This document shows, piece after piece, positions 1 to 39,519 of a stretch of DNA of 39,519 nucleotides. Both the position numbers and the translations under genes were made by a program. Under the pieces are notes generated by a model. It was not told where the DNA came from. It did not search any database and saw only the letters and a program-made list of their open reading frames with translations. This DNA is from a bacterium (lineage in GTDB: Bacteria > Patescibacteriota > Minisyncoccia > UBA6257 > JACOXY01). How positions within the stretch are numbered: position 1 is the first letter of the stretch; every line of letters starts with the position of its first letter. The DNA is taken from positions 1 to 39,519 of the forward strand of contig JAUXUB010000042.1 in NCBI GenBank assembly GCA_030680955.1. The letters run 5' to 3'.

Positions 1-1094
1 GTAATAACACCAATTTTCATATTATTAATGTCACTCCAATTAAGTATCCCAGGGATTGTAATTGTTGTAGTTTTAGAGGTAAAAATGGTTTGATCAGTAC
101 CGGTATAATCAGGCAAATAGGGTATGCCATCATAAATAGTACCACCTAAATCAATACGCGGTGTTATTTTTAATGTTGATCCATTAGAAGATCGAGCAGC
201 CCAAACAATCAAATTAAATGTCGTCGATGGAATTCCCTGCGAGTTGGTTGTATGTACTCCAAACAGCGCGGAACTATTTAGTGCTGCACTATAAATATAT
301 TTAGTACTAGAGTTTTCATTAAGTACACATAGGTAGTTATCAAAATCGGTACAATTATTCTTGGTCCAAGTTCCTGTGAGAATACCAACTGTGCTTGTTA
401 TTGGTTGGAGGGTAAACGTTCCCGACGTTGTATTCCCAATCGCATATGCGGGCTGAACTGGCAATAAAGTTAAATCGTTTCCAATTTCGTAAACATTTGA
501 AAAACTGCCACCATCTGTTGTTGTTAAATCTTGATACTTTGCTGATTCAAAACGCATATTTAAATCCCATGAACCACAACCATAAGAGTAGTAGTAACCA
601 GATGCAAATGTATTTACTGGGTCAACAGGCAGAACTGCAAGCGGTGGTTGCGAGCCAGCAAGTTGAGTAAAATCGATTGGGAGCCAACCATCGCCGTTTA
701 CGGCGCGCAATTTATCGGAGGATACTTGTGCATATTGCCAACCGGGAGGCGCGGCAGGTGGTGTGATGTCATTAGGTACAGAAACAAAAATTCTGGGATC
801 TACTCCTCCTGGCGGCGGCGGATCTCCTACGCAAGAGTCGTGTTCTCCAACTGGTGAACCCACATTAGGAAATCTTGGGCCATCGCCATCTTCCGTTACC
901 GAGTTTGACGAGGCGCCATAATTAAACAATGCCATTGCTAAATTTATGTGAGTTGCATCAGATAACCTTTGCGCGTCTCTGGCCCGGCGCAAATATTCGG
1001 CCGGATTTAAAATGAGCATAACAATAGCGGCAAGCACCACAAGCACCGCTATCACAACCAAAATTTCTATTAATGTGAATCCTTTTTTGATCAT
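1..1094 (-). CDS. type IV pilin-like protein (prepilin N-terminal cleavage/methylation domain); 3' end runs off the window
   Basis: Hand translation from the ATG at 1094 gives MIKKGFTLIEILVVIAVLVVLAAIVMLILNP, a classic G/FTLIE pilin N-terminus. The frame stays open to base 1 (>=364 aa). It is absent from the ORF track because no stop lies in the window. Confidence 0.8.
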   Translation of the reverse strand, partial: MIKKGFTLIEILVVIAVLVVLAAIVMLILNPAEYLRRARDAQRLSDATHINLAMALFNYGASSNSVTEDGDGPRFPNVGSPVGEHDSCVGDPPPPGGVDPRIFVSVPNDITPPAAPPGWQYAQVSSDKLRAVNGDGWLPIDFTQLAGSQPPLAVLPVDPVNTFASGYYYSYGCGSWDLNMRFESAKYQDLTTTDGGSFSNVYEIGNDLTLLPVQPAYAIGNTTSGTFTLQPITSTVGILTGTWTKNNCTDFDNYLCVLNENSSTKYIYSAALNSSALFGVHTTNSQGIPSTTFNLIVWAARSSNGSTLKITPRIDLGGTIYDGIPYLPDYTGTDQTIFTSKTTTITIPGILNWSDINNMKIGVI

Positions 1095-1123
1095 TGGTTA
1101 AAGTATAGCATAAGATATAAAAA

Positions 1124-1517
1124 CAATATTTACTGACCCGATGACCAGAACAGGGGGAATAATATTTGGGTCATCAGGTCAGAAGAGGGACAGGGAAAAA
1201 ATCAATGCGAATTAATAGAATAACTATACCATATTGAAGTTACATGAGGAAAAAGGAGGGGTGGGGATAAGTTTAGGGCTAAGCTAAAAAACCAATATTA
1301 TGACTTCCGATGTCCGGAGACAACTGCATTAATATTTGGGACATCGTAAGTCGGTATAACCATGGGGTGGGGATAAGTAGACACCAATATTTACTGACCC
1401 GATGACCAGAACAGGGGGAATAATATTTGGGTCATCAGGTCAGAAAAAAATGGGAGGGTTATCAGATGAGGGAGGGTAACTGCATTAATATTTGGGTAGT
1501 CGGATGTCGGACTACCA
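1124..1517. repeat. cluster of AATATT-box hairpin repeats (family H1), copies at 1124-1182, 1293-1354, 1385-1443, 1478-1517
   Basis: Copies 1124-1182 and 1385-1443 are identical. Each copy reads CAATATT + 14-nt arm + purine-rich spacer + (T/C)AATATTTG + complementary 14-nt arm. Confidence 0.85.
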
Positions 1518-1525
1518 CTTTAACA

Positions 1526-1744
1526 TTAAGCAGGAATAGGAATTCTATTTCGTCCCGCAATTATTTCAAGATTTTCCTTATTGTGCGTTCGTTCTATATA
1601 ATCTAAAATCTCAATTCCTAAAATGACACCGTTTTTATCCACGTCAAATAAAATACCACCCTTATCTTTGCTGGTTTTTGCAACTTTGCCTTCTACTAAA
1701 GCAATATAGAGGGCATCTACTTCCTTGTCGTACTTAATTTTCAT
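1526..1744 (-). CDS. DUF2283-family small protein (putative antitoxin partner)
   Basis: 72 aa, MKIKYDKEVDALYIAL...GGILFDVDKNGVILGIEIL matches my recollection of the DUF2283 pattern. It overlaps the upstream DUF4258-like gene by 11 nt. Confidence 0.65.
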   Translation of the reverse strand: MKIKYDKEVDALYIALVEGKVAKTSKDKGGILFDVDKNGVILGIEILDYIERTHNKENLEIIAGRNRIPIPA

Positions 1745-1952
1745 AATAAGAAGTTATTATTATATATATTTCTTTATCTTGTTTATAGATAACAATTAGC
1801 TTTTTAGTTCCAAATTTATACACGCACTTTATTTTCTCGTACTCTAAAATTTCTCTATTCTGTCCATTTATCAGCGCCTCCGTAATTAATCTCTTACTAA
1901 TAACTCTTTGCTTTAGACGATCTAGTGCGTGCTTACTGTATCGTATCTTCAT
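1734..1952 (-). CDS. DUF4258-family small protein (putative toxin)
   Basis: 72 aa starting MKIRYSKHALDRLKQR..., a DUF4258-like N-terminus. It is translationally coupled to the DUF2283 gene. Confidence 0.6.
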   Translation of the reverse strand: MKIRYSKHALDRLKQRVISKRLITEALINGQNREILEYEKIKCVYKFGTKKLIVIYKQDKEIYIIITSYYEN

Positions 1953-1989
1953 TTATATAATTCATTGTATATCAAAAATAGTTAGTTGG

Positions 1990-2070
1990 TCAACTGCATG
2001 CAATAATTCGGTCTAATTTCGATAGATCGTCCTCTGCCCTTCCGTAAAATTCCACTCTCCATACAGACAT
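1990..2070 (-). pseudogene. truncated RelE/ParE-like toxin fragment (26 codons)
   Basis: Hand translation gives MSVWRVEFYGRAEDDLSKLDRIIACS*. This resembles the N-terminus of RelE/ParE toxins (..A..DL.KLD...) but stops after 26 aa. Confidence 0.4.
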
Positions 2071-2096
2071 AGGAAAAATTTAATAATACTTCTTCT

Positions 2097-2288
2097 TTAT
2101 TTCAGAAAGCGGAGTACTTTTTTTACAAGTAATGAAATTCCTGTAAGTCTCTTTTTTGCTTTAGCAGTAAGTTCATATCCAAAATCAGGGTCTTCTAGAA
2201 CGTCTTTAATTGTCTCAGCAATAAATGCTTTTGTTATAGGCGTAAGTTTTTTATTTTCTTTAGTAATTACATTTATGCTTTTATAATA
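2097..2288 (-). pseudogene. antitoxin-like ORF remnant without a canonical start codon
   Basis: 63-codon open frame (..KAFIAETIKDVLEDPDFGYELTAKAKKRL..) that begins directly after a TGA. It has no ATG/GTG/TTG start and sits about 27 nt upstream of the RelE-like fragment. Confidence 0.3.
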
Positions 2289-2382
2289 TCACAGCTTATT
2301 TGATGAGTAAACATATGATATAATAAAAGTGGAAGTAGGAAAATATTTGATCATCAGACTATTATCACAGATAAAAAACGCT

Positions 2383-2442
2383 CAATGTTATGAAGTCGGA
2401 TAACCTACTGCAAAAAAATCAATATTTGGGTTATCCGACTTC
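2383..2442. repeat. AATATT-box hairpin (H1) copy
   Basis: Arms GAAGTCGGATAACC and GGTTATCCGACTTC pair perfectly. The loop ends in CAATATTTG. Confidence 0.8.
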
Positions 2443-2481
2443 GAGAGACAGCGAAAGTCGGGGGCAAATAAATAAGAAACA

Positions 2482-4089
2482 ATGCCGGAAAAAACGATAA
2501 AAAAGAAAAAGGGGACTCATTTGCTTACAAGAACGATAATTTTTATGGCCATTATCGCTGTTGTGCCGCTAATTATTGCTGCGCTATCAATTCGCATTTT
2601 TGATAATCTGCAAAAAAAAGATATTGATGCAAGACAAATTGACGTTATTTTAAGAGTTGAGCATGATCTTAATAAAGAATTTTCTACAAAGCCAAATACA
2701 AATGGGACAATAATTGACTCATCCGGTAACCAAGACAAAAAAACAATAATTGGGTTACCAGATGAGAGCACTGCTAAACTAAAAGAAACATTAAAGAGCG
2801 TTATTACGGAGAATGAAATTAAACGAACGGGTTATATTTTTATAACTGACGATAGAGGAATGCTTTTGGTGCATAGTCAAAAAGAGGTGAGCGAACCAGT
2901 GGATTTGAGCTCTTCGCCAATTGTAGGAAGTCAACTTTTCCAAGGAAATATAAAACTTGAGGGACAACCAAGCTACGATAGTTATTGGGGAGTGCCGGTT
3001 ATTGGAAATGGAAAAATGACAACCATTGTGGGTTTTGACAAAAAAATAGGAGTTTTTGTTGAGCTACCCGCAAAAGAATCTAATACAGATTTCGTGTTTC
3101 TTGCAACCCAATTTTCAATCGTCGCAGTATTTGCTTTTCTCCTCACCGCAATATTTGGTTATTATCTTGCAAGTGGAATAATCTCTCCCATTCGTGAATT
3201 GCAGAGAGGTACCAAACGTATAGTAGAAGAAAAATTTGATGAACCAGTTAAAATAAAAAGCGCAAACGAAATAGAAGATTTGGGCGAAGCATTTAATACA
3301 ATGATGGGTGGCCTAAAAGAACTTAAAGAACTACGAGAAGAATTTATTTTCGTTGCCGCGCATGAACTTCGCACTCCTGTTACTGCAATTAAAGGTTTTA
3401 TTCAATTGGTGCTGGAGGAGCAAGCTGCAACAGCAAATACAGGCGTTGCCAATCCTTCGACTACGCTCAGGACAAGAGAATACCTAACAAAAGCTATTGG
3501 AGCAAACGAGCGTCTTATTACATTAGTTAATGATTTGCTTGAAGTAGCCCGAGAAGAAGCAGGAAGACTTGAGATTGAAGTGAGGCCTACAAACATTACA
3601 GAACCTATTGCAACTACAATTTCAGAGCTTTCTCAACTTGCCAAAGAAAAACAGATAGAAATAAAATACTCACCCTCCCAATTTTTATCTGACAAAAGTT
3701 CGGAGGGTAAACCTGCAAAAGATTTGCCACAAGTACAGGGCGATGCGCGCCGCATTGGTGAAGTTACAACAAACCTTATTGGGAATTCTATAAAATATAT
3801 GGGTGGCGCTGGAACTATTACAGTTTCGCATGAAATCAAAGGCGACAAACTTGTAACGTACATTGCAGACACTGGAACAGGAATTTCCAAAGAAGCCCAA
3901 GGTAAATTATTTGAAAAGTTTTATAGAGTTTATAACGAGAAAACAAAAGATGTTAAAGGTACAGGACTCGGACTCTTTATTGTTAAGAAAATTATAGAAA
4001 AAATGGGTGGGAAAATTACTGTAGAATCCCCCACGTTACCAAGTGGCGGCGGAACGACATTTAGCTTTGAGTTGCCAGTGGCGAAATAG
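2482..4089 (+). CDS. sensor histidine kinase (2 TM, periplasmic sensor, HAMP, HisKA, HATPase_c)
   Basis: H-box FVAAHELRTPVTAIKG, G-boxes DTGTGI and GTGLGLFIVKKIIEKMGG. Hydrophobic segments lie near residues 17-37 and 205-228. Confidence 0.9.
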   Translation: MPEKTIKKKKGTHLLTRTIIFMAIIAVVPLIIAALSIRIFDNLQKKDIDARQIDVILRVEHDLNKEFSTKPNTNGTIIDSSGNQDKKTIIGLPDESTAKLKETLKSVITENEIKRTGYIFITDDRGMLLVHSQKEVSEPVDLSSSPIVGSQLFQGNIKLEGQPSYDSYWGVPVIGNGKMTTIVGFDKKIGVFVELPAKESNTDFVFLATQFSIVAVFAFLLTAIFGYYLASGIISPIRELQRGTKRIVEEKFDEPVKIKSANEIEDLGEAFNTMMGGLKELKELREEFIFVAAHELRTPVTAIKGFIQLVLEEQAATANTGVANPSTTLRTREYLTKAIGANERLITLVNDLLEVAREEAGRLEIEVRPTNITEPIATTISELSQLAKEKQIEIKYSPSQFLSDKSSEGKPAKDLPQVQGDARRIGEVTTNLIGNSIKYMGGAGTITVSHEIKGDKLVTYIADTGTGISKEAQGKLFEKFYRVYNEKTKDVKGTGLGLFIVKKIIEKMGGKITVESPTLPSGGGTTFSFELPVAK

Positions 4090-4113
4090 GTAACAAGTGA
4101 AGTGAAACATGTG

Positions 4114-4269
4114 ATACCATTTCCAATTAACCTCTACTCTTTTAACCTCGTCTTTGCGAGGAGGAACGACGAAGCAATCCAGATTTATCCCGTTATTTCC
4201 TGGATTGCCGCGGGCTTCGCCCTCGCAATGACAAAAGTCTTATAGGAAGTGGCTAATTAAGGATAGTAT
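4114..4269. mobile_element. 156-bp MITE-like element (family H3), copy A, inverted relative to copies B and C
   Basis: Near-identical to 10490-10635 and 37483-37638. It has terminal inverted repeats ATACCAT..CAATTAACC / GGTTAATTGG..ATGGTAT and an internal long imperfect hairpin (GTCATTGCGAGG..CCTCGCAAAGAC). Confidence 0.85.
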
Positions 4270-4320
4270 AAGATAAGAAATGAAACATGGGAAAAATGTA
4301 GAATTTGGAAAAAATGAAAA

Positions 4321-4344
4321 ACTCCGTGGTGCGGAGTTTTTTTC
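4321..4344 (+). terminator. rho-independent terminator (possibly bidirectional)
   Basis: ACTCCG-tggtg-CGGAGT followed by TTTTTTT. An A-run on the other side could serve the convergent minus-strand gene. Confidence 0.7.
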
Positions 4345-4350
4345 AAGATA

Positions 4351-4629
4351 TCAGTTTAGGATATCTGTATCTATAATAACTCTGGTCTTTTTCACATCAA
4401 AGTCTTTAACTGATTTTCTTAGTACTTCTTTATCTCCATCAAATGGAGGACTTTCATAAATAACTTCGTCGTCTTTATCCCAGATTGCTAAAACCTCTCC
4501 ATCTGCGAAAACGCGAATCTTAGCGCCACATTTACAGAAATACTCTGAAATATACTCTCTCGTTAATGGAGTGTATTGGATACTTTCTGGACCATTATAA
4601 TAATGCTTATGATCAAACCATAACCACAT
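4351..4629 (-). CDS. hypothetical protein, 92 aa
   Basis: Intact ORF with a strong AGGAGAGGAG about 8 nt upstream of the ATG. I recognise no motif. Confidence 0.5.
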   Translation of the reverse strand: MWLWFDHKHYYNGPESIQYTPLTREYISEYFCKCGAKIRVFADGEVLAIWDKDDEVIYESPPFDGDKEVLRKSVKDFDVKKTRVIIDTDILN

Positions 4630-4697
4630 TAATTACTCTCCTCTCCTAAAATACTGGGTAGATTATATCACAATTAATTAAAATTGCAACCTAAAAG

Positions 4698-4901
4698 CAA
4701 TATTATGACATCCGACTACCAAGACAAGAGAGGGCCTCAATATTTGGGTAGTCGGATGTCGGGGAAAAATGAGGTCTCAATATTTATGAAGTCCAATGTC
4801 CAGCGACAACTGCATTAATATTTGGGACATCGGACTTCAGGGGGTCATCAGGTCAGAAAAGAGACGAGGGGAAATCAATATTTGGGTAATCGGATGTCGG
4901 G
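4698..4901. repeat. cluster of AATATT-box hairpins (H1), copies at 4698-4762, 4778-4838, 4840-4901
   Basis: Arm pairs are GACATCCGACTACC/GGTAGTCGGATGTC and GAAGTCCAATGTCC/GGACATCGGACTTC. CAATATT boxes recur every 38-41 nt. Confidence 0.85.
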
Positions 4902-4991
4902 ACGCTTATTTATTAAAATAACTGTCAAATTTTTAAAAATCCAAATTCTATATTCTCCGCCAAAGGCGGATCCAACTCTGGTGGACAAATT

Positions 4992-5294
4992 CTACAAAGA
5001 GACTCCGAGTTTTCGCTGTAATTGCTTTTGAGACAAATCGCGAACAAAATAAATTTTTGATCTACCAACTTTTTTAGGAGAAGAGATTATATCTATTTTG
5101 GTGATAATTGGTGAGTGTATTGGATATGTTTTTTCCATTCCTACTCCAGCAACAATTCCACGAACCGTAAATGTTGCGCCTGGTTCCGAGCCATGTTTCC
5201 TGGAAATTACGATACCGACAAAACGGCCCACCTGATCGTGAACCCTAATTTTTGCTCCTGCCTTTATTTTTTTTAATATTTCTTCTGAAATCAT
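4992..5294 (-). CDS. rplS: 50S ribosomal protein L19
   Basis: ..FVGIVISRKHGSEPGATFTVRGIVAGVGMEKTYPIHSPIITKIDII..SKIYFVRDL matches the L19 core. I prefer the ATG at 5294; the track's TTG at 5336 lies inside a repeat. Confidence 0.85.
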   Translation of the reverse strand: MISEEILKKIKAGAKIRVHDQVGRFVGIVISRKHGSEPGATFTVRGIVAGVGMEKTYPIHSPIITKIDIISSPKKVGRSKIYFVRDLSQKQLQRKLGVSL

Positions 5295-5295
5295 A

Positions 5296-5391
5296 CAAGA
5301 TAATTCGAATCTACGAATTTTTAACGAATAATACAAATATAAAAACTCATTCGTTACATTCGTATTAAATTCGTATCATTCGCATTATAAT
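5296..5391. repeat. ATTCGT periodic palindrome (family H2)
   Basis: 3 ACGAAT units, then 4 ATTCGT units at about 10-11 bp spacing. It fills the whole spacer between the receiver gene stop and the rplS start. Confidence 0.8.
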
Positions 5392-5772
5392 TTATTGTTG
5401 CTTAGTAAAAAATCCCGATATTTCTTTTGCAAGAACATCAATGGAAGTTTTAGCTTTGATAAAATATGCAACAGCTCCCAATTCTTTGCCTCGCGCAATG
5501 TCGGACTCTTGCCCGAGGTTTGAAACAATCATTACAGGCAATTTAACCAAACGTGGATCGTCGCGCATAATTTCTAGAACTTCAAACCCCGATTTTTTTG
5601 GGAGTATTAAATCCAGTAGAACCAAATCTGGTTTTTCTTTGCGCAATAATTCTAATGCTTCTTCACCATCTGCGGCGTAAGCCACAACAAAACCCTCCTT
5701 TGCAAGGCGGGCCTTCAAGAGCGATGAAAGAAATGGATCGTCTTCTACTAAAAGTAGTTTCTTCTGAGGCAT
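5392..5772 (-). CDS. single-domain response regulator (CheY-like receiver)
   Basis: 126 aa with LLVEDD, DLVLLDLILP and IVSNLG/KA motifs and no output domain. TATAAT lies 6 nt before the ATG, so the mRNA is probably leaderless. Confidence 0.9.
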   Translation of the reverse strand: MPQKKLLLVEDDPFLSSLLKARLAKEGFVVAYAADGEEALELLRKEKPDLVLLDLILPKKSGFEVLEIMRDDPRLVKLPVMIVSNLGQESDIARGKELGAVAYFIKAKTSIDVLAKEISGFFTKQQ

Positions 5773-5895
5773 AGAATTATTATAGCATACACACCAATTA
5801 ACCTACAACTGTGAACTCATAACTAACCACATAAAAATATATAATTTCAAATTTATACGTCGTTATTGGTCGTTAGTTATAAGTTGTGGGTTGTT

Positions 5896-5924
5896 CTTTA
5901 AAAGAGCTTTTAAGTTATCCCAAG
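5896..5924 (-). other. 3' half of the pre-16S processing stem
   Basis: The reverse complement TTGGGATAACTTAAAAGCTCTTTT pairs with the leader segment 9709-9735 (TTGGGATAACTTAAAAACTCTCTTTTT on the plus strand). Confidence 0.6.
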
Positions 5925-5956
5925 TACGTCACACCTCGCTAAAGCTCGGTACATAT

Positions 5957-6050
5957 AATTCGAATGTTACGAATAAAGTAACGAATGATACGAATAGTTA
6001 GTATCCCAATTCGTTATATTCGTCGAGAAATTCGTTTAATTCGTATTACA
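5957..6050. repeat. ATTCGT periodic palindrome (H2) in the 16S trailer
   Basis: 4 inverted ACGAAT units followed by 4 ATTCGT units, ending in ATTCGTATTACA. The same end sequence occurs at 14317-14328. Confidence 0.8.
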
Positions 6051-6226
6051 TACAGCTCACCTTAGTGAGATGCAACGAGTCGTGGCTTGTGGCCTTACGA
6101 CTAATACCATTGACCAAATATTAGACTTGGTCGATCGACAAACTTTTTGTATTTAATTAATCCACGGACAGCTTCCGCTACCCGTGCCTTGTTACGACTT
6201 CTGCCATGTCACCGAACTTACCCTAA

Positions 6227-6407
6227 CCCAGCTTGAAATTTATGATTTCAAGCTGGAAAACTCTAAACTCTAATATCTAAACTCTAAACAAATGGGAAAT
6301 AAATTCTCAAAACTCAAAACTTTGAATTTTGGAATTTGAGATTGTTTAGGATTTAGGATTTCGATTTTAGGATTTCCCAGCTTAAAGTTCACAAACTTTA
6401 AGCTGGG
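6227..6407 (-). other. about 180-nt expansion at the tip of 16S helix 44
   Basis: It lies between the CCGCCCGTCAC region and AAGTCGTAACAAGG. Two CCCAGCTT..AAGCTGGG hairpins flank a hairpin of CTCTAAA / TTTAGGA 7-nt units. Confidence 0.75.
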
Positions 6408-6488
6408 CTTCAGGTATTCCCGGCTTCCTTGCAGTGACGGGCGGTGAGTACAAGATCCGAGAACGTATTCACCGCGCCATAGCTGATG

Positions 6489-6519
<31 letters not shown>

Positions 6520-6670
6520 GCGAGTTGCAGCCTCCAATCCGAACTGGGGCCAGATTTATGGGATTAGCTCCGGCTTGCGCCTTGGCAACCCTTTGTTCTG
6601 ACCATTGTAGCACGTGTGTAGCCCAGGACATCAGAGGGCCACGCTGATTTGACGTCATCCCCGCCTTCCT

Positions 6671-6800
6671 CCCCCCTCTTTGTTCACAAATGCGAAAGCT
6701 GATAGCTATTAGCTTATAGCTTTTAGAAAAAAAACTTTTAAATTCCTAAAAGCTAACAGCTCTAAGCTGAAAGCTTTGCGCTTATGCGCAAAGAGGGGGG
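6671..6800 (-). other. about 130-nt expansion hairpin in the 16S V7 region (helix 39-40 neighbourhood)
   Basis: CCCCCCTCTTTG...CAAAGAGGGGGG closes arms made of AGCTNNT-type 7-nt units. It sits immediately 5' (RNA sense) of GGAGGAAGGCGGGGATGACGTC. Confidence 0.7.
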
Positions 6801-6869
6801 CGGTTCTGTGTGACACTTGTAACACACAGTAGGGGTTGCGCTCGTTACCCCACTTAAGGGAACGTCTCC

Positions 6870-7788
6870 TATTTTTTTTAATCTCTAGATTACTTTAGAG
6901 TTAAGACTATACCTTCATCCCTCTCCACGCATGGGGAGGGAGCTGGCGTGTTAGCTAGAAAAACAATTGTTTATTTTTCTAACTCCTCCCTACTACGCCT
7001 TCGGCGAATAGGGAAAGTCGTTACAGGGTCTGGAAGTTTATATCGCATACTAGGAATGATATGAGGTAAAATTACCTCAAGAAATTTATTGTGTGAATTT
7101 TTTCTGATTGTTAGCTTTTTATTACTTCCTATCACTGTCTCAATGCCAAATTGTTCTAATAGGACATTTTGTACTCTTTGCATACTCAATAGATCGAAGC
7201 AGTCGGTTGATATTATAACTTTTTCCCCAGTCCAACAACCATCATCCATATACCAAACTGCTAATGACATTGGAGTAAGTTGAAGTCCTTCTGGAAATAC
7301 TTTCTTACCTTCCGAATAAAAAATTGTTCTCCATGGCCTAAAATATTGCCTAAGAACAAAGTATATAGAAGCGTATTGCTTATTACGCTTTTTATATTCT
7401 CTAACAATTTCTCGTGGTGATGCTGGATATGCTAAAGATTTTAACTCATCATATTTCCATATGACATAATCTTTTTGAGCGTTTGATTGCTCAATCCTGA
7501 TTTGTCCCTTAGGACGAATCGTAGCATCTCCTAGCACGCAACCAATTAAAATTTCACGCTGTCTCACGTTTACACGTAATACTAAATTTTTCCTAGCACA
7601 AAGCATTATTGGAACTTCCAAACTTCCCACGGTATTGCCCTCTGGTAACTGGTCACAAGACGCTGGTTTCTGGTACATTTTTTAATTATACCAGTCACCA
7701 GGCATTTAACACCAGCTATCAGTTCGGGTTTCACCGTTATGAGCCAGATTTTCAATCAGGATTACTCCTGAAAGTCTCGAGATTTCAA
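6870..7788 (-). mobile_element. about 919-bp insertion (probable group I-type intron) in 16S near E. coli position ~1070
   Basis: It interrupts CAGCTCGT|..|GAGACGTTCCCTTAAGT. About 110 nt and 100 nt of hairpin-rich non-coding flanks surround a LAGLIDADG ORF. Confidence 0.75.
6971..7678 (-). CDS. LAGLIDADG homing endonuclease (two motifs) inside the 16S insertion
   Basis: Motifs ILIGCVLGDATI and LAVWYMDDGCW are about 100 aa apart. The true start may be the internal Met at MLCARKN. Confidence 0.85.
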   Translation of the reverse strand: MYQKPASCDQLPEGNTVGSLEVPIMLCARKNLVLRVNVRQREILIGCVLGDATIRPKGQIRIEQSNAQKDYVIWKYDELKSLAYPASPREIVREYKKRNKQYASIYFVLRQYFRPWRTIFYSEGKKVFPEGLQLTPMSLAVWYMDDGCWTGEKVIISTDCFDLLSMQRVQNVLLEQFGIETVIGSNKKLTIRKNSHNKFLEVILPHIIPSMRYKLPDPVTTFPIRRRRSREELEK

Positions 7789-7900
7789 GATACGAGCTGA
7801 CGACAACCGTGCAGCACCTGTTCCTAGGTCCTTGAGAGACAACTCGCCTTTCGACAAGTCTTCCTAGAAATTTCAAGCCCTGGTAAGGTTCCTCGTTTAC

Positions 7901-7937
<37 letters not shown>

Positions 7938-7946
7938 TCCCCGTCT

Positions 7947-7978
<32 letters not shown>

Positions 7979-8079
7979 TCCCAGGCGGTCTGTTTAACGC
8001 GTTAGCTAAGCCACTCCGAGGGTCGATACTCGAAATAGCGAACAGACATCGTTTACGGCGTGGACTACAAGGGTATCTA

Positions 8080-8867
8080 CAATTTTGTTACTGAACAAAA
8101 TTGTAATTTTCAATTTTCAAACACCAATTTACAATTAAATTCCAATGCTTAAAACTTAAAATTACAAAATTATTACTGGCATGGACATTTCTACCATGCT
8201 CTGCATGTCGCCATGCAGTTCGGACTATATCTTATCAAAAAAATTATATGGCGAGTGAGATTCACTCGCCTTTTTTTGATCTCAGCGTATAGTCTCTGAG
8301 GGAATCACAAATTTATCTTGGTCTATTTTAAATCTATCTGGAATTAATTGCCTCATCAAGCAACCTATCTGGCGCTAAACGAAGCCCGCACACAGCACAA
8401 TGCGCATGCTTTTTATTTTCCAAACTCGTATTATTTTCAGAACAATTAATATCCATACAAACAGGTCTGGCTACAGTGGACAAACAATTTGAACACCATC
8501 CAGCGATTGTTTCCATGATATCCTCTTTCTTTGTGATCTTCCCTGCTGGTTGTCTGCACCAACAGATTTTTACCTTTCGGTACTGTTGGATACTCAGGGT
8601 TTCCAGCATATAGCTAAGTTATCCGAGCACATAAAGCTTATGTGCTCGGGGACTATTCTCCTCCATACCCATGGAGGGATTATTTTTTTGATTTTTGATT
8701 TCTAGCTGTGGTCAGGTCTTTGTGAAGAAGCTCTCGGAGCTCGATTTGCTTGGTCCGCCTCTGGCGGAAATCGAGCGAGAGCGCAGGTCCGATTTTTCGC
8801 AGGAAAAAATCGAGACCGATTCTAAACAAAGATCTGACCGCAGTAGACGCAAAAAAATAATCAGTTA
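8080..8867 (-). mobile_element. about 788-bp insertion in the 16S 790-loop region (GGAT|TAGATACCC)
   Basis: It splits the GGATTAGATACCC block. The 5' exon can end in U and the insert in G, as in group I introns. It contains many perfect helices, e.g. CCGAGCACATAA..TTATGTGCTCGG and GCTCGATTT..AAATCGAGC. Confidence 0.7.
8334..8609 (-). CDS. Cys-rich small ORF inside the second 16S insertion (function unknown)
   Basis: METIAGWCSNCLSTVARPVCMDINCSENNTSLENKKHAHCAVCGL has CxxC..C..C..CxxC, which looks zinc-ribbon-like. The probable start is the ATG at 8516. I see no LAGLIDADG, GIY-YIG or HNH motif. Confidence 0.35.
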   Translation of the reverse strand: MLETLSIQQYRKVKICWCRQPAGKITKKEDIMETIAGWCSNCLSTVARPVCMDINCSENNTSLENKKHAHCAVCGLRLAPDRLLDEAINSR

Positions 8868-9708
8868 ATCCTTTTTGCTCCCCACGCTTTCGTGTTTCAG
8901 GGTCAGGTGCGCCCCAGTGAACTGCCTTCGCCTTTGGTATTCCGCACGATATCAACGGATTTCACCCCTACACCGTGCGTTCTATTCACCTCTAGCGCCC
9001 TCTAGCACTGCAGTATCCTAAGCAGCCTTACCGTTAGGCGGTAAGATTTAACATAAGACTTGCAGAGCCCCCTACACACCCTTTACGCCCAATAAATCCG
9101 GATAACGCTCGAGGTCTACGTATTACCGCGGGTGCTGGCACGTAGTTACCAACCTCTTTCCATACGCTACTCTGCCGAAGCTTGTTTGCGTATTACCGCA
9201 GTTTACAACCCGAAGGCCTTCTTCCTGCACGCGGCGTCGCTCCATCAGGCTTTCGCCCATTGTGGAATATTCTCGACTGCTGCCTCCCGTAGGAGTACGG
9301 ACCGTTTCTCAGTTCCGTCGTTGGAGATCGGGCTCTCACCCCTCCTACCCGTCATAGCCTTGGTGAGCCATTACCTCACCAACTAGCTGATAGGACCTAA
9401 GCCACTCCCGAAGCGAATTGCTTCTTTAATATTGCTATACCATCGGATATTACCCCATCTTTCAATGGGCTATCTCCGACTTCGGGGTATGTACTAGGGT
9501 ATTACTAACTCGTTCGCCACTATCCGGCGCGTAGCGCCGGAACATTTAAATGTTGAAATATTTAAATATCCCAGTGCTACGCACTGGACCGTTCGACTTG
9601 CATGCCTTATCCACGCCGCCAGCGTTCATCCTGGACCAGGATCAAATCCTCTTTTAAAAATAAATTGCAAAGTACACTCGATCGAGGACCTTGCAATTAA
9701 TCTTTCTA

Positions 9709-9735
9709 TTGGGATAACTTAAAAACTCTCTTTTT
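9709..9735 (-). other. 5' half of the pre-16S processing stem
   Basis: Complementary to 5896-5924 in the minus-strand transcript. It lies about 55 nt upstream of the mature 5' end. Confidence 0.6.
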
Positions 9736-9853
9736 GTCCGCCATAGCTCAAAGAGCGAAGGCGGATTACTAACTCTTTTAATTTTTTTATTGGTTCCTTA
9801 TTAAATTTTCGAAGTACCGAATGCTTGTAATTCTGAATTTCAGAATTAAAACA

Positions 9854-9984
9854 CCCGCCCAAGCCTTCGCGCTTCTAGCGAAAGAAACTCTAAAATCTAA
9901 TTTCTAATTTCTAAATTCTAAAATTTTTGTTTAGGATTTAGATTTTAAACTTTAGGCTTTCCTTCTGAAAGAAGGCTGGGGCGG
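9854..9984. repeat. periodic-unit hairpin in the 16S leader
   Basis: CCCGCCCAAGCCTTC / GAAGGCTGGGGCGG closes arms of CTAAAAT/CTAATTT units paired with TTTAGGATTTAGATTTT. Confidence 0.7.
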
Positions 9985-10049
9985 ATGCTCTAAAACTAAG
10001 CCAATATAATGTTTTTAATTTATCTACACTATATTACGTAAGTAGGATA

Positions 10050-10077
10050 AATATAGCAAATATGCAGATATCGTCAA
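10050..10077 (-). promoter_or_regulatory. candidate sigma70-type promoter for the 16S transcript
   Basis: The minus strand reads TTGACG-16 nt-TATATT, about 400 nt upstream of the mature 16S 5' end. Confidence 0.5.
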
Positions 10078-10132
10078 GGGCTTTTTGTAAATATTAAAAG
10101 ACTCTAATTTAAATGTTTTTATTTAAGTTTAT

Positions 10133-10162
10133 TTGACAAAACGACGATTTAAATGTTATATT
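10133..10162 (+). promoter_or_regulatory. candidate promoter for the small membrane-peptide gene
   Basis: TTGACA-17/18 nt-TATATT, divergent from the 16S promoter. Confidence 0.55.
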
Positions 10163-10222
10163 GCCTCCAGAACTTGGGATTGAATATTTCCAACCAAAAA
10201 ACCAAGAGAAAGGTGCTGAACA

Positions 10223-10390
10223 ATGAGATACTTCGGTTTCGGAATGATTTGGATCGGATATGGTATAGCGGTTGCGGGCGCGGCGTTCGGTGGATTGCAT
10301 GGCGGCGATATCGGCGGAGTTGCGTTTGGTGGAGGTTTCATCTGTTTTCTCGCTTCTGCAATTTATGCTAGCGCCTTTAGCAACAATTGA
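10223..10390 (+). CDS. 55-aa glycine-rich small membrane protein (below the ORF-track cutoff)
   Basis: MRYFGFGMIWIGYGIAVAGAAFGGLHGGDIGGVAFGGGFICFLASAIYASAFSNN. It has its own promoter, a GAAAGGTG motif upstream, and a terminator. Confidence 0.55.
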   Translation: MRYFGFGMIWIGYGIAVAGAAFGGLHGGDIGGVAFGGGFICFLASAIYASAFSNN

Positions 10391-10410
10391 AAATCTTTAT
10401 GCATAAAAAG

Positions 10411-10440
10411 GCCGCGTCACGGGACGCGGCATTTTATTTT
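10411..10440 (+). terminator. rho-independent terminator
   Basis: GCCGCGTC-acgg-GACGCGGC followed by ATTTTATTTT. Confidence 0.8.
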
Positions 10441-10489
10441 AAATACAATTTTGTAATAAAAAGAAAAGTGTGATATTTTATACTATCCC

Positions 10490-10635
10490 CAATTAACCAC
10501 TTCCTTTAAGACTTTTGTCATTGCGAGGGCGAAGCCCGCGGCAATCTAGGAAATAACGGGATAAATTTGGATTGCTTCGTCGTTCCTCCTCGCAAAGACG
10601 AGATTAAAAGAGTAGTGGTTAATTGGGGATGGTAT
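10490..10635. mobile_element. MITE-like element (H3), copy B
   Basis: Same sequence family and orientation as 37483-37638. Confidence 0.85.
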
Positions 10636-10669
10636 TAGAACAAGATCATAAAGAAAAAAGGAGAAGTAT

Positions 10670-10868
10670 ATGCAAGAGCAAAGTGAACTTCAAACTCTTC
10701 TAAAATCATATTTAAAAAAATAATCCACAAGGCGCGAAAGAACTTGCCGAAGAATTTGAAATAGCAATCGGCACAATCATCAGATGGGCAAATGGTGTCT
10801 CTCACCCATATCCGCAAGTTACCCAAAAAGTCATCGCTATTCTTAAGACGAAAACACAAACAGGATAA
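10670..10868 (+). pseudogene. small HTH-like protein gene interrupted at an A7 tract
   Basis: AAGGAG 7 nt before the ATG. MQEQSELQTLLKSYLKK* continues in the +1 frame as NNPQGAKELAEEFEIAIGTIIRWANGVSHPYPQV..TQTG*. A terminator follows. Confidence 0.45.
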
Positions 10869-10920
10869 TATTAGTCCTGTTTTATTTTAAAAAAACACCG
10901 CAATGCGGTGATTTTTGTTT
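10861..10920 (+). terminator. two tandem terminator hairpins (the second plausibly bidirectional)
   Basis: CAGGA..TCCTG followed by TTTTATTTT, then CACCGCAATGCGGTG flanked by an A-run and ATTTTTGTTT. Confidence 0.65.
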
Positions 10921-10938
10921 AATCCTATTTAAAATCTA

Positions 10939-11214
10939 CTACCAAGATTTAGGTTTTGGTGGTGGTGGCACCAGAATATTTTTTTCGAGAGATTTCAAAG
11001 CTAAATACATTTTTACGTCTGGATGCTCTTTAATAGAGTTTGCTAAATTAGGATTTGAGCTTTCTATAGAAGGCATTATAAAACTTATTTGGCAGAAAGC
11101 TCGAACCGCTTCAGATTCAGCGAGATCCTGAATGCCTCTTTCAATTATGTGTCTATGAGCTTCAGATAATCCTTCCTCCGTATTGTTTTCACTACTGTCT
11201 AAATTTTCAGTCAT
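10939..11214 (-). CDS. hypothetical protein, 91 aa
   Basis: Intact ORF with an acidic N-terminus and a PPPPKPKSW tail. No motif recognised. Confidence 0.45.
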   Translation of the reverse strand: MTENLDSSENNTEEGLSEAHRHIIERGIQDLAESEAVRAFCQISFIMPSIESSNPNLANSIKEHPDVKMYLALKSLEKNILVPPPPKPKSW

Positions 11215-11265
11215 AAATTTTAATTTAATTGCTACCTCTTTAATAATGGCAAAAAAAACGACCTT

Positions 11266-11430
11266 TTATTGTGAATGCATTTTCTTTTCAATCATCGCAA
11301 CGCGTTTTTCAAGTACCACAAACTCATCGCGAGAAACTTTTTCTATAGAATCCATGTGCTCCAGCATTACACCAATACGATGTTCTTCGGAACGTCCATT
11401 GTTTGATTTTTCTTTGGCTTTTTTTATCAT
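11266..11430 (-). CDS. 54-aa hypothetical coiled-coil-like protein (below the ORF-track cutoff)
   Basis: MIKKAKEKSNNGRSEEHRIGVMLEHMDSIEKVSRDEFVVLEKRVAMIEKKMHSQ. TATAAT lies directly upstream of the ATG. Confidence 0.35.
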   Translation of the reverse strand: MIKKAKEKSNNGRSEEHRIGVMLEHMDSIEKVSRDEFVVLEKRVAMIEKKMHSQ

Positions 11431-11493
11431 GGCTTTATTATAATAACAATCCTATTAATTGCGCAAGTTCAAGTAATTTCCTTGTAATTTTGT

Positions 11494-11526
11494 TATTCGT
11501 ATATTCGCCAAATTCGTAAATTCGTG
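11494..11526. repeat. ATTCGT unit array (H2), 4 direct units
   Basis: TATTCGTATATTCGCCAAATTCGTAAATTCGTGG abuts the fusA stop codon. Confidence 0.7.
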
Positions 11527-11529
11527 GAG

Positions 11530-13629
11530 TTACTTCTTTCCTTCAATAATGAGCGCAGAAACACTTTGCGGAACCTCATCATAGTGAGAAAATTCCATTG
11601 TGAAACTTCCGCGACCTTGTGTCATGGAACGTAATTTTGTTGCATAACCAAACATTTCTGAAAGTGGAACTTTGGCATCCACAACTTTTATAATTCCGCG
11701 CTCGGACATTTCTTCTATCTTACCTCGCTTGGAACTTAAATCTCCTGTAATATCACCAAGATAATCTGGTGGAATAATAACTTGAATTTTCATAATAGGT
11801 TCCAAAATAACTGGCTTAGCAAGATTCGCGGCTGCGCGTAGCGCCATAGACCCCGCAAGTTTAAATGCAATTTCGGATGAGTCTACATCGTGATAAGAAC
11901 CATCAAAAACTGTAACCTCAACATCCGTCATCAAATGTCCCGAAATAACACCTCTAGACAAAGCTTCTTTAACACCTTTTTCAATTGGCGATATGAATTC
12001 TTTAGGAATTGAACCTCCCTTTGTTGCGTCAATAAATTCAAATCCTTTGCCACGCTCCATTGGTTTAACTCTAAGCCAGCAATGTCCGTATTGTCCTTTA
12101 CCACCAGATTGCTTAATGTATTTTCCTTCCGCTTCTGCTTCTTTTTTTATAGTTTCTTTATATGCAACTTGAGGTTTGCCAGTATTTGTCTGAACACCAA
12201 ATTCACGCTTCATTCTGTCTACTAAAATTTCTAAGTGCAATTCACCCATGCCAGAGATAATGGTCTCGCCAGTTTCAAGATCTCCTGCAACTCTAAATGT
12301 TGGGTCTTCTTCAGTTAACTTATGCAAGGCCACACCCATTTTTTCTTGGTCAGCTTTTGTCTTCGGATCAATTCTCATAGAAATAACTGGCTCTGGGAAA
12401 GTGATGGACTCTAGTATTATAGGATTATCAATATCGCAAATAGTATCTCCTGTTGAAGTATCTTTTGCACCAACGAGTGCCGCAATATTCCCTGCTTCTA
12501 CTTCTTCTACTTCTTCGCGTTCATTGGCGTGTAGTCGCACAATACGCCCAACTCTTTCCTGAGTATTCTTTGAAGAATTCGCTACATAAGTACCGCGCTT
12601 TATGACACCTGAATAGACTCTAAAAAATGTGAGTGAACCAACAAAAGGATCTGTCGCAACTTTAAATGCGAGCGCTGAAAACGGTTCATTGTCTGCCGGT
12701 TTACGTTCTATTTCTGCACTACTTTTTGGATCTATTCCCTTAACAGGCGGAAGGTCAATTGGGCTTGGCAAATAATCCACAACGGCGTCTAACATAAATT
12801 GAACTCCTTTATTTTTTAGAGCTGAACCACAAAAAACAGGAATTAATTCTACCGCTAGTGTTGCTTTGCGCAAAACTCTTTTCAAATCTGCAAGTGACGG
12901 AACTTTCCCTTCTAAATAAGCGCTCATTAATGCGTCGTCTTTTTCTACAATTTTTTCAATTAAATCATGACGTCTTTTTTCTGCTTCGGCTTTAAGATTT
13001 TCTGGTATTTCAATTTCTTTAATAACAACGCCCATTTCTCCGGTAAAGTCATATGCCTTCATTGTAAGTAAATCGATTAGCCCCTCGTGCTCCGCTTCTA
13101 GTCCAATCGGAATTTGCAAGGCAATGGCGTTTGGAGTTAGACGATCTAGAATAGAATCGAAACTCTTTTCAAAACTTGCACCAGTGCGATCTAGTTTATT
13201 TATAAAACAAATGCGAGGAACTTTATATTCATCTGCGTAGTGCCAATTTGTTTCAGATTGTGGTTCCACTCCAGCAACACCATCAAAAACTACAACAGCG
13301 CCGTCCAATACGCGCATAGAGCGTTTAACCTCTACTGTGAAATCGATGTGACCTGGAGTATCTATTATATTGAAGCGATACTTTTGATTTTTGTCTCCTG
13401 TTGCATAAGTTGGCGTCCAAAAACAAGTTGTTGCCGCTGCTGTAATTGTAATACCACGTTCGCGTTCTTGTTCCATCCAATCCATTACAGTATCCCCTGT
13501 ATGAACCTCACCAATTTTATGTGATACGCCTGTATAAAAAAGTACCCGTTCTGTAACGGTAGTTTTTCCGGCATCAATGTGAGCAATAATGCCGATGTCT
13601 CTTGTTTTTTCTATTGGGTAATCTCTCAT
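11530..13629 (-). CDS. fusA: elongation factor G
   Basis: 699 aa with [18 protein letters not shown] and full-length EF-G-like sequence, downstream of rpsL-rpsG. Confidence 0.97.
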
Positions 13630-13772
13630 AAAAAATCTAAAAAATAAAATATCAAATCTAAAATATACATCTCAAAATTAAAATCTTAAAAACGTGAAAC
13701 TGCTAAATCAAAATTGACCAGATTTAAGATGTAGTTTTGAGATTTAACCTTTGAGATTTCAGATAATTTTTA
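13630..13772. repeat. AT-rich periodic-unit hairpin (family H4) filling the rpsG-fusA spacer
   Basis: It shares the 23-nt core TAAGATGTAGTTTTGAGATTTAA (13725-13747) with 20799-21. The arms are AAATCT/ATCTCAAA units. Confidence 0.75.
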
Positions 13773-14240
13773 CTATCTCGCGAAATGAGCAAAAGCTCTG
13801 TTTGCTTCTGCCATTCTGTGGACATCTTGTTTCTTCTTTATAGCTGCGCCTTCATTCTTATAGGCTGCAAATAATTCTTCAGCAAGTTTATCTGCCATTG
13901 GCTTTCCTTTTTTTGCCCTAGCCGCAGAAATAATCCATCTAGCCGCTAACATAAAGCGTCTTTCACGCCTTACTTCATGAGGAACCTGATAGTTTGCTCC
14001 ACCAACTCGGCGTGAACGAACCTCAACCAAAGGAGATGCATTCTCTAATGCTTTTTCGAAAACATCTTTAGGGTCTAAGCTTTGTTCCTTTTTAATTTTT
14101 TCTAATGCGCCATAAACCACTCTTTCTGCTACGCTTTTTTTACCATCGTGCATAACATAGTTAATAAATCGCGAAATAGCGATGTTATCAAATTCAATAT
14201 CTGGCTTATAAAATTTTTTGTGGATTTGTTTTTTACGCAA
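13773..14240 (-). CDS. rpsG: 30S ribosomal protein S7
   Basis: ..VMHDGKKSVAERVVYGALE..VEVRSRRVGGANYQVP matches S7. The start is an apparent TTG. Confidence 0.95.
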   Translation of the reverse strand: MRKKQIHKKFYKPDIEFDNIAISRFINYVMHDGKKSVAERVVYGALEKIKKEQSLDPKDVFEKALENASPLVEVRSRRVGGANYQVPHEVRRERRFMLAARWIISAARAKKGKPMADKLAEELFAAYKNEGAAIKKKQDVHRMAEANRAFAHFAR

Positions 14241-14328
14241 GATAAAGCGAATACTACGAATTTATGAACGAATGATACGAATAAAATATTCGTATCATTC
14301 GGTATTCATTCGTGTCATTCGTATTACA
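14241..14328. repeat. ATTCGT periodic palindrome (H2) filling the rpsL-rpsG spacer
   Basis: ACGAATGATACGAATAAAATATTCGTATCATTCGG core with extra units on both sides. Confidence 0.85.
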
Positions 14329-14742
14329 TTATTTTTTTGGTGTCTTAGCACCATACTTAGACCTTTGCTGTTTCCTACCTTCTACTCCTCCAGCATCAAG
14401 CACACCACGAACAATGTGGTAACGAACACCAGGAAGATCTTTTACTTTACCACCTCGAATCATAACAACAGAGTGCTCTTGTAATTTATGTCCTTCACCG
14501 GGAATATATGCCGAAACTACCATACCATTAGTTAACTTAACTCTGGCAACTTTTCTAAGTGCGGAGTTTGGCTTTTTTGGGGTAGTTGTAAAAACTTTAA
14601 GACAGACTCCTCTTTTAAAAGGTGAATTTGAAATAATTGGAGCGTTTTTAATAGTATTAAAATAAAGCTCAAGTGCAGGAGATTTGTTTTTCTTAACCTT
14701 ATCTTTACGACAATTTTTTAAAAGTTGTTTATATGTCGGCAC
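14329..14742 (-). CDS. rpsL: 30S ribosomal protein S12
   Basis: ..[37 protein letters not shown]-like sequence. GTG start. Confidence 0.95.
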
Positions 14743-15002
14743 AAAAACAATTACAAATTATAAATGCTGAATTTTGAATAATTTAGCATTCAACATTCAT
14801 CATTTAGCATTACTTTAGAATAGTTTCAAGATTATAGCAAAACATGTAAAAAGTCAACCAAAAACGCATTATATAAGTAATGACCTAAAAATCGCCCCAA
14901 GCTGGAACGATTTTTTCTATACATGTCTCTGTAATAAGTTATTGGTTGTCGGTTACCCACTCAACGTTACATGCTCCTTGTCACATGTTGCTTTTGTATG
15001 CT

Positions 15003-15689
15003 TTATCTTCCTTCCATGTCTTTCTTTAATCCCTTTATAATCTCTTCTGCGGTGTCCCTGCCACCAAGGCCAAAAGCAATTCCGCCAGCTAAGGCGAGCA
15101 TGGCAATAAGTCCTGTAATTAAAGTGTTAATTATAGCTACAGCAATGCCAAGTTGCAAAAGTGCGGCAAAAAAACCAAAAATGGCAACTGCCCACCAAGT
15201 AAGCGAACCAAGAAAATTAGACGCATGCAACTTTGCACTTTTAACTGAGGCAATTACAGCGCCACTTAAAAAATTAGCCACAACGACAGATGCGAGCATT
15301 ATTAAGACTGCAATAATAACCTGCGGGATGTAAGCCAAGACCTGTTTTAAGAAATCTGAAAACGCAGTAAATTTCAAAATATCAGAAACTGCAAGCAAAA
15401 AAGCAATAAGCATAAACCAATAAACTAGATTACCCAAAAGCTTCCCCGAATCAATTTTCAAACCTGCGCGCTCCGCATATTCACCAATCCCCAGCTTTAA
15501 AAGAGCAGCATCAAAATGCGCCATCTCAAATAAACGCATAATTAATTGTTTAAGCCCCGAAGCCACAATTAAACCAAAAATAAGAACGATTAACGCTCCT
15601 ACTACGCTTGGCAAATATTGAACAATAAAATTGTCCCACGAAGTGATAAGTGATGCCATAAGAGAATCCATCCAATTTGATATAACCAT
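15003..15689 (-). CDS. multi-pass membrane protein with repeated conserved TM-helix segments (MscS N-terminal-like)
   Basis: 228 aa with about 5-6 hydrophobic helices and repeated ..V.YLP.V..A..IL..G.. type segments. The family assignment is from memory only. Confidence 0.5.
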   Translation of the reverse strand: MVISNWMDSLMASLITSWDNFIVQYLPSVVGALIVLIFGLIVASGLKQLIMRLFEMAHFDAALLKLGIGEYAERAGLKIDSGKLLGNLVYWFMLIAFLLAVSDILKFTAFSDFLKQVLAYIPQVIIAVLIMLASVVVANFLSGAVIASVKSAKLHASNFLGSLTWWAVAIFGFFAALLQLGIAVAIINTLITGLIAMLALAGGIAFGLGGRDTAEEIIKGLKKDMEGR

Positions 15690-15779
15690 AAAATTTATTC
15701 TGAAAATGATTCTTTGTAATTAAGGATACCTTAATTACTTAAACCAAAATTCCAGTTTCATTATTTTAGTAAATGGATT

Positions 15780-15810
15780 AATATTATCGAAGTCGGACTT
15801 CGATAATATT
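15780..15810. repeat. perfect 31-nt palindrome related to H1 (AATATTATCGAAGTC-G-GACTTCGATAATATT)
   Basis: Seen directly in the sequence. It shares the AATATT box and the GAAGTCGGA arm motif. Confidence 0.7.
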
Positions 15811-15990
15811 AAAAATCAAGAAATTTCCGCAAAATAGACGCAAAATACTTTGACGATGTCTAAAGCGGCGACCTTTTTAATTAAAAACCTAAGCTTAGAT
15901 TACTTAGTTTTATTAATGTCTTTCTATAGTATACCATTTTTAAAAATCAAATTTAATTCAAATAACTTAGTTGTAGAATACGAGTAATTA

Positions 15991-16359
15991 TTAGAATAAA
16001 TCTGTGATTCGTGAACGTGCCAATTGATCCATCTCCTTATCATTATAATTGTCGATGTGTGTAGAAATACATAAAAAAGCGATGATGGAGCCTTTTACGC
16101 CAAACCACATTCTTGGATATTGATTCGGGCGCAAACCAGAATTTGGTATAACAAGCTCTACTTTCCACATCGACCAAATATCATTTTGTGTTATACGGTG
16201 AAGTTTGGCTGGCGCAACGACTTGTTTCGGATCTGTCGGATGGAATTGCACCTCACATAAGCGCTCAAATGCGGCGAAACCATCACGAACACAACGAAAT
16301 CGCCGCTCAATGGCAGCTATCTCTTTTTGGATTCCATCGTGATACAGAAACTCAATCAT
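15991..16359 (-). CDS. putative toxin, RelE/HigB-like fold (inferred)
   Basis: 122 aa. WKVELVIPNSGLRPNQYPRMWFGVKGSIIAFLCISTH resembles the RelE/ParE K.R...GKSGG.RvIY...I.LL core. ATGA overlap with the upstream Panacea gene. Confidence 0.5.
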   Translation of the reverse strand: MIEFLYHDGIQKEIAAIERRFRCVRDGFAAFERLCEVQFHPTDPKQVVAPAKLHRITQNDIWSMWKVELVIPNSGLRPNQYPRMWFGVKGSIIAFLCISTHIDNYNDKEMDQLARSRITDLF

Positions 16360-16847
16360 AGATCGCTAAAATCTGTACCACGATAGAAAGCTAATTCATA
16401 AGGTATTTCTTTTCGTAATTCAGTTCCAATAAAAGGTGCTTCGGCATGAGACAACTCTTCTAACTGTTTGCCATTAAGATGGCCATATTTTATTACAATG
16501 CGGTTAAGCATTTTCTTCTCTTCTTCATCAAAAACAGATACATCTGGTTTCGCAATACAGCGATATATTTCTGTTGCGTTATAGTCTTCGCGCTCTTTTA
16601 TATCTTGAATAGCAATCAATTTCTTTTTTGTCATTTCCGAAGTAATACCCTCAAGTCCCGATGGAAGCGGTCCCATAGGGAAAGCTTTATATACATCTCC
16701 GGTTAATGATCGCTGTCTTTTTTCGTACAAATCAAAATCAGCGAAATAGAGTAATTTCGCCAGCTTTTTCTTGCCACGCACCTCTCCGCCGAGCTTTTGG
16801 CATAAATACAGAACGGCATTCTGATACTTTTTTCGGTTTAGAACCAT
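16356..16847 (-). CDS. Panacea (DUF4065 / SocA-like) domain antitoxin
   Basis: KKLAKLLYFADFDLYEKRQRSLTGDVYKAFPMGPLP matches the DUF4065 signature. TATAAAT lies directly before the ATG. Confidence 0.7.
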   Translation of the reverse strand: MVLNRKKYQNAVLYLCQKLGGEVRGKKKLAKLLYFADFDLYEKRQRSLTGDVYKAFPMGPLPSGLEGITSEMTKKKLIAIQDIKEREDYNATEIYRCIAKPDVSVFDEEEKKMLNRIVIKYGHLNGKQLEELSHAEAPFIGTELRKEIPYELAFYRGTDFSDL

Positions 16848-16905
16848 ATTTATATAGTAATAGAGTATGCGCGTAGATACAAGCTGGGGCGACTTATCTT
16901 ATATG

Positions 16906-16976
16906 TGGACCTTACGAGAATCGAACTCGTATCTCCCGGATGCAAACCGGGTGCTCTACCATTAAGCTAAAGGCCC
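16906..16976 (-). tRNA. tRNA-Ala (UGC), CCA not encoded
   Basis: Hand-folded cloverleaf GGGCCTT-TA-GCTT..GAGC-A-CCCGG-TTTGCAT-CCGGG-AGAT-ACGAG-TTCGATT-CTCGT-AAGGTCC-A. A G3:U70 pair is present. Confidence 0.9.
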
Positions 16977-17429
16977 ATTAAGATTTAGGAAACCGCCTAC
17001 CAAGCCAACGCAAGATCGGCTCCCCGACCGCTTTATTGAAATTATTATAACCGAGAGCGTCGGGGTTAAGCTAAAGGCCAAAATTTTGGCTGATTTGTCT
17101 ATCTAGAACTCAAAACTTCATTCCAATCTTTACCTCAAGCTAGTATATATCTAAAAATGCGCAATTTCAACATCTGCGCAGACCCCGCCCACAGTATTTT
17201 CCAATGCAAGATGAGCTTGAAATGATTTTATACAAATTATTTCCTGAGCTTGTCGAAGGAACACAACAGTAGTCCCTCGACTCATAAAATTCGCTCGGGA
17301 ACTATATCGTGCTCATTTGCGTTATATCTCATACCCCATTTGGGGCTCATGTTGTATTGGACAAGACTGCTACTGGCATCCGTAAATCTAATCTGATATA
17401 ATTTTACCATTGCGAGACTCGCATGTCAG

Positions 17430-18479
17430 ATGGATACACATATTAAAGTAGAAAAATTAGGAGTAATCTTAAAGCCAACAAAAAATAAATTTGAAAGCAA
17501 GGCTGTTTTGAATCCGTCTATTTATCAGAACGGAAATATTTTACACATGCTCTATAGAGCAATAAACGATAAAGGAATCTCTTCGATCGGCTATGCAAGC
17601 CTTGAAGGTCCCAATAAAATTGTACAAAAATTAAATAAGCCACTCTTATCGCCGAATTTTAAATACGAAAAAAGAGGTGTTGAAGACCCGCGTATAACTA
17701 AGATAGGTAAAAAGTTTTATGTAACTTATGTTGCTCACGACGGCAAGCACGCAGTAACGGCATATGCAGACGGAGATGACTTAATGCATCTAAAAAAGCG
17801 TGGTGTTATTACACCAGAAATCAAATACGACCAAGCCGCTAAATATTTTCGTGAAGGCAGACTCAAAGACAGGTACTTTATGTTTGAGTCTTACTACGAA
17901 GAGCAGGCGGGAAAAGATATTTATGTTTGGGATAAAGATGTAATGTTTTTCCCAAAAAAGTTTGGCGGAAACTTTGCGTTAATACACAGAATCTTACCAG
18001 ACATTCAACTAATATTTTTTAAAAATTTCGACGAAATAAAAAGCGAAGCGTTCTGGAGAGAATATCTAAAAAAACTTTCAAAATATGTCCTTCTCGAAAA
18101 TAGATTTTGGTTTGAATCAAGAAATATCGGCGGCGGCGCAGTTCCAATCGAAACGAAGGATGGATGGCTTTTAATTTTCCACACAGTCGAAGAAGTGAAT
18201 CGTGATAAGATATATCATGCAAGTGCAGCGCTACTCGATTTAAAAAATCCACTAAAAGTAATCGGCCGACTTGATTATCCGCTCTTGTCACCAACAGAGA
18301 AATACGAAAAAGGTGGTTTTCCTTTTAATGTCGTCTTTCCAACTGGTACTGCAATTTTTGGAAATGATTTATATATTTATTACGGCGCAGCTGACTCGTC
18401 TATAGCTTACGCAAGAGTCAATATGAAGGAGTTGGTTAACGAATTAAAACGAATAGGCCCGAGCAATACTGGTCACTAA
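17430..18479 (+). CDS. GH130-family glycoside phosphorylase/hydrolase
   Basis: LNPS.YQNGNILHMLYRA...SSIGYA...GVEDPRITKIG.KFYVTYVAHDG pattern typical of GH130 (DUF377). Confidence 0.8.
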   Translation: MDTHIKVEKLGVILKPTKNKFESKAVLNPSIYQNGNILHMLYRAINDKGISSIGYASLEGPNKIVQKLNKPLLSPNFKYEKRGVEDPRITKIGKKFYVTYVAHDGKHAVTAYADGDDLMHLKKRGVITPEIKYDQAAKYFREGRLKDRYFMFESYYEEQAGKDIYVWDKDVMFFPKKFGGNFALIHRILPDIQLIFFKNFDEIKSEAFWREYLKKLSKYVLLENRFWFESRNIGGGAVPIETKDGWLLIFHTVEEVNRDKIYHASAALLDLKNPLKVIGRLDYPLLSPTEKYEKGGFPFNVVFPTGTAIFGNDLYIYYGAADSSIAYARVNMKELVNELKRIGPSNTGH

Positions 18480-18496
18480 AAAAATATTTTAAATTT

Positions 18497-20731
18497 ATGA
18501 AACTGTCAGGTTTAGAAAGTGAATATATTCTCTATTTAGCCTCTTTCCCTCCTAGAGAGTGCGGCATTGCAACATTTACACAAGATCTCACTACTGCTTG
18601 CGACAAGAAATTAAATCCTGCAATAAAATCACGCATTGCGGCTCTAAATGATGAACGCCATACAATATATAACTACGGTAATAAAGTAGTAGATCAAATT
18701 GTTGCTACAGAGCTTCATGAGTACGTAAAACTTGCAAAAAGAATCAACCTACAGGATGATATAAAAATTGTAAACATTCAGCACGAATTTGGCCTTTTTG
18801 GTGGCGAATGGGGCGACTATATAATCCCCTTTCTTCAGGCACTTGAAAAACCAGTTGTCGTAACATTTCATTCTGTAATGTCAGATCCAGACGATCACCT
18901 CAAAAGTGTTGTCCGCGCTATTGCCGAACACTCAAAGTCTTTAATCGTAATGAACAAGCTTTCTGAAAAGACTTTGATTGCAGACTATAAAGTTCCAAAA
19001 TATAAAATTGCCGTTATTCCTCATGGTATTCCATCTGCCACATTTGAACCAAGCGATATTTCGAAAGAAAAACTAGGGCTAAGTGGCAAAACAGTGCTTT
19101 CTACATTTGGAATGCTTAGCCCAAATAAAGGAATAGAATATGCTATCCGCGCTCTTCCAGAGGTTGTAAAACAATTTCCTAATGTGGTTTATTTAGTGCT
19201 TGGCGAAACTCATCCACTTATTAGAAAATCCAACGGAGAAGAATATAGAAACTTTTTAATAAGTGAGGTTGGACGACTCGGACTAGATAAAAACGTAAAG
19301 TTTTATAATAAATATTTAACTCTTGAAGAAATAGTTTCTTTCCTTAAAGCAACAGATATTTATATTGGACCATCACTTGATATGCAACAATCAGTTTCTG
19401 GTACGCTTTCATATGCTCTTGGATGCGGCAGACCAGTAATCTCTACAGCTTCAGAATATGCTAAATACTTAATAGATAGTAGTGTAGGACTTTTAGTTAG
19501 ACCAAAAAATGAACGTGCCTTAAAAGACGCGATGCTCCAAATGTTACAAGATCCAAGATGGATGAAAAGCTTAAGTGCGCAAGCATATGAAAAATCTCGC
19601 CATATGACTTGGCCTAATGTTGCAGGGGCTCACATGAATTTATATAAAAAATTCGCGGAATTTGGCGAAGAAGAAAAGAAATTGCCAGAACTTAAACTAG
19701 ACCACCTAAAGAGAATGACTGATAGCTTTGGTATTTTGCATTTCGCAAAATATAGTACGCCCGAGACACGTTATGGCTATAACCTAGATGACAATGCTCG
19801 CGCTTTGATTGTAGCGACGCAGAGCTATGCAAAAAACCATTCTGCGGAAATGTTAGACTACATAAAAATTTATTTAGATTATTTTGTTTATGTAATGCGG
19901 TCCGACGGAACTTTTGCCAATATCGTGTCATCTAAACTTGTCAAAGACGGAACAAGGGATGAAGATGTTCAAGGAAGAGCATTTTGGGCTCTTGGTTATG
20001 TGGCCGCACAAAATTCATTACCAAAGGAAATTGTAGACAAGGCAACAATACTTCTAAGGAAAGGGCTTCATAATGTTCGTACACTTAAATCACCTCGAGC
20101 AATAGCATTCACAACAATAGGATTATATTATTTCCTAAAGAGTAACCCCCAGAAGGCTTTAATGAATACATTTATAAAGTTTGCCGATACACTTACTGCG
20201 CTATATAAAAAAAATGCAGAACCCGACTGGCTTTGGTTTGAACCACATCTTACATATTCAAATGCCGCACTTCCAGAAGCGCTTTTCTATGCTTACGAAT
20301 TAGTGAAGGATAAGAAATACCTTAACGTTGCAGAAGAATCACTTTCTTTTCTTAAAGGTATTACATTCTCACAAAAACACTACTCGCCTATTGGCCAAAA
20401 GGGTTGGTTCTTCCGCGATAAAGCACGCGCCTTTTTTGACCAACAACCAGAGGATACCGCTCATATGGTTCAAACAAAACTTACTGCATATAATGTAACT
20501 AATAAAACCGAACACTTTGAAGACGCCTACAAAGCATTCCAGTGGTTTTTGGGTAAAAACTTCTTAAATCAAGTAATTTACGACGAAGCGACAGGTGGCT
20601 GTCACGACGGTTTAGGCAAAGACGGTGTAAACTTAAATCAAGGGTCAGAATCTACAATATCTTATCTTCTGGCTCGGCTAGCGTTTGAAAATATAAATAA
20701 GCCGCAGGCGGAATTAATTCAGGAAATCTAA
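18497..20731 (+). CDS. GT4 glycosyltransferase fused to a C-terminal alpha-helical (toroid-like) domain
   Basis: The N-terminal ~390 aa look like GT4 (..GETHPL.., ..SLDMQQSVSGTLSYALGCGRPVIST..). The C-terminal ~350 aa are helix-rich with W/Y/F repeats and are unassigned. Confidence 0.7.
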   Translation: MKLSGLESEYILYLASFPPRECGIATFTQDLTTACDKKLNPAIKSRIAALNDERHTIYNYGNKVVDQIVATELHEYVKLAKRINLQDDIKIVNIQHEFGLFGGEWGDYIIPFLQALEKPVVVTFHSVMSDPDDHLKSVVRAIAEHSKSLIVMNKLSEKTLIADYKVPKYKIAVIPHGIPSATFEPSDISKEKLGLSGKTVLSTFGMLSPNKGIEYAIRALPEVVKQFPNVVYLVLGETHPLIRKSNGEEYRNFLISEVGRLGLDKNVKFYNKYLTLEEIVSFLKATDIYIGPSLDMQQSVSGTLSYALGCGRPVISTASEYAKYLIDSSVGLLVRPKNERALKDAMLQMLQDPRWMKSLSAQAYEKSRHMTWPNVAGAHMNLYKKFAEFGEEEKKLPELKLDHLKRMTDSFGILHFAKYSTPETRYGYNLDDNARALIVATQSYAKNHSAEMLDYIKIYLDYFVYVMRSDGTFANIVSSKLVKDGTRDEDVQGRAFWALGYVAAQNSLPKEIVDKATILLRKGLHNVRTLKSPRAIAFTTIGLYYFLKSNPQKALMNTFIKFADTLTALYKKNAEPDWLWFEPHLTYSNAALPEALFYAYELVKDKKYLNVAEESLSFLKGITFSQKHYSPIGQKGWFFRDKARAFFDQQPEDTAHMVQTKLTAYNVTNKTEHFEDAYKAFQWFLGKNFLNQVIYDEATGGCHDGLGKDGVNLNQGSESTISYLLARLAFENINKPQAELIQEI

Positions 20732-20734
20732 TAA

Positions 20735-20840
20735 ATAAAATCTTAAATCTCAAATGTATATCTCAAATCTTAAATCTGTTCTAAAAAGATTTGAATTTTA
20801 AGATGTAGTTTTGAGATTTAATTTTTTAGATTTAAGATAT
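20735..20840. repeat. AT-rich periodic-unit hairpin (H4)
   Basis: It shares the 23-nt core with 13725-13747 and has AAATCT/ATCTCAAA units in inverted arrangement. Confidence 0.75.
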
Positions 20841-20841
20841 T

Positions 20842-22062
20842 ATGAAACTTATCGATATAGCATACAAAAAAGCCATTATTGCCCTAGAGCACTGCGCTAA
20901 ACCAGTTGGTTTTTATGCTTCTGGTTTAAAAGGTGGATACGAGGCCATTTGGGCGCGCGACTCAATGACAACTTCACTCGGCGCTTCGCTTGTCCGACTT
21001 CCGATGTCCAAAATATTAATGCCGTCTATTTCCGGACATCGGAAGTCACAAAATTGGGCTTTTAAAAATACTTTCCGGAAAAGCCTAGAAGCCCTTGGCA
21101 ATAATCAAGCCTGGCACGGAGCAATCCCTAACGCGGTTGGCTGTTGGAATAACGAAAGACAATCAGACGTAACATTTAACTCAATTGATTCCAGTTTATG
21201 GTTTATTATCGGGCATTATGTTTACTCATATGCCTACGCAGATAAATCATTAATCAAAAAAAATAAAAGGGAAATAGATGCTGCGCTTAAATGGGTTCAA
21301 TTTCAAGATCCAAATAACGACGGGCTTCCAGTGCAACAACCAACAATGGACTGGGAAGATATCTTCCCTCACAAATATGGCAGAGTTCTAAACACGCAGG
21401 CACTTTACTATGCTGCATTAAAATTTACTGGTGATAACAAAAAAGCTGAGCAGTTGAAAAGAATTGTAAATGGTGAGACACAAAAAACTATTTCGCTCTA
21501 TGATAAAAAGAGAGGTTATTATTCACCTTGGGTTTGGAAATATCACGGACCACTTGGTCGCGAGGAAGAACATTGGTTTGATACACTTGGAAATTTACTT
21601 GCAATTGTAACTGGACTTGCAACACCAGCAATTTCTAAAAACATCTTAAATTATATTGATAAAAATAAAGTTAACCGTCCATTTCCATGTAAGGCGATTT
21701 GGCCGACTATAAAGAAGGGCGACAAAGAATGGCATTGGTACTTTGACTCAGCGGAGTGCAAAAATCCATATCACTATTCAAATGCCGGCATCTGGCCATT
21801 TATTGGTGGATTTTATGTAGCTGCTTTAATAAAAGCGGGACAATTTAAAAAGGCGGAAAAGGAGTTAGAAAAACTGGCCGAAGGAAACAAAGAAGTTCAT
21901 CCAAAAGAAAAACGCGTTAAGGAATATGGTTTCCAAGAATGGCTTCATGGCAAGACTGGTAAGGCCATGGGCGGCTCCTCTGCTTACCAAGGTTGGTCAG
22001 CTGGAACGTATATTTATGCCTATGAATGCGTAAAAAATAAAAAAGTATTATTTTTTAAATAA
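20842..22062 (+). CDS. (alpha/alpha)6-barrel glycoside hydrolase, GDE_C / GH100-invertase-like
   Basis: IWARDS, TMDWEDIFPHKYGRVLNTQALYYAAL, YHYSNAGIWPFIGGFY and QGWSAGTYIYAY motifs. Confidence 0.7.
   Translation: MKLIDIAYKKAIIALEHCAKPVGFYASGLKGGYEAIWARDSMTTSLGASLVRLPMSKILMPSISGHRKSQNWAFKNTFRKSLEALGNNQAWHGAIPNAVGCWNNERQSDVTFNSIDSSLWFIIGHYVYSYAYADKSLIKKNKREIDAALKWVQFQDPNNDGLPVQQPTMDWEDIFPHKYGRVLNTQALYYAALKFTGDNKKAEQLKRIVNGETQKTISLYDKKRGYYSPWVWKYHGPLGREEEHWFDTLGNLLAIVTGLATPAISKNILNYIDKNKVNRPFPCKAIWPTIKKGDKEWHWYFDSAECKNPYHYSNAGIWPFIGGFYVAALIKAGQFKKAEKELEKLAEGNKEVHPKEKRVKEYGFQEWLHGKTGKAMGGSSAYQGWSAGTYIYAYECVKNKKVLFFK
20992..21057 (-). repeat. H1 hairpin copy inserted in frame in the hydrolase CDS (codons 51-72)
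   Basis: The reverse complement CCAATTTTGTGACTTCCGATGTCCGGAAATAGACGGCATTAATATTTTGGACATCGGAAGTCGGACA aligns at about 85% identity with copy 1293-1354. 66 nt = 22 codons. Confidence 0.8.
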
Positions 22063-22080
22063 CATTTATTTTCACAAAAC

Positions 22081-22150
22081 CTCCGACTTCCTCTAATCGG
22101 ATGACCCAAATATTGATGCGTTGGTCTCCGGTCATCTGATTAGTTAATAT
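22081..22150 (-). repeat. H1 hairpin copy (reverse orientation)
   Basis: Arms are CTAATCAGATGACC/GGTCATCCGATTAG. The loop is GGAGACCAACGCATCAATATTTG. Confidence 0.8.
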
Positions 22151-22165
22151 TAGCCTTTAGTTCTA

Positions 22166-23215
22166 ATGCTAAACTTATTCACCCGCTCAAAAAATAATCC
22201 AATCTTAAAACCAAACCCAGAAAATCCTTGGGAGAGTTTAAAAGTTTATAATCCAGGAGCAATTTACGAAGATGAAACATATAATCTTTTTTACCGCGCA
22301 ATGGGCAATGATTGGGTTTCATCAATTGGGCATGCCACCTCTCAAGATGGTGAGAACTTCACACGTGTAAGTAGCACGCCAATCCTTGCGGCAGAATTTG
22401 ATTATGAAAAGAAAGGATTAGAAGACCCTCGTGTAATAAAAGTTGCTGATAACTATTTTATGGCCCATACAGCCTATGATGGGGATTGTGCGCGACTCGC
22501 ACTTGCAACTTCAAGAGATTTAAAAGTATGGGAAAAGCATGGTCCAATTCAAAAAGAATGGGATTGGATAAAACACATAAGTTGGTTGAAATATTTTAAG
22601 GAACTTGTGAAAGCCAGGTTCCATCTTCAAAGAAATTGGTCAAAGGCTGGAGCCATATTTCCTGAAATAATTAATGGTAAATACTTTTTGTTTTTTGGAG
22701 ATCATCACATCTGGCTCTCAACGTCGTCAGACAGTTTAAACTGGGAAATTCCACAAACTCCATTTCTCAAAGCAAGACCAGCACCATTTTTTGATAATGC
22801 TTTTATAGAAATGGGTCCTCCGCCAATCATAACAACAAAGGGCTGGCTTGTTTTATATCACGGAGTTGATTATAAATTTGTCTATCGTTTAGGATTTCTG
22901 CTTTTAGATTTAAATGACCCAACAAAAATATTATATAGATCCACCGAACCAATTTTTGAGCCCCAAGAACCATATGAGCTTAAAGGAATTGTTGATATTT
23001 TGCCAGGTGGATATAAACAAATGGAAAATATGAGCCCCGAAGAACTTAAAACTTTTATAAATAAAATGGATAAATTAGGCAAAATGCCCCGAGTAGCTTT
23101 TGTAAATGGCGCGGTACTTATCGGAGACACGCTTCGCATCTATTACGGCGCCAGTGACTCTGTAATTTGCACCGCTACAGCCAATATAAACGACATTTTG
23201 AATCTCGTTAAATAA
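22166..23215 (+). CDS. GH130-family glycoside phosphorylase/hydrolase (second paralogue)
   Basis: NPGAIYEDETYNLFYRAMG..SSIGHATS.DG..GLEDPRVIKV.DNYFMAHTAYDG. Confidence 0.8.
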   Translation: MLNLFTRSKNNPILKPNPENPWESLKVYNPGAIYEDETYNLFYRAMGNDWVSSIGHATSQDGENFTRVSSTPILAAEFDYEKKGLEDPRVIKVADNYFMAHTAYDGDCARLALATSRDLKVWEKHGPIQKEWDWIKHISWLKYFKELVKARFHLQRNWSKAGAIFPEIINGKYFLFFGDHHIWLSTSSDSLNWEIPQTPFLKARPAPFFDNAFIEMGPPPIITTKGWLVLYHGVDYKFVYRLGFLLLDLNDPTKILYRSTEPIFEPQEPYELKGIVDILPGGYKQMENMSPEELKTFINKMDKLGKMPRVAFVNGAVLIGDTLRIYYGASDSVICTATANINDILNLVK

Positions 23216-23350
23216 ATGTGTAAAAAAACCGTTTTGAGATTTTTACTACCAAACATAACAAGCCTAAGATTATATATTATCCACAGACTACTTGATTGAC
23301 TTTCAGCGTATGGATATGCTATATTATCAGTATCACCAACGAAAAAGATT

Positions 23351-23397
23351 ACCCTATAAGGTCCAGTCCTTATAGGGCCTTTTTTTGTACTCAAGCT
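23351..23397 (+). terminator. rho-independent terminator
   Basis: ACCCTATAAGG-tccagt-CCTTATAGGGC followed by CTTTTTTTG. Confidence 0.75.
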
Positions 23398-23416
23398 TTT
23401 ACGCCGCAATTCTAAA

Positions 23417-24571
23417 TTACAGATTGTAAGCTTTTTTTAAAAGCTTTGTAATTTGCTTTGCTATAATATGATATTCAAATTTTGCCAGAGCATGCTCGGC
23501 GGCGGCTTTACCCATTTTTTCACGCAAATCTTTGTCAGTTAAGAGTTTTAGTAATGATTCAGCGAGAGACTCTACGCTTGCTCTATACGCAAAAGTTTTT
23601 GGTTTATCAAAAATAATTTTATGATCTTCTTCAAAACCCATATCTTTATAAACCCACTCTTCATCAAGTTCTACAGTGTCAGCAACTGGCGACAAAAATC
23701 CTGTAACGCCCTGAATTATTGTTTCCTTTGGACCCATGAGGTCAATTGAGATAACAGGCTTACCACATGCTTGAGCCTCAACTTGTATCATACCAAATCC
23801 TTCAAGACGAGACGGCGCCGCATAAATATCGCAAGTATTGAGCAATACATTCATAAACTCATAAGACATTGGCCCTTCTGCATAAACTATCCGGTTACTA
23901 TCTTCTCCAAGCTCTGCAATAAGCGCTTGCTCGTCATCGAAGTGCGAATCAGCGCTCTCCCCTCCCCAAAGCTTACAAACATATTTCCAAGAAATACCTT
24001 TAGCTTTAAGTTCACCTTGAATTAATTTTAAAGCCTTAAAAATTTCTTGTGCACCCTTCGAAGTAACGTCGCCTCCTGCGGTTAAAATAACAACATCATC
24101 TTCTTCTATGCCAAGCATCGTTTGCATTGTTTTGACCTGAGAATCAGATTTTTTAAGAGGGTGTCTCTGCAGAGGGTCAAAACCAATGTGGGCCACTTCG
24201 AAATTTTTAACATCTGTTCCATCTCTTTCGTAAGTTTCCTTTACCCACTCGCTTGTAACAAGTACTAGTGGAAGCTCGCTTAAATCTTTTTGATAATTTG
24301 CTACCCAACCATCAGCGACAAGCCAAGGCACAGAATTAATTCCAAATTGTTTTGCGTGATGAACAATATCTGGTGTATTATTCCAGAAACCAACACCTAC
24401 TACTACGTCGGGCTTAAAATATTTATAAGTCCATTCTTTTTGAAATTCTGCGCCTATACTACACGGCATAACATCTTCTCCATTTTCTTTCATACCCGTA
24501 TACAAAAAATGGCCCTGCATTGAAAGACCGTCAGGTTCTGGAGGATAAGCATATAGGATTACTGATTTCAT
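23417..24571 (-). CDS. GT4-family glycosyltransferase
   Basis: ..APSRLEGFGMIQVEAQACGKPVIS.. (E-x7-E region) in a 384-aa two-Rossmann-sized protein. Confidence 0.8.
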   Translation of the reverse strand: MKSVILYAYPPEPDGLSMQGHFLYTGMKENGEDVMPCSIGAEFQKEWTYKYFKPDVVVGVGFWNNTPDIVHHAKQFGINSVPWLVADGWVANYQKDLSELPLVLVTSEWVKETYERDGTDVKNFEVAHIGFDPLQRHPLKKSDSQVKTMQTMLGIEEDDVVILTAGGDVTSKGAQEIFKALKLIQGELKAKGISWKYVCKLWGGESADSHFDDEQALIAELGEDSNRIVYAEGPMSYEFMNVLLNTCDIYAAPSRLEGFGMIQVEAQACGKPVISIDLMGPKETIIQGVTGFLSPVADTVELDEEWVYKDMGFEEDHKIIFDKPKTFAYRASVESLAESLLKLLTDKDLREKMGKAAAEHALAKFEYHIIAKQITKLLKKAYNL

Positions 24572-24688
24572 CCCGTTAGAAGCAGATCGCGATTATGGTA
24601 TTACGCGTACTGTTATTAATTGTATAATTCATAATATTTTATTCTAAGACCTATTTTTTAATACAAGCGATCGCGGCTTCTAACGGGA
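24571..24688. repeat. inverted pair of ATCCCGTTAGAAGC motifs (family H5) around an AT-rich loop
   Basis: TCCCGTTAGAAGCAGATCGCG (24571-91) pairs with GCGATCGCGGCTTCTAACGGGA (24667-88). One arm abuts the GT4 start codon. Confidence 0.8.
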
Positions 24689-24769
24689 TTTCATAAATTA
24701 AAAGTTAAAAATCAAATATCAAAATTTTTGATTGTTCGCTTTAAGCGAACTCCACTATTATCTATAAAT

Positions 24770-25492
24770 TTAAACAATTATATTAAACTTCTCTATATCT
24801 CCACAGCTTTTATATTCAAAGGAGTCTGATGTAAAACCATAAATATCCCTAATAATTTTTATCTTTTTTTTATAAATATCCGGTGTTAGCTTAAAACTAT
24901 AATCTGCGTTCTTCTTTGGAAGTGCGTATTTATCACTTTTATGCATTTCGTAGACAAAACAATAAAAGTTTTTAGTTTGTAGTAGATTAGTTTGTAGATG
25001 ATTTTTTACTGCATAATGCACCCCTTTGTGCCTCTTATTGCCATACTCACCATCCTTTGCATGCGTAAAAATGAAGTCATACGATTTCCTTGGTAGTTTA
25101 TTTAAAAGTAGACTTTCTGCCTTTTGACCTAGGGTTTTAATACTTAAACTATCATCATCATCTTCTAAATCAGAAATATATCCCTTGGCGTTAAAGACCT
25201 TGAGTGCTTTTAAAAATCTTTGTTTGCGCTCCTTGTCTCGCGCTCTGCACAAAGCAAAGATTGTCCACTCAATACCACAGTGAGCAAGCATCGCACCTCC
25301 CATCCAAATTGTTTCATCGTCTGGATGCGCGACTACAACGAGCGCACGTCCACGACTAAGATTTATTGCCACAGATATAAGTATAGCGCTCCTCTCGCAC
25401 CGGTGCAACCTCGGTAGTGAAAATGCGAGTGCTTGTATGCATGTGAATGCTCGCACTTCTACTACCCGGCAACTGTCGTAGCTACAACTCAA
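24770..25492 (-). CDS. PIG-L/LmbE-family N-acetylglucosaminyl deacetylase
   Basis: ALVVVAHPDDETIWMGG motif. The real start is more likely the GTG at 25372 (MAINLSRGRALVVV..). Confidence 0.8.
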   Translation of the reverse strand: MSCSYDSCRVVEVRAFTCIQALAFSLPRLHRCERSAILISVAINLSRGRALVVVAHPDDETIWMGGAMLAHCGIEWTIFALCRARDKERKQRFLKALKVFNAKGYISDLEDDDDSLSIKTLGQKAESLLLNKLPRKSYDFIFTHAKDGEYGNKRHKGVHYAVKNHLQTNLLQTKNFYCFVYEMHKSDKYALPKKNADYSFKLTPDIYKKKIKIIRDIYGFTSDSFEYKSCGDIEKFNIIV

Positions 25493-25499
25493 GTAATCA

Positions 25500-26465
25500 T
25501 CACAACAAAATTATAACCTCCTCCTCTAAATCAATTCCGAACTTATCTTTAACTTTATTTTTTGCTAACCAAATTAAATTTTGCACATCACCAGACGTCG
25601 CACCCTGCACGTTAACAATAAAATTGGGGTGCTTTGGTGAAATCATAGCGCCGCCATATGACACACCTCGTAGCCCCACTTCGGAAATAAGTCTAGCGGT
25701 GTGGAGTACTGGGAAAAAATCATCCTTTATAAATTGCTGGACTTTTTTATTATTTTTTTGCACTGAAGAAACTGGAACATTTTTAAAGATACTCCCAATA
25801 TTGGGATATTCTAGTGGATGTTTTTCCTTCCTATAATTTATTTTTTCTTGAATAGCTTTTTTTATTAATTTCTTATCACCTTTTTTAAGTTTAAGAGTAG
25901 CCTCCAAAATAATATACTTATTATTTTTTTTAAATATACTATTCCTGTACGCAAATTTACATTCTTTATTTGTAAACTTTATTACTTTAAATTTTAATAA
26001 ATTTTGCCTTGTAGATTTAGAGGGAATTTCTAACACCTTAACCAATAACAAATTATCTTTAATTTCGCCTCCGAAACAACCAGCATTGCCACGTATGGCA
26101 CCACCTAATGTTCCAGGGAGTCCTCCGGCCCACTCTAGTCCCGACAAACCTTCTTTAACTGTATAATTTAAAATATCTGACATTAATGTTCCAGCACCTA
26201 CTACAACATTCCAACATTCTTGAGAATGTTGGAATGTTGTTTTTATAAAATTAAGATTAGGTTTTATAACCACACCATCAAAACCAGAATCGCTAAAAAG
26301 AATATTTGTTCCACCACCTAAAACAAAAATAGAGAGATCTATCTCCCTGGCGTGGATTATAGCTTTTTTTAATTGTGGAAGGCTATTGGCTTCAAAAAAA
26401 TATCTGGCATTCCCACCAATGCGATAGTTACTAAACTTAGCGAGTGAGATATCGCGCTTTAGCAT
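25500..26465 (-). CDS. murB: UDP-N-acetylenolpyruvoylglucosamine reductase
   Basis: ..YRIGGNARYFFE..VLGGGTNILFSD.GFDGVVI.. and C-terminal ..GGAMISPKHPNFIVN... Start taken at the ATG at 26465 (MLKRD), not the track's 26549. Confidence 0.9.
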   Translation of the reverse strand: MLKRDISLAKFSNYRIGGNARYFFEANSLPQLKKAIIHAREIDLSIFVLGGGTNILFSDSGFDGVVIKPNLNFIKTTFQHSQECWNVVVGAGTLMSDILNYTVKEGLSGLEWAGGLPGTLGGAIRGNAGCFGGEIKDNLLLVKVLEIPSKSTRQNLLKFKVIKFTNKECKFAYRNSIFKKNNKYIILEATLKLKKGDKKLIKKAIQEKINYRKEKHPLEYPNIGSIFKNVPVSSVQKNNKKVQQFIKDDFFPVLHTARLISEVGLRGVSYGGAMISPKHPNFIVNVQGATSGDVQNLIWLAKNKVKDKFGIDLEEEVIILL

Positions 26466-26476
26466 AATAGATAGAC

Positions 26477-26619
26477 TTCCGAAGCAGCTCGATAAGACTT
26501 GGGTTCGTTCCCAGCCTTTATGGCCACGGGGGTTTTGACCCCAATTCACATGTTGTAAGAGGGTGCGCGGCCCGCAGCCATAAAGTATGGCAACGAGATT
26601 TGCTCGAGCTGCTTCGGAA
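26477..26619 (-). ncRNA. candidate structured leader/ncRNA closed by a perfect 16-bp stem, 11 nt upstream of the murB ATG
   Basis: TTCCGAAGCAGCTCGA (26477-92) pairs with TCGAGCTGCTTCGGAA (26604-19). The GC-rich interior holds GGGG..CCCC and GGG..CCC hairpins and mutually exclusive pairings of GCCATAAAG. Strand not proven. Confidence 0.4.
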
Positions 26620-26895
26620 ATCTGTATTTATGATAACACAATTATTATAAGAAATCATCAATCCCGGCATTAAATTCTCCCACATCATTAAGTTACTTAA
26701 GGGTGGGGATTGCTTGGCTCTATCCCGCACCAAATCTCGAATACTACTTTATTAAATATATTATTACCTCACGGAAACCGCCTATCGGCTTTACTTCTCT
26801 TAAATCAATATCTATATATAAGATTGATGCGGGATTCTATTGTTTGCGCTCCACTCGACCCGCGCACTATGTGCTTGTTCTCGTGGGCAAACAAT

Positions 26896-27024
26896 GAAAA
26901 AACACAAAACCCCCGTTTAACGGGGGGCCAAGTGCATGCAAATTGGAGTAATTCCTCTACCCGAAAGCAGAGGCATTCACCTACTTACCTAGACAGTATA
27001 CACTATCAATATCTATTTTGTCAA
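26896..27024 (-). ncRNA. candidate ~90-nt small transcript with its own promoter and terminator
   Basis: The minus strand reads TTGACA (27024-19)-18 nt-TATACT (27000-26995). About 65 nt later comes CCCCCG-ttaaa-CGGGGG followed by TTTTGTGTTTTTT (26927-26896). An internal CCTCTGC..GGTAGAGG hairpin is present. Confidence 0.45.
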
Positions 27025-27057
27025 GAGTTTGGTGTGGAAAACTGTTAATTCAATCTG

Positions 27058-27084
27058 ACAAAAAAGCCCCCTAAAGACGGGGGC
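27058..27084 (-). terminator. rho-independent terminator of the 924-aa gene
   Basis: The minus strand reads GCCCCC-gtcttta-GGGGGC followed by TTTTTTG, 17 nt after the stop codon. Confidence 0.8.
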
Positions 27085-27100
27085 ATATAAATTACATAAA

Positions 27101-29875
27101 TTATGCAGGATTTGGAAGAAATTCTTTCCAATTAAATGGTTTGGGATTTTTAAACCAATCGCGAATAAAATCATAGCGGAGCATTCGGATAAGTACAGGA
27201 CCAGAGTCTGGTCCATCAGATGGAAGGCCAACAAAGCCTACGCCAGTATTATTGGGTGGAAACCCACGATGACCATAAAGATCCGTATGGGTGTGCGCTG
27301 CGCACATGAAGTAAACAGAGTATGGTGTTTCAACTCCAGCGAAAAAGTGTTTATCACCATAAATTCGAAGTGCTACCCGCCCCTTGAGATGCCCGAACGG
27401 GTCACCACGTTGGCGATCGTTATTTACTACTGCACCAAGTGGATCGGCCCAGCTTGAAAGTCGCGCCGGTGAACTCATAAAATTTAGTGCCCATTCATAG
27501 CCACCTGGCGTCTTGACTGTACCTTCGGCAAAATATGCATTGCCCTCGAGAGGAGCTTTTACATGTCGCTTAATAAAGTCAGGACGTTTTTGCCAATAAG
27601 GTAATTGCCCTAACATTGCCCTCAAGTAATAGGCGTAAAAAACACCTTCTGTCAACACTCTTTCAACTGATCTCTCAAAGTGATTTCCTGTGCCAAAGGT
27701 AATGGCGCCAACATCACGGGCATCAAACGGAACGCCAGTTATTTCGCTAAGTCCACGAAAAACAAGTTTGGAGCTCATCGTGTTATTAAGTAAGGCACCG
27801 TAATAATCAATATTGGGATTAATAAGTCGCGCATAGACCTCAAGCATTTGCGGCTGAACCCAGTCAAGACCGCGAACCAAAAATTGACCTAGGTTGAAAG
27901 TCCCGAGACTCATCATAAGTTGCAGGGCTTCGGTAGTATTACCTTTTTTAACAAGACTCGCCATATCTTCTTCGGCTTTAGACCAATAGCGTTCAAGATC
28001 AACATAAGACATTTCCCTTGGATCTGGCTGCTTGTGAGTGTCAAAGTGATTGCCCTGTGTGGGATCATCTGGAACGGCAAAAATATGAACTGGCATATTT
28101 GAGCCCTTAAACAAGTCTTCGCGACGCATCATTTCCATGGATGCTTCAGCCATACCTAAATAGCGTTTATTCTTTGCGTCCCAAACATGCTCACGCGCTC
28201 GACTTCCAAAATGCAAGTCAGTTGCTACATGCGTCCAAATATACTTGGTTTCTGGATACGGATAAAAACCTTTGATTTTCCTATTTCTAGTGTTATCAAG
28301 TTTGGCAATAGGAAACGAGTCCCCAGAAATAATTCCGTTCGCGCATTTTAAAACTAAAACGCCTGGTTTAAATTGTTCATTATTCAAAACCTTAGATATC
28401 GGGTGCACAGACCTAGTAGAATCCTTTAGTTGGTGACGCAAGAAAACTTCGTCAACGCATATTGGAGCAACATGAACCATGCTAGAGTCTCGTTGACCTT
28501 CGGTATAATCGTCACGTCCAACTAGACGATGATTTAAGGCATAAGGATGACAAATCACCACTGTCCTTGGCATTTGATCACGAAAAACCTTAGCCCCATA
28601 TTGATTCGCATAAGAAGCAAGCACATTGTCAGTTACTCTGATATTTCCAGGAATATGAATTTCAATTGGTAAGCTATTGCCAATTTTAATAAAAGCGCTC
28701 CCCTGACTAATTACTTTGCAATTAGGAATCATCTCTTCAAGTTTCTTCACCAAAAGAGCACGGATACGACGACGACGACGTTCTAAATCTTCATCGCTCA
28801 CATTAGTGATAATGGTCATAGCGCGCTGTTGACGAAGTGCCTCTAACTCATTTTCGCACCTACTAACAACTTTATGATCTTCTTCTTTCCCCGCCTTAAT
28901 AAGCTTACGCTTAGTAAAACCAATTCTTGCATCTAATTCTTTTTGCTTCAAAATGGTTATATAACGAACTTCATGATAAGCCGCTGCATTTATAAGCTCT
29001 TCCTCGCAATAGCCCAACACATAGAGAACTTTTCCAGAAAATTCTGGTAAACCATTCGGCCTATGCGTAATTTTAAACCATGCATCAAGAAACGCAAAAA
29101 ATTTTGCTTCCATAGGCATATATATAACTTCATCAAGCGACTTTCCTTTTCGAATACGCCTCGCTTCAGCTTGGTAAGCAGAAGGTAGATGCCCTATCGT
29201 AACATGTAAACCAGATACTTGGGCGCGATAGACCTTAATAGGGCCAGCTGCCTTCTTTAAATCCATTGAGAGTCCGTTTGCAATAACAATCACGACGTCC
29301 CCTCGACGCTCCGCATCTGCCAAAGCACAACGAACTGGATTATCCTTAATGATCCTATTATGTTTAAGACCGATATTTGCGCCATTTGGTATGGCAAGCG
29401 TCCAACTATCTGACGCTGTGACTAGATACGGATGATTGTAACTAGTTTTTGGGAATTCAAAAAGTTCAGCACTAGCAGAAAGTTTTTCGGTAGAAAGCCT
29501 ACCCATACCAGCGATAAACTCTGCCATTGCTTTAGCCTCGCTTACGCCTGTCAAAAACTTTACCTTCTTTTTAAACATCTCTACTGGAACATATGAACAA
29601 TATTTTTCGCGATATCCATCGAGAGGAATCCCATGCTTGATAGCTTTTTTCAAATCTTCAAGTACATCCTTAGTCCAGATTAATTTAGAAATCTCGCGTT
29701 TTAATATTTTTGTAGTAAGCAACAAACCTTTAGGTAAACTGCTTGAAAATTCTCGATTTACAATCTCACAAATTTTTTCTTCGTTGCCTTTCAAAACCAT
29801 GCCATCTCGAATAAGCCTTTGAACTCTATAAGTCAAACCGGATATTTTCCATATATCTTTATTTATTTTCACCAC
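27101..29875 (-). CDS. 924-aa orphan protein; the C-terminal ~385 aa carry metallophosphoesterase-like motifs
   Basis: VATDLHFGS (DxH), VPDDPTQGNHFD, GTGNHFE, GDKHFF, CAAHTHT. I could not assign the N-terminal 540 aa. GTG start with AAGGAGA 8 nt upstream. Confidence 0.6.
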   Translation of the reverse strand: MVKINKDIWKISGLTYRVQRLIRDGMVLKGNEEKICEIVNREFSSSLPKGLLLTTKILKREISKLIWTKDVLEDLKKAIKHGIPLDGYREKYCSYVPVEMFKKKVKFLTGVSEAKAMAEFIAGMGRLSTEKLSASAELFEFPKTSYNHPYLVTASDSWTLAIPNGANIGLKHNRIIKDNPVRCALADAERRGDVVIVIANGLSMDLKKAAGPIKVYRAQVSGLHVTIGHLPSAYQAEARRIRKGKSLDEVIYMPMEAKFFAFLDAWFKITHRPNGLPEFSGKVLYVLGYCEEELINAAAYHEVRYITILKQKELDARIGFTKRKLIKAGKEEDHKVVSRCENELEALRQQRAMTIITNVSDEDLERRRRRIRALLVKKLEEMIPNCKVISQGSAFIKIGNSLPIEIHIPGNIRVTDNVLASYANQYGAKVFRDQMPRTVVICHPYALNHRLVGRDDYTEGQRDSSMVHVAPICVDEVFLRHQLKDSTRSVHPISKVLNNEQFKPGVLVLKCANGIISGDSFPIAKLDNTRNRKIKGFYPYPETKYIWTHVATDLHFGSRAREHVWDAKNKRYLGMAEASMEMMRREDLFKGSNMPVHIFAVPDDPTQGNHFDTHKQPDPREMSYVDLERYWSKAEEDMASLVKKGNTTEALQLMMSLGTFNLGQFLVRGLDWVQPQMLEVYARLINPNIDYYGALLNNTMSSKLVFRGLSEITGVPFDARDVGAITFGTGNHFERSVERVLTEGVFYAYYLRAMLGQLPYWQKRPDFIKRHVKAPLEGNAYFAEGTVKTPGGYEWALNFMSSPARLSSWADPLGAVVNNDRQRGDPFGHLKGRVALRIYGDKHFFAGVETPYSVYFMCAAHTHTDLYGHRGFPPNNTGVGFVGLPSDGPDSGPVLIRMLRYDFIRDWFKNPKPFNWKEFLPNPA

Positions 29876-30076
29876 TGCTTTTCTCCTTTTTCAAATGACA
29901 AAATTCTGCCTACAGTATTACAAAAATAAAAATTTAGTGCAACTCCTTGCGTATTAATAAATCTGTTGTGAAATAATCCCCCACCACTTTTACTAAAAAC
30001 ATTTACCATTACCTTTAAGATGATAAATTAAAAAACAATCTGTATAATAATGTTTCTGTCAAAAGTGGTAGGGGAT

Positions 30077-30099
30077 AAAAAAGGCAGGTGTTACCTGCC
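30077..30099 (-). terminator. rho-independent terminator after the IMPDH-family gene
   Basis: The minus strand reads GGCAGGT-aaca-CCTGCC followed by TTTTTTAT. Confidence 0.75.
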
Positions 30100-30117
30100 A
30101 TGTTCAAATTATGTATA

Positions 30118-31668
30118 TTATTCTTTAAGTCCTTCAGACCTACCAGCTTGAGATTGCAATTCAAAAACCGCTTTTTCTCGAAGTTCATCTAAATTGCTAA
30201 CTCCATAATATGAGAGGGATGATCTAAGTCCACCAAGCAAATCCTGAAATCGTTCTCTTGTATTTCCAACCACATAAACCTGTTCGGTAAAACCCTCTGG
30301 CCTTCTCATTGCGTCTAAATCACCACGAGCTAACCTTTTGTCTTGTTCGGTATAAGATGCCGCACCAGAATATATTTTTACTTTTCTTCCTGATTTATCG
30401 GGTTGAGCTTTGGCCGATGACTCTTCTGTAATTATAAAAGCAGAGCCAGACATAGTAGTATTTGCTCCCGCGACAATTGCATTTGCAAAGTCACCTGGAG
30501 TTTTCATGCCACCATCGGCAATTAAAGTTTTCTCATATTCTCTTGCGATAACTGAACATTTGGCAATAGCAGAAATTTGCGGAATTCCAGTACCCACATG
30601 GCGAGTGAGGCATCTGCTTCCAGACCCTTGGCCAACCTTTACACAATCTACGCCAAGTTCAAAAAGAAATTTAGCTCCCTTTGGAGTTGAGACATTTCCA
30701 GCGATGATAGAGACACCAGGAAAATTTCGTTTTACCATTTCAACCGTAACCCACATATTGATAGAAAAAGCTCTTGCTGTGTCGATGAGAATGAATGTTG
30801 CACCAACTGCAAGCTGTCGTCTAACTTCATCGTAAAGTTTAGGAAGATCAGAGAGGTCATCTTTTTTAGCAACGCCAATGCTACCCGCCACCAAAAATCT
30901 GCCCTTGCCATCTCTCGTGGCCCGAGGATGTCGCATTGTATAGAAAAGACCATGCGCAGTGATAAGACCCGAGAGCTTCCCTTTTGCATCAACAAGTGGA
31001 AGTTTTTCAACACGATTATTCTTAAGAATTATCGCGGCATCATTTAGAGAAATATTACTACGGGCGAAAATAAGTTTTCGTTCTGGCAAAAGATCATAAA
31101 CAAACTTTGCGTCGTTAGTTTCGTACCGCCAATCCCTACCAGACAAAACGCCCATAGGACAACCAGATTCATCTATTACAATTAGCGTGTAAATATTAAA
31201 CCTATTCATTACCTCCTTAGCATCGCGGAGAATACTTAATGGAGAAATTGTAAGCGGTTTCTCGATATTAGCAGAATTACTTCGCTTAATTCTTTCAATC
31301 ATTTCTTCTTTTTCTTCTATGTCGAGCGTCTGAGGAATAAAACCAAAGCCGCCTTCACGCTCCATTGCAACAGCAAGCTCAACTCCAGTTACAGATTCCA
31401 TATTAGCGCTAGTAAACGGTGTCTTTAACACTACACTACTCACAAGTTTTGAATCAAAATCTTGAATATGCGAACGCGACCAAATATTTGAATACTGCTC
31501 TGGTTGAACCACATCAGCAAAAGTAAGATTCATATTCTTGAGCAATCCCTTTTTTTCAAGATATGTATCAATATTTTCATTCTCTTGTAAGGTAAGTTCA
31601 GCAAAAGGAGCATGTGATCGATCTTTCGTTATATCAATTAGGTCTTCAGGTTTGACTTTTTGGTCCAT
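30118..31668 (-). CDS. IMP dehydrogenase/GMP reductase-family protein with a CBS pair (divergent)
   Basis: LTFADV.., SANMESVT, CBS-like region, GQGSGSRCLTRHVGTGIPQ (catalytic Cys loop), IADGGM. DTARAFS replaces the usual DTAHGHS. Confidence 0.8.
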   Translation of the reverse strand: MDQKVKPEDLIDITKDRSHAPFAELTLQENENIDTYLEKKGLLKNMNLTFADVVQPEQYSNIWSRSHIQDFDSKLVSSVVLKTPFTSANMESVTGVELAVAMEREGGFGFIPQTLDIEEKEEMIERIKRSNSANIEKPLTISPLSILRDAKEVMNRFNIYTLIVIDESGCPMGVLSGRDWRYETNDAKFVYDLLPERKLIFARSNISLNDAAIILKNNRVEKLPLVDAKGKLSGLITAHGLFYTMRHPRATRDGKGRFLVAGSIGVAKKDDLSDLPKLYDEVRRQLAVGATFILIDTARAFSINMWVTVEMVKRNFPGVSIIAGNVSTPKGAKFLFELGVDCVKVGQGSGSRCLTRHVGTGIPQISAIAKCSVIAREYEKTLIADGGMKTPGDFANAIVAGANTTMSGSAFIITEESSAKAQPDKSGRKVKIYSGAASYTEQDKRLARGDLDAMRRPEGFTEQVYVVGNTRERFQDLLGGLRSSLSYYGVSNLDELREKAVFELQSQAGRSEGLKE

Positions 31669-31761
31669 TTTTTAGCCCCTTAAACACTTTCAAAAATCTA
31701 AAAAGAGTATATCCTTTTAAAAAATCAAATGCAACGATAAAATAAGTTGGCTTAATCTATA

Positions 31762-31787
31762 CAAAAAAACCGCAAAATACGGTTTTT
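31762..31787 (-). terminator. rho-independent terminator after the reductase gene
   Basis: The minus strand reads AAACCG-tattttg-CGGTTT followed by TTTTTG. Confidence 0.65.
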
Positions 31788-31841
31788 CTGAGTTTATTTT
31801 TTAAACACTATGCGTCCGTTGGGGAGATTCGATTCGATTAT

Positions 31842-31921
31842 ATCCCATTAGAAGCGCGGCAAATAAAGTTGAGCAAATTACTATGCAGTAGACTCATTCG
31901 ATGATTCGCTTCTAACGGGAT
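31842..31921. repeat. inverted pair of ATCCCGTTAGAAGCG motifs (H5) spanning the reductase stop codon
   Basis: ATCCCATTAGAAGCG (31842-56) pairs with CGCTTCTAACGGGAT (31907-21). The single mismatch is a G-U pair only in the minus (sense) transcript. Confidence 0.8.
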
Positions 31922-34900
31922 TAATTTCTGAATTTACTGGCATAGCAACTGCAGGCAACTCCACTTCGCAAACACCAGATACACAAGCAAGTTCTTTTGC
32001 GCCTTGCGTTTGATCATCTTTCTCGTAAGTTACAATGTAAGAGAAATCTACTTGTGGAAGTTTTGCTGTAAGCTCTTTATATCTTTCTTCTGTTATTTCT
32101 TCATATGGCGCGAGTTGGTAAACGTGGTCTTCTCTTGGCAAAAAAGAAAGTCCTCCCAAGATTGGCCAATTTTTATAAAGCCAGTTTGAAGTTTCAATCC
32201 ATTCATCGTTCCCGACAGAAATTGTTACAGATGGATTATGTTCGGTATAATTTTCTTTAACTTTTTTCCAATACTCAAGTTGTTCAATTGCAGAAAGATC
32301 ATCCTTAAAAATTGAGCCTCCTGGAGCTTTAACTGGAAATTCCAAAACATATGTTGAGGCGGATTCGGAACTTTGCCCAACTTCCGGATAATATGGAAAT
32401 TTCTGCTCTTTTAGCATTTGGAATAGCGAATCGGAAGCCGCAATTCTTACTCTTCTAATATAAAACTTAGCGTGCCTTGGGTGCATTCCAGAAGAGGCAT
32501 CCACCAACTGAGAAACTGTTCCAGATGGCTTAACGCAAGTTATAGATGCAGATCGATTTACACCAAAGCGCTTTGCATATTCTTTGTTTACTTCGATGGC
32601 ATACTCTCTCATTTTGGTAAGAGTTTTAGGATTTCTTGCCGCGTGAGAATCCCACTGCCCTGTAATAGAAACTCCGAGAAGTCTCTCTTCATCACAATTT
32701 TGCTTCCATTCCTTTGAGAGGTATGGAAAATTGGTGAGAGTTGACTGGTATGTACCCAAAATCGTAGCTAATTCGATCTTTCTTAGTAATGTTTTTTCAG
32801 TGTCCTCTGCTCTTGCCACTACTTCTGTTAAATTGCAGAAACTTTTAGAACGAAGGATTATTTCGCCACATTGCAAATTATTAAGATAAACTAATTTTCT
32901 TTTACCATTTCTAGTTTCAGAAGCAAACCCACCTACAAAATAATTGTGATACTCATCAACAGTTCCATTATATACATCTTCATAGCCGATAAATTCAATC
33001 GAGGCGACTTTGTGATTATACATTTCTGCAAATTCTCTTAAATTCTCATAAGTTCTAAATGGTGAACTAACCCTTGCGATTTCTGAACTTATATTATTTT
33101 CTCGGCAAGCACTCAACCATTCAATTTTTAATGGTTCTCTGCCAATCTTAAATTTAAGATCGGTAAAGATTTTGGCTTGTTCCATTCGTCGCAATTCTTT
33201 GCGTTTATGGTGTACTTCATTAAGACGATCAACAAAATCACTTTTTAATTCAGGGTTACTCCATGCGCGTTTTAGTCCGCAAGAAATACCACAGACGCCG
33301 TATTCGCGACGGCCTATACCCGCTTCAAATCGTTTTCCGCAAACCTCACAATTTTTTTTAATGACCACCTGTCCATCTCTTATTTCGCAGTTATAGCCAT
33401 CTTTGGTATATTTTTTGTATGAAGCCACAACCCGCGGATCAGCATCAGCATAGTCAAAGCCAAGTTCTATTGCTGCCCATTTTGCAAGTCCCAGAACGCC
33501 ATCCAAATGATCTCTTCTCCATTTGCTAAAAAATTGCGGCAACCCATTCTCTTTTGCATAGTATATCCAATCCTTATTAGTAAATCTTTTTTCTAGTTTT
33601 TTAGATAAAGCAAGCGCATGTTCTCGTAGTTCTTCATCAGTAATACCAGAAAAGTTTTTATTTCTTGTGCCAGTATTATTTTTAGAATGTTTGGCTCGAT
33701 ATTCTATCCATTTTTGTTCGTTCCATTCAAATAAAGCACGCTTCATTGGATTTGCATCTCCAATCATTAAACTACTATGAAGAGAGTCGTGAGCTTGCTT
33801 ACTTAAAAGCTCAAGATTTTCAGGAGTATTATTTTGAGCATTTCTATCTCGGTGATGTACTACAAAATCTTTTGGTATTTGCGTATTATAATAAAATTCC
33901 GCAATAACACGATGTTCCGCAGCATTATTAGTTTTTCCTGAATTTAACCACCAGTAATCTTGTGACCTAGAATTTGCCTTTGGAAAAATATCTTTAATAG
34001 AAGCTTCGAACTTAGTGATTATCTGTAAACTATCGCCAGGATGTAAATCTTTTACTTGTCTATATTCGCCAGTTTTCAATCTAAATTTATGATTAGCTGT
34101 TGCCTTAACACTCGAACCATCATCAAGCATCATTCTGTATATAGGCTCTCTAAAACCTGTTACACGCGGATTGCGCATATATCTGACAACTGTTTTGTTT
34201 TTATTATCCAAACAAAAAACCGGCACATCTTTCCCTTCTTCAGTAAGCTGCTTTATAGATACGTGACCACGACCATCAGCAACATAAACAAGCGTATCAC
34301 CTGAAACACAAGGATTTGTGCCAGAAGTTGCCAAATGCTTTTTAAACTTCTTAAAACGCCTCTCCGGCATTTGTTTCTCTAGTCCGCCACGGTTAAATAT
34401 TCCCCTCTCTCCAGAACCGCTTTGCGCCAGCGCCAACCATTCCCCCAAAAACTCGGTAGTCGTTGGCTTGGAATTATATGTTGCGGAATTATTAGCCATA
34501 GAACGTTGTGGCTCGGTGAGATAAAATTTGCCAGCCTTGGAATCTCTCATTTTGTCGTCATCTAGGTCTGAGAGTGAAATAAGCGCCGTACGTCTCACTC
34601 CACCCATGACAACCACTTCTCCGATTTTACAAATTACATCATGAACATCAACGGTTGAAAGTCTCTTCCCTTGTCTAGATAATATTTTAGTTCTAGCAAA
34701 ATCTAAAAGTGCACGCAGTGGCTCTGGCCCAGAGCTTCTACCACCCATCGTCATAAGACGAGCTCCAGCGGGACGAAGTGCAGAATAATCAAATTTTACG
34801 TCGTGACCCGAATACCATGTCTTTAATCCATGAGTTAATGCGTCTCCCCAACCTTCTTTGCTATCTTCAATAACGTGGGTTATGAGCATCTTGCCAGTTT

Positions 34901-35648
34901 GGCGTTTTATTATTGGAAGCATTCCAACTGTTTGACTCTCAACCGAAAATCCAACTCCCGCTCCACACATAGATAAATACATAATCTCGGCAAAGTCGGG
35001 AAGCTTTGACGGTGCAATAAAAGAACAATTGTAAGCTGTTACGTTTGTTTTTTTAGCCGCTTTACCTGCAGACCACATAAGTCGCATAGAAGGCATTACT
35101 TCTTGTTTTAAGATTGCTTCTCTAATTTCTTCGCATTCTTTTTCCTTCAATTTATTCCCAAGATTTTCTTTCATAAAATCTATGTAGCGACCAACTGTCT
35201 CTATCCAAGTTTCTCTTCGTCCTTCATCCTCAATCCATCGCGAGTAAGAGCGGTAGTAAATAAATTCTGAAAGTGGGTTTCTAAAATAACTTTTACTCAT
35301 TTGAGCTAATTGCTGGACATGCTCTGGCACATCTTTTACTTTATCGCGCACGTTCGATCGTTCATTTCTATATAAAATGTAAGCTTTTGCAACTTTTGAA
35401 AAATCTGAAAGTATAAGAGACTCTTCAACTAAGTCCTGAATCTCTTCAATATGCGGAACATACTCATTTGGAAACTTTTTTTCTAATTCTTTTATAACGC
35501 TATCTGTTAAAATTCCCGGATCTCGAGAAAGTTCACCCTCGCCAGTTGCTTGCATCGCACGATACACGGCATTATATATTTTTTGGCGGTCAAAAAATAC
35601 CACTCGACCGTCTCGCTTCCTTACTGACTCAAATTTTTGTTTCGACAT
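31881..35648 (-). CDS. nrdJ: class II (B12-dependent) ribonucleotide reductase with an N-terminal ATP-cone, interrupted by an intein
   Basis: ATP-cone-like VRKRDGRVVFFDRQKI. The active-site TNP|C..GEIxL..FCNL block is split by 480 aa. Mature size would be about 775 aa. Confidence 0.85.
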   Translation of the reverse strand: MSKQKFESVRKRDGRVVFFDRQKIYNAVYRAMQATGEGELSRDPGILTDSVIKELEKKFPNEYVPHIEEIQDLVEESLILSDFSKVAKAYILYRNERSNVRDKVKDVPEHVQQLAQMSKSYFRNPLSEFIYYRSYSRWIEDEGRRETWIETVGRYIDFMKENLGNKLKEKECEEIREAILKQEVMPSMRLMWSAGKAAKKTNVTAYNCSFIAPSKLPDFAEIMYLSMCGAGVGFSVESQTVGMLPIIKRQTGKMLITHVIEDSKEGWGDALTHGLKTWYSGHDVKFDYSALRPAGARLMTMGGRSSGPEPLRALLDFARTKILSRQGKRLSTVDVHDVICKIGEVVVMGGVRRTALISLSDLDDDKMRDSKAGKFYLTEPQRSMANNSATYNSKPTTTEFLGEWLALAQSGSGERGIFNRGGLEKQMPERRFKKFKKHLATSGTNPCVSGDTLVYVADGRGHVSIKQLTEEGKDVPVFCLDNKNKTVVRYMRNPRVTGFREPIYRMMLDDGSSVKATANHKFRLKTGEYRQVKDLHPGDSLQIITKFEASIKDIFPKANSRSQDYWWLNSGKTNNAAEHRVIAEFYYNTQIPKDFVVHHRDRNAQNNTPENLELLSKQAHDSLHSSLMIGDANPMKRALFEWNEQKWIEYRAKHSKNNTGTRNKNFSGITDEELREHALALSKKLEKRFTNKDWIYYAKENGLPQFFSKWRRDHLDGVLGLAKWAAIELGFDYADADPRVVASYKKYTKDGYNCEIRDGQVVIKKNCEVCGKRFEAGIGRREYGVCGISCGLKRAWSNPELKSDFVDRLNEVHHKRKELRRMEQAKIFTDLKFKIGREPLKIEWLSACRENNISSEIARVSSPFRTYENLREFAEMYNHKVASIEFIGYEDVYNGTVDEYHNYFVGGFASETRNGKRKLVYLNNLQCGEIILRSKSFCNLTEVVARAEDTEKTLLRKIELATILGTYQSTLTNFPYLSKEWKQNCDEERLLGVSITGQWDSHAARNPKTLTKMREYAIEVNKEYAKRFGVNRSASITCVKPSGTVSQLVDASSGMHPRHAKFYIRRVRIAASDSLFQMLKEQKFPYYPEVGQSSESASTYVLEFPVKAPGGSIFKDDLSAIEQLEYWKKVKENYTEHNPSVTISVGNDEWIETSNWLYKNWPILGGLSFLPREDHVYQLAPYEEITEERYKELTAKLPQVDFSYIVTYEKDDQTQGAKELACVSGVCEVELPAVAMPVNSEINPVRSESSNESTA
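32871..34310 (-). mobile_element. 480-aa intein (residues 447-926) carrying an HNH endonuclease domain
   Basis: Block A CVSGDTLVYV, block B KATANHKF, HNH VVHHRDRNAQNNTPENLELLSKQAHDSLH, block F VYNGTVDEYHNYFVGG. It ends ..LNNLQ|CGEI. Confidence 0.85.
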
Positions 35649-35655
35649 ATAAATA

Positions 35656-35745
35656 ATTCGAATATTACAAATTTTTTTACGAATGATACGAATAATTTTT
35701 TAATTCGTTACATCCGAAGTTATATTCGTGACGTTCGTATTGTTA
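35656..35745. repeat. ATTCGT periodic palindrome (H2) directly upstream of the reductase start
   Basis: TACGAATGATACGAATAA ... AATTCGTTAC..TATTCGTGACGTTCGTATTG. Confidence 0.8.
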
Positions 35746-36097
35746 CAAGACAATAAAAACCCGTCGCAGGTTTTTAAATTTTTTAATAATTTTATCTACT
35801 TCGAACATGTATTATTTTAGCATAATAAAATACCCGCGCTACGGGTATTTATCCACAAGAATTTGATCTAATTCTAAATCTTTTAAAATAAGGCCAATAT
35901 TCGATATTTTATGATTTATTAGACAATAGACCTTGTGTATAATTCCTTTTCTACTACAATTTCCATATTTTAGCTCCAACTTTGTAAAAATTTTTCAATG
36001 TATACTCTGTATACACCTTCAAAATTTTTACTTTGTCTCGCTTAAAATTTGGAACTTTCGTGACGAAAAGAATTATGCAAAAGGTCTAATAATATTT

Positions 36098-37300
36098 CTA
36101 GATTTTTCTCTTTTTTCTTCTCATAAAAGCAGGTACTTCCCAAACATCGCCTTCTTCTTCAGTTGGCTCTGTTTTTACTTCCGCCTTTATCGATTTAAAA
36201 TCTAATTTTGGTTCCGGATCTAAATCTGTCTCCGTTAATTTTATTCCTTCGGCCCGATAACTCGTCTGAAGAATCGCAGCTGGCGCAGACGACTGCTTAT
36301 CTTTTTCATAAAGATTACTAAAAAGTGAATTCGCCGGTTTGGGAGCATTAAAACCTGTCGCGATAATTGTAACTTTTATATTTCCAGCTCTAAGTCGCTT
36401 GTCATGATAGGCTCCAAAAATAATGCGCGCGCTAGGGTCTACCGCCTCTGCTACTTGGCGGGCAATATCATTAATCTCTGTCATTCTAAGATCACGCCCA
36501 CCCGCAATACCAAGCAACACTCCCTTTGCGCCATCAATAGTTACCTCAAGTAACGGTGAATTTATTGCTTGAGTAACAGCATTCTGTGCTCTATCTTTAC
36601 CAGAAGCTTGACCAACCCCAACAATTGCGGCACCAGCGTCTTCCATAATTACTCGAACATCTGCAAAATCTAAATTTATAATGCCTGGCGCAGCAATAAG
36701 CTCTACAATGCCCGAAACAGCATTTTTTAAAATCATATCAATAGACTCAAACGCTTTAACAACAGACGTATCCTGATTTATAATTGAAAAAATTCTGTCA
36801 TTCGGAATTACAATTAAAGCATCTACTTTATCTTTGAGCTTCATTAGACCTTCTTGCGCAATTCTACTACGCTGCGATCCCTCAAACGAAAATGGCTTTG
36901 TTACCACTGCAATTGTAAGCGCGCCAGCTTGCTTTGCGGCCTCGGCAATCACAGGCGCGCCACCAGTTCCAGTTCCACCACCCATTCCAGCGGTTATAAA
37001 AATAAGATCGCCGCCTTGAAGCGCTTCGGCAATCTCCGAACGGTTTTCTTCTGCGGCTTGTCTACCTAATTCGGGATTCATCCCAGTTCCAAGTCCTTTA
37101 GTGAGATTTCTTCCAATGTAAATTTTATTTCTTACGTTGCAAGAATCTAAATCTTGCACGTCTGTATTCACTGCAATAAATTCTACGCCACGAGTAAAGT
37201 CATTACTCATTCTACTAACTGCATTGCCTCCGCCACCTCCAACTCCAACCACTTTAACGATGGCGCTACCATTCCCATTTTGTGAAACTTTTTTTGCCAT
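36098..37300 (-). CDS. ftsZ: cell division protein FtsZ
   Basis: GVGGGGGNAV, GMGGGTGTGGAPVIAE. I prefer the ATG at 37300 (MAKKV); the track's upstream start at 37345 is a TTG. Confidence 0.95.
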   Translation of the reverse strand: MAKKVSQNGNGSAIVKVVGVGGGGGNAVSRMSNDFTRGVEFIAVNTDVQDLDSCNVRNKIYIGRNLTKGLGTGMNPELGRQAAEENRSEIAEALQGGDLIFITAGMGGGTGTGGAPVIAEAAKQAGALTIAVVTKPFSFEGSQRSRIAQEGLMKLKDKVDALIVIPNDRIFSIINQDTSVVKAFESIDMILKNAVSGIVELIAAPGIINLDFADVRVIMEDAGAAIVGVGQASGKDRAQNAVTQAINSPLLEVTIDGAKGVLLGIAGGRDLRMTEINDIARQVAEAVDPSARIIFGAYHDKRLRAGNIKVTIIATGFNAPKPANSLFSNLYEKDKQSSAPAAILQTSYRAEGIKLTETDLDPEPKLDFKSIKAEVKTEPTEEEGDVWEVPAFMRRKKRKI

Positions 37301-37482
37301 ATGAACATTAATCAAATCGCGAATTAAGGTCTCTAATTCTCTCAAATGCCGTAAGATTTCGAGAATATTCGAGATTCCAATTCGAGACTTTACTCATAAG
37401 TTACCTAATTATCGCTACTATCCTACTACAAAATACTAGAAGAATGCAAATCAATAAAAAAGGAGCAATTATGGCCCAATTT

Positions 37483-37638
37483 ATACCATCCTCAATTAAC
37501 CACTTCCTAAAAGACTTTTGTCATTGCGAGGGCGAAGCCCGCGGCAATCCAGGAAATAATGAGATAAATCTAGATTGCTTCGTCGTTCCTCCTCGCAAAG
37601 ACGAGATTAAAAGAGTAGTGGATAATTGGGGATGGTAT
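37483..37638. mobile_element. MITE-like element (H3), copy C, in the ftsA-ftsZ spacer
   Basis: ATACCATCCTCAATTAACCAC...GTGGATAATTGGGGATGGTAT. Near-identical core to copies A and B. Confidence 0.85.
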
Positions 37639-37656
37639 TACAACGCATTCTGAATA

Positions 37657-38892
37657 TTATGGAAGAAGATTTTTCAAAAACGATTTAATGAAACTAAACC
37701 AAGAGTCACCAAAAGCTGTTGGTAAAAATGAACCCGCGGACTGTATTGGAGCGCCAAGTAGTAATAGTCCTGCGGCACAGACAAATTCTGGATCTTCGAG
37801 TTCTGCTTCATAGGAATTATCTACAATCTCAAAAGATCCGAGAGGAATTCCAATTTGAGTGGAGATACGAAGCTCTTGCCGTGCTAAGTCTGCAATTCCA
37901 GGAAGCTTGGCGCCACCACCAACGAGAACTAACCCTGCAGGCAATTCGCCGTATTTACCAATTTGCTTCAATTCAGAATTTACAAATTCAAATATTTCTG
38001 CAAGTCGTGATTGAACAATCTCCGACAAAAATCTTCTAGAAATTTGGTTCCTTAAAACGCCTTGCGCAATAGTTTGCGGCTCTACCATTTCTTTTGGTGC
38101 AACGTGCTTTGAAAGAGCATAACCAAAATGAAGTTTTAATGTCTCTGCTTCATGAACCGGAATTTTAAAACCAATCGCAACATCATTTGAAATATGCGCA
38201 GCGCCAATTGGCAAAACTGCTACATGCAATAATTTACTTTCTTCATAGACAGAGAGTGCGGCAGTTTGTGCTCCAATATCCAAAATTGCAACTCCAAGTT
38301 CTTTTTGTTTTTTAGTTAGTGCGGCGCGTGATGATGCAATTGAACCCAAAATAAATCCGCCAACACGTCCACCACTTACCTCAATTACTCTACTTAAATT
38401 TTTAAGGTATGTTGCAAAAACTTCTATAACCACACTTTCAACTTCAAGTCGTGAACCCACAAGGCCAGCCGGGTCTTGCACGTCGTGAATTCCATCTACA
38501 ATAAATTCGCGAGTTATGGTGTGAATTATTTTTCTGTTTGGTGAAATGTTTATTGCTTGGGACGCTTTAACTACCCTATCCACATCATCCTGATATATTT
38601 CGCTGTCAGCACGAGAAACTGCAATAATTCCTTTTGAAATGTGCGAGGCGACTTGCGGCCCATTTACACTTACAAAAATATTTTTACTTGCTACGCGATA
38701 TTCTTTTCGCAAAATTTGAATCGCATCACCAACTGAAGCCGCCGCATCATCAAGGTCAGAAATTGTACCGCGGCGCATTCCCTCTGCCGGCATTTTTAAT
38801 ATACGAAGTAGGCGAATAGTACCATCTTTTTTGGTGTCCCCTACTAACACTTTTATATTTTGGGAACCGATATCTAATGCGGCGATCTGCAT
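37657..38892 (-). CDS. ftsA: cell division protein FtsA
   Basis: MQIAALDIGSQNIKVLVG.., actin-like ATPase motifs (DIGAQT, VLVGGGAKL), upstream of ftsZ. Confidence 0.92.
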   Translation of the reverse strand: MQIAALDIGSQNIKVLVGDTKKDGTIRLLRILKMPAEGMRRGTISDLDDAAASVGDAIQILRKEYRVASKNIFVSVNGPQVASHISKGIIAVSRADSEIYQDDVDRVVKASQAINISPNRKIIHTITREFIVDGIHDVQDPAGLVGSRLEVESVVIEVFATYLKNLSRVIEVSGGRVGGFILGSIASSRAALTKKQKELGVAILDIGAQTAALSVYEESKLLHVAVLPIGAAHISNDVAIGFKIPVHEAETLKLHFGYALSKHVAPKEMVEPQTIAQGVLRNQISRRFLSEIVQSRLAEIFEFVNSELKQIGKYGELPAGLVLVGGGAKLPGIADLARQELRISTQIGIPLGSFEIVDNSYEAELEDPEFVCAAGLLLLGAPIQSAGSFLPTAFGDSWFSFIKSFLKNLLP

Positions 38893-38942
38893 TTGCTTTG
38901 CTCAAAATCAAAGATTAAATATATAGTGTCGCTTCGCGACTT

Positions 38943-39407
38943 TTATATAAATCGTTCCGCAGGAACACCTAAATTTTGATTTTTTAATTTTGATTTTTTA
39001 ATTTTATGCAAAAGATGTTTCTCCATCTTTTGCATTCTTATAGTATCATTTTTTCTCTCGTGTTCAAAACCTAAAAGGTGCAAAAATCCATGAATTAGTA
39101 AATAGACAATATCTTCATTGTGTATCCTTATATAGTCCGGAGCCAAATAAATTTCGCCAAGAGTTTTTGGGACATTTGACGGCATAATAAAACCTTTTGG
39201 AGGGACAAATGAAAGCACATTGGTCACCTTATCCTTTTTGCGATAATCACGATTTAACTTACGCATAGTCCTATTATCTACTAAATATAAGGACGTAAAA
39301 AAATCACCTTTCTTGGTAAGGCTAATTAATTTTTTAAGAACACTTGCCATTTGAGGCTCAAGCTTTTTATAACTCTTGCCAACACTAGTCACAGAAACTT
39401 TATTCAT
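38943..39407 (-). CDS. ybeY: rRNA maturation endoribonuclease YbeY
   Basis: HGFLHLLGFEHE metal-binding motif in a 154-aa protein. Confidence 0.9.
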   Translation of the reverse strand: MNKVSVTSVGKSYKKLEPQMASVLKKLISLTKKGDFFTSLYLVDNRTMRKLNRDYRKKDKVTNVLSFVPPKGFIMPSNVPKTLGEIYLAPDYIRIHNEDIVYLLIHGFLHLLGFEHERKNDTIRMQKMEKHLLHKIKKSKLKNQNLGVPAERFI

Positions 39408-39445
39408 GTACCTACACTTTATCTTAAAATAAGTTGAGTGGCAAG

Positions 39446-39477
39446 AAAAAAAATAACACGTTGTGAAGCGTGTTATT
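39446..39477 (-). terminator. terminator hairpin overlapping the stop codon of the upstream partial gene
   Basis: The minus strand reads AATAACACG-cttcacaa-CGTGTTATT followed by TTTTTTT. Confidence 0.6.
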
Positions 39478-39519
39478 TAAAACCCATTTTACCAAGCAAA
39501 GAAATGAGTTTTTCTAAAA
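39473..39519 (-). CDS. 3' end (15 codons) of an unidentified gene entering from the right edge
   Basis: Only one minus-strand frame is open to the window edge (..LEKLISLLGKMGFK*), and a terminator follows. It is too short to identify. Confidence 0.25.
   Translation of the reverse strand, partial: LEKLISLLGKMGFK

Follow-up and report, generated by a model that had tools for sequence, protein, structure and literature searches.

A 39,519-nt stretch of DNA from a tiny-genome Parcubacteria (CPR) bacterium (GCA_030680955.1, JAUXUB010000042.1; here called the window) carries a family of hairpin-forming repeats, about 60 to 72 bp per unit, that lie in spacers and in frame inside ordinary genes. These hairpins are probably (rough probability, 0.6) copies of a short non-autonomous palindromic repeat family, REPIN- or RPE-like, moved by an enzyme acting in trans. 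No published description of an AATATT-box repeat family was found.

An AATATT-box hairpin family in the window

The AATATT-box hairpin pattern of the window is real. Each unit has, in this order, an AATATT box, an arm of 14 nt, a loop of 21 to 26 nt, a further box (AATATTTG) and the reverse complement of the arm. Arms are built on the frame GA-NN-TC-S-GA-NNN-CC, and at its variable positions the two arms change together. The AATATTTG box was found 18 times in the window versus 5.9 expected (0 of 100 shuffles reached 18), and the arm-frame motif was found 11 times versus 0.2 in shuffles. The window contains nine full copies and several fragments, as follows.

1123..1192, plus strand: full unit, CAATATT-TA-CTGACCCGATGACC-loop-AATATTTG-GGTCATCAGGTCAG; centre pair C:A; 53.6 bits.
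1292..1362, plus strand: full unit; arms GACTTCCGATGTCC and GGACATCGTAAGTC with 1 mismatch; loop subfamily ...ACAACTGCATT; 67.9 bits.
1384..1453, plus strand: full unit, 61 nt identical to 1123-1192; 57.5 bits.
1457..1516, plus strand: fragments; orphan right-type arm GGTTATCAGATGAG at 1457-1470, then a half unit, AACTGCATT-AATATTTG-GGTAGTCGGATGTC (arm at 1495-1508) followed by GGACTACC, with a fold-back of just 7 bp; 14.6 bits.
2342..2359, plus strand: remnant, box with a degenerate arm, AATATTTGATCATCAGAC.
2382..2452, plus strand: full unit in the histidine-kinase leader, with CAATGTT as its first box; arms GAAGTCGGATAACC and GGTTATCCGACTTC, perfectly paired; 63.3 bits.
2708..2776, plus strand: full unit in frame in the histidine-kinase ORF (2482-4089); boxes AATAATT; encodes a 21-aa insert, NGTIIDSSGNQDKKTIIGLPD, missing in 6 of the 6 closest homologues; 47.3 bits.
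4697..4770, plus strand: full unit; arms GACATCCGACTACC and GGTAGTCGGATGTC, perfectly paired; 67.3 bits.
4778..4848, plus strand: full unit; loop subfamily as in 1292-1362, with the outer half-site flipped on both arms (GAAGTC, not GACTTC); 59.5 bits.
4843..4898, plus strand: two orphan arms, right-type and in direct order: GGTCATCAGGTCAG at 4843-4856 and AATATTTG-GGTAATCGGATGTC at 4877-4898; no hairpin in the folding test (z = +0.57).
15778..15812, no strand assigned: singlet palindrome, AATATT-ATC-GAAGTC-G-GACTTC-GAT-AATATT, perfect over 17 nt; a REP-like singlet flanked by boxes.
20986..21057, minus strand: full unit in frame in the GH100/GDE_C gene (20842-22062, plus strand); encodes RLPMSKILMPSISGHRKSQNWA, modelled by AF2 as a low-confidence loop; 72.6 bits.
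22083..22153, minus strand: full unit in the GH100-GH130 intergenic spacer; arms CTAATCAGATGACC and GGTCATCCGATTAG; centre pair A:C; 62.1 bits.

The identity between the units at 1123 and 1384 sets the limits of the copied unit, from CAATATT to the right arm plus AA. A preliminary description of this DNA had listed 11 copies, of which 8 are full units of the layout that it gave. The other three do not fit it: 1478-1517 is a half unit (box and right arm, 7-bp fold-back), 4840-4901 consists of two non-complementary right-type arms in direct order that remain unfolded (z = +0.6), and 15780-15810 is one palindrome, perfect over 17 bp, instead of a two-box unit. The ninth full copy (2708-2776) had been overlooked, as had two orphan pieces (1457-1470 and 2342-2359). 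The 8 full units listed earlier scored 54 to 73 bits with the covariance model, and their 14-nt arms had 0 or 1 mismatch. As RNA they fold at -19 to -30 kcal/mol and as DNA at -10 to -18 kcal/mol; the z values range from -2.2 to -6.8. The purine-rich spacer attributed to the family holds in part, with loops that are 69% purine as read off the sequence, and the GG ending, placed downstream of the right arm, is present in some copies only.

Evidence for a pairing constraint on the arms

The arms had been said to change in step, and this was borne out in 58 copies, in paralogues with identical loops and in an orthologous in-gene copy. Over the 58 copies, 98.2% of the arm cells were paired, changes occurred on both sides at 12 of the 14 pairs, and mismatches were found in 24 of 812 cells despite the diversity of the arms. 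The covariation score was 0.447, compared with 0.116 after shuffling (0 of 500 shuffles reached 0.447) and at most 0.087 with slid partners, and compensatory changes were present. Pattern matches were also picked without selecting on the partner arm, for which up to 2 mismatches were allowed; a partner arm accompanied 36 of 53 matches in CPR loci and none of the 41 from non-CPR loci (p = 3e-13). Two copies of one locus, L102 3147 and L102 5153, had loops identical at 26 of 26 bases, yet differed by two flipped pairs. Among 51 copy pairs with a loop identity of at least 0.8, 84 changes were compensated versus 43 that were one-sided. Many arm variants were found within one genome, each pairing with its own partner only. 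These results support a constraint on the arms to pair.

Copies inside genes

Inside ORFs we found 25 of 55 copies, in hosts of unrelated families; more than half were intergenic. The in-frame hosts include the housekeeping genes for TopA, Mur ligases, ThrRS, AsnB and Fmt. In the window, the hosts are the histidine kinase and the GH100 hydrolase, each with an insert of 21 to 24 aa that is missing in close homologues; the GH100 insert is missing in many homologues. A comparison of TopA between L014 and L024 gave a clean 24-aa insert in L014. In the GH100 protein, the single case modelled, residues 54 to 68 had a predicted pLDDT below 50, compared with a mean of 84.5 for the whole model. The GH100 orthologues in L105 and L106 keep the in-gene copy, with a compensated arm change in L106. 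The arms of this copy were kept at 25 of 28 positions versus 71% identity in the rest of the gene (p = 0.03), and a comparison of arms with loop gave p = 0.004.

Distribution and signs of mobility

The pattern scan located the family in 28 or more assemblies of the Parcubacteria group, from 8 named candidate phyla, and it was absent from the viral contigs and non-CPR genomes scanned. As far as sampled, the family is confined to Parcubacteria-group CPR bacteria. The core of the unit is nearly identical between very deep lineages.

A syntenic locus (L109) is without three of the window's insertion sites, and the unit at 2382..2452 is missing from it. In Harrisonbacteria, a 227-bp composite bounded by 19-bp TIRs was found three times at 98 to 99% identity, with two hairpins each and unrelated flanks. 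The sites missing from L109 and these near-identical composites indicate that the AATATT-box element is mobile or was so recently. The exact insertion ends are not fixed, and no target-site duplication was visible at 1123/1384 or in the three Harrisonbacteria copies.

The preliminary description had argued that simple MITE copying would not give this pattern and had suggested selection on a hairpin, an interpretation that is partly supported. The pairing constraint stands. The contrast with mobility is not supported, given the lineage-specific insertions missing in relatives, the identical paralogues and the threefold Harrisonbacteria composite. A hairpin requirement and mobility can coexist, as they do in REPINs and in IS200/IS605-type ends.

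Search for a cognate enzyme

As described earlier, no transposase was recognised in the window, here by Pfam and NCBIfam scans of its ORFs. No transposase, RAYT or other candidate enzyme was found beside 20 intergenic copies, and no gene family was enriched near the copies. A search for RAYT or IS200-type genes, which the preliminary description had proposed, covered the window and about 0.85 Mb of partial genomes and found none; the best match to E. coli RayT had E = 0.06. Likewise, no parent IS sharing the repeat ends was found, nor any transposase near the copies. The lack of a candidate enzyme, together with a target-site duplication and exact insertion ends that are not definable, speaks against the proposed REPIN/RPE-like family. 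Integron attC sites do not fit: the boxes are AATATT rather than RYYYAAC/GTTRRRY, and the window has no tyrosine recombinase.

Comparison with known repeat families

The RPEs of Rickettsia (PMC10969869) are likewise short palindromic repeats of a reduced genome with no known cognate transposase. A large fraction of them lies in frame in unrelated housekeeping genes, adding a conserved peptide in a tolerant loop, as is predicted here for the one modelled case, GH100. However, RPEs measure roughly 100 to 150 bp and occur in one genus, whereas the units described here measure about 60 to 72 bp, occur in Parcubacteria-group CPR bacteria with a core conserved in several candidate phyla, and have a modular GA-NN-TC arm frame with compensated variants. 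No sequence relation is evident between the two families, which were compared by description rather than by alignment.

With the REP/REPIN-RAYT system, the family shares arms that are each an imperfect palindrome after a short conserved motif, and inverted two-unit doublets that form a long hairpin kept by compensated changes. Singlets, doublets and clusters occur in both, with long persistence within a lineage. The motif is GTAG in REPs and AATATT here, REPs are extragenic whereas about half of the copies here are intragenic, the outer right box is lost in window-type units, and no homologue of the Y1/HUH RAYT gene was seen in the DNA sampled (about 0.85 Mb). Bacterial MITEs (Correia, ERIC, RUP, Nezha and others) are also small and dispersed, with inverted-repeat arms, occasional in-frame fusions and composite forms like that of Harrisonbacteria. 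They differ in that neither a target-site duplication nor a parent IS with matching ends turned up here; in the window family the variable positions lie within the arms, and the loop is sometimes more conserved.

The GC clusters of yeast mitochondrial genomes belong to an organelle and have no sequence relation to the window family. They and the PARCELs (PMC2996958) share with it palindromic, GC-richer modules that stand in AT-rich genomes and are sometimes coding. PARCELs are palindromic DNA translated as tandem 25-residue repeats in surface proteins (PMC2996958), whereas the inserts here are single and dispersed.

Alternative explanations

The units could be host-useful mRNA structures (a site for RNase III or another endonuclease, a stabiliser or a weak terminator), with selection acting on the RNA stem of old domesticated insertions; we regard this as unlikely. 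It would agree with the orientation of the copies, which were mostly antisense to neighbouring genes (15/18, p = 0.008; by cluster 12/15, p = 0.035), so that between co-directional genes the bottom strand is in the mRNA. In three window copies the C:A centre pair of the top strand is G:U on the bottom strand, which folds better by 1 to 6 kcal/mol. The near identity of the core in deep lineages and the well-kept GH100 arms, with their compensated change, point the same way and hint at a host-level or continuing constraint. Such retention is not expected of purely selfish, decaying insertions and counts against the REPIN/RPE-like proposal, as does the antisense bias, which is also compatible with an RNA-level role. 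On the other hand, wobble types were balanced overall (9 G:T versus 8 A:C), and the units appeared neither terminator-like nor promoter-like in a consensus scan. Within ORFs, copies lie in both orientations, 16 being antisense and 9 sense; many copies represent insertions specific to a lineage, or dead fragments; and no Rfam family matched at the gathering threshold (best, 26 bits versus a threshold of 41, at chance level).

Less probable again is a neutral repair of complementarity by template switching, quasi-palindrome mismatch correction or gene conversion, with no selection. Quasi-palindrome mutagenesis is a known mechanism that re-perfects inverted repeats, and it would account for mismatches being so rare in such diverse arms and for block changes that alter both dinucleotide positions and both arms beside identical loops. 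It leaves unexplained the fixed GA..TC.GA...CC frame and the conserved boxes in 8 candidate phyla, as well as the multiplication of copies; moreover, unrepaired orphan arms persist in the window.

It is very improbable that the units are double-stranded DNA sites of a conserved protein (nucleoid, partition or DNA-uptake receptor; USS/DUS-like) enriched by drive rather than by transposition. Uptake sequences are frequent, share a consensus throughout a lineage and occur within ORFs, where certain frames are preferred; these features recur in the units, and a conserved box with two-fold symmetric GA-NN-TC half-sites resembles a dimer site. However, the copies are 60- to 70-bp insertions relative to orthologues, not point-mutated sites, and a protein reading the sequence would not enforce co-existing arm variants that each pair with their own partner only.

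We give very little credence to selection of the peptide as a mobile protein module, with the DNA palindrome as a by-product. A peptide, GTSDVPNIxxNxRTSDVQK, does recur among the inserts, the same reading frame is used in 11 of 19 in-ORF copies, and units have 2.29 open frames of 6 versus 1.34 in shuffles. Yet over half of the copies lie between genes, further frames are in use as well as both orientations, and the insert was modelled as a low-confidence loop. In L106, translation of the right arm uses another frame (PDIGSR versus SGHRKS), yet at the DNA level the arm is retained with its compensated change.

Stem-loop tigRNA genes of a TIGR-Tas system are already close to refuted. In these systems, which are common in CPR, box C/D motifs and spacers are flanked by palindromic stems that vary. 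Intragenic in-frame tigRNAs are also reported (PMC12045711; bioRxiv 10.64898/2026.09.09.750476). The window family shares the CPR hosts, the varying but always pairing stems beside short conserved motifs and the in-frame occurrences. It has no spacer pairs, box C/D motifs, tas gene or array order: AATATTTG is the only conserved loop motif, a loop of 21 to 26 nt has no room for two 8- to 12-nt spacers and four box motifs, copies are scattered in housekeeping genes rather than arrayed around a tas gene, and no Nop-domain or Tas gene was found in the window ORFs (Pfam, NCBIfam) or in 30 host and neighbouring ORFs (Pfam).

A proposed mode of propagation

For the REPIN/RPE-like family that we favour, a putative trans-acting enzyme would copy or mobilise the unit by recognising a folded single strand (box and stem), more likely of DNA than of RNA. 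Propagation would then be restricted to copies whose arms pair. Arm variants may spread as matched pairs, when copies exchange half-sites or convert one another, and not through slow compensation by point changes. Loss of the partner arm would leave dead fragments, such as those at 1457-1516 and 4843-4898, and in-frame copies may persist because their sites are tolerant surface loops. The family has multiplied in the window's genome, with insertions in spacers, in one 5' leader and, keeping the frame, in two genes. The best reading is that it represents a new RPE/REPIN-like palindromic family in which pairing of the arms is needed for propagation.

Results

We checked the copies of the AATATT-box element by reading positions 900-5200, 15700-16000 and 20700-22260 of the window and by an unbiased scan for 14-nt inverted repeats. 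Eight of the 11 copies listed in the preliminary description were full units, and for full units the layout proposed there held: [C]AATATT, 2 to 3 nt, a 14-nt arm, a 13- to 18-nt loop, AATATTTG and the complementary arm, with 0 to 1 mismatches. The remaining three were other things, and the inverted-repeat scan gave a ninth full copy that had been overlooked.

Revised assignments in the window
2708-2776: full unit, within the histidine-kinase ORF
1478-1517: half unit
4840-4901: two right-type arms in direct order, no folding
15778-15812 (previously 15780-15810): lone perfect 17-bp palindrome with AATATT on either side

The motif counts in the window far exceeded those in shuffles, and every full copy gave a stable fold on both strands, as RNA and as DNA. 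The arm sequence was not free. Across copies it followed G-A-N-N-T-C-S-G-A-N-N-N-C-C, corresponding to two GA-NN-TC-like half-sites flanking a central C or G, with most of the variation at positions 3-4 and 10-12. Of the 24 non-Watson-Crick cells, 9 fell at the central pair (position 7), a mismatch hot spot. The most frequent arm outside the window, GACATCCGATGTCC, was a palindrome in its own right. Both arms were flanked on both sides by an AATATT-like box in many other genomes; the element is therefore an inverted doublet of a palindromic unit of about 31 bp, and the singlet at 15778-15812 is one such unit. The window copies have a derived, asymmetric layout in which the outer right box and the inner left box have been lost. 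Two identical paralogues (1123-1192 and 1384-1453) set the copied unit at 61 nt, from CAATATT to just beyond the right arm, and no target duplication was visible at them.

Arm covariation was scored against the 14-bp stem in an alignment (A2) of 58 distinct copies. Paired cells amounted to 98.2%, against 81.4% in shuffles; both sides had changed in 12 of the 14 stem pairs, and 118 cells were changed on both sides, compared with 25 in shuffles. The covariation score was 0.447 (0.116 when shuffled), a value reached by 0 of 500 shuffles. When the partner was slid by 1 to 3 columns, pairing fell to 28 to 52% and the score to 0.087 or less. Among 51 copy pairs with loops at least 80% identical, there were 84 compensated pair changes and 43 one-sided ones. 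Two copies in Portnoybacteria STC_33 had identical loops (26/26) but differed in the outer half-site by a CA-to-TG flip, with the opposite arm showing the mirror change. Window copies 1292-1362 and 4778-4848, which have a common loop, differed by GACTTC versus GAAGTC, again mirrored on the opposite arm. The covariation over 58 copies and the compensated changes between same-loop copies thus bear out the earlier claim that partner arms change in step. Since the compensated flips lie between copies with like loops, arm variants travel as matched pairs, faster than the loops. The arm change looks like half-site exchange or conversion rather than slow point compensation.

To establish the distribution, one genome per GTDB species was scanned with the pattern YAATATTTGGGNNNTCNGANNTC, which gave at least 104 loci, and matches were judged as real elements by a covariance model. 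Among the matches listed, real elements occurred only in Patescibacteria MAGs (at least 28 assemblies), including Jorgensen-, Wolfe-, Harrison-, Lipton-, Nealson-, Portnoy-, Sung- and Moranbacteria, which NCBI ranks as separate candidate phyla of the Parcubacteria group. Among these same matches, a partner arm with at most 2 mismatches was found at 36 of the 53 CPR-labelled loci and at 0 of the 41 non-CPR loci (P = 3e-13), and it was absent from pattern matches in other phyla. This test involved no selection on complementarity, which removes the concern of ascertainment. Scans of viral contigs (5 chance matches) and, with the window's own loop subfamily, of metagenomes (9 chance matches) gave no element. 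No Rfam family was matched at gathering or permissive thresholds, and searching the literature in full text turned up no mention of the sequence or the peptide and no report of RPE (Rickettsia palindromic element)- or MITE-like repeats in CPR. A query of concatenated element peptides, the lone peptide being too short, gave only 3 candidates in the protein collection.

The window itself has a G+C content of 38% and comes from a CPR bacterium; its housekeeping genes are ordinary. A contig of Candidatus Liptonbacteria JACOXY01 was syntenic with it and had EF-G, S7, S12, an MscS-like channel, GH130, GT4, GH100, GH130, GT4 and PIG-L in the same order. Liptonbacteria belong to the Parcubacteria group of Patescibacteria (NCBI taxonomy). 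A seeming synteny of the window with two other loci, L022 and L023, was a coordinate coincidence. Several other features were observed in the window.

Other genes and insertions in the window
6163-9649 (-): 16S rRNA gene in three Rfam segments (6163-6446, 6510-6606 and 7984-9649), the last two separated by about 1.4 kb containing a LAGLIDADG endonuclease ORF (6971-7678)
31881-35648 (-): ribonucleotide reductase gene with an intein carrying an HNH endonuclease domain
1526-1952 (-): DUF2283/DUF4258 pair adjoining the first element cluster, probably a toxin-antitoxin module; at the equivalent place, locus L109 has a pair of the ParE type that likewise adjoins a unit

Insertion polymorphism was evident at several places. 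The unit at 2708-2776 codes exactly for a 21-amino-acid segment, NGTIIDSSGNQDKKTIIGLPD, of the histidine kinase (2482-4089), and this segment was missing from the six closest homologues, one of which was 83% identical over the alignment. L109, the contig that carries this homologue, shows synteny with window positions 1700-5800 and lacked the in-gene copy, the leader copy (2382-2452) and the entire 4697-4898 cluster; it had a unit at another place. The window kinase had no record elsewhere, hence no near-identical strain with an exact empty site. In the GH100 gene (20842-22062, +), an insert of about 21 amino acids after LGASLV was common to the nearest relatives and absent from many homologues, and TopA of locus L014 had a clean 24-amino-acid insert in comparison with that of L024. 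Head-to-head doublets were repeated in Portnoybacteria and a related MAG. In Harrisonbacteria MHJJ01, a 227-bp composite, with 19-bp terminal inverted repeats enclosing two hairpin units, occurred three times at 98 to 99% identity with unrelated flanks.

Copies of the 227-bp composite in Harrisonbacteria MHJJ01
L041, 3099-3325
L062, 1325-1551
L069, 3609-3835

The ends of the composite were CACCTCCTTTC, which is anti-Shine-Dalgarno-like, and GAAAGGAGGTG, a perfect Shine-Dalgarno sequence, so that insertions could donate a ribosome-binding site. A second MITE-like repeat, unrelated to the AATATT-box family, was present in three copies of about 165 bp with 92 to 97% identity. In this repeat, an 83-nt GC-rich imperfect hairpin (GTCATTGCGAGGGCGAAGCCCGCGGCAATCCAG...) is enclosed by 22-bp terminal inverted repeats (ATACCATCCCCAATTAACCACT / AGTGGTTAATTGGGGATGGTAT); no Rfam family matched it. 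We also observed many intergenic hairpins with arms of tandem 7-nt (or 9- to 10-nt) units such as AAACTCT, AAATCTT, AAATTCT and ATTCGTATC; two 7-nt units also compose the arms of the AATATT-box family.

Other repeats in the window
4110-4271 (-): 165-bp repeat
10477-10641 (+): 165-bp repeat
37480-37644 (+): 165-bp repeat
5312-5392: tandem-unit hairpin
6247-6386: tandem-unit hairpin
6695-6777: tandem-unit hairpin
9885-9953: tandem-unit hairpin
14248-14330: tandem-unit hairpin
20718-20846: tandem-unit hairpin

Of 55 copies, a simple ORF model placed 25 within long ORFs. The hosts were unrelated: topoisomerase I, two Mur ligases, threonyl-tRNA synthetase, a DUF4147/MOFRL kinase-like protein (two copies), asparagine synthase, a GT2 glycosyltransferase, methionyl-tRNA formyltransferase, O-antigen ligase, a 2-hydroxyacid dehydrogenase and, in the window, the histidine kinase and GH100. 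One frame, giving ...GTSDVPNI(D/N)xNxRTSDVQK..., was used by 11 of 19, and the units had on average 2.29 stop-free frames of 6, against 1.34 in shuffles. The in-gene pattern is like that of the RPEs of Rickettsia (PMC10969869). In the AF2 model of the window GH100 (mean pLDDT, 84.5; pTM, 0.89), the insert was the main low-confidence loop (residues 54-68).

The GH100 copy was orthologous in the window and in two other loci, L105 (90% amino acid identity) and L106 (76%). In L106, one arm pair had changed from T:A to C:G, and a 1-nt length change in the loop shifted the right-arm frame, giving PDIGSR instead of SGHRKS, with the DNA arm retained. Identity was 25/28 in the arms, 71% in the gene and 16/24 in the loop (arms versus gene, P = 0.03), and pooling L105 and L106 gave P = 0.004 for arms versus loop, all of these being small numbers. 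We argue that the nucleic-acid stem rather than the peptide is kept at this copy, and that its upkeep is continuing, by selection or by conversion from other copies. At the same insert site, locus L108 had a rearranged, shorter hairpin.

Two further observations were made near GH100 genes. Downstream of the orthologue in L108, a shorter hairpin (11274-11324) had a left box as in the family (CAATATTAT), but its arms were unrelated (GTCTTCGCAAGACC), its loop was 4 nt long and the inner box was lacking. This raises the possibility of a wider architecture, "AATATT plus any hairpin". L106, from Liptonbacteria JACOXY01, carries a diversity-generating retroelement (RVT_1 + bAvd; 7453-8798) between the GT4 and GH100 genes; the equivalent place in the window has only the heptamer-repeat hairpin at 20718-20846.

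No G:U strand asymmetry of the kind that would tell RNA from DNA was seen: wobble pairs numbered 9 and 8 on the two strands, or 8 and 3 with the centre left out (P = 0.23). Between co-directional genes, copies were antisense in 15 of 18 cases (P = 0.008); counting clusters instead gave about 12 of 15 (P = 0.035). This bias may stem equally from an RNA role or from a single-strand DNA mechanism that prefers one replication strand, since gene orientation tends to go with the direction of replication. The units were not flagged by a consensus scan for terminators and promoters.

As stated in the preliminary description, domain scans found no transposase among the window ORFs; there was no recombinase, HUH or Nop-domain gene in the window either. 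All-against-all clustering of 414 ORFs from 52 loci (8 to 20 kb per genome) gave no gene family enriched near copies. By Pfam, the 20 ORFs beside intergenic copies were just housekeeping, toxin-antitoxin and pilin genes, and one unit was placed between rpsH and rplF. A phmmer search with E. coli RayT, a member of the RAYT transposases tied to REPs, against six-frame ORFs of all loci (about 0.85 Mb; 8 to 20 kb per genome) had a best E-value of 0.06. With 8 to 20 kb read per genome, these negatives are weak.

A 924-amino-acid ORF in the window (27101-29875, -) had no sequence match in Pfam, NCBIfam or PDB, even with a 31-sequence profile, and 168 cluster representatives among 1.84 billion proteins. 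D553, H555, D604, H732 and H843 were invariant, and a GNH motif was present. In Foldseek, its AF2 model (pLDDT, 89.6) matched DP1, the Mre11-like exonuclease of PolD, with E = 7e-5; the matches to Mre11 and SbcD were weaker. The protein therefore belongs to an unannotated metallophosphoesterase-nuclease-like family. As a candidate hairpin nuclease it found no support, the elements being absent from the locus of its closest homologue.

Discussion

The family is real and consists of previously unannotated palindromic repeats akin to REPINs, RPEs and MITEs, which among the genomes sampled are specific to CPR of the Parcubacteria group. It is repeated, its arms are constrained to pair and vary in a compensated manner, its insertions are polymorphic, it often lies in frame within housekeeping genes, and its range is wide but restricted to one lineage. 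Propagation probably needs a folded single strand recognised by a putative enzyme, and arm variants probably spread through paired exchange. Integron attC sites were rejected because core sites and an integrase are absent from the window, and a TIGR-Tas reading because of the loop size and the lack of a tas gene in the window (compared with PMC12045711 and bioRxiv 10.64898/2026.09.09.750476). A purely selfish model does not fully explain the deep conservation, the modular arm frame and the preservation of arms in situ, and these leave room for a more novel reading.

In that reading, to which we give a probability of only about 0.15, the units would be more than junk repeats: an unrecognised hairpin-specific system, passed on vertically throughout the Parcubacteria group, would use them as its substrate. 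The system would be either a REPIN-RAYT-like replicator that lacks a RAYT or a structured signal that has been domesticated. The fixed GA-NN-TC-S-GA-NNN-CC frame would be read by a protein, and the variable compensated dinucleotides would be a code or be actively diversified. A hairpin-specific system would account for the deep conservation, for arms better preserved in situ than the loop and host gene, and for the orientation bias.

Annotation pipelines will misread the inserts as protein features, and assemblies may break at hairpins this stable. The element can serve as a marker in the typing of strains and lineages, and it raises the question of which enzyme copies a 60- to 70-nt hairpin in organisms where no RAYT or IS200-type gene has been linked to it. 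CPR genomes are about 1 Mb and are usually held to be repeat-poor. A conserved palindromic element that spreads through spacers and through essential genes in frame, among them those for topoisomerase I, Mur ligases and ThrRS, would account for some lineage-specific insertions in CPR proteins. The "selfish DNA in protein-coding genes" of Rickettsia would then have a second and independent counterpart, again in a reduced-genome lineage.

What the first reader, a model, noticed from the sequence alone, without database searches (positions are those of the whole stretch)
5296..5391. Long palindromes built from ~10-bp ATTCGT units flank housekeeping genes
Six loci carry these units: 5296-5391, 5957-6050, 11494-11526, 14241-14328, 35656-45 and a weaker one at 37365-95. 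Each has 3-4 ACGAAT-containing units followed by 3-5 ATTCGT-containing units, spaced at roughly one helical turn. The result is 80-100-bp imperfect palindromes. They fill whole spacers: receiver to rplS, rpsL to rpsG, the fusA 3' end, the 16S trailer, and immediately upstream of nrdJ. Helical-phase repeats of a fixed hexamer resemble an operator or iteron array for a DNA-binding protein. As RNA they would form long hairpins inside the str operon transcript.
Basis: seen in the sequence. Interest (0 to 1): 0.65.

Follow-up and report, generated by a model that had tools for sequence, protein, structure and literature searches.

The report
Gene-less ends of nuclease mini-cassettes
The ATTCGT repeat palindromes are real, but they are most likely not switches for housekeeping genes: they look like gene-less copies of the two ends of a small, widespread, probably selfish gene cassette that encodes a "GxxExxY" nuclease, and they come and go between closely related bacteria.

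Summary
Four 88-96 bp palindromes (5296-5391, 5957-6050, 14241-14328, 35656-35745) each carry 4+4 ACGAAT/ATTCGT units spaced about 9-12-9 bp. Two one-armed arrays lie at 11494-11526 and 37357-37395. This is far beyond chance.

The operator reading is only partly supported. The closest relatives (S7 84-92% identical) have 14 bp, a half array, or an unrelated palindrome in the same rpsL-rpsG spacer.

The same kind of ladder occurs in many phyla and in phage fragments. It sits tightly between genes of any function, and its RNA fold shows no strand bias.

The key link is to small GxxExxY genes (PF13366/TIGR04256), whose model has a PD-(D/E)XK nuclease fold. In loci chosen without reference to the hexamer, these genes sit between inverted arrays of short units (14 of 15). 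In CPR relatives the arrangement is xCGAAT x4, ORF, ATTCGx x4, with the window's short-long-short spacing, often between rpsG and fusA.

The window copies are therefore best read as ORF-less and solo-arm derivatives of such cassettes, analogous to MITEs or REPINs. Recognition of the hexamers by the nuclease is inferred, not shown. No GxxExxY gene lies in the window.

The parts
5296..5391 (.). ORF-less ladder palindrome that fills the receiver-rplS spacer. Units on the + strand: TTCGAAT, ACGAAT x2, a degenerate ACAAAT | ATTCGT x3, ATTCGC.
   Evidence: (-26.6 kcal/mol, z -3.7)
5957..6050 (.). ORF-less ladder palindrome with 4+4 units spaced 9-12-9 | 9-12-9. It lies about 110 nt downstream of the 16S 3' end and upstream of the receiver gene.
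   Evidence: (-28.0 kcal/mol, z -4.7)
11494..11526 (-). Solo arm. Read on the transcript strand it is four ACGAAT/GCGAAT units (spacing 8-9-8) starting 4 nt after the fusA stop. There is no partner arm and no fold.
   Evidence: (z 0.13)
14241..14328 (.). ORF-less ladder palindrome that fills the whole rpsL-rpsG spacer, with 4+4 units spaced 9-12-9 | 9-11-9. It starts directly after the rpsL TAA stop. The flank 'tttatc' on its rpsG side resembles the start of the 14-bp spacer of relative L201.
   Evidence: (-32 kcal/mol, z -5.5)
35656..35745 (.). Decayed ORF-less ladder palindrome 8 nt upstream of the nrdJ start. Several units are mutated (ACAAAT, ATCCG, GTTCGT).
   Evidence: (-18.5 kcal/mol, z -2.0)
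37357..37395 (-). Solo arm of three variant units (TCGAAT/TCGAAA on the transcript strand, spacing 10 and 13) just upstream of ftsZ. It does not fold.
   Evidence: (z 0.52)

Best explanation
The ATTCGT ladders are the paired ends of a small insertion cassette, present here without its gene.

The complete form is seen in related Patescibacteria and in other phyla. It is an array of 3-4 xCGAAT units, then a 125-140 aa ORF of the GxxExxY family (PF13366 PDDEXK_3 / TIGR04256; modelled PD-(D/E)XK nuclease fold with conserved D...ExK residues), then the inverted array of ATTCGx units. It is inserted a few bases behind the stop codon of an operon gene, in the operon's orientation.

The window holds four ORF-less copies, in which the two arrays abut and so form an 88-96 bp palindrome, and two solo arms. 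These are related to the cassette as MITEs are to transposons, or REPINs to RAYT genes. They are gained and lost quickly and carry no gene-specific regulatory role.

Inferred, not shown:
- The hexamers in their fixed short-long-short geometry are the sites the GxxExxY nuclease recognises, probably as symmetric oligomers on DNA, to move or maintain the element.
- Because the arms can pair, the insertion folds out of the host transcript. That would explain why it is tolerated in tight operon spacers.
For: 1. Gene-array link.
- A jackhmmer search over all ORFs of all loci held at that point found 8 GxxExxY genes. Every one is bounded by NCGAAT...ATTCGN arrays.
- The gene sits in the loop of a split ladder in L043, L120, L123, L125 and L182. 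In L018, L071 and L112 it lies between whole ladders.

2. Unbiased samples.
- The CPR loci were chosen by S7 only. Three of the 4 ACGAAT clusters in their 481 kb abut a GxxExxY gene lying between rpsG and fusA.
- Loci chosen by protein homology alone and annotated 'GxxExxY protein' genes of cultured bacteria give 15 genes in all. Fourteen have evident inverted arrays or inverted repeats around the ORF, and 7 of those use NCGAAT.

3. Same architecture as the window. L123, L125, L276, L278 and L280 have 4+4 units with mirror-symmetric short-long-short spacing (7-8 / 10-12 / 7-8), against 9/12/9 in the window. Their arrays start 4-12 nt after the upstream stop codon, much as window loci 1, 3 and 4 start 0-7 nt after one.

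4. Co-occurrence. L123 carries an ORF-less ACGAAT ladder (rpsL-rpsG) and an ORF-containing cassette (rpsG-fusA) side by side.

5. Turnover. The rpsL-rpsG spacer measures 14, 46, 88 and 205 bp among genomes with 84-92% identical S7. Among about 70 more distant relatives it is either 0-20 bp or filled by palindromes of various unit types.

6. Dispersal. There are 21 phage-contig loci, against 1 each for two control hexamers of the same composition. The other abundant family, ACAGAG (46 loci), also brackets GxxExxY genes in Bacteroides finegoldii and Bernardetia.

7. Constraint is on the hexamers and is symmetric between strands.

8. The protein. D75, E85, K87, E36, Y39 and Q99 are invariant in 44 sequences. 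The AF2 model has pLDDT 92. Its best PDB folds are Cas4, lambda exonuclease and the Hjc resolvase.
Against: - No GxxExxY ORF lies in the 39.5 kb window or in about 38 kb from its closest relatives. A source of the protein in this genome is therefore unproven.
- No binding or cleavage data exist. Recognition of the hexamers by the nuclease is inference.
- Unit type does not simply follow protein similarity. An ACGAAT-type protein (P0158) is 43-47% identical to ACAGAG-type proteins but only 37% to CPR ACGAAT-type ones.
- In the Chloroflexota examples the gene lies between whole palindromes rather than inside one, so the 'two ends' picture is not universal.
- The direction of derivation is open: the ORF may have been lost from cassettes, or it may have inserted into pre-existing hairpins.
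- Target-site duplications could not be established. The only hint is a TAA directly after the right end in L123, L125, L276 and L280.
- The four window copies differ in their spacers, so they are not recent copies of one master.
Confidence: 0.65

Rival explanations
1. Reverse direction. The ladder hairpins are the primary, independently spreading element (an IVS- or MITE-like hairpin). GxxExxY genes are homing-endonuclease-like passengers that cut the intact palindrome at its centre and insert there. On this view the window's copies are uninvaded hosts or targets rather than decayed cassettes.
For: - ORF-less copies far outnumber ORF-containing ones: 127 elements against 5 genes in the pattern-selected loci.
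- The ORF sits exactly where the loop would be.
- A homodimeric PD-(D/E)XK nuclease naturally reads a symmetric site.
- GxxExxY genes sit in ladders of several different unit families, and unit type does not track protein identity.
- L147 compared with L200 shows a ladder lying inside the loop of a smaller hairpin.
Against: - It does not explain how ORF-less hairpins spread on their own, or why the ORF's stop codon lies inside the right array and the C-terminal tail (..NSDSYIRKDS) is translated array sequence.
- The Chloroflexota genes lie between whole ladders, not inside one.
Confidence: 0.25
2. Host RNA elements. The palindromes act as hairpins in the str-operon and other transcripts. Possible roles are processing sites (RNase III), 3' stabilisers, partial terminators, or an S7-type autoregulatory structure between rpsL and rpsG.
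For: - Stable predicted folds on the sense strand. In loci 1 and 2 the sense strand folds better than the antisense.
- Position just behind stop codons, and after phage capsid and Mu-F-like genes.
- Ladder sequence is present in rumen metatranscriptome contigs with many different flanks.
- From general knowledge, E. coli S7 regulates through the rpsL-rpsG spacer.
Against: - No strand asymmetry in 48 co-directional cases: the sense strand folds better in 25 and the antisense in 23, with G:U pairs 72 against 78.
- Identical hexamers rather than covarying pairs, and long spacers not complementary.
- Absent from the same spacer in a relative with 92% identical S7.
- Not terminator-like. Flanks are T-rich before and A-rich after, and the organism has canonical GC-hairpin plus T-run terminators elsewhere.
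- No Rfam family matches.
- Solo arms cannot fold.
Confidence: 0.12
3. The arrays are operators or iterons for a host DNA-binding regulator, such as the window's two-component system, that co-ordinates translation and replication genes.
For: Fixed hexamer, a 21-bp super-period (two helical turns), and inverted symmetry. In the window the elements sit next to rplS, 16S, rpsL/rpsG, fusA, nrdJ and ftsZ.
Against: - Not conserved in close relatives.
- The receiver lacks an output domain.
- Three of the six loci lie behind stop codons or inside an operon, not at promoters.
- Across phyla there is no gene-class bias, and convergent contexts exceed divergent ones.
- The same arrays bracket a nuclease gene in many genomes.
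Confidence: 0.04
4. Purely local origin. The ladders arise in place by replication slippage of 9-12 bp units plus template switching that mirrors one arm onto the other. No mobility and no trans-acting protein are involved.
For: - Unit-number change between close relatives: one extra GAGATTT unit in L204 in the rpsG-fusA ladder.
- Arm-wise homogenisation in L138, where the right arm is ATTAGT x4 opposite ACGAAT/GCGAAT.
- Many unit types exist.
Against: - It cannot explain why the same hexamer with the same 4+4 geometry recurs at unrelated loci and in distant phyla.
- It cannot explain why two unit families are 20-45 times commoner than control hexamers.
- It cannot explain why the arrays bracket one particular gene family.
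Confidence: 0.06

Closest known systems
REP/REPIN elements and their RAYT genes (GTAG- and CGTC-tagged palindromic repeats, PMC3733652)
   Same: Both are short intergenic palindromes in many copies per genome that cannot move alone. In both, a small nuclease or transposase-like gene is itself flanked by the repeats in inverted orientation. Both sit mostly behind genes and inside operons.
   Different: - The protein has a PD-(D/E)XK fold (GxxExxY), not an HUH/Y1 transposase.
- The arms are ladders of 3-4 hexamer units rather than one GC-rich stem with a GTAG/CGTC tag.
- The unit is shared across phyla and with phages, whereas REPs are species-specific.
MITEs, for example the Correia, ERIC and RUP families (review PMC3184786)
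   Same: Both are non-coding, about 100 bp long, have inverted ends, are dispersed, show presence/absence between relatives, and appear derived from a coding element.
   Different: No DDE transposase partner is involved, and no target-site duplication was demonstrated. The ends are internally repetitive.
rRNA intervening sequences with an ORF, for example the Coxiella burnetii 23S IVS encoding S23p (PMC4990558)
   Same: Both are selfish insertions in which a small ORF lies in the loop of a long stem formed by flanking inverted repeats. ORF-less hairpin versions exist for both. Both are tolerated because the stem folds out of the host RNA.
   Different: The ATTCGT ladders lie in mRNA spacers, not in rRNA helices. 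The ORF family differs. RNase III excision was not tested here. Separately, the window's own 16S gene carries hairpin insertions of other unit types.
Free-standing and intron-borne homing endonuclease genes
   Same: A small nuclease gene sits inside what looks like its own symmetric recognition site, and its distribution is sporadic.
   Different: The 'site' is itself an insertion absent from relatives, not a conserved host gene. No cleavage data exist.
Intergenic TAACTGA heptamer direct repeats of Beggiatoaceae, Cyanobacteria and Bacteroidetes (PMC4679880)
   Same: One short motif is repeated in intergenic DNA, is shared by distant phyla, sits next to genes of any function including ribosomal-protein genes, and has no known binding factor.
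   Different: Those are contiguous direct repeats just upstream of start codons. They have no inverted arm and no associated gene.
Operator and centromere arrays of ribbon-helix-helix proteins and plasmid iterons (general knowledge)
   Same: Arrays of 6-11 bp units occur in direct and inverted orientation with fixed phasing and are bound co-operatively.
   Different: Those sit next to the regulator's own operon or a plasmid origin in one or a few copies. They are conserved where present and are not dispersed through operon spacers.
TIGR arrays of TIGR-Tas systems, common in CPR and phages (PMC12045711)
   Same: Both are arrays of very short repeats found in Patescibacteria and phages.
   Different: TIGR units are 36-nt direct repeats (two 8-12 nt repeats alternating with 9-nt spacers), occur 5-15 times, and lie next to a Nop-domain tas gene. 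None of this applies here.

Membership tests
Operator/iteron array of a host regulator | Conserved at orthologous regulatory regions in related genomes | tested here: not met
   The rpsL-rpsG spacer is 14 bp (L201/L202), 205 bp with other elements (L204) and 46 bp with a half array (L205), against 88 bp in the window. It is 0-20 bp in about 40 more distant relatives.
Operator/iteron array of a host regulator | Association with a functional class of genes and with promoters | tested here: not met
   143 Pfam families among 78 neighbouring genes, at most 2 each. 86 gene 3' ends face the element against 69 gene 5' ends. Convergent pairs 24 against divergent 11.
Operator/iteron array of a host regulator | A cognate DNA-binding regulator encoded nearby | tested here: not met
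   The adjacent response regulator has a receiver domain only.
Intrinsic terminator | GC-rich stem followed by a T-run on the transcribed strand | tested here: not met
   Outer flanks are T-rich before and A-rich after the element. The scan calls canonical terminators elsewhere in the window but calls no ladder on the sense strand.
Structured RNA family (Rfam) | A match to a curated covariance model, and strand-specific G:U tolerance | tested here: not met
   No match at gathering threshold in the window or in 18 loci. Only sub-threshold miRNA-precursor-like hits. Sense against antisense fold 25:23.
MITE-like non-autonomous element | Short, non-coding, inverted ends, several dispersed copies | tested here: met
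   Four 88-96 bp copies plus two solo arms in 39.5 kb. Ends are tgtaat...attaca/attata.
MITE-like non-autonomous element | Presence/absence polymorphism between related genomes | tested here: met
   In the related strain in run X2 the two spacers do not align, measuring 120 and 151 bp against 99 and 95 bp in the window.
MITE-like non-autonomous element | A coding relative that shares the same ends | tested here: met
   GxxExxY cassettes with 4+4 xCGAAT/ATTCGx ends in L123, L125, L182, L276, L278 and L280. None was found in the window itself.
MITE-like non-autonomous element | Target-site duplication | tested here: inconclusive
   A TAA follows the right end in 4 CPR cassettes, opposite the upstream gene's stop codon. 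No clean empty/filled pair was available.
REP/RAYT system | A GTAG or CGTC tag on the palindrome and a Y1 (HUH) transposase partner | tested here: not met
   Ends are GCC/ACC...GGC/GGT or tgtaat...attaca. The partner gene is PF13366 PDDEXK_3.
TIGR-Tas array | 36-nt direct units with two alternating repeats and 9-nt spacers, next to a Nop-domain gene | tested here: not met
   The units here are 6 nt with 3-6 nt spacers in inverted arms. No such gene lies nearby.
GxxExxY (PF13366/TIGR04256) cassette end | Inverted arrays of short units immediately flanking a GxxExxY ORF | tested here: met
   Met in relatives: 14 of 15 genes chosen without reference to the hexamer, and 5 of 5 in pattern-chosen loci. 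The window copies lack the ORF.
GxxExxY (PF13366/TIGR04256) cassette end | Binding or cleavage of the arrays by the protein | not testable with these tools
   Only fold and motif evidence is available: conserved D...ExK residues, an AF2 model with pLDDT 92, and Cas4 / lambda exonuclease / Hjc as the nearest folds.
rRNA-type intervening sequence | Excision of the hairpin from the transcript by RNase III | not testable with these tools
   No RNA run exists for this organism; only DNA runs were found.

The most novel reading that the evidence does not exclude
GxxExxY proteins form a family of at least 15,000 clusters at 50% identity with no assigned function. On this reading they are the sequence-reading nucleases of a previously undescribed class of mini-cassette. 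That class would span many phyla and phages, and its ends are ladders of 6-nt units. The nuclease would move or maintain both the cassettes and their far more numerous ORF-less palindromes, by homing into or cutting at the symmetric array.

A bolder variant is that the arms mark the element for excision from operon transcripts, which would make it a protein-assisted intron-like insertion in bacterial mRNA.
Probability: 0.3. Interest if true: 0.8.

Novelty: new variant of a known kind. Interest (0 to 1): 0.6.

Why it matters
Three things follow if this holds.

1. It gives a concrete, testable role to a very large protein family that has a name but no assigned function. PF13366/TIGR04256 has 34,565 clusters at E<=0.001 in 1.84 billion representative proteins.

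2. It explains a class of conspicuous "ladder" palindromes that recur between genes in Patescibacteria, Bacteroidota, Chloroflexota, Acidobacteriota, Planctomycetota, Verrucomicrobiota and their phages.

3. It warns annotators that such arrays next to ribosomal-protein, rRNA or nrd genes are insertion debris rather than regulons.

The hexamer/protein pairs (ACGAAT, ACAGAG, CTGAT and CTAAT types) would also offer a natural series for studying how a minimal PD-(D/E)XK nuclease reads DNA.

The searches of the held paper library that I ran found nothing linking GxxExxY genes to flanking repeat arrays. 'GxxExxY' occurs in 3 papers; the one passage I read mentions it only in passing as a neighbouring-gene annotation. 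That library lacks most subscription journals, so prior description elsewhere cannot be excluded.

Tried and rejected
- Exact look-up of the window's EF-G: not on record.
- Literature searches by hexamer strings returned primers and CRISPR papers. The one promising hit, the Porphyromonas 77-bp inverted repeat bound by HU, is an unrelated sequence.
- Rfam in gathering and E-value modes found no family.
- TIGR arrays were considered because they are common in CPR and phages. They were rejected on unit size, direct orientation and the missing tas gene.
- Type III restriction sites (CGAAT, CAGAG), tRNA T-loop similarity (TTCGAAT), loxP-like cores, RNA polymerase pause motifs and Rho binding were considered from memory only. 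They were dropped for lack of any supporting test.
- BLAST of a consensus ladder against cultured phage genomes gave only 2 unannotated records.
- Metatranscriptome contigs of rumen Prevotella show that the ladder sequence is present in RNA-derived assemblies with many different flanks. They cannot show transcript ends.
- I looked for a common cassette gene inside split ladders of other unit types. The ORFs found were a glutaredoxin, a Phd-like antitoxin and unannotated ones, with no consistent family.
- A sequence search of the PDB with the GxxExxY protein found nothing. Only fold comparison gave relatives.
- A clean target-site duplication could not be derived from the available empty and filled spacers.

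Full report
**1. The observation**

The hexamer ATTCGT and its complement are barely enriched in the window as a whole: 33 sites against 24.3 +/- 5.2 in shuffles. They are, however, packed into a few places. Fifteen neighbour distances are 12 bp or less, against 0.31 expected and a maximum of 4 in 10,000 random placements. A composite pattern of two ACGAAT, a gap and two ATTCGT hits four loci and none of 100 shuffles.

Reading the sequence gives four full palindromes:
- 5296-5391
- 5957-6050
- 14241-14328
- 35656-35745

Each is built as 4+4 units with alternating steps of about 9, 12 and 9 bp. Each ends in tgtaat/attaca-like sequence and usually has a TTCGAAT outermost unit on one side. All four have the same polarity relative to the minus-strand genes. 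Two further loci, 11494-11526 and 37357-37395, are single arms.

Annotation confirms the stated neighbours: rplS, a receiver-only response regulator, an intron-bearing 16S gene, fusA, rpsG, rpsL, an intein-bearing nrdJ, and ftsZ. S7 homologues carry names such as Candidatus Liptonbacteria and Paceibacterota. The sequence comes from a groundwater metagenome.

**2. What is constrained**

Across the four copies the hexamers match the consensus at 93% of positions (pairwise identity 0.90). The 3-nt spacers are 0.56 identical. The 5-7-nt spacers are not even complementary between the two arms.

The predicted RNA is therefore a ladder of 6-bp helices separated by internal loops. MFE is -18.5 to -32 kcal/mol with z-scores of -2.0 to -5.5. 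The solo arms do not fold.

No Rfam family matches. The organism has ordinary GC-hairpin plus T-run terminators elsewhere, and the ladders are not called as terminators on the sense strand.

**3. Relatives of this organism**

S7 homologues at 84-92% identity were traced to their contigs. Two spacers were compared.

| Genome (S7 identity) | rpsL-rpsG spacer | rpsG-fusA spacer |
|---|---|---|
| Window | 88 bp, ATTCGT ladder | 143 bp, AAATCT-unit ladder |
| L201/L202 (92%) | 14 bp | 79 bp, unrelated sequence |
| L204 (91%) | 205 bp, GTATCA-unit palindrome plus GC hairpins | 152 bp, same AAATCT ladder with one extra unit and a different loop |
| L205 (84%) | 46 bp, three ATTCGT/ATTCGC units in one orientation | 3 bp |

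In about 70 more distant relatives the rpsL-rpsG spacer is either 0-20 bp or 70-125 bp. The long ones are filled by palindromes of various unit types, several of them ACGAAT-like (L123, L138, L178, L133).

This is the behaviour of insertions that come and go, not of a conserved operator.

**4. The same ladder elsewhere**

The phyla are Chloroflexota, Bacteroidota, Acidobacteriota, Planctomycetota, Verrucomicrobiota, Desulfobacterota, Nitrospirota and Patescibacteria.

The canonical form in those genomes is GCC-(ACGAATTNC)n, a loop, then (GNAATTCGT)n-GGC. It has a 9-bp period and 2-4 units per arm.

The elements fit tightly between ORFs. Flank orientations are co-directional 55, convergent 24 and divergent 11. 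Their neighbours span 143 Pfam families among 78 genes. In 48 co-directional cases the sense strand folds no better than the antisense: 25 against 23, with G:U pairs 72 against 78.

In viral contigs the same pattern design gave these counts:
- ACGAAT: 21 loci
- ACAGAG: 46 loci
- two control hexamers of identical base composition: 1 locus each

The carriers are tailed-phage fragments, and the copies sit right behind capsid, connector and Mu-F-like genes.

So only certain unit families are abundant, and the constraint is symmetric between strands.

**5. The link to a gene**

Two of the 78 neighbouring genes were PF13366 (PDDEXK_3). NCBIfam names them GxxExxY protein, TIGR04256. Both proved to be bracketed by ACGAAT ladders.

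A jackhmmer search over every ORF of every locus held at that point, plus the window, found eight such genes and none in the window. All eight are bounded by NCGAAT...ATTCGN arrays.

In Prevotella L043, Acidobacteriota L120 and the CPR loci L123, L125 and L182 the ORF sits where the loop of the palindrome would be. The three CPR cases lie between rpsG and fusA. They account for three of the only four ACGAAT clusters in 481 kb of loci that had been chosen by S7 alone.

*Independent tests.* Homologues of the L123 protein were traced to contigs and their flanks were read.
- L276 and L280 (rpsG-GxxExxY-fusA) and L278 (T2SS F-GxxExxY-pilin) have 4+4 units with mirror-symmetric spacing of 7-8 / 10-12 / 7-8. 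The start codon lies 4-10 nt after the last left unit, and the stop codon lies inside the right array.
- L288 (Marinilabiliaceae) has the canonical CACGAATTN form.
- L284 and L289 use CTGAT/ATCAG units, with outer ACGAAT/ACGGAT units opposite ATCCGT/ATTCGT.
- L282 and L290 use CTAAT/ATTAG units.

Annotated 'GxxExxY protein' genes of cultured bacteria gave further cases.
- Bacteroides finegoldii (radA-GxxExxY-FAD protein) and Bernardetia lie inside split ACAGAG ladders.
- The Treponema saccharophilum gene lies inside a plain split inverted repeat.
- For Prevotella nigrescens only the left array is evident.

In total, 14 of 15 genes chosen without reference to the hexamer have evident inverted arrays or inverted repeats around the ORF.

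**6. The protein**

An alignment of 44 sequences has E36, Y39, D75, E85, K87 and Q99 invariant, giving a D...ExK nuclease motif. The AlphaFold2 model has pLDDT 92. Its nearest solved folds are Cas4 SSO0001, the lambda-exonuclease family and the Hjc resolvase, at modest scores. No PDB entry matches by sequence.

A profile search counts 34,565 clusters at E<=0.001 and 15,098 at E<=1e-10 among 1.84 billion representative proteins. Some hits are tandem-domain proteins.

**7. Interpretation**

*What the data show.* The window's ladders have the unit, the unit number (4+4), the short-long-short spacing and the position just behind a stop codon that characterise the two ends of GxxExxY cassettes in related Patescibacteria. 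They lack the ORF. Such ORF-less copies coexist with a full cassette in L123. They are gained and lost on the time scale of 8-16% S7 divergence.

*What is inferred.* The nuclease reads the hexamers. The support is hexamer-only conservation, fixed geometry, symmetry, and a protein family always found with such arrays. The nuclease would then mobilise or maintain the ORF-less copies. Pairing of the arms would let the insertion fold out of the host transcript, so that it is tolerated in tight operon spacers.

*What remains open.* The direction of derivation is unsettled: the ORF may have been lost from cassettes, or it may have homed into hairpins. Unit type does not simply track protein similarity. 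The Chloroflexota genes lie between whole palindromes. No GxxExxY gene is in the window.

**8. Comparison with known systems**

The nearest analogues are:
- REPIN/RAYT pairs and MITEs, for the relation between repeats and a coding relative.
- ORF-bearing rRNA intervening sequences such as the Coxiella IVS (PMC4990558), for the ORF-in-a-stem architecture.
- The unexplained cross-phylum TAACTGA repeats (PMC4679880).

TIGR arrays (PMC12045711), intrinsic terminators, Rfam RNAs and host operator arrays each fail defining features that were tested here.

The searches of the held paper library that I ran found nothing that links GxxExxY genes to flanking repeat arrays.

**9. Verdict**

The operator-for-housekeeping-genes reading is not supported, although the idea of a protein-read array probably survives in another form.

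The best explanation is ORF-less ends of GxxExxY nuclease cassettes, with confidence about 0.65 for that identity. Confidence in the proposed recognition mechanism is lower.

Noticed in passing
window 13669-13757, 20718-20846, 9885-9953, 5798-5901, 26203-26240: Further ladder palindromes built from other short units (AAATCT/AGATTT, AACT../..GTT, ACAACATTC). They fill the rpsG-fusA spacer, a spacer between two glycosyl-hydrolase/transferase genes, and the 16S leader region. The rpsG-fusA one is shared with relative L204 but has one unit fewer and a different loop.
   Followed up: partly
window 6163-9649 (minus strand); insertions at 6247-6386, 6695-6777, 6971-7678: The 16S rRNA gene is interrupted several times. 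One insertion encodes a LAGLIDADG endonuclease. Two are ORF-less ladder hairpins (AAACTCT and TAGCT units). Other 16S sequences in the same metagenomes skip these segments and carry short loops instead. The TAGCT ladder shares the 18-mer AGCTGATAGCTATTAGCT with the rpsL-rpsG spacer of a distant relative (L185).
   Followed up: partly
window 4150-4232, 10480-10635, 37483-37638: Three copies of a nested palindromic element: an inner pair GTCATTGCGAGGGCGAAGCCCGCGGCAATC / GATTGC..CTCGCAAAGAC. In two of the copies it is enclosed by a 22-bp outer inverted repeat (ATAC.ATCC.CAATTAACCACT). It looks like another MITE-like family.
   Followed up: no
window 1161, 1331, 1422, 1487, 2421, 4739, 4817, 4877 (+ strand) and 22105 (- strand): Nine copies of a small hairpin repeat containing AATATTTGGG, flanked by complementary ..GACCCGATGACC / GGTCATCAGGTC..-like arms. 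They are clustered in three intergenic regions.
   Followed up: no
window 31881-35648 (minus strand): The class II (B12-dependent) ribonucleotide reductase carries an intein with an HNH endonuclease domain.
   Followed up: no
window 15991-16847 (minus strand): A SocA/Panacea-domain gene (16356-16847) overlaps by 4 bp a downstream 122-aa ORF with no family match (15991-16359). This may be a toxin-antitoxin pair.
   Followed up: no
window 14238-14240: rpsG appears to start with TTG directly after the ladder. The three close relatives have ATG at the aligned position.
   Followed up: partly
L230-L275 (viral contigs); L292 and L294 (Bacteroides finegoldii, Bernardetia): A second abundant ladder family has the form (G/A)CC-(ACAGAGNNC)n...(GNNCTCTGT)n-GG(C/T). 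It has 46 phage-contig loci, often 2-3 per contig. It also brackets GxxExxY genes, and some copies are nested inside outer CGCAAAGAG-unit arms.
   Followed up: partly
L123 4651-4660, L125 1828-1838, L276, L280 (right ends of cassettes): In four CPR cassettes a TAA follows the right inverted end and precedes the fusA ATG by 3-4 nt. This mirrors the rpsG stop codon on the left side. In a genome without the insertion the junction is TAA-ttt-ATG. It may be a 3-bp target duplication at the stop codon.
   Followed up: partly
L165 6677-7166: A 109-aa ORF with weak Phd/YefM-antitoxin similarity lies between two whole ladder palindromes of GAAATCAAG units. Ladders of other unit types can therefore flank other small genes.
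   Followed up: partly
P0178-P0199 and other hits: Many of the best profile hits are proteins of about 265 aa with two GxxExxY domains in tandem.
   Followed up: no

Follow-up and report, generated by a model that had tools for sequence, protein, structure and literature searches.

In-frame colonization of genes by palindromic repeats has so far been regarded as peculiar to Rickettsia, apart from sporadic cases of REPs or MITEs inside genes elsewhere. The Rickettsia repeats, RPE-1 to RPE-10 (Ogata et al. 2000, 2002; PMC10969869, PMC1779305), are 100-150 bp long in the account that gives their size (PMC1779305). REP/BIME elements, including the intragenic GTAG- and CGTC-tagged REPs, are hairpins of 20-40 nt (PMC3733652), and REPs too sit inside some genes, replication and repair genes among them. 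MITEs such as ERIC, Correia/NEMIS, RUP, Nezha and BOX are small, non-coding, structured elements with inverted-repeat ends, and they form occasional in-frame fusions with host ORFs (PMC10969869). Finally, PATEs, which derive from IS200/IS605, carry a variable hairpin with a conserved short 5' motif.

Here, we analyzed a 39,519-nt stretch of bacterial DNA (the window), in which a hairpin repeat had been predicted to be inserted in frame in a hydrolase gene in the manner of the Rickettsia elements. Our results support this reading. We estimate at about 85% the probability that the 66 nt concerned are a non-autonomous palindromic-repeat insertion of a family that we call H1, translated within a GH100 gene and tolerated as a poorly ordered loop. 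The three checks proposed with the original prediction, i.e., alignment with orthologues, modeling of the structure and a scan for further in-frame copies, all came out in its favor. The parallel with Rickettsia held for behavior, to which the likeness to RPEs is limited. In our judgment the 66 nt are a real palindromic-element insertion that is RPE-like in behavior, and the family appears to be undescribed so far.

The basic description of the element proved accurate. It begins on a codon boundary, 150 nt from the ATG at 20842, and its 66 nt contain no stop codon and translate as VRLPMSKILMPSISGHRKSQNW. The predicted identity of about 85% to an intergenic copy was also recovered, as the reverse complement of the element and positions 1293-1354 were identical in 55 of 66 columns; against 1289-1356, 56 positions were identical (56/64 over the overlap). 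The arms form a perfect 14-bp hairpin with a loop of 24 nt, and the internal box lies immediately 5' of the second arm when read in the orientation of the element. Folding as RNA gave -27.9 kcal/mol (z = -4.7), and 0 of 200 shuffled sequences were as stable. When 3 mismatches are allowed, the 14-mer arm is found 9 times in the window against 1.8 expected, a count reached by 0 of 100 shuffles. The in-gene copy scored 75 bits (E = 8e-15) against a covariance model of the family, a match that is partly by construction because the model was built from seven of the window's copies, this one included. The features are collected in Table 1.

Table 1. Host gene, in-gene hairpin and H1 copies in the window.
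Feature	Position	Strand	Remarks
Intergenic H1	1122..1186	+	arms CTGACCCGATGACC / GGTCATCAGGTCAG
Closest intergenic H1 copy	1291..1356	+	84 bits; arm 1 the same as in the in-gene copy; overall ~85% identity
Intergenic H1	1383..1447	+	61-nt core 1385-1445 100% identical to 1124-1184
Partial or rearranged H1	1458..1512	+	box and second arm, no matching first arm; 15 bits
Intergenic H1	2381..2446	+	ends 36 nt before the start codon of the histidine kinase gene
Second in-frame H1, in histidine kinase gene (2482-4089)	2706..2770	+	47 bits, E = 2e-8
Intergenic H1	4696..4764	+	
Intergenic H1	4776..4842	+	
Partial or chimeric H1	4843..4900	+	stray second arm, loop, box, unmatched arm
Host gene, 406-aa GH100/GDE_C-type (alpha/alpha)6-barrel glycoside hydrolase (predicted)	20842..22062	+	frame intact
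In-frame H1 element inside the GH100 gene	20992..21057	- (opposite to covariance-model orientation)	encodes VRLPMSKILMPSISGHRKSQNW on the + strand
Left arm of the in-gene hairpin	20996..21009	+	GACTTCCGATGTCC
Conserved internal box of the in-gene copy	21008..21017	-	AATATTTTGG (family consensus AATATTTGGG)
Right arm of the in-gene hairpin	21034..21047	+	GGACATCGGAAGTC; perfectly complementary to the left arm
Intergenic H1 just downstream of the GH100 stop codon	22089..22154	-	same position in L005 and L075

The host gene product is predicted to be a GH100/GDE_C-type hydrolase, with Pfam matches to GH100 (PF12899, 68.8 bits; cut-off, 23.6) and GDE_C (PF06202, 36.4 bits; cut-off, 21), and it retains the residues that are invariant across orthologues. 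Foldseek placed the invertases InvB and InvA at the top of the matches to its AlphaFold model (TM about 0.7), the nearest folds being the GH100 invertases 5z74 and 5gop. The host aligns to InvA/InvB over the C-terminal half only, and the offset of this alignment would favor D170/D173 and E366 as candidate catalytic residues over D40 of the WARDS motif, which we had considered for this role. The model has a mean pLDDT of 88.4, which falls below 50 for residues 55-68. The insert is modeled as a low-confidence loop between helices 38-48 and 70-87; both flanking helices are confident, and the rest is a confident GH100-like barrel. The loop would probably lie at the surface, a placement taken from the very part of the model where confidence is low.

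The H1 unit measures ~65 nt and consists of a CAATATT box, an arm of 13-14 nt, a loop of 12-20 nt ending in AATATTTGGG, and the complementary arm. Every copy has the CAATATT box 5' of arm 1, and in some subfamilies AATATT-like boxes lie on either side. The family hairpin showed 95.9% of cells paired and compensatory changes in 9 of its 14 pairs, which was matched by 0 of 500 shuffles. There are 10 copies in the window. The second in-frame copy, in the histidine kinase gene, has the arms CTCATCCGGTAACC / GGTTACCAGATGAG and encodes (N)GTIIDSSGNQDKKTIIGLPDE, and exactly those 22 residues are absent from the six closest homologues of the kinase. Dozens of additional in-frame copies were found in other CPR genomes. 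Altogether, 33 of 98 distinct copies in CPR genomes and metagenomes lie in frame in long ORFs, a count in which, by construction, a stop-bearing copy could not be scored as inside an ORF. Hosts confirmed by Pfam include SecA, two CCA-adding enzymes, a 2-hydroxyacid dehydrogenase, an asparagine synthase, UvrD and DprA, together with class I and class II aminoacyl-tRNA synthetases, two GT4 and one GT2 glycosyltransferases.

In the public genomes and metagenomes scanned, true H1 copies were found in CPR/Parcubacteria records only, and none in Rickettsia or Rickettsiales. Boxes and arm vocabulary are near-identical across Liptonbacteria, Harrisonbacteria, Portnoybacteria, Parcubacteria records and Saccharibacteria-labelled MAGs. 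Copies are dispersed over many genomes singly, as head-to-head pairs, in clusters and inside unrelated genes. One of the tightly flanked intergenic copies was seen in a cluster of ribosomal-protein genes, with an ORF of the cluster on either side.

The gene order GH130-GT4-GH100 is conserved among the orthologue loci, with a second GH130 next where the contig is long enough, and the GH100 genes compared are therefore orthologues. In their alignment, exactly the hairpin segment was extra, and the full insert was present only in the window, P0001, P0002 and P0003. P0004 has a 15-aa remnant, and P0005 and P0006 have none of the insert; P0005 and P0007 carry short unrelated extras at the site. P0006 and 25 more distant aligned orthologues read LV/LA-xxx-FK (or LK/FQ/FR), i.e., they have a 3-residue linker, commonly in the form LVGxK-FK. 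Between LV and FK these empty sites have 3 residues and the window 23, which makes a net gain of about 20 residues (60 nt), and the 22 added residues claimed originally were nearly right. In each full carrier the DNA of the insert is an H1-type hairpin, and no orthologue (0) encodes a homologue of the 22-aa segment in DNA other than the hairpin, in keeping with the original prediction. The insert is not specific to one genome; because it is common to at least four orthologues, it is, as far as the sequences tell, old or recurrent.

The inserts are 66-72 nt long, and all are in frame and without a stop. P0002 reads its second arm in another frame (DIGSRN vs GHRKSQ) and returns to the original one further on. 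Comparison of the window with L002 and L004 shows saturation at four-fold degenerate sites (identity, 0.31-0.35), yet the hairpin arms of the window and L002 are 86-93% identical. Orthologous in-gene hairpins were 92.9% paired and included 4 compensatory pairs. Judged from these alignments, pairing of the in-gene hairpin is kept despite saturated neutral sites, even across a differing reading frame. This suggests active upkeep of the hairpin, whether through selection on its structure as DNA or RNA or through gene conversion with other copies as donors.

We propose that one H1 copy landed in frame in the GH100 gene, most likely in the ancestor of a small Liptonbacteria-related clade. The insert would be translated with the gene, as its conserved frame suggests, and would add ~20 poorly ordered residues as a loop connecting the first two modeled barrel helices. 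This loop would sit at the end of helix 38-48 opposite to the invariant W-x-R-D motif, and at such a distance the enzyme would tolerate it. More generally, H1 has probably spread, in the past or at present, in the way of REP, MITE or RPE elements, through a trans-acting protein that recognizes the hairpin and the AATATT boxes, and copies in coding sequences would persist only in open orientations and frames that give hydrophilic loops.

Comparison with the described systems places H1 near each of them. Like RPEs, it is a palindromic repeat found both between genes and in frame in unrelated, still functional housekeeping genes of small-genome hosts, the inserted peptides are judged compatible with the fold, and some in-gene copies are ancient and clade-wide (RPE-7 in PheT, 63-84 bp; H1 in GH100). 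In contrast to RPEs, which belong to one genus of the Alphaproteobacteria, H1 occurs in several candidate phyla or classes within CPR/Parcubacteria, has AATATT boxes beside a variable, co-varying stem and measures ~65 nt; size and host phylum make homology unlikely. With REPs, which are short hairpins in many copies, it shares the occurrence of its hairpins in head-to-head pairs and clusters, stems that vary by subfamily and a conserved short single-stranded motif. However, H1 is longer, has a 12-20-nt loop with a conserved box and bears neither GTAG nor CGTC at the base of the stem, where the consensus reads ...AATATTTGG/G... and CAATATTT../ (slash, edge of the stem); in some subfamilies CGTC occurs within the loop, 11 nt 5' of arm 2. 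Of the copies sampled, about one third are intragenic, far above what is usual for REPs, and no RAYT gene was found with approximate queries in the ORFs of L001-L139 and the window.

H1 also shares with MITEs their general build, with complementary arms of 13-14 nt near both ends and no ORF of its own in ~65 nt, and a presence/absence pattern between related genomes. It is among the smallest of such elements, and in the two empty/filled comparisons (GH100, histidine kinase) the flanks are too diverged to place junctions or a target-site duplication. We know of no parent insertion sequence with ends that match H1. By analogy with PATEs, H1 might be recognized as a single-stranded DNA structure and inserted beside a short target without duplication. 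Unlike PATEs, which have separate left- and right-end hairpins, it has a single hairpin, and no Y1/HUH transposase was found in the searched loci (L001-L139 and the window, approximate queries). Specifically, phmmer with IS200 and IS608 queries, which were approximate, gave no IS200/IS605-like TnpA match in the 3449 ORFs (~1 Mb) of these loci, and neither a transposase nor another mobilizing protein is encoded in the window.

These results would extend a behavior known from Rickettsia to the Candidate Phyla Radiation, a very large, uncultivated, small-genome part of bacterial diversity, in which one hairpin family is common to several candidate phyla and places about one third of its sampled copies in ORFs of housekeeping genes. 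H1 may thereby account, at the DNA level, for some of those lineage-specific insertions in CPR proteins that have lacked an explanation, and its inserts can show, as a natural experiment, in which loops conserved enzymes accept ~20 extra residues. Annotation is affected as well: peptides encoded by H1 (e.g., GTSDVPNID..RTSDVQNI) can yield spurious "repeat" similarity among unrelated CPR proteins.

A more far-reaching view, which we put forward tentatively as a possibility, is that H1, beyond being selfish DNA in decay, is a Parcubacteria-wide structured element recognized by a putative conserved protein or RNA machinery, serving both as a signal at the DNA or RNA level and as a source of surface loops in essential proteins. 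It derives from the constancy of the hairpin and AATATT boxes across candidate phyla and within coding sequence at saturating divergence, despite the frame change. If true, H1 would contribute to the lineage-specific protein insertions of CPR, e.g., those in SecA, aminoacyl-tRNA synthetases, UvrD and the CCA-adding enzyme.

Among the alternatives to an insertion tolerated as a loop, one holds that the hairpin, in the gene and in the family at large, has been exapted, so that its DNA or RNA structure is functional as a site bound by a conserved CPR protein, in mRNA processing or stability, or as a ribosome pause, with the peptide as a by-product. The compensatory changes at neutral saturation, which extend to the second arm of P0002 with its changed frame, speak for this idea, as do the near-identical boxes and arms in several candidate phyla and the intergenic copy that follows GH100 at the same position in three lineages. 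We nevertheless consider it rather unlikely. Gene conversion among selfish copies would give the same pattern, P0005 and P0006 lack the in-gene copy, and the orientation of intergenic copies relative to neighboring genes is unbiased (29 vs 27). There is no U-tract directly after the hairpin, and this together with the random orientation led us to reject a directional promoter or terminator role. Rfam, with 0 family matches at gathering thresholds, also ruled out a known RNA family; at E <= 1 it returned only sub-threshold types of generic hairpin (miRNA precursors, RNA-OUT). The persistence of an in-gene hairpin past neutral saturation makes the choice between selfish and maintained-for-function testable.

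Recurrent, site-specific insertion is a second, similarly doubtful alternative. Here, H1 would target an AATATT-like sequence, the lineages of window/P0001, P0002/P0003 and P0004 would have gained their copies independently, and the conserved hairpin would reflect young copies of different subfamilies and not upkeep at the site. IS200/IS605 elements use a short 5' target sequence, to which the CAATATT box of H1 can be likened, and this box, universal 5' of arm 1, could itself be target sequence. The K-K-F codons of the empty GH100 site (AAAAAATTT) offer a possible AATATT-like target, and the 5' box of the histidine kinase copy (ACAATAATTGAC) aligns with ACCATAGAC of an empty homologue. Moreover, the arms of L004 (CTTGCGAAGAC type) match an intergenic subfamily of L005 and are related to the type in L050, unlike those of the window. 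The carriers do not form a monophyletic group in the gene tree (bootstrap, 1.5%), where the empty P0005 and P0006 branch among them, and a single gain therefore requires later losses. On the other hand, the position, orientation and left junction (CTTGTx/CGACT) are identical in all carriers. An atypical right junction, ACAAAATTGG, which differs from the family consensus AAATATTGA, is found in the window, in L004 and in the remnant of L005, with ACAAAATTTA in its place in L001; the window and L002 both have the unusual box AATATTTTGG, and the L005 site has the appearance of an eroded rather than a fresh copy.

It is very unlikely that the insert is removed or bypassed, as a mini-intron or by hopping of the kind known from T4 gene 60 or mitochondrial 'byp', so that the protein gains no residues. 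CPR genomes are rich in intervening sequences, and the 16S gene of the window is itself interrupted and carries a LAGLIDADG ORF; known ribosomal bypass signals also include stable hairpins. However, the reading frame stays open through each of the four sequenced versions of the insert and through the 33 copies found in long ORFs, the latter scored so by construction, and the internal frame change of P0002 is compensated before the end of the element, as expected only if the insert is translated. Matched take-off and landing codons are absent, as is a stop at the 5' edge, and six tightly flanked intergenic copies that we inspected lie between separate genes and not between two halves of one. 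In terms of marker peptides for GH100, one spanning RLPMSKILMPSISGHRK would indicate translation and one joining LGASL to AFKNTF would indicate removal.

Even less probable is that the clusters at 1122-1512 and 4696-4900 are TIGR-like guide arrays, with the in-gene sequence as a target or stray unit. TIGR stem-loop arrays consist of tandem units with variable palindromic stems and occur in CPR (PMC12045711), and the tandem hairpin clusters of the window, with their co-varying stems, resemble them in this. We rejected a TIGR-Tas array because the window has no Nop-domain (Tas) gene, the ORF between the clusters being the histidine kinase, because the arms are diverged forms of one sequence rather than unrelated spacers, and because copies are dispersed singly, head-to-head and inside unrelated genes in many genomes; there is also no conserved box C / box D pair. 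Finally, although loops of glycoside hydrolases vary in length and unrelated inserts occur nearby in other orthologues, a native lineage-specific GH100 loop that resembles H1 by coincidence or assembly artifact is effectively refuted by the match to the family model (partly by construction) and the perfect hairpin, by the presence of the same element at the site in four assemblies made independently from different samples, and by peptide frames that differ among orthologues while the DNA hairpin persists.

With respect to carriage of H1 by phage, the single match in viral contigs scored 12 bits under the model, which is at the level of chance, and this route was rejected. The window also contains a ~165-nt MITE-like palindrome in three copies, which is more typical of MITEs.

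The in-gene copy of H1, a family of ~65-nt hairpin repeats, lies in an ORF whose product, 406 aa long, has Pfam matches to GH100 and GDE_C and its nearest named homologues in Candidatus Liptonbacteria. It reads GTCCGACTTCCGATGTCC-AAAATATTAATGCCGTCTATTTCC-GGACATCGGAAGTC-ACAAAATTGG, and its RNA folds at -27.9 kcal/mol (z = -4.7). As originally predicted, its reverse complement resembles an intergenic copy (~1291-1356; 55-56 identical positions, ~85% over the overlap). The predicted reading frame was also confirmed: position 20992 is 150 nt past the ATG and therefore falls on a codon boundary, and the encoded peptide, VRLPMSKILMPSISGHRKSQNW, contains no stop. With up to 3 mismatches allowed, the arm 14-mer occurs 9 times, against 1.8 expected.

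Insert-site states were read from an alignment of 30 hydrolase homologues. The compared genes share the order GH130-GT4-GH100, with another GH130 after it on contigs that are long enough, which identifies them as orthologues. The window protein and homologues P0001 (90% identity), P0002 (76%) and P0003 (74%) carry an insert of 22-24 aa, and P0004 has a 15-aa remnant. P0005 is without the hairpin and has a short tandem duplication, LVKNPFKNPF; P0007 has a short unrelated extra, LVGNPFDKAQGKRFK; P0006 and 25 more distant orthologues have the short linker LV/LA-xxx-FK (or LK/FQ/FR). Thus, the segment is indeed extra relative to most orthologues, but the net gain is ~20 residues rather than the 22 claimed. 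In a Liptonbacteria relative (GCA_016182095.1, locus L002), an RVT_1 reverse transcriptase gene and a bAvd gene lie between GT4 and GH100; this pair looks like a diversity-generating retroelement, and the window lacks it.

Analysis of the orthologous insert DNA showed that 92.9% of cells are paired over the four inserts. The P0001 insert has the window's arms with one mismatch, while the arms of P0002 (GACTCCCGATGTC / GACATCGGGAGTC) and P0003 (GACTTGCGAAGAC / GTCTTAGCAAGT) contain one and three compensatory pairs, respectively. The 69-nt insert of P0002 has its second arm in a different reading frame (DIGSRN vs GHRKSQ), with the frame restored downstream. Four-fold degenerate sites of the window gene are only 0.31-0.35 identical to those of L002 or L004, i.e., saturated, and yet the arms are 86-93% identical between the window and L002, which argues that conservation acts on nucleotide sequence or structure and that the peptide is not its target. 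This persistence could be due to selection on the hairpin or to gene conversion by other H1 members; the L004 arm type is also seen in an intergenic copy of L005, and a related type in L050.

We favour a single ancestral insertion, followed by erosion in P0004 and loss in P0005 and P0006. In a neighbour-joining tree, the window and P0001-P0006 form a clade with 98% support. Repeated insertion at an AATATT-like hot spot would fit the finding that the carriers do not group together (support for their monophyly, 1.5%), as the pairs window plus P0001 and P0002 plus P0003 fall on opposite sides of the basal split. However, the window's atypical junction ACAAAATTGG recurs in L004 and in the L005 remnant (in L001 it is ACAAAATTTA), and we consider repeated insertion less likely. 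In three lineages, intergenic H1 copies also occupy a conserved position directly 3' of the GH100 stop codon; L075 has the downstream but not the in-gene copy.

The AlphaFold model of the hydrolase (mean pLDDT 88.4, pTM 0.91) is nearest to the GH100 invertases InvB and InvA. By offset to these enzymes, aligned over the C-terminal half only, D170/D173 and E366 are the probable catalytic residues; the conserved D40, in the WARDS motif, probably has no catalytic role. Consistent with the proposed surface loop, the insert is modelled as a low-confidence segment (residues 55-68, pLDDT <50) between confident helices 38-48 and 70-87. Because it begins at the C terminus of the helix headed by invariant W37/R39/D40, it probably lies on the opposite face from these residues.

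In the window, H1 comprises 8 full and 2 partial intergenic copies plus the in-gene copy, with the layout CAATATT - arm - loop - AATATTTGGG - arm'. An alignment of 7 copies showed 95.9% paired cells and compensatory changes in 9 of 14 pairs, reached by no shuffle. The covariance model built from these copies, the in-gene copy among them, identified a second in-frame copy, of the kind the original prediction had proposed to look for, in a histidine kinase gene (47 bits); its product, NGTIIDSSGNQDKKTIIGLPDE, is exactly missing from the six closest homologues (83-55% identity). Two further lineage-specific inserts distinguish this kinase from its homologues; the DNA of the second, which may be a degenerate H1 relative, forms a 7-bp hairpin (ACCCTCC...GGAGGGT) whose loop contains a CAATTTTT box. 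Two intergenic copies, separated by 261 nt, share 61 nt at 100% identity, and the motif GGGGTGGGGATAAGT occurs twice in the same cluster region (about 1260 and about 1366), suggesting recent local duplication.

Coordinates of H1 copies and other features in the window and in fetched loci (L)
Feature	Record	Position	Remark
GH100 hydrolase ORF	window	20842-22062	
In-gene H1 copy	window	20992-21057	
Left arm	window	20996-21009	14 bp, perfect complement of right arm
Right arm	window	21034-21047	14 bp, perfect complement of left arm
H1 copies downstream of GH100	window	22089-22154	
	L005	11280-11325	
	L075	1543-1588, 1631-1696	
Histidine kinase H1 copy	window	2706-2770	
Other kinase inserts	window	3425-3460, 3672-3712	AATANTGVANPS, QFLSDKSSEGKPA
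Identical H1 copies	window	1124-1184, 1385-1445	
RVT_1 and bAvd genes	L002	7453-8798	
GH100 genes with other inserts	L005	10001-11248	
	L075	272-1540	
	L076	3001-4269	
Asparagine synthase gene	L087	4072-6060 (-)	three in-frame H1 copies
16S rRNA gene	window	6163-9649 (-)	
LAGLIDADG_2 ORF	window	6971-7678 (-)	in largest 16S gap
~165-nt repeat	window	4110-4275, 10474-10641, 37480-37644	
A/T-rich motif clusters	window	5950-5999, 14237-14286, 35648-35697; 6342-6377, 9927-9962; 6258-6288, 9885-9915, 13632-13662	

Scanning 185,579 species genomes for the repeat pattern returned 69 loci, and copies confirmed by the covariance model were found solely in CPR records, titled Liptonbacteria, Harrisonbacteria, Portnoybacteria, Parcubacteria or Patescibacteria, together with Saccharibacteria-labelled MAGs and one record titled only 'uncultured bacterium'. 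A metagenome scan gave 61 loci, almost all true copies and many from Hainich ('Hain') sites, judging by record names; a viral scan gave no true copies. One third of the distinct copies (33/98) lie inside long ORFs (≥150 codons, with ≥25 codons on each side of the copy), most of them in the frame that yields GTSDVPNID-x-N-x-RTSDVQNI. Pfam-confirmed hosts are SecA, CCA-adding enzyme (two), 2-hydroxyacid dehydrogenase, UvrD, GT4 (two), GT2, DprA, asparagine synthase (three copies in one gene), class I aminoacyl-tRNA synthetase (two copies) and class II aminoacyl-tRNA synthetase. The asparagine synthase family recurs in L124, and a giant surface-protein ORF of 2236 aa (L022 / L088) also has three copies. 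Intergenic copies showed no orientation bias towards neighbouring genes, and head-to-head pairs are frequent among them.

H1 has no Rfam match. A TIGR array was rejected, as the window has no Tas gene and the arms resemble one another in sequence, and phmmer with approximate queries found no IS200-like transposase in the fetched DNA. None of six inspected, tightly flanked intergenic copies interrupts a gene, and this speaks against removal of the element from mRNA. H1 behaves like the Rickettsia palindromic elements (PMC10969869, PMC1779305), but is half their size and has its host in another phylum; it also behaves like intragenic REPs (PMC3733652), but fails the REP tag test. No account of REP, MITE or RPE-like elements in CPR turned up in full-text literature searches.

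Other GH100 orthologues have different in-frame, hairpin-forming inserts at other positions, for example TTSGPGRAS in P0004 and P0006, and ALRSLGEAWPAIRSFSEGW (DNA CCATCCGAAGCTTTAGCGAAGGATGG) in P0005. P0010, P0022 and P0038 contain similar motifs (RSLGEGW / RSFSEGG), suggesting that additional GC-rich hairpin families enter coding sequence. The window also holds a second palindromic repeat, unrelated to H1 and without a match in Rfam, whose three copies are 92-93% identical; MITE-like in appearance, it folds as a single long hairpin (-77.7 kcal/mol, z = -9.1). In the window, which belongs to the CPR/Parcubacteria, long insertions split the 16S rRNA gene into three Rfam-matching pieces; together with its homing endonuclease ORF, this gene shows the rRNA intron organization that is characteristic of CPR. 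Finally, intergenic DNA of the window contains clusters of short A/T-rich motifs of the TACGAAT, TTTAGGATTT and AAACTCTAAA types.

Follow-up and report, generated by a model that had tools for sequence, protein, structure and literature searches.

The 143-nt element at positions 26477-26619, directly ahead of murB in the 39,519-nt stretch of DNA that was analysed as a whole (the window), is a divergent member of a conserved and previously uncatalogued leader motif, which combines two helices, the stem P1 and the short hairpin P2, with an internal loop and the invariant core GCACUC...GGAGGUCAC. We hold with moderate confidence that it is the murB 5′ leader, a conserved leader hairpin in a clamped form particular to its lineage, and that it would respond to a small RNA (sRNA), by a direction and mode of control that we infer. 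The predicted pairing between sRNA and leader is well supported, and because the apical core is complementary to the sRNA and compensatory changes preserve the match, the most economical 'ligand' for this leader would be an RNA. To our knowledge, very few regulators have been recognised and almost no regulatory RNAs described in the tiny genomes of CPR/Patescibacteria.

Read on the minus strand, the sense strand of murB, the element has a minimum free energy (MFE) of -74.7 kcal/mol (z -8.4), which none of 200 shuffles equalled, and the fold of the plus strand is weaker (-66.8 kcal/mol, z = -5.8) because several of the pairs are G·U. The first-pass annotation had singled out a GC-rich segment closed by a perfect 16-bp stem, and both properties are borne out: GC content is 0.538 compared with 0.382 for the whole window, and TTCCGAAGCAGCTCGA lies exactly at 26477-26492 on the plus strand with its reverse complement at 26604-26619. 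By chance, a window of such composition should contain about 0.003 perfect inverted repeats of 16 bp whose loop is no longer than 150 nt. The outer repeat reaches 20 nt (26473-26492 / 26604-26623, 95%), its sole mismatch being a U·G in the minus-strand RNA. The 3′ arm ends, as had been noted, 11 nt before the murB ATG, which maps to 26465-26463. MurB homologues align from residue 1 at this ATG, which eliminates the N-terminally extended MurB starting at GTG 26549; gene callers sometimes extend murB upstream because the leader RNA lies there, and this GTG opens the window's extended ORF. Within the clamp, the distal pairing proposed earlier, CUUUAUGGC...GCCAUAAAG, turned out to be the conserved, covarying stem P1. 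Although GGGG-UCAAAA-CCCC and GGG-AACGAA-CCC are possible hairpins, they are absent from the MFE fold and conserved only in the closest relatives.

Table 1. Features of the murB leader, the predicted sRNA and their surroundings in the window, in the direction of murB transcription
Feature	Position	Strand	Basis
sRNA promoter (predicted): TTGACA, 18 nt, TATACT	26995..27024	-	11/12 consensus positions
Partner sRNA (predicted), ~90 nt	26900..26988	-	terminator prediction, fold, synteny
sRNA 5′ arm: GUAAGUAGGUG	26988-26978	-	
sRNA central hairpin	26973-26954	-	
sRNA 3′ arm: UACUCCAAUUUGCAUG, single-stranded	26950-26935	-	
sRNA intrinsic terminator	26926-26910, U tract to ~26900	-	
Long hairpin in sRNA-leader spacer	26722..26835	-	inverted repeat, fold
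Leader -10 candidate TATAAT (first-pass annotation)	26649-26644	-	sequence
Leader -10 candidate TATCAT	26635-26630	-	sequence
P0 5′ arm, outer clamp: AGAU-UUCCGAAGCAGCUCGA	26604..26623	-	inverted repeat, MFE fold
P1 5′ strand, conserved family stem: CUUUAUGGCUGCGGG	26571..26585	-	MFE fold, R1 alignment
Core: junction, P2 hairpin, junction	26531..26570	-	alignment to relatives
Target of sRNA 5′ arm: GCACCCUCUUACA	26566-26554	-	duplex -12.9 kcal/mol, broken by a 2x2 internal loop
Target of sRNA 3′ arm: CAUGUGAAUUGGGGU	26552-26538	-	duplex -27.7 kcal/mol
P1 3′ strand: CCCGUGGCCAUAAAG	26516..26530	-	MFE fold, R1 alignment
P0 3′ arm, outer clamp: UCGAGCUGCUUCGGAA-GUCU, then U-rich AUCUAUU, then ATG	26473..26492	-	
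murB (UDP-N-acetylenolpyruvoylglucosamine reductase)	25500..26465	-	Pfam MurB_C 2e-27, FAD_binding_4 7e-16

We defined the leader motif in this analysis and described it by a covariance model, R1; its hosts are Parcubacteria/Paceibacteria, and loci of relatives carry L-numbers. R1, built without the window, matches 68 of 80 related murB loci and places its best window match on the minus strand at 26516-26584 (18.5 bits, E 0.0015; the next scores 11.1 bits). This score comes mainly from P1, since the core lies within 33 nt that R1 did not align: the family consensus is RAGAGCACUC - P2 - GGAGGUCACCAC, and the window core reads GCGCACCCUC...GGGGUCAAAAC. Alignment A5 connects the window core with the family through L001, L205, L003 and L002, and its predicted homology rests on the intermediates L001, L002, L003, L204 and L205. 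Across 121 aligned, non-identical leader motifs GCACUC and GGAGGUCAC are invariant, and the junction nucleotides GCA ... GUCACCAC are present in every one (121/121). In an alignment that was not fitted to structure, all 14 pairs of P1 change on both sides, and 77% of its cells are paired, compared with 64% in shuffles (0/500 reach 77%) and 41-52% when the partners are slid. The paired share is 86.5% in the model-fitted alignment, where one P2 pair is AU in 44 cases and GC in 15; in the window's sub-lineage (A5) the paired share for P1 is 98.8%, with double changes at 9 of 16 pairs. The first-pass annotation had named a lack of conservation or covariation upstream of murB as grounds for giving up its proposal, and the motif proved to be conserved there with abundant covariation.

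The outer clamp P0 is restricted to the window's sub-lineage, where it is conserved in sequence and does not covary (L204, L001, L205); its arms are 100% identical between the window and L204, while murB DNA is ~70% identical. U-rich sequence follows P0 in all four close relatives, the arm continuing into GUCUUUUUAAU (L001), CUUUUUCAUUG (L205) or AUCUAUUUUUAUUAUG (L204). Near-perfect rods 20-30 bp long occur in many relatives, and the spacer hairpin in Table 1 has a counterpart in L204 with compensatory changes. The element was rightly placed upstream of murB, but the motif usually heads a murB-hpf-secA operon and would then control more than murB alone. This makes UDP-sugar ligands less plausible than they seemed from the gene context at first, and the genes that the motif would control, which include murB, hpf, secA and rny, have no obvious common metabolite. 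The earlier description of a riboswitch-like RNA holds in so far as the 5′ leader of murB does contain a structured RNA, read on the sense strand, but nothing indicates a metabolite ligand.

The element had been left unmatched to known families by eye, and Rfam 15 agrees: it gave nothing at the gathering threshold and only noise at E values up to 10. Rfam searches of 13 relatives' loci returned 0 matches, a search with the canonical member L009 yielded terminator look-alikes only, and full-text literature searches found no description of the motif or its sequences. Several likenesses noticed by eye were dropped because Rfam did not support them: an SRP-like GAAGCAGC in the clamp, an RNase P P4-like ACAGAA, a hairpin-ribozyme-like AAACAGA..GUCA and a T-box-like AAUUGG..ACC. 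A leader peptide or tiny ORF that begins MNW(G/R).. and runs over the core was also rejected, as it occurs only in the window, L001, L002 and L003, and canonical cores have no AUG or GUG there. The core sequence GCACUCAUUUAACAACAAA resembles what we take to be the boxA sequence, GCUCUUUAACAA; the likeness, which needs two insertions, is retained only as a lead, and CGCUCUUUGAGC stands at ~9752-9741 in the rRNA leader of the window.

The predicted partner, which the first-pass annotation had not noticed, is a ~90-nt sRNA gene upstream of the leader. Its family is described by a second model, R2, with a 5′ arm GAAUGAGUG, a central hairpin in which all 9 pairs covary, a 3′ arm and a terminator. 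Of the 148 leaders with enough flanking sequence, 112 have an sRNA upstream on their own strand, at a median gap of ~85 nt (range 17 to 913 nt), and the sRNA also accompanies leaders heading hpf, secA, rplC and pfkB. The promoters of the relatives' sRNAs are alike, with a -35 box, an extended -10 TGnTATAAT and 6 nt to a +1 G; the -10 box has at least 5/6 matches in 45/51 relatives, and +1 is the first base of the 5′ arm. R2 gives the window sRNA 7.7 bits (E 3.3), compared with 34.6 bits for L002 and 29.0 bits for L003, so it is assigned to the family as a predicted member, on the grounds of synteny, architecture and complementarity. Units homologous to it, their parts in the same order, occur in L001, L002, L003, L204 and L205, and the window sRNA shares with them promoter geometry, synteny and complementarity as well; its region is 91.7% identical to that of L204, where murB DNA is ~70% identical. 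The sRNA gene is on the opposite strand in L031 and L052, and the leader is inverted in L018, L025 and L034. Complementarity is kept with the divergent sRNA gene of L031 and the inverted leader of L025, which means that the sRNA must be able to act in trans.

The 5′ end and the 3′ arm of the sRNA are complementary to the two halves of the core, in permuted order. Apart from the sRNA's own sequence, no stretch of the window pairs more strongly with the 3′ arm than the core does (the mean over tiles is -10.7 kcal/mol, sd 4.0), and a pattern search found no other site in the window. Over more than 50 loci, the window lineage included, the pairing is kept by compensatory changes, whose classes include CUGUUUG/CAAACAG, CUAUUUGUG/CACAAAUAG, CUUCUGUG/CACAGAAG, CAAAUUGUG/CACAAUUUG and GAGUGAGUA/UACUCACUC; the pairs of the window lineage are CUCCAAUUUGCAUG/CAUGUGAAUUGGGG (window), CUCCAAUUCACAA/UUGUGAAUUGGGG (L001) and GUAAGUGGG/CCCACUUAC (L205). 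Because the register of the 3′ arm shifts by 1-3 nt between sub-lineages, a column-based count of intermolecular pairs was set aside, and the pairing was tested by duplex energies with permutation of partners instead. Cognate duplexes average -9.57 kcal/mol versus -7.05 kcal/mol for non-cognate ones, a difference that may include the effect of shared ancestry; 0 of 10,000 permutations reach the cognate mean. Nested folding programs cannot represent the complex, since its two intermolecular helices cross. Pairing with a variable sRNA would not by itself require GCACUC and GGAGGUCAC to be invariant, and a further partner is likely.

The leader probably has its own promoter. The first-pass annotation had proposed TTAATG-18 nt-TATAAT at 26673-26644, and that sequence is present but was not scored by a consensus scan. 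The TATCAT box, 7 nt before the base of the stem, appears at least as likely to be the leader's -10 box: L204 and L001 have TATTAT 7 nt before the stem base, and all 30 of the 30 relatives with short spacers have a TATACT/TATAAT-like box 5-8 nt before it. Downstream, at least 17 instances, from both murB and hpf contexts, have an intrinsic terminator that overlaps the P1 3′ strand; it is far stabler than the P1 hairpin (-48.0 vs -22.9 kcal/mol in L022; -64.8 vs -25.2 kcal/mol in L078). In these relatives the state of P1 would decide between read-through and termination, because its 3′ strand is the 5′ half of the stabler terminator. No terminator competing with P1 was found in the window, which has only P0 and the U-rich tract ahead of the ATG, and the relatives' mechanism is for this reason not directly transferable.

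We propose that the leader functions chiefly through its apical module (P1, the conserved internal loop and P2), and that the dedicated sRNA would be transcribed from its own strong promoter and end at its own terminator. Its 5′-terminal nucleotides would pair with the 5′ half of the core, and its single-stranded 3′ arm would pair with P2, at the loop and 3′ strand, and with the GGRGG box. Since the arms bind in permuted order, the complex should be a four-way junction, to which P1 and the hairpin of the sRNA contribute one helix each and the intermolecular pairing two. It would replace P2 and alter how firmly P1 is held; in relatives, the sRNA most likely locks P1 and acts as an antiterminator. 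In the window, where the P0/P1 rod ends 8-12 nt before the AUG and is followed by the U-rich tract, the likeliest point of action of the switch is the initiation of translation, a weak termination at P0, or the processing and stability of the transcript. The geometry of the junction, the direction of control and the signal sensed are our proposals, and the transcripts and their ends are predicted from sequence.

The layout of the leader, with variable P1 and P2 around an invariant junction, resembles that of a small riboswitch, and P1 shares its 3′ strand with the terminator. These features, with an invariance of GGAGGUCAC beyond what sRNA pairing explains, would also suit a classical cis aptamer in which P1, loop and P2 bind a metabolite or protein and, by stabilising P1, control the terminator or, in the window, ribosome access; the sRNA would then be an accessory antagonist, or its pairing secondary. 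We consider this unlikely: no Rfam class matches, canonical members included, the controlled genes suggest no common metabolite, and the sRNA covers nearly the whole core, co-evolves with it and accompanies the leader in every gene context. The two ideas could meet in a two-piece sensor in which only the bimolecular complex binds a signal (a metabolite, a protein or the ribosome), the junction uniting unpaired leader nucleotides (GAGAGCA, GUCACCAC) with conserved junction nucleotides of the sRNA. This seems to us distinctly improbable; if true, it would be a split riboswitch, or else a device of the T-box kind with an sRNA of its own, setting murB-hpf-secA, and with it cell wall, ribosome hibernation and secretion, across a whole class of CPR bacteria. 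Just as improbable in our estimate is that the sRNA is the 5′ domain and first attenuator of one multi-domain leader, its complementarity forming a long-range intramolecular pseudoknot in read-through transcripts. The permuted pairing order is indeed a pseudoknot topology, and the two parts are almost always adjacent on the same strand, typically ~85 nt apart. However, the first unit is closed by a strong terminator that carries a long U tract, a separate -10 box directly precedes the leader stem in all 30 short spacers, the gap varies from 17 to 913 nt, and in the loci with opposite or inverted parts complementarity persists where it was read.

The rod itself might be constitutive, serving without any switching as a 5′-terminal stabiliser, an RNase III site or a leaky terminator formed by P0 and the U-rich tract. 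Transcription probably begins at the base of the stem, and the long rods of many relatives and the U-rich sequence behind P0 in the close ones would fit such a role. The invariant core, the co-evolving sRNA and the relatives' mutually exclusive terminator would all go unexplained, however, and we give this reading very little weight as an alternative; it may describe the output step instead. It is scarcely credible that the element was left behind by a mobile palindrome or MITE whose terminal inverted repeats measured 16 bp. Its arms are perfect inverted repeats, and a repeated insert of ~270 nt does invade these leaders in L001 and L204, but the 39.5-kb window holds one copy, viral contigs gave no match, and no target-site duplication or flanking direct repeat is evident. 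The element also keeps a fixed site between sRNA and murB although the MurB proteins are only ~60% identical, and it covaries at the RNA level, G·U pairs included.

If the sRNA-responsive reading is right, a deeply conserved RNA-RNA regulatory cassette heads an operon that joins murB, hpf and secA, all growth-linked functions. The pairing topology of a circularly permuted antisense, which should give a four-way junction, and the tight same-strand linkage of regulator and target are each unusual for chromosomal sRNAs; both could serve in orthogonal synthetic parts for termination control. Genome annotation of Parcubacteria gains two new RNA families, each with its covariance model, and more than 50 cognate sRNA-leader pairs, among over 120 leaders, provide natural compensatory mutants.

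Known systems share parts of this design. The raiA motif (RF03072) is likewise a conserved structured RNA near a ribosome hibernation factor gene, but it belongs to Firmicutes/Actinobacteria and has another, large structure, and Rfam gave no match here. In Enterobacteria, GlmZ/GlmY act on glmS, where a base-pairing sRNA also addresses the structured leader of a peptidoglycan-precursor gene; GlmZ, however, has no homology to the present sRNA, is unlinked to its target, depends on Hfq and opens an anti-SD hairpin, and the operon here also carries hpf and secA. T-boxes share the logic: a leader reads a separate RNA through two base-pairing contacts, a helix sharing a strand with an intrinsic terminator decides read-through (here in the relatives), and output seems to take transcriptional and translational forms in both. 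The partner here is a dedicated sRNA encoded beside the leader and not a tRNA (ARAGORN found only a tRNA-Ala at 16905 in the window), and Stem I, specifier, T-box sequence and any Rfam T-box match are absent. CopA-CopT of plasmid R1 offers a parallel for the complex, with a loop-to-single-strand start, strand exchange, and two intermolecular and two intramolecular helices; CopA, in contrast, is fully complementary, cis-encoded and blocks translation of a leader peptide, and the junction proposed here is deduced from sequence alone. In the rep leaders of pT181, pIP501 and pAMbeta1, and in STARs, an antisense RNA selects between a terminator and a 'preemptor' helix. There, too, the sRNA pairs with a nascent leader hairpin and regulator and target are linked, and the characteristic helix exclusive with an intrinsic terminator recurs in at least 17 relatives, though not in the window. 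The sRNA described here differs from that type in that it is no counter-transcript: it is encoded upstream on the same strand (sometimes divergently), pairs through two short permuted arms, and as a chromosomal RNA would control housekeeping genes.

The RNA in front of murB is a real, conserved and previously uncatalogued leader. Read in murB sense, the arms of the element are UUCCGAAGCAGCUCGA and UCGAGCUGCUUCGGAA, both exact, and the inverted repeat extends to 20 positions, the sole mismatch being a U·G pair in the minus-strand RNA. This RNA folds into one rod (-74.7 kcal/mol, z = -8.4), whose parts, from the outside in, are the clamp P0, a short helix, the stem P1 and an apical core; the plus strand folds less well (-66.8 kcal/mol) because several of the pairs are G·U. 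The element has a GC content of 0.538 (whole window 0.382), the chance expectation for a perfect 16-bp inverted repeat at such close spacing is ~0.003, and the ORF 3' of the element encodes MurB, whose homologues align from an ATG 11 nt past the 3' arm. The exact arms, the fold, the rarity and this start position therefore confirm the first-pass annotation of a GC-rich element with a perfect 16-bp stem before murB; the two small interior hairpins it also described are absent from the computed rod. The Rfam scan it had proposed matched no known family: Rfam 15 gave no match in the element at gathering thresholds and noise only at E up to 10, zero matches in the loci of 13 relatives, and terminator look-alikes only in one canonical family member. 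A full-text literature search found no description of the motif, and no copy of the cassette was found in viral contigs.

Close relatives of the window's MurB are lacking: the best match is 62% identical. We compared the loci of its nearest homologues and ran a MurB-based scan with one genome per species, which gave 80 loci from Parcubacteria/Paceibacteria MAGs, nearly all with a hairpin immediately 5' of murB. Its consensus is a variable stem, RAGAGCACUC, RUUCAAYACAAAYAGAAYY, GGAGGUCACCAC and again a variable stem; GCACUC and GGAGGUCAC are invariant among 121 non-identical copies aligned with MAFFT. Without fitting, P1 is 77% paired in this alignment, against 64% in column shuffles (0/500 as high) and 41-52% with slid partners, and 14/14 pairs show changes on both sides. 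R1, a covariance model of the leader motif built from the same copies with the window and the related locus L001 left out, matches 68 of the 80 murB loci. The search for murB-upstream homologues and covariation that the first-pass annotation had suggested bore out both. Once the alignment is fitted, 86.5% of cells pair; in the small apical hairpin P2, one base pair alternates between A-U (44) and G-C (15). With filters off, the window's top R1 match (18.5 bits, E 0.0015; runner-up 11.1 bits) left its divergent core unaligned. Homology of the core was traced stepwise through an alignment with the related loci L204, L001, L205, L003 and L002. Across this set 98.8% of P1 cells are paired and nine pairs change on both sides; where the window has CUUUAUGGCUGCGGG/CCCGUGGCCAUAAAG, for instance, L205 has CCAAAAUGGUCGCGAG/CUCGCGACCAUUUUGG. 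The 16-bp P0 clamp occurs only in the sub-lineage of the window, L204, L001 and L205, where its sequence is kept and does not covary.

Coordinates of the leader, the small RNA gene and other features (window positions unless a related locus is named)
Feature	Position	Strand	Remarks
Element with exact arms	26619-26477	minus	murB leader
P0, extended arms	26623-26604 / 26492-26473	minus	20 positions
P1	26585-26571 / 26530-26516	minus	15 bp
Apical core	26570-26531	minus	
Top R1 match	26516-26584	minus	
murB ATG	26465	minus	
sRNA promoter	27024-26995	minus	TTGACA-18-TATACT; 11/12 consensus positions
Predicted sRNA	26988-26900	minus	~90 nt; predicted fold: 5' hairpin, single-stranded stretch, terminator
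sRNA intrinsic terminator	26926-26910	minus	with U tract
Long spacer hairpin	26722-26835	minus	between sRNA and leader
924-aa ORF	27101-29875	minus	no Pfam match
16S rRNA gene	6163-9649	minus	three pieces
235-aa ORF	6971-7678	minus	within one 16S insertion
boxA-like site	~9741-9752	minus	rRNA leader
Ribonucleotide reductase gene	31881-35648	minus	intein
Hairpin B	L001:2697-2957		
Hairpin B	L204:1093-1365		
Hairpin B, second copy	L204:545-830		inverted
Inverted leader	L025:2239-2423		facing rny
rny	L025:642-2132	minus	

Several loci carry further structure in or near the leader. A structured insert of ~270 nt, hairpin B, lies inside the clamp of L001 and L204 on different sides of the module; L204 has its second copy in the spacer, and the window has none. 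Hairpin B has no Rfam match and resembles a small mobile element. Upstream of murB in L008, L020, L023 and L205, leader modules sit one inside another: a second complete module can occupy the P2 loop, and an extra hairpin (CCCGC...GCGGG) can lie between AAUUG and GAGGUCACC. Both target halves of the small RNA described below are kept at every level. The window's long spacer hairpin, AUCCCGCAUCAA ... UUGGUGCGGGAU, has a counterpart in L204 with compensatory changes, and its flanks, CAAACAAUAGAAU[CCCGC..GCGGG]AUAGAGCC, resemble the split or nested module of L008 and L020.

A compact transcription unit for a predicted small RNA (sRNA) occupies the interval between the leader and the terminator that closes the 924-aa gene upstream, and relatives have this unit 5' of the leader too. 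Profile HMMs place a same-strand upstream unit at 112 of the 148 leaders with sufficient flank, 17 to 913 nt away. The sRNA -10 box matches TATAAT at 5/6 positions or better, at the right distance, in 45/51 examples, with an extended TG in 37/51; the predicted +1 is the first base of the conserved 5' segment GAAUGAGUG, and in the central hairpin covariation extends to 9/9 pairs. In 30/30 short-spacer loci a separate -10 box for the leader, mostly TATACT and often TGnTATACT, lies 5-8 nt upstream of the P1 base, so sRNA and leader are predicted to be two tandem transcription units. A covariance model of the sRNA (R2) also finds it beside leaders of hpf, secA, rplC or pfkB. R2 does not recognise the window copy (7.7 bits), which shares the family's order of parts, promoter geometry and position; the sRNAs of L002 and L003 are recognised and bridge the two forms. 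Comparison of the window with L204 shows much stronger conservation in the non-coding parts than in murB: identity is 91.7% for the sRNA and 100% for the clamp arms within 26623-26473, against ~70% for murB DNA and ~60% for MurB protein.

The leader family and its pairing with the sRNA are well supported. At its 5' end the sRNA carries GAAUGAGUGC, complementary to leader GCACUCAUUC; its 3' arm matches the loop and 3' strand of P2 in the same way, in many cases as far as GGAGG. Lineage differences are compensated across the two RNAs: CUGUUUG/CAAACAG, CUAUUUGUG/CACAAAUAG, CUUCUGUG/CACAGAAG, CAAAUUGUG/CACAAUUUG, CUAUAUGUU/AACAUAUAG, GAGUGAGUA/UACUCACUC and GAGUGAGUG/CACUCACUC. Some duplexes are 16-17 bp long, as in L014 (-22.3 kcal/mol) and L128 (-22.5 kcal/mol), and over 55 pairs the 3'-arm duplex averages -9.57 kcal/mol for cognate and -7.05 for non-cognate partners, with 0/10,000 partner permutations as low, a comparison that still includes shared ancestry. 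Core and arms changed together in the window's lineage: CUCCAAUUUGCAUG pairs with CAUGUGAAUUGGGG in the window (14 bp including wobbles), CUCCAAUUCACAA with UUGUGAAUUGGGG in L001, and GUAAGUGGG with CCCACUUAC perfectly in L205, where the 3' arm pairs at 13/14. The antisense strand of the sRNA gene excepted, the best target of the window's 3' arm in 39.5 kb is the leader core (-27.7 kcal/mol; all tiles mean -10.7, sd 4.0), and a pattern search of the window found no second target site. In L031, with a divergent sRNA gene, and in L025, with an inverted leader, complementarity is kept, which requires that the sRNA can act in trans.

An unbiased pattern scan of metagenome contigs gave 120 loci: MurB is next in 45, ~37 more are genuine (stem, AT-rich interior) and precede other genes, and the remainder are chance matches, GC-rich and without the stem. 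Over all 160 leaders, the downstream order is murB-hpf-secA in 86, murB-hpf in 12, murB-secA in 4, murB alone in 16 (mostly truncated contigs), hpf-secA in 14, hpf in 2, secA in 5, RNase Y in 3, pfkB in 1 and rplC in 1, with no recognised gene in 16. It follows that the cassette is the region that regulates a conserved murB-hpf-secA operon; the genes after murB in the window's lineage instead encode a PIG-L deacetylase and a glycosyltransferase. In L025, L018 and L034 the leader is inverted and faces the RNase Y gene rny, the sRNA gene is antisense within the rny 5' UTR, and murB has no leader of its own. Upstream, the cassette's neighbour is 924 aa in L001 too, and L204 has a Pfam-less ORF at the same position.

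How pairing would be read out differs between leaders. The sRNA 5' arm would bind the core's 5' half and the sRNA 3' arm its 3' half, a circular permutation of plain antisense, and we infer a four-way junction of P1, H1 (5' arm), the sRNA central hairpin and H2 (3' arm). In the free RNAs the pairing segments sit in imperfect intramolecular helices (leader P2; the base of the sRNA 5' hairpin), and a single-stranded seed on each would permit strand exchange. In many relatives the P1 3' strand runs into the 5' half of a 12-16-bp intrinsic terminator, with at least 17 clear overlaps, upstream of murB and of hpf. The terminator conformer is far stabler than the P1 hairpin (-48.0 vs -22.9 kcal/mol in L022; -64.8 vs -25.2 in L078), so read-through needs something holding P1, and for this reason we favour the sRNA as an antiterminator in these relatives, although the results do not fix the direction of control. 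Other relatives have no terminator and a near-perfect 20-30-bp rod ending just before the start codon. The window falls into the latter group: from the end of P0 to the AUG there are 8-12 nt, and the tract after P0 reads UCUAUCUAUU, where relatives have UCUUUUUAAU (L001), CUUUUUCAUUG (L205) and AUCUAUUUUUAUU (L204). The output here is likely to be ribosome access, weak termination at P0, or RNase III or 5'-end-dependent stability, with no preference among these; the mechanism beyond pairing, which we infer for the family, is uncertain for this clamped variant.

The first-pass annotation read the element as a riboswitch-like RNA. That reading is partly supported. The leader is real and conserved, and the partner of its core is a small RNA that is encoded nearby and co-evolves with it. 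A metabolite- or protein-binding aptamer, which would account for the invariant junction nucleotides, is a less probable reading, and a two-piece sensor formed by sRNA and leader together is also improbable.

The family core GCACUCAUUUAACAACAAA loosely resembles boxA, which may be a lead towards NusB/NusE-type antitermination; the window's rRNA leader has the boxA-like CGCUCUUUGAGC. The window's 16S rRNA gene aligns to the bacterial model as three pieces separated by large insertions, one holding an ORF, in agreement with the rRNA introns known from CPR bacteria. The intein in the ribonucleotide reductase gene has an HNH endonuclease domain.

Set against what is established for T-boxes, plasmid rep leaders and CopA-CopT, the leader-sRNA system belongs to none of the three. 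In operation it would be most like a T-box, with the leader reading a separate RNA by two contacts and a helix competing with a terminator, but T-box elements are absent here and the partner RNA is not a tRNA. Antisense attenuation in plasmid rep leaders may work similarly, although the sRNA is not a counter-transcript, and the predicted sRNA-leader complex resembles the four-way junction of CopA-CopT.
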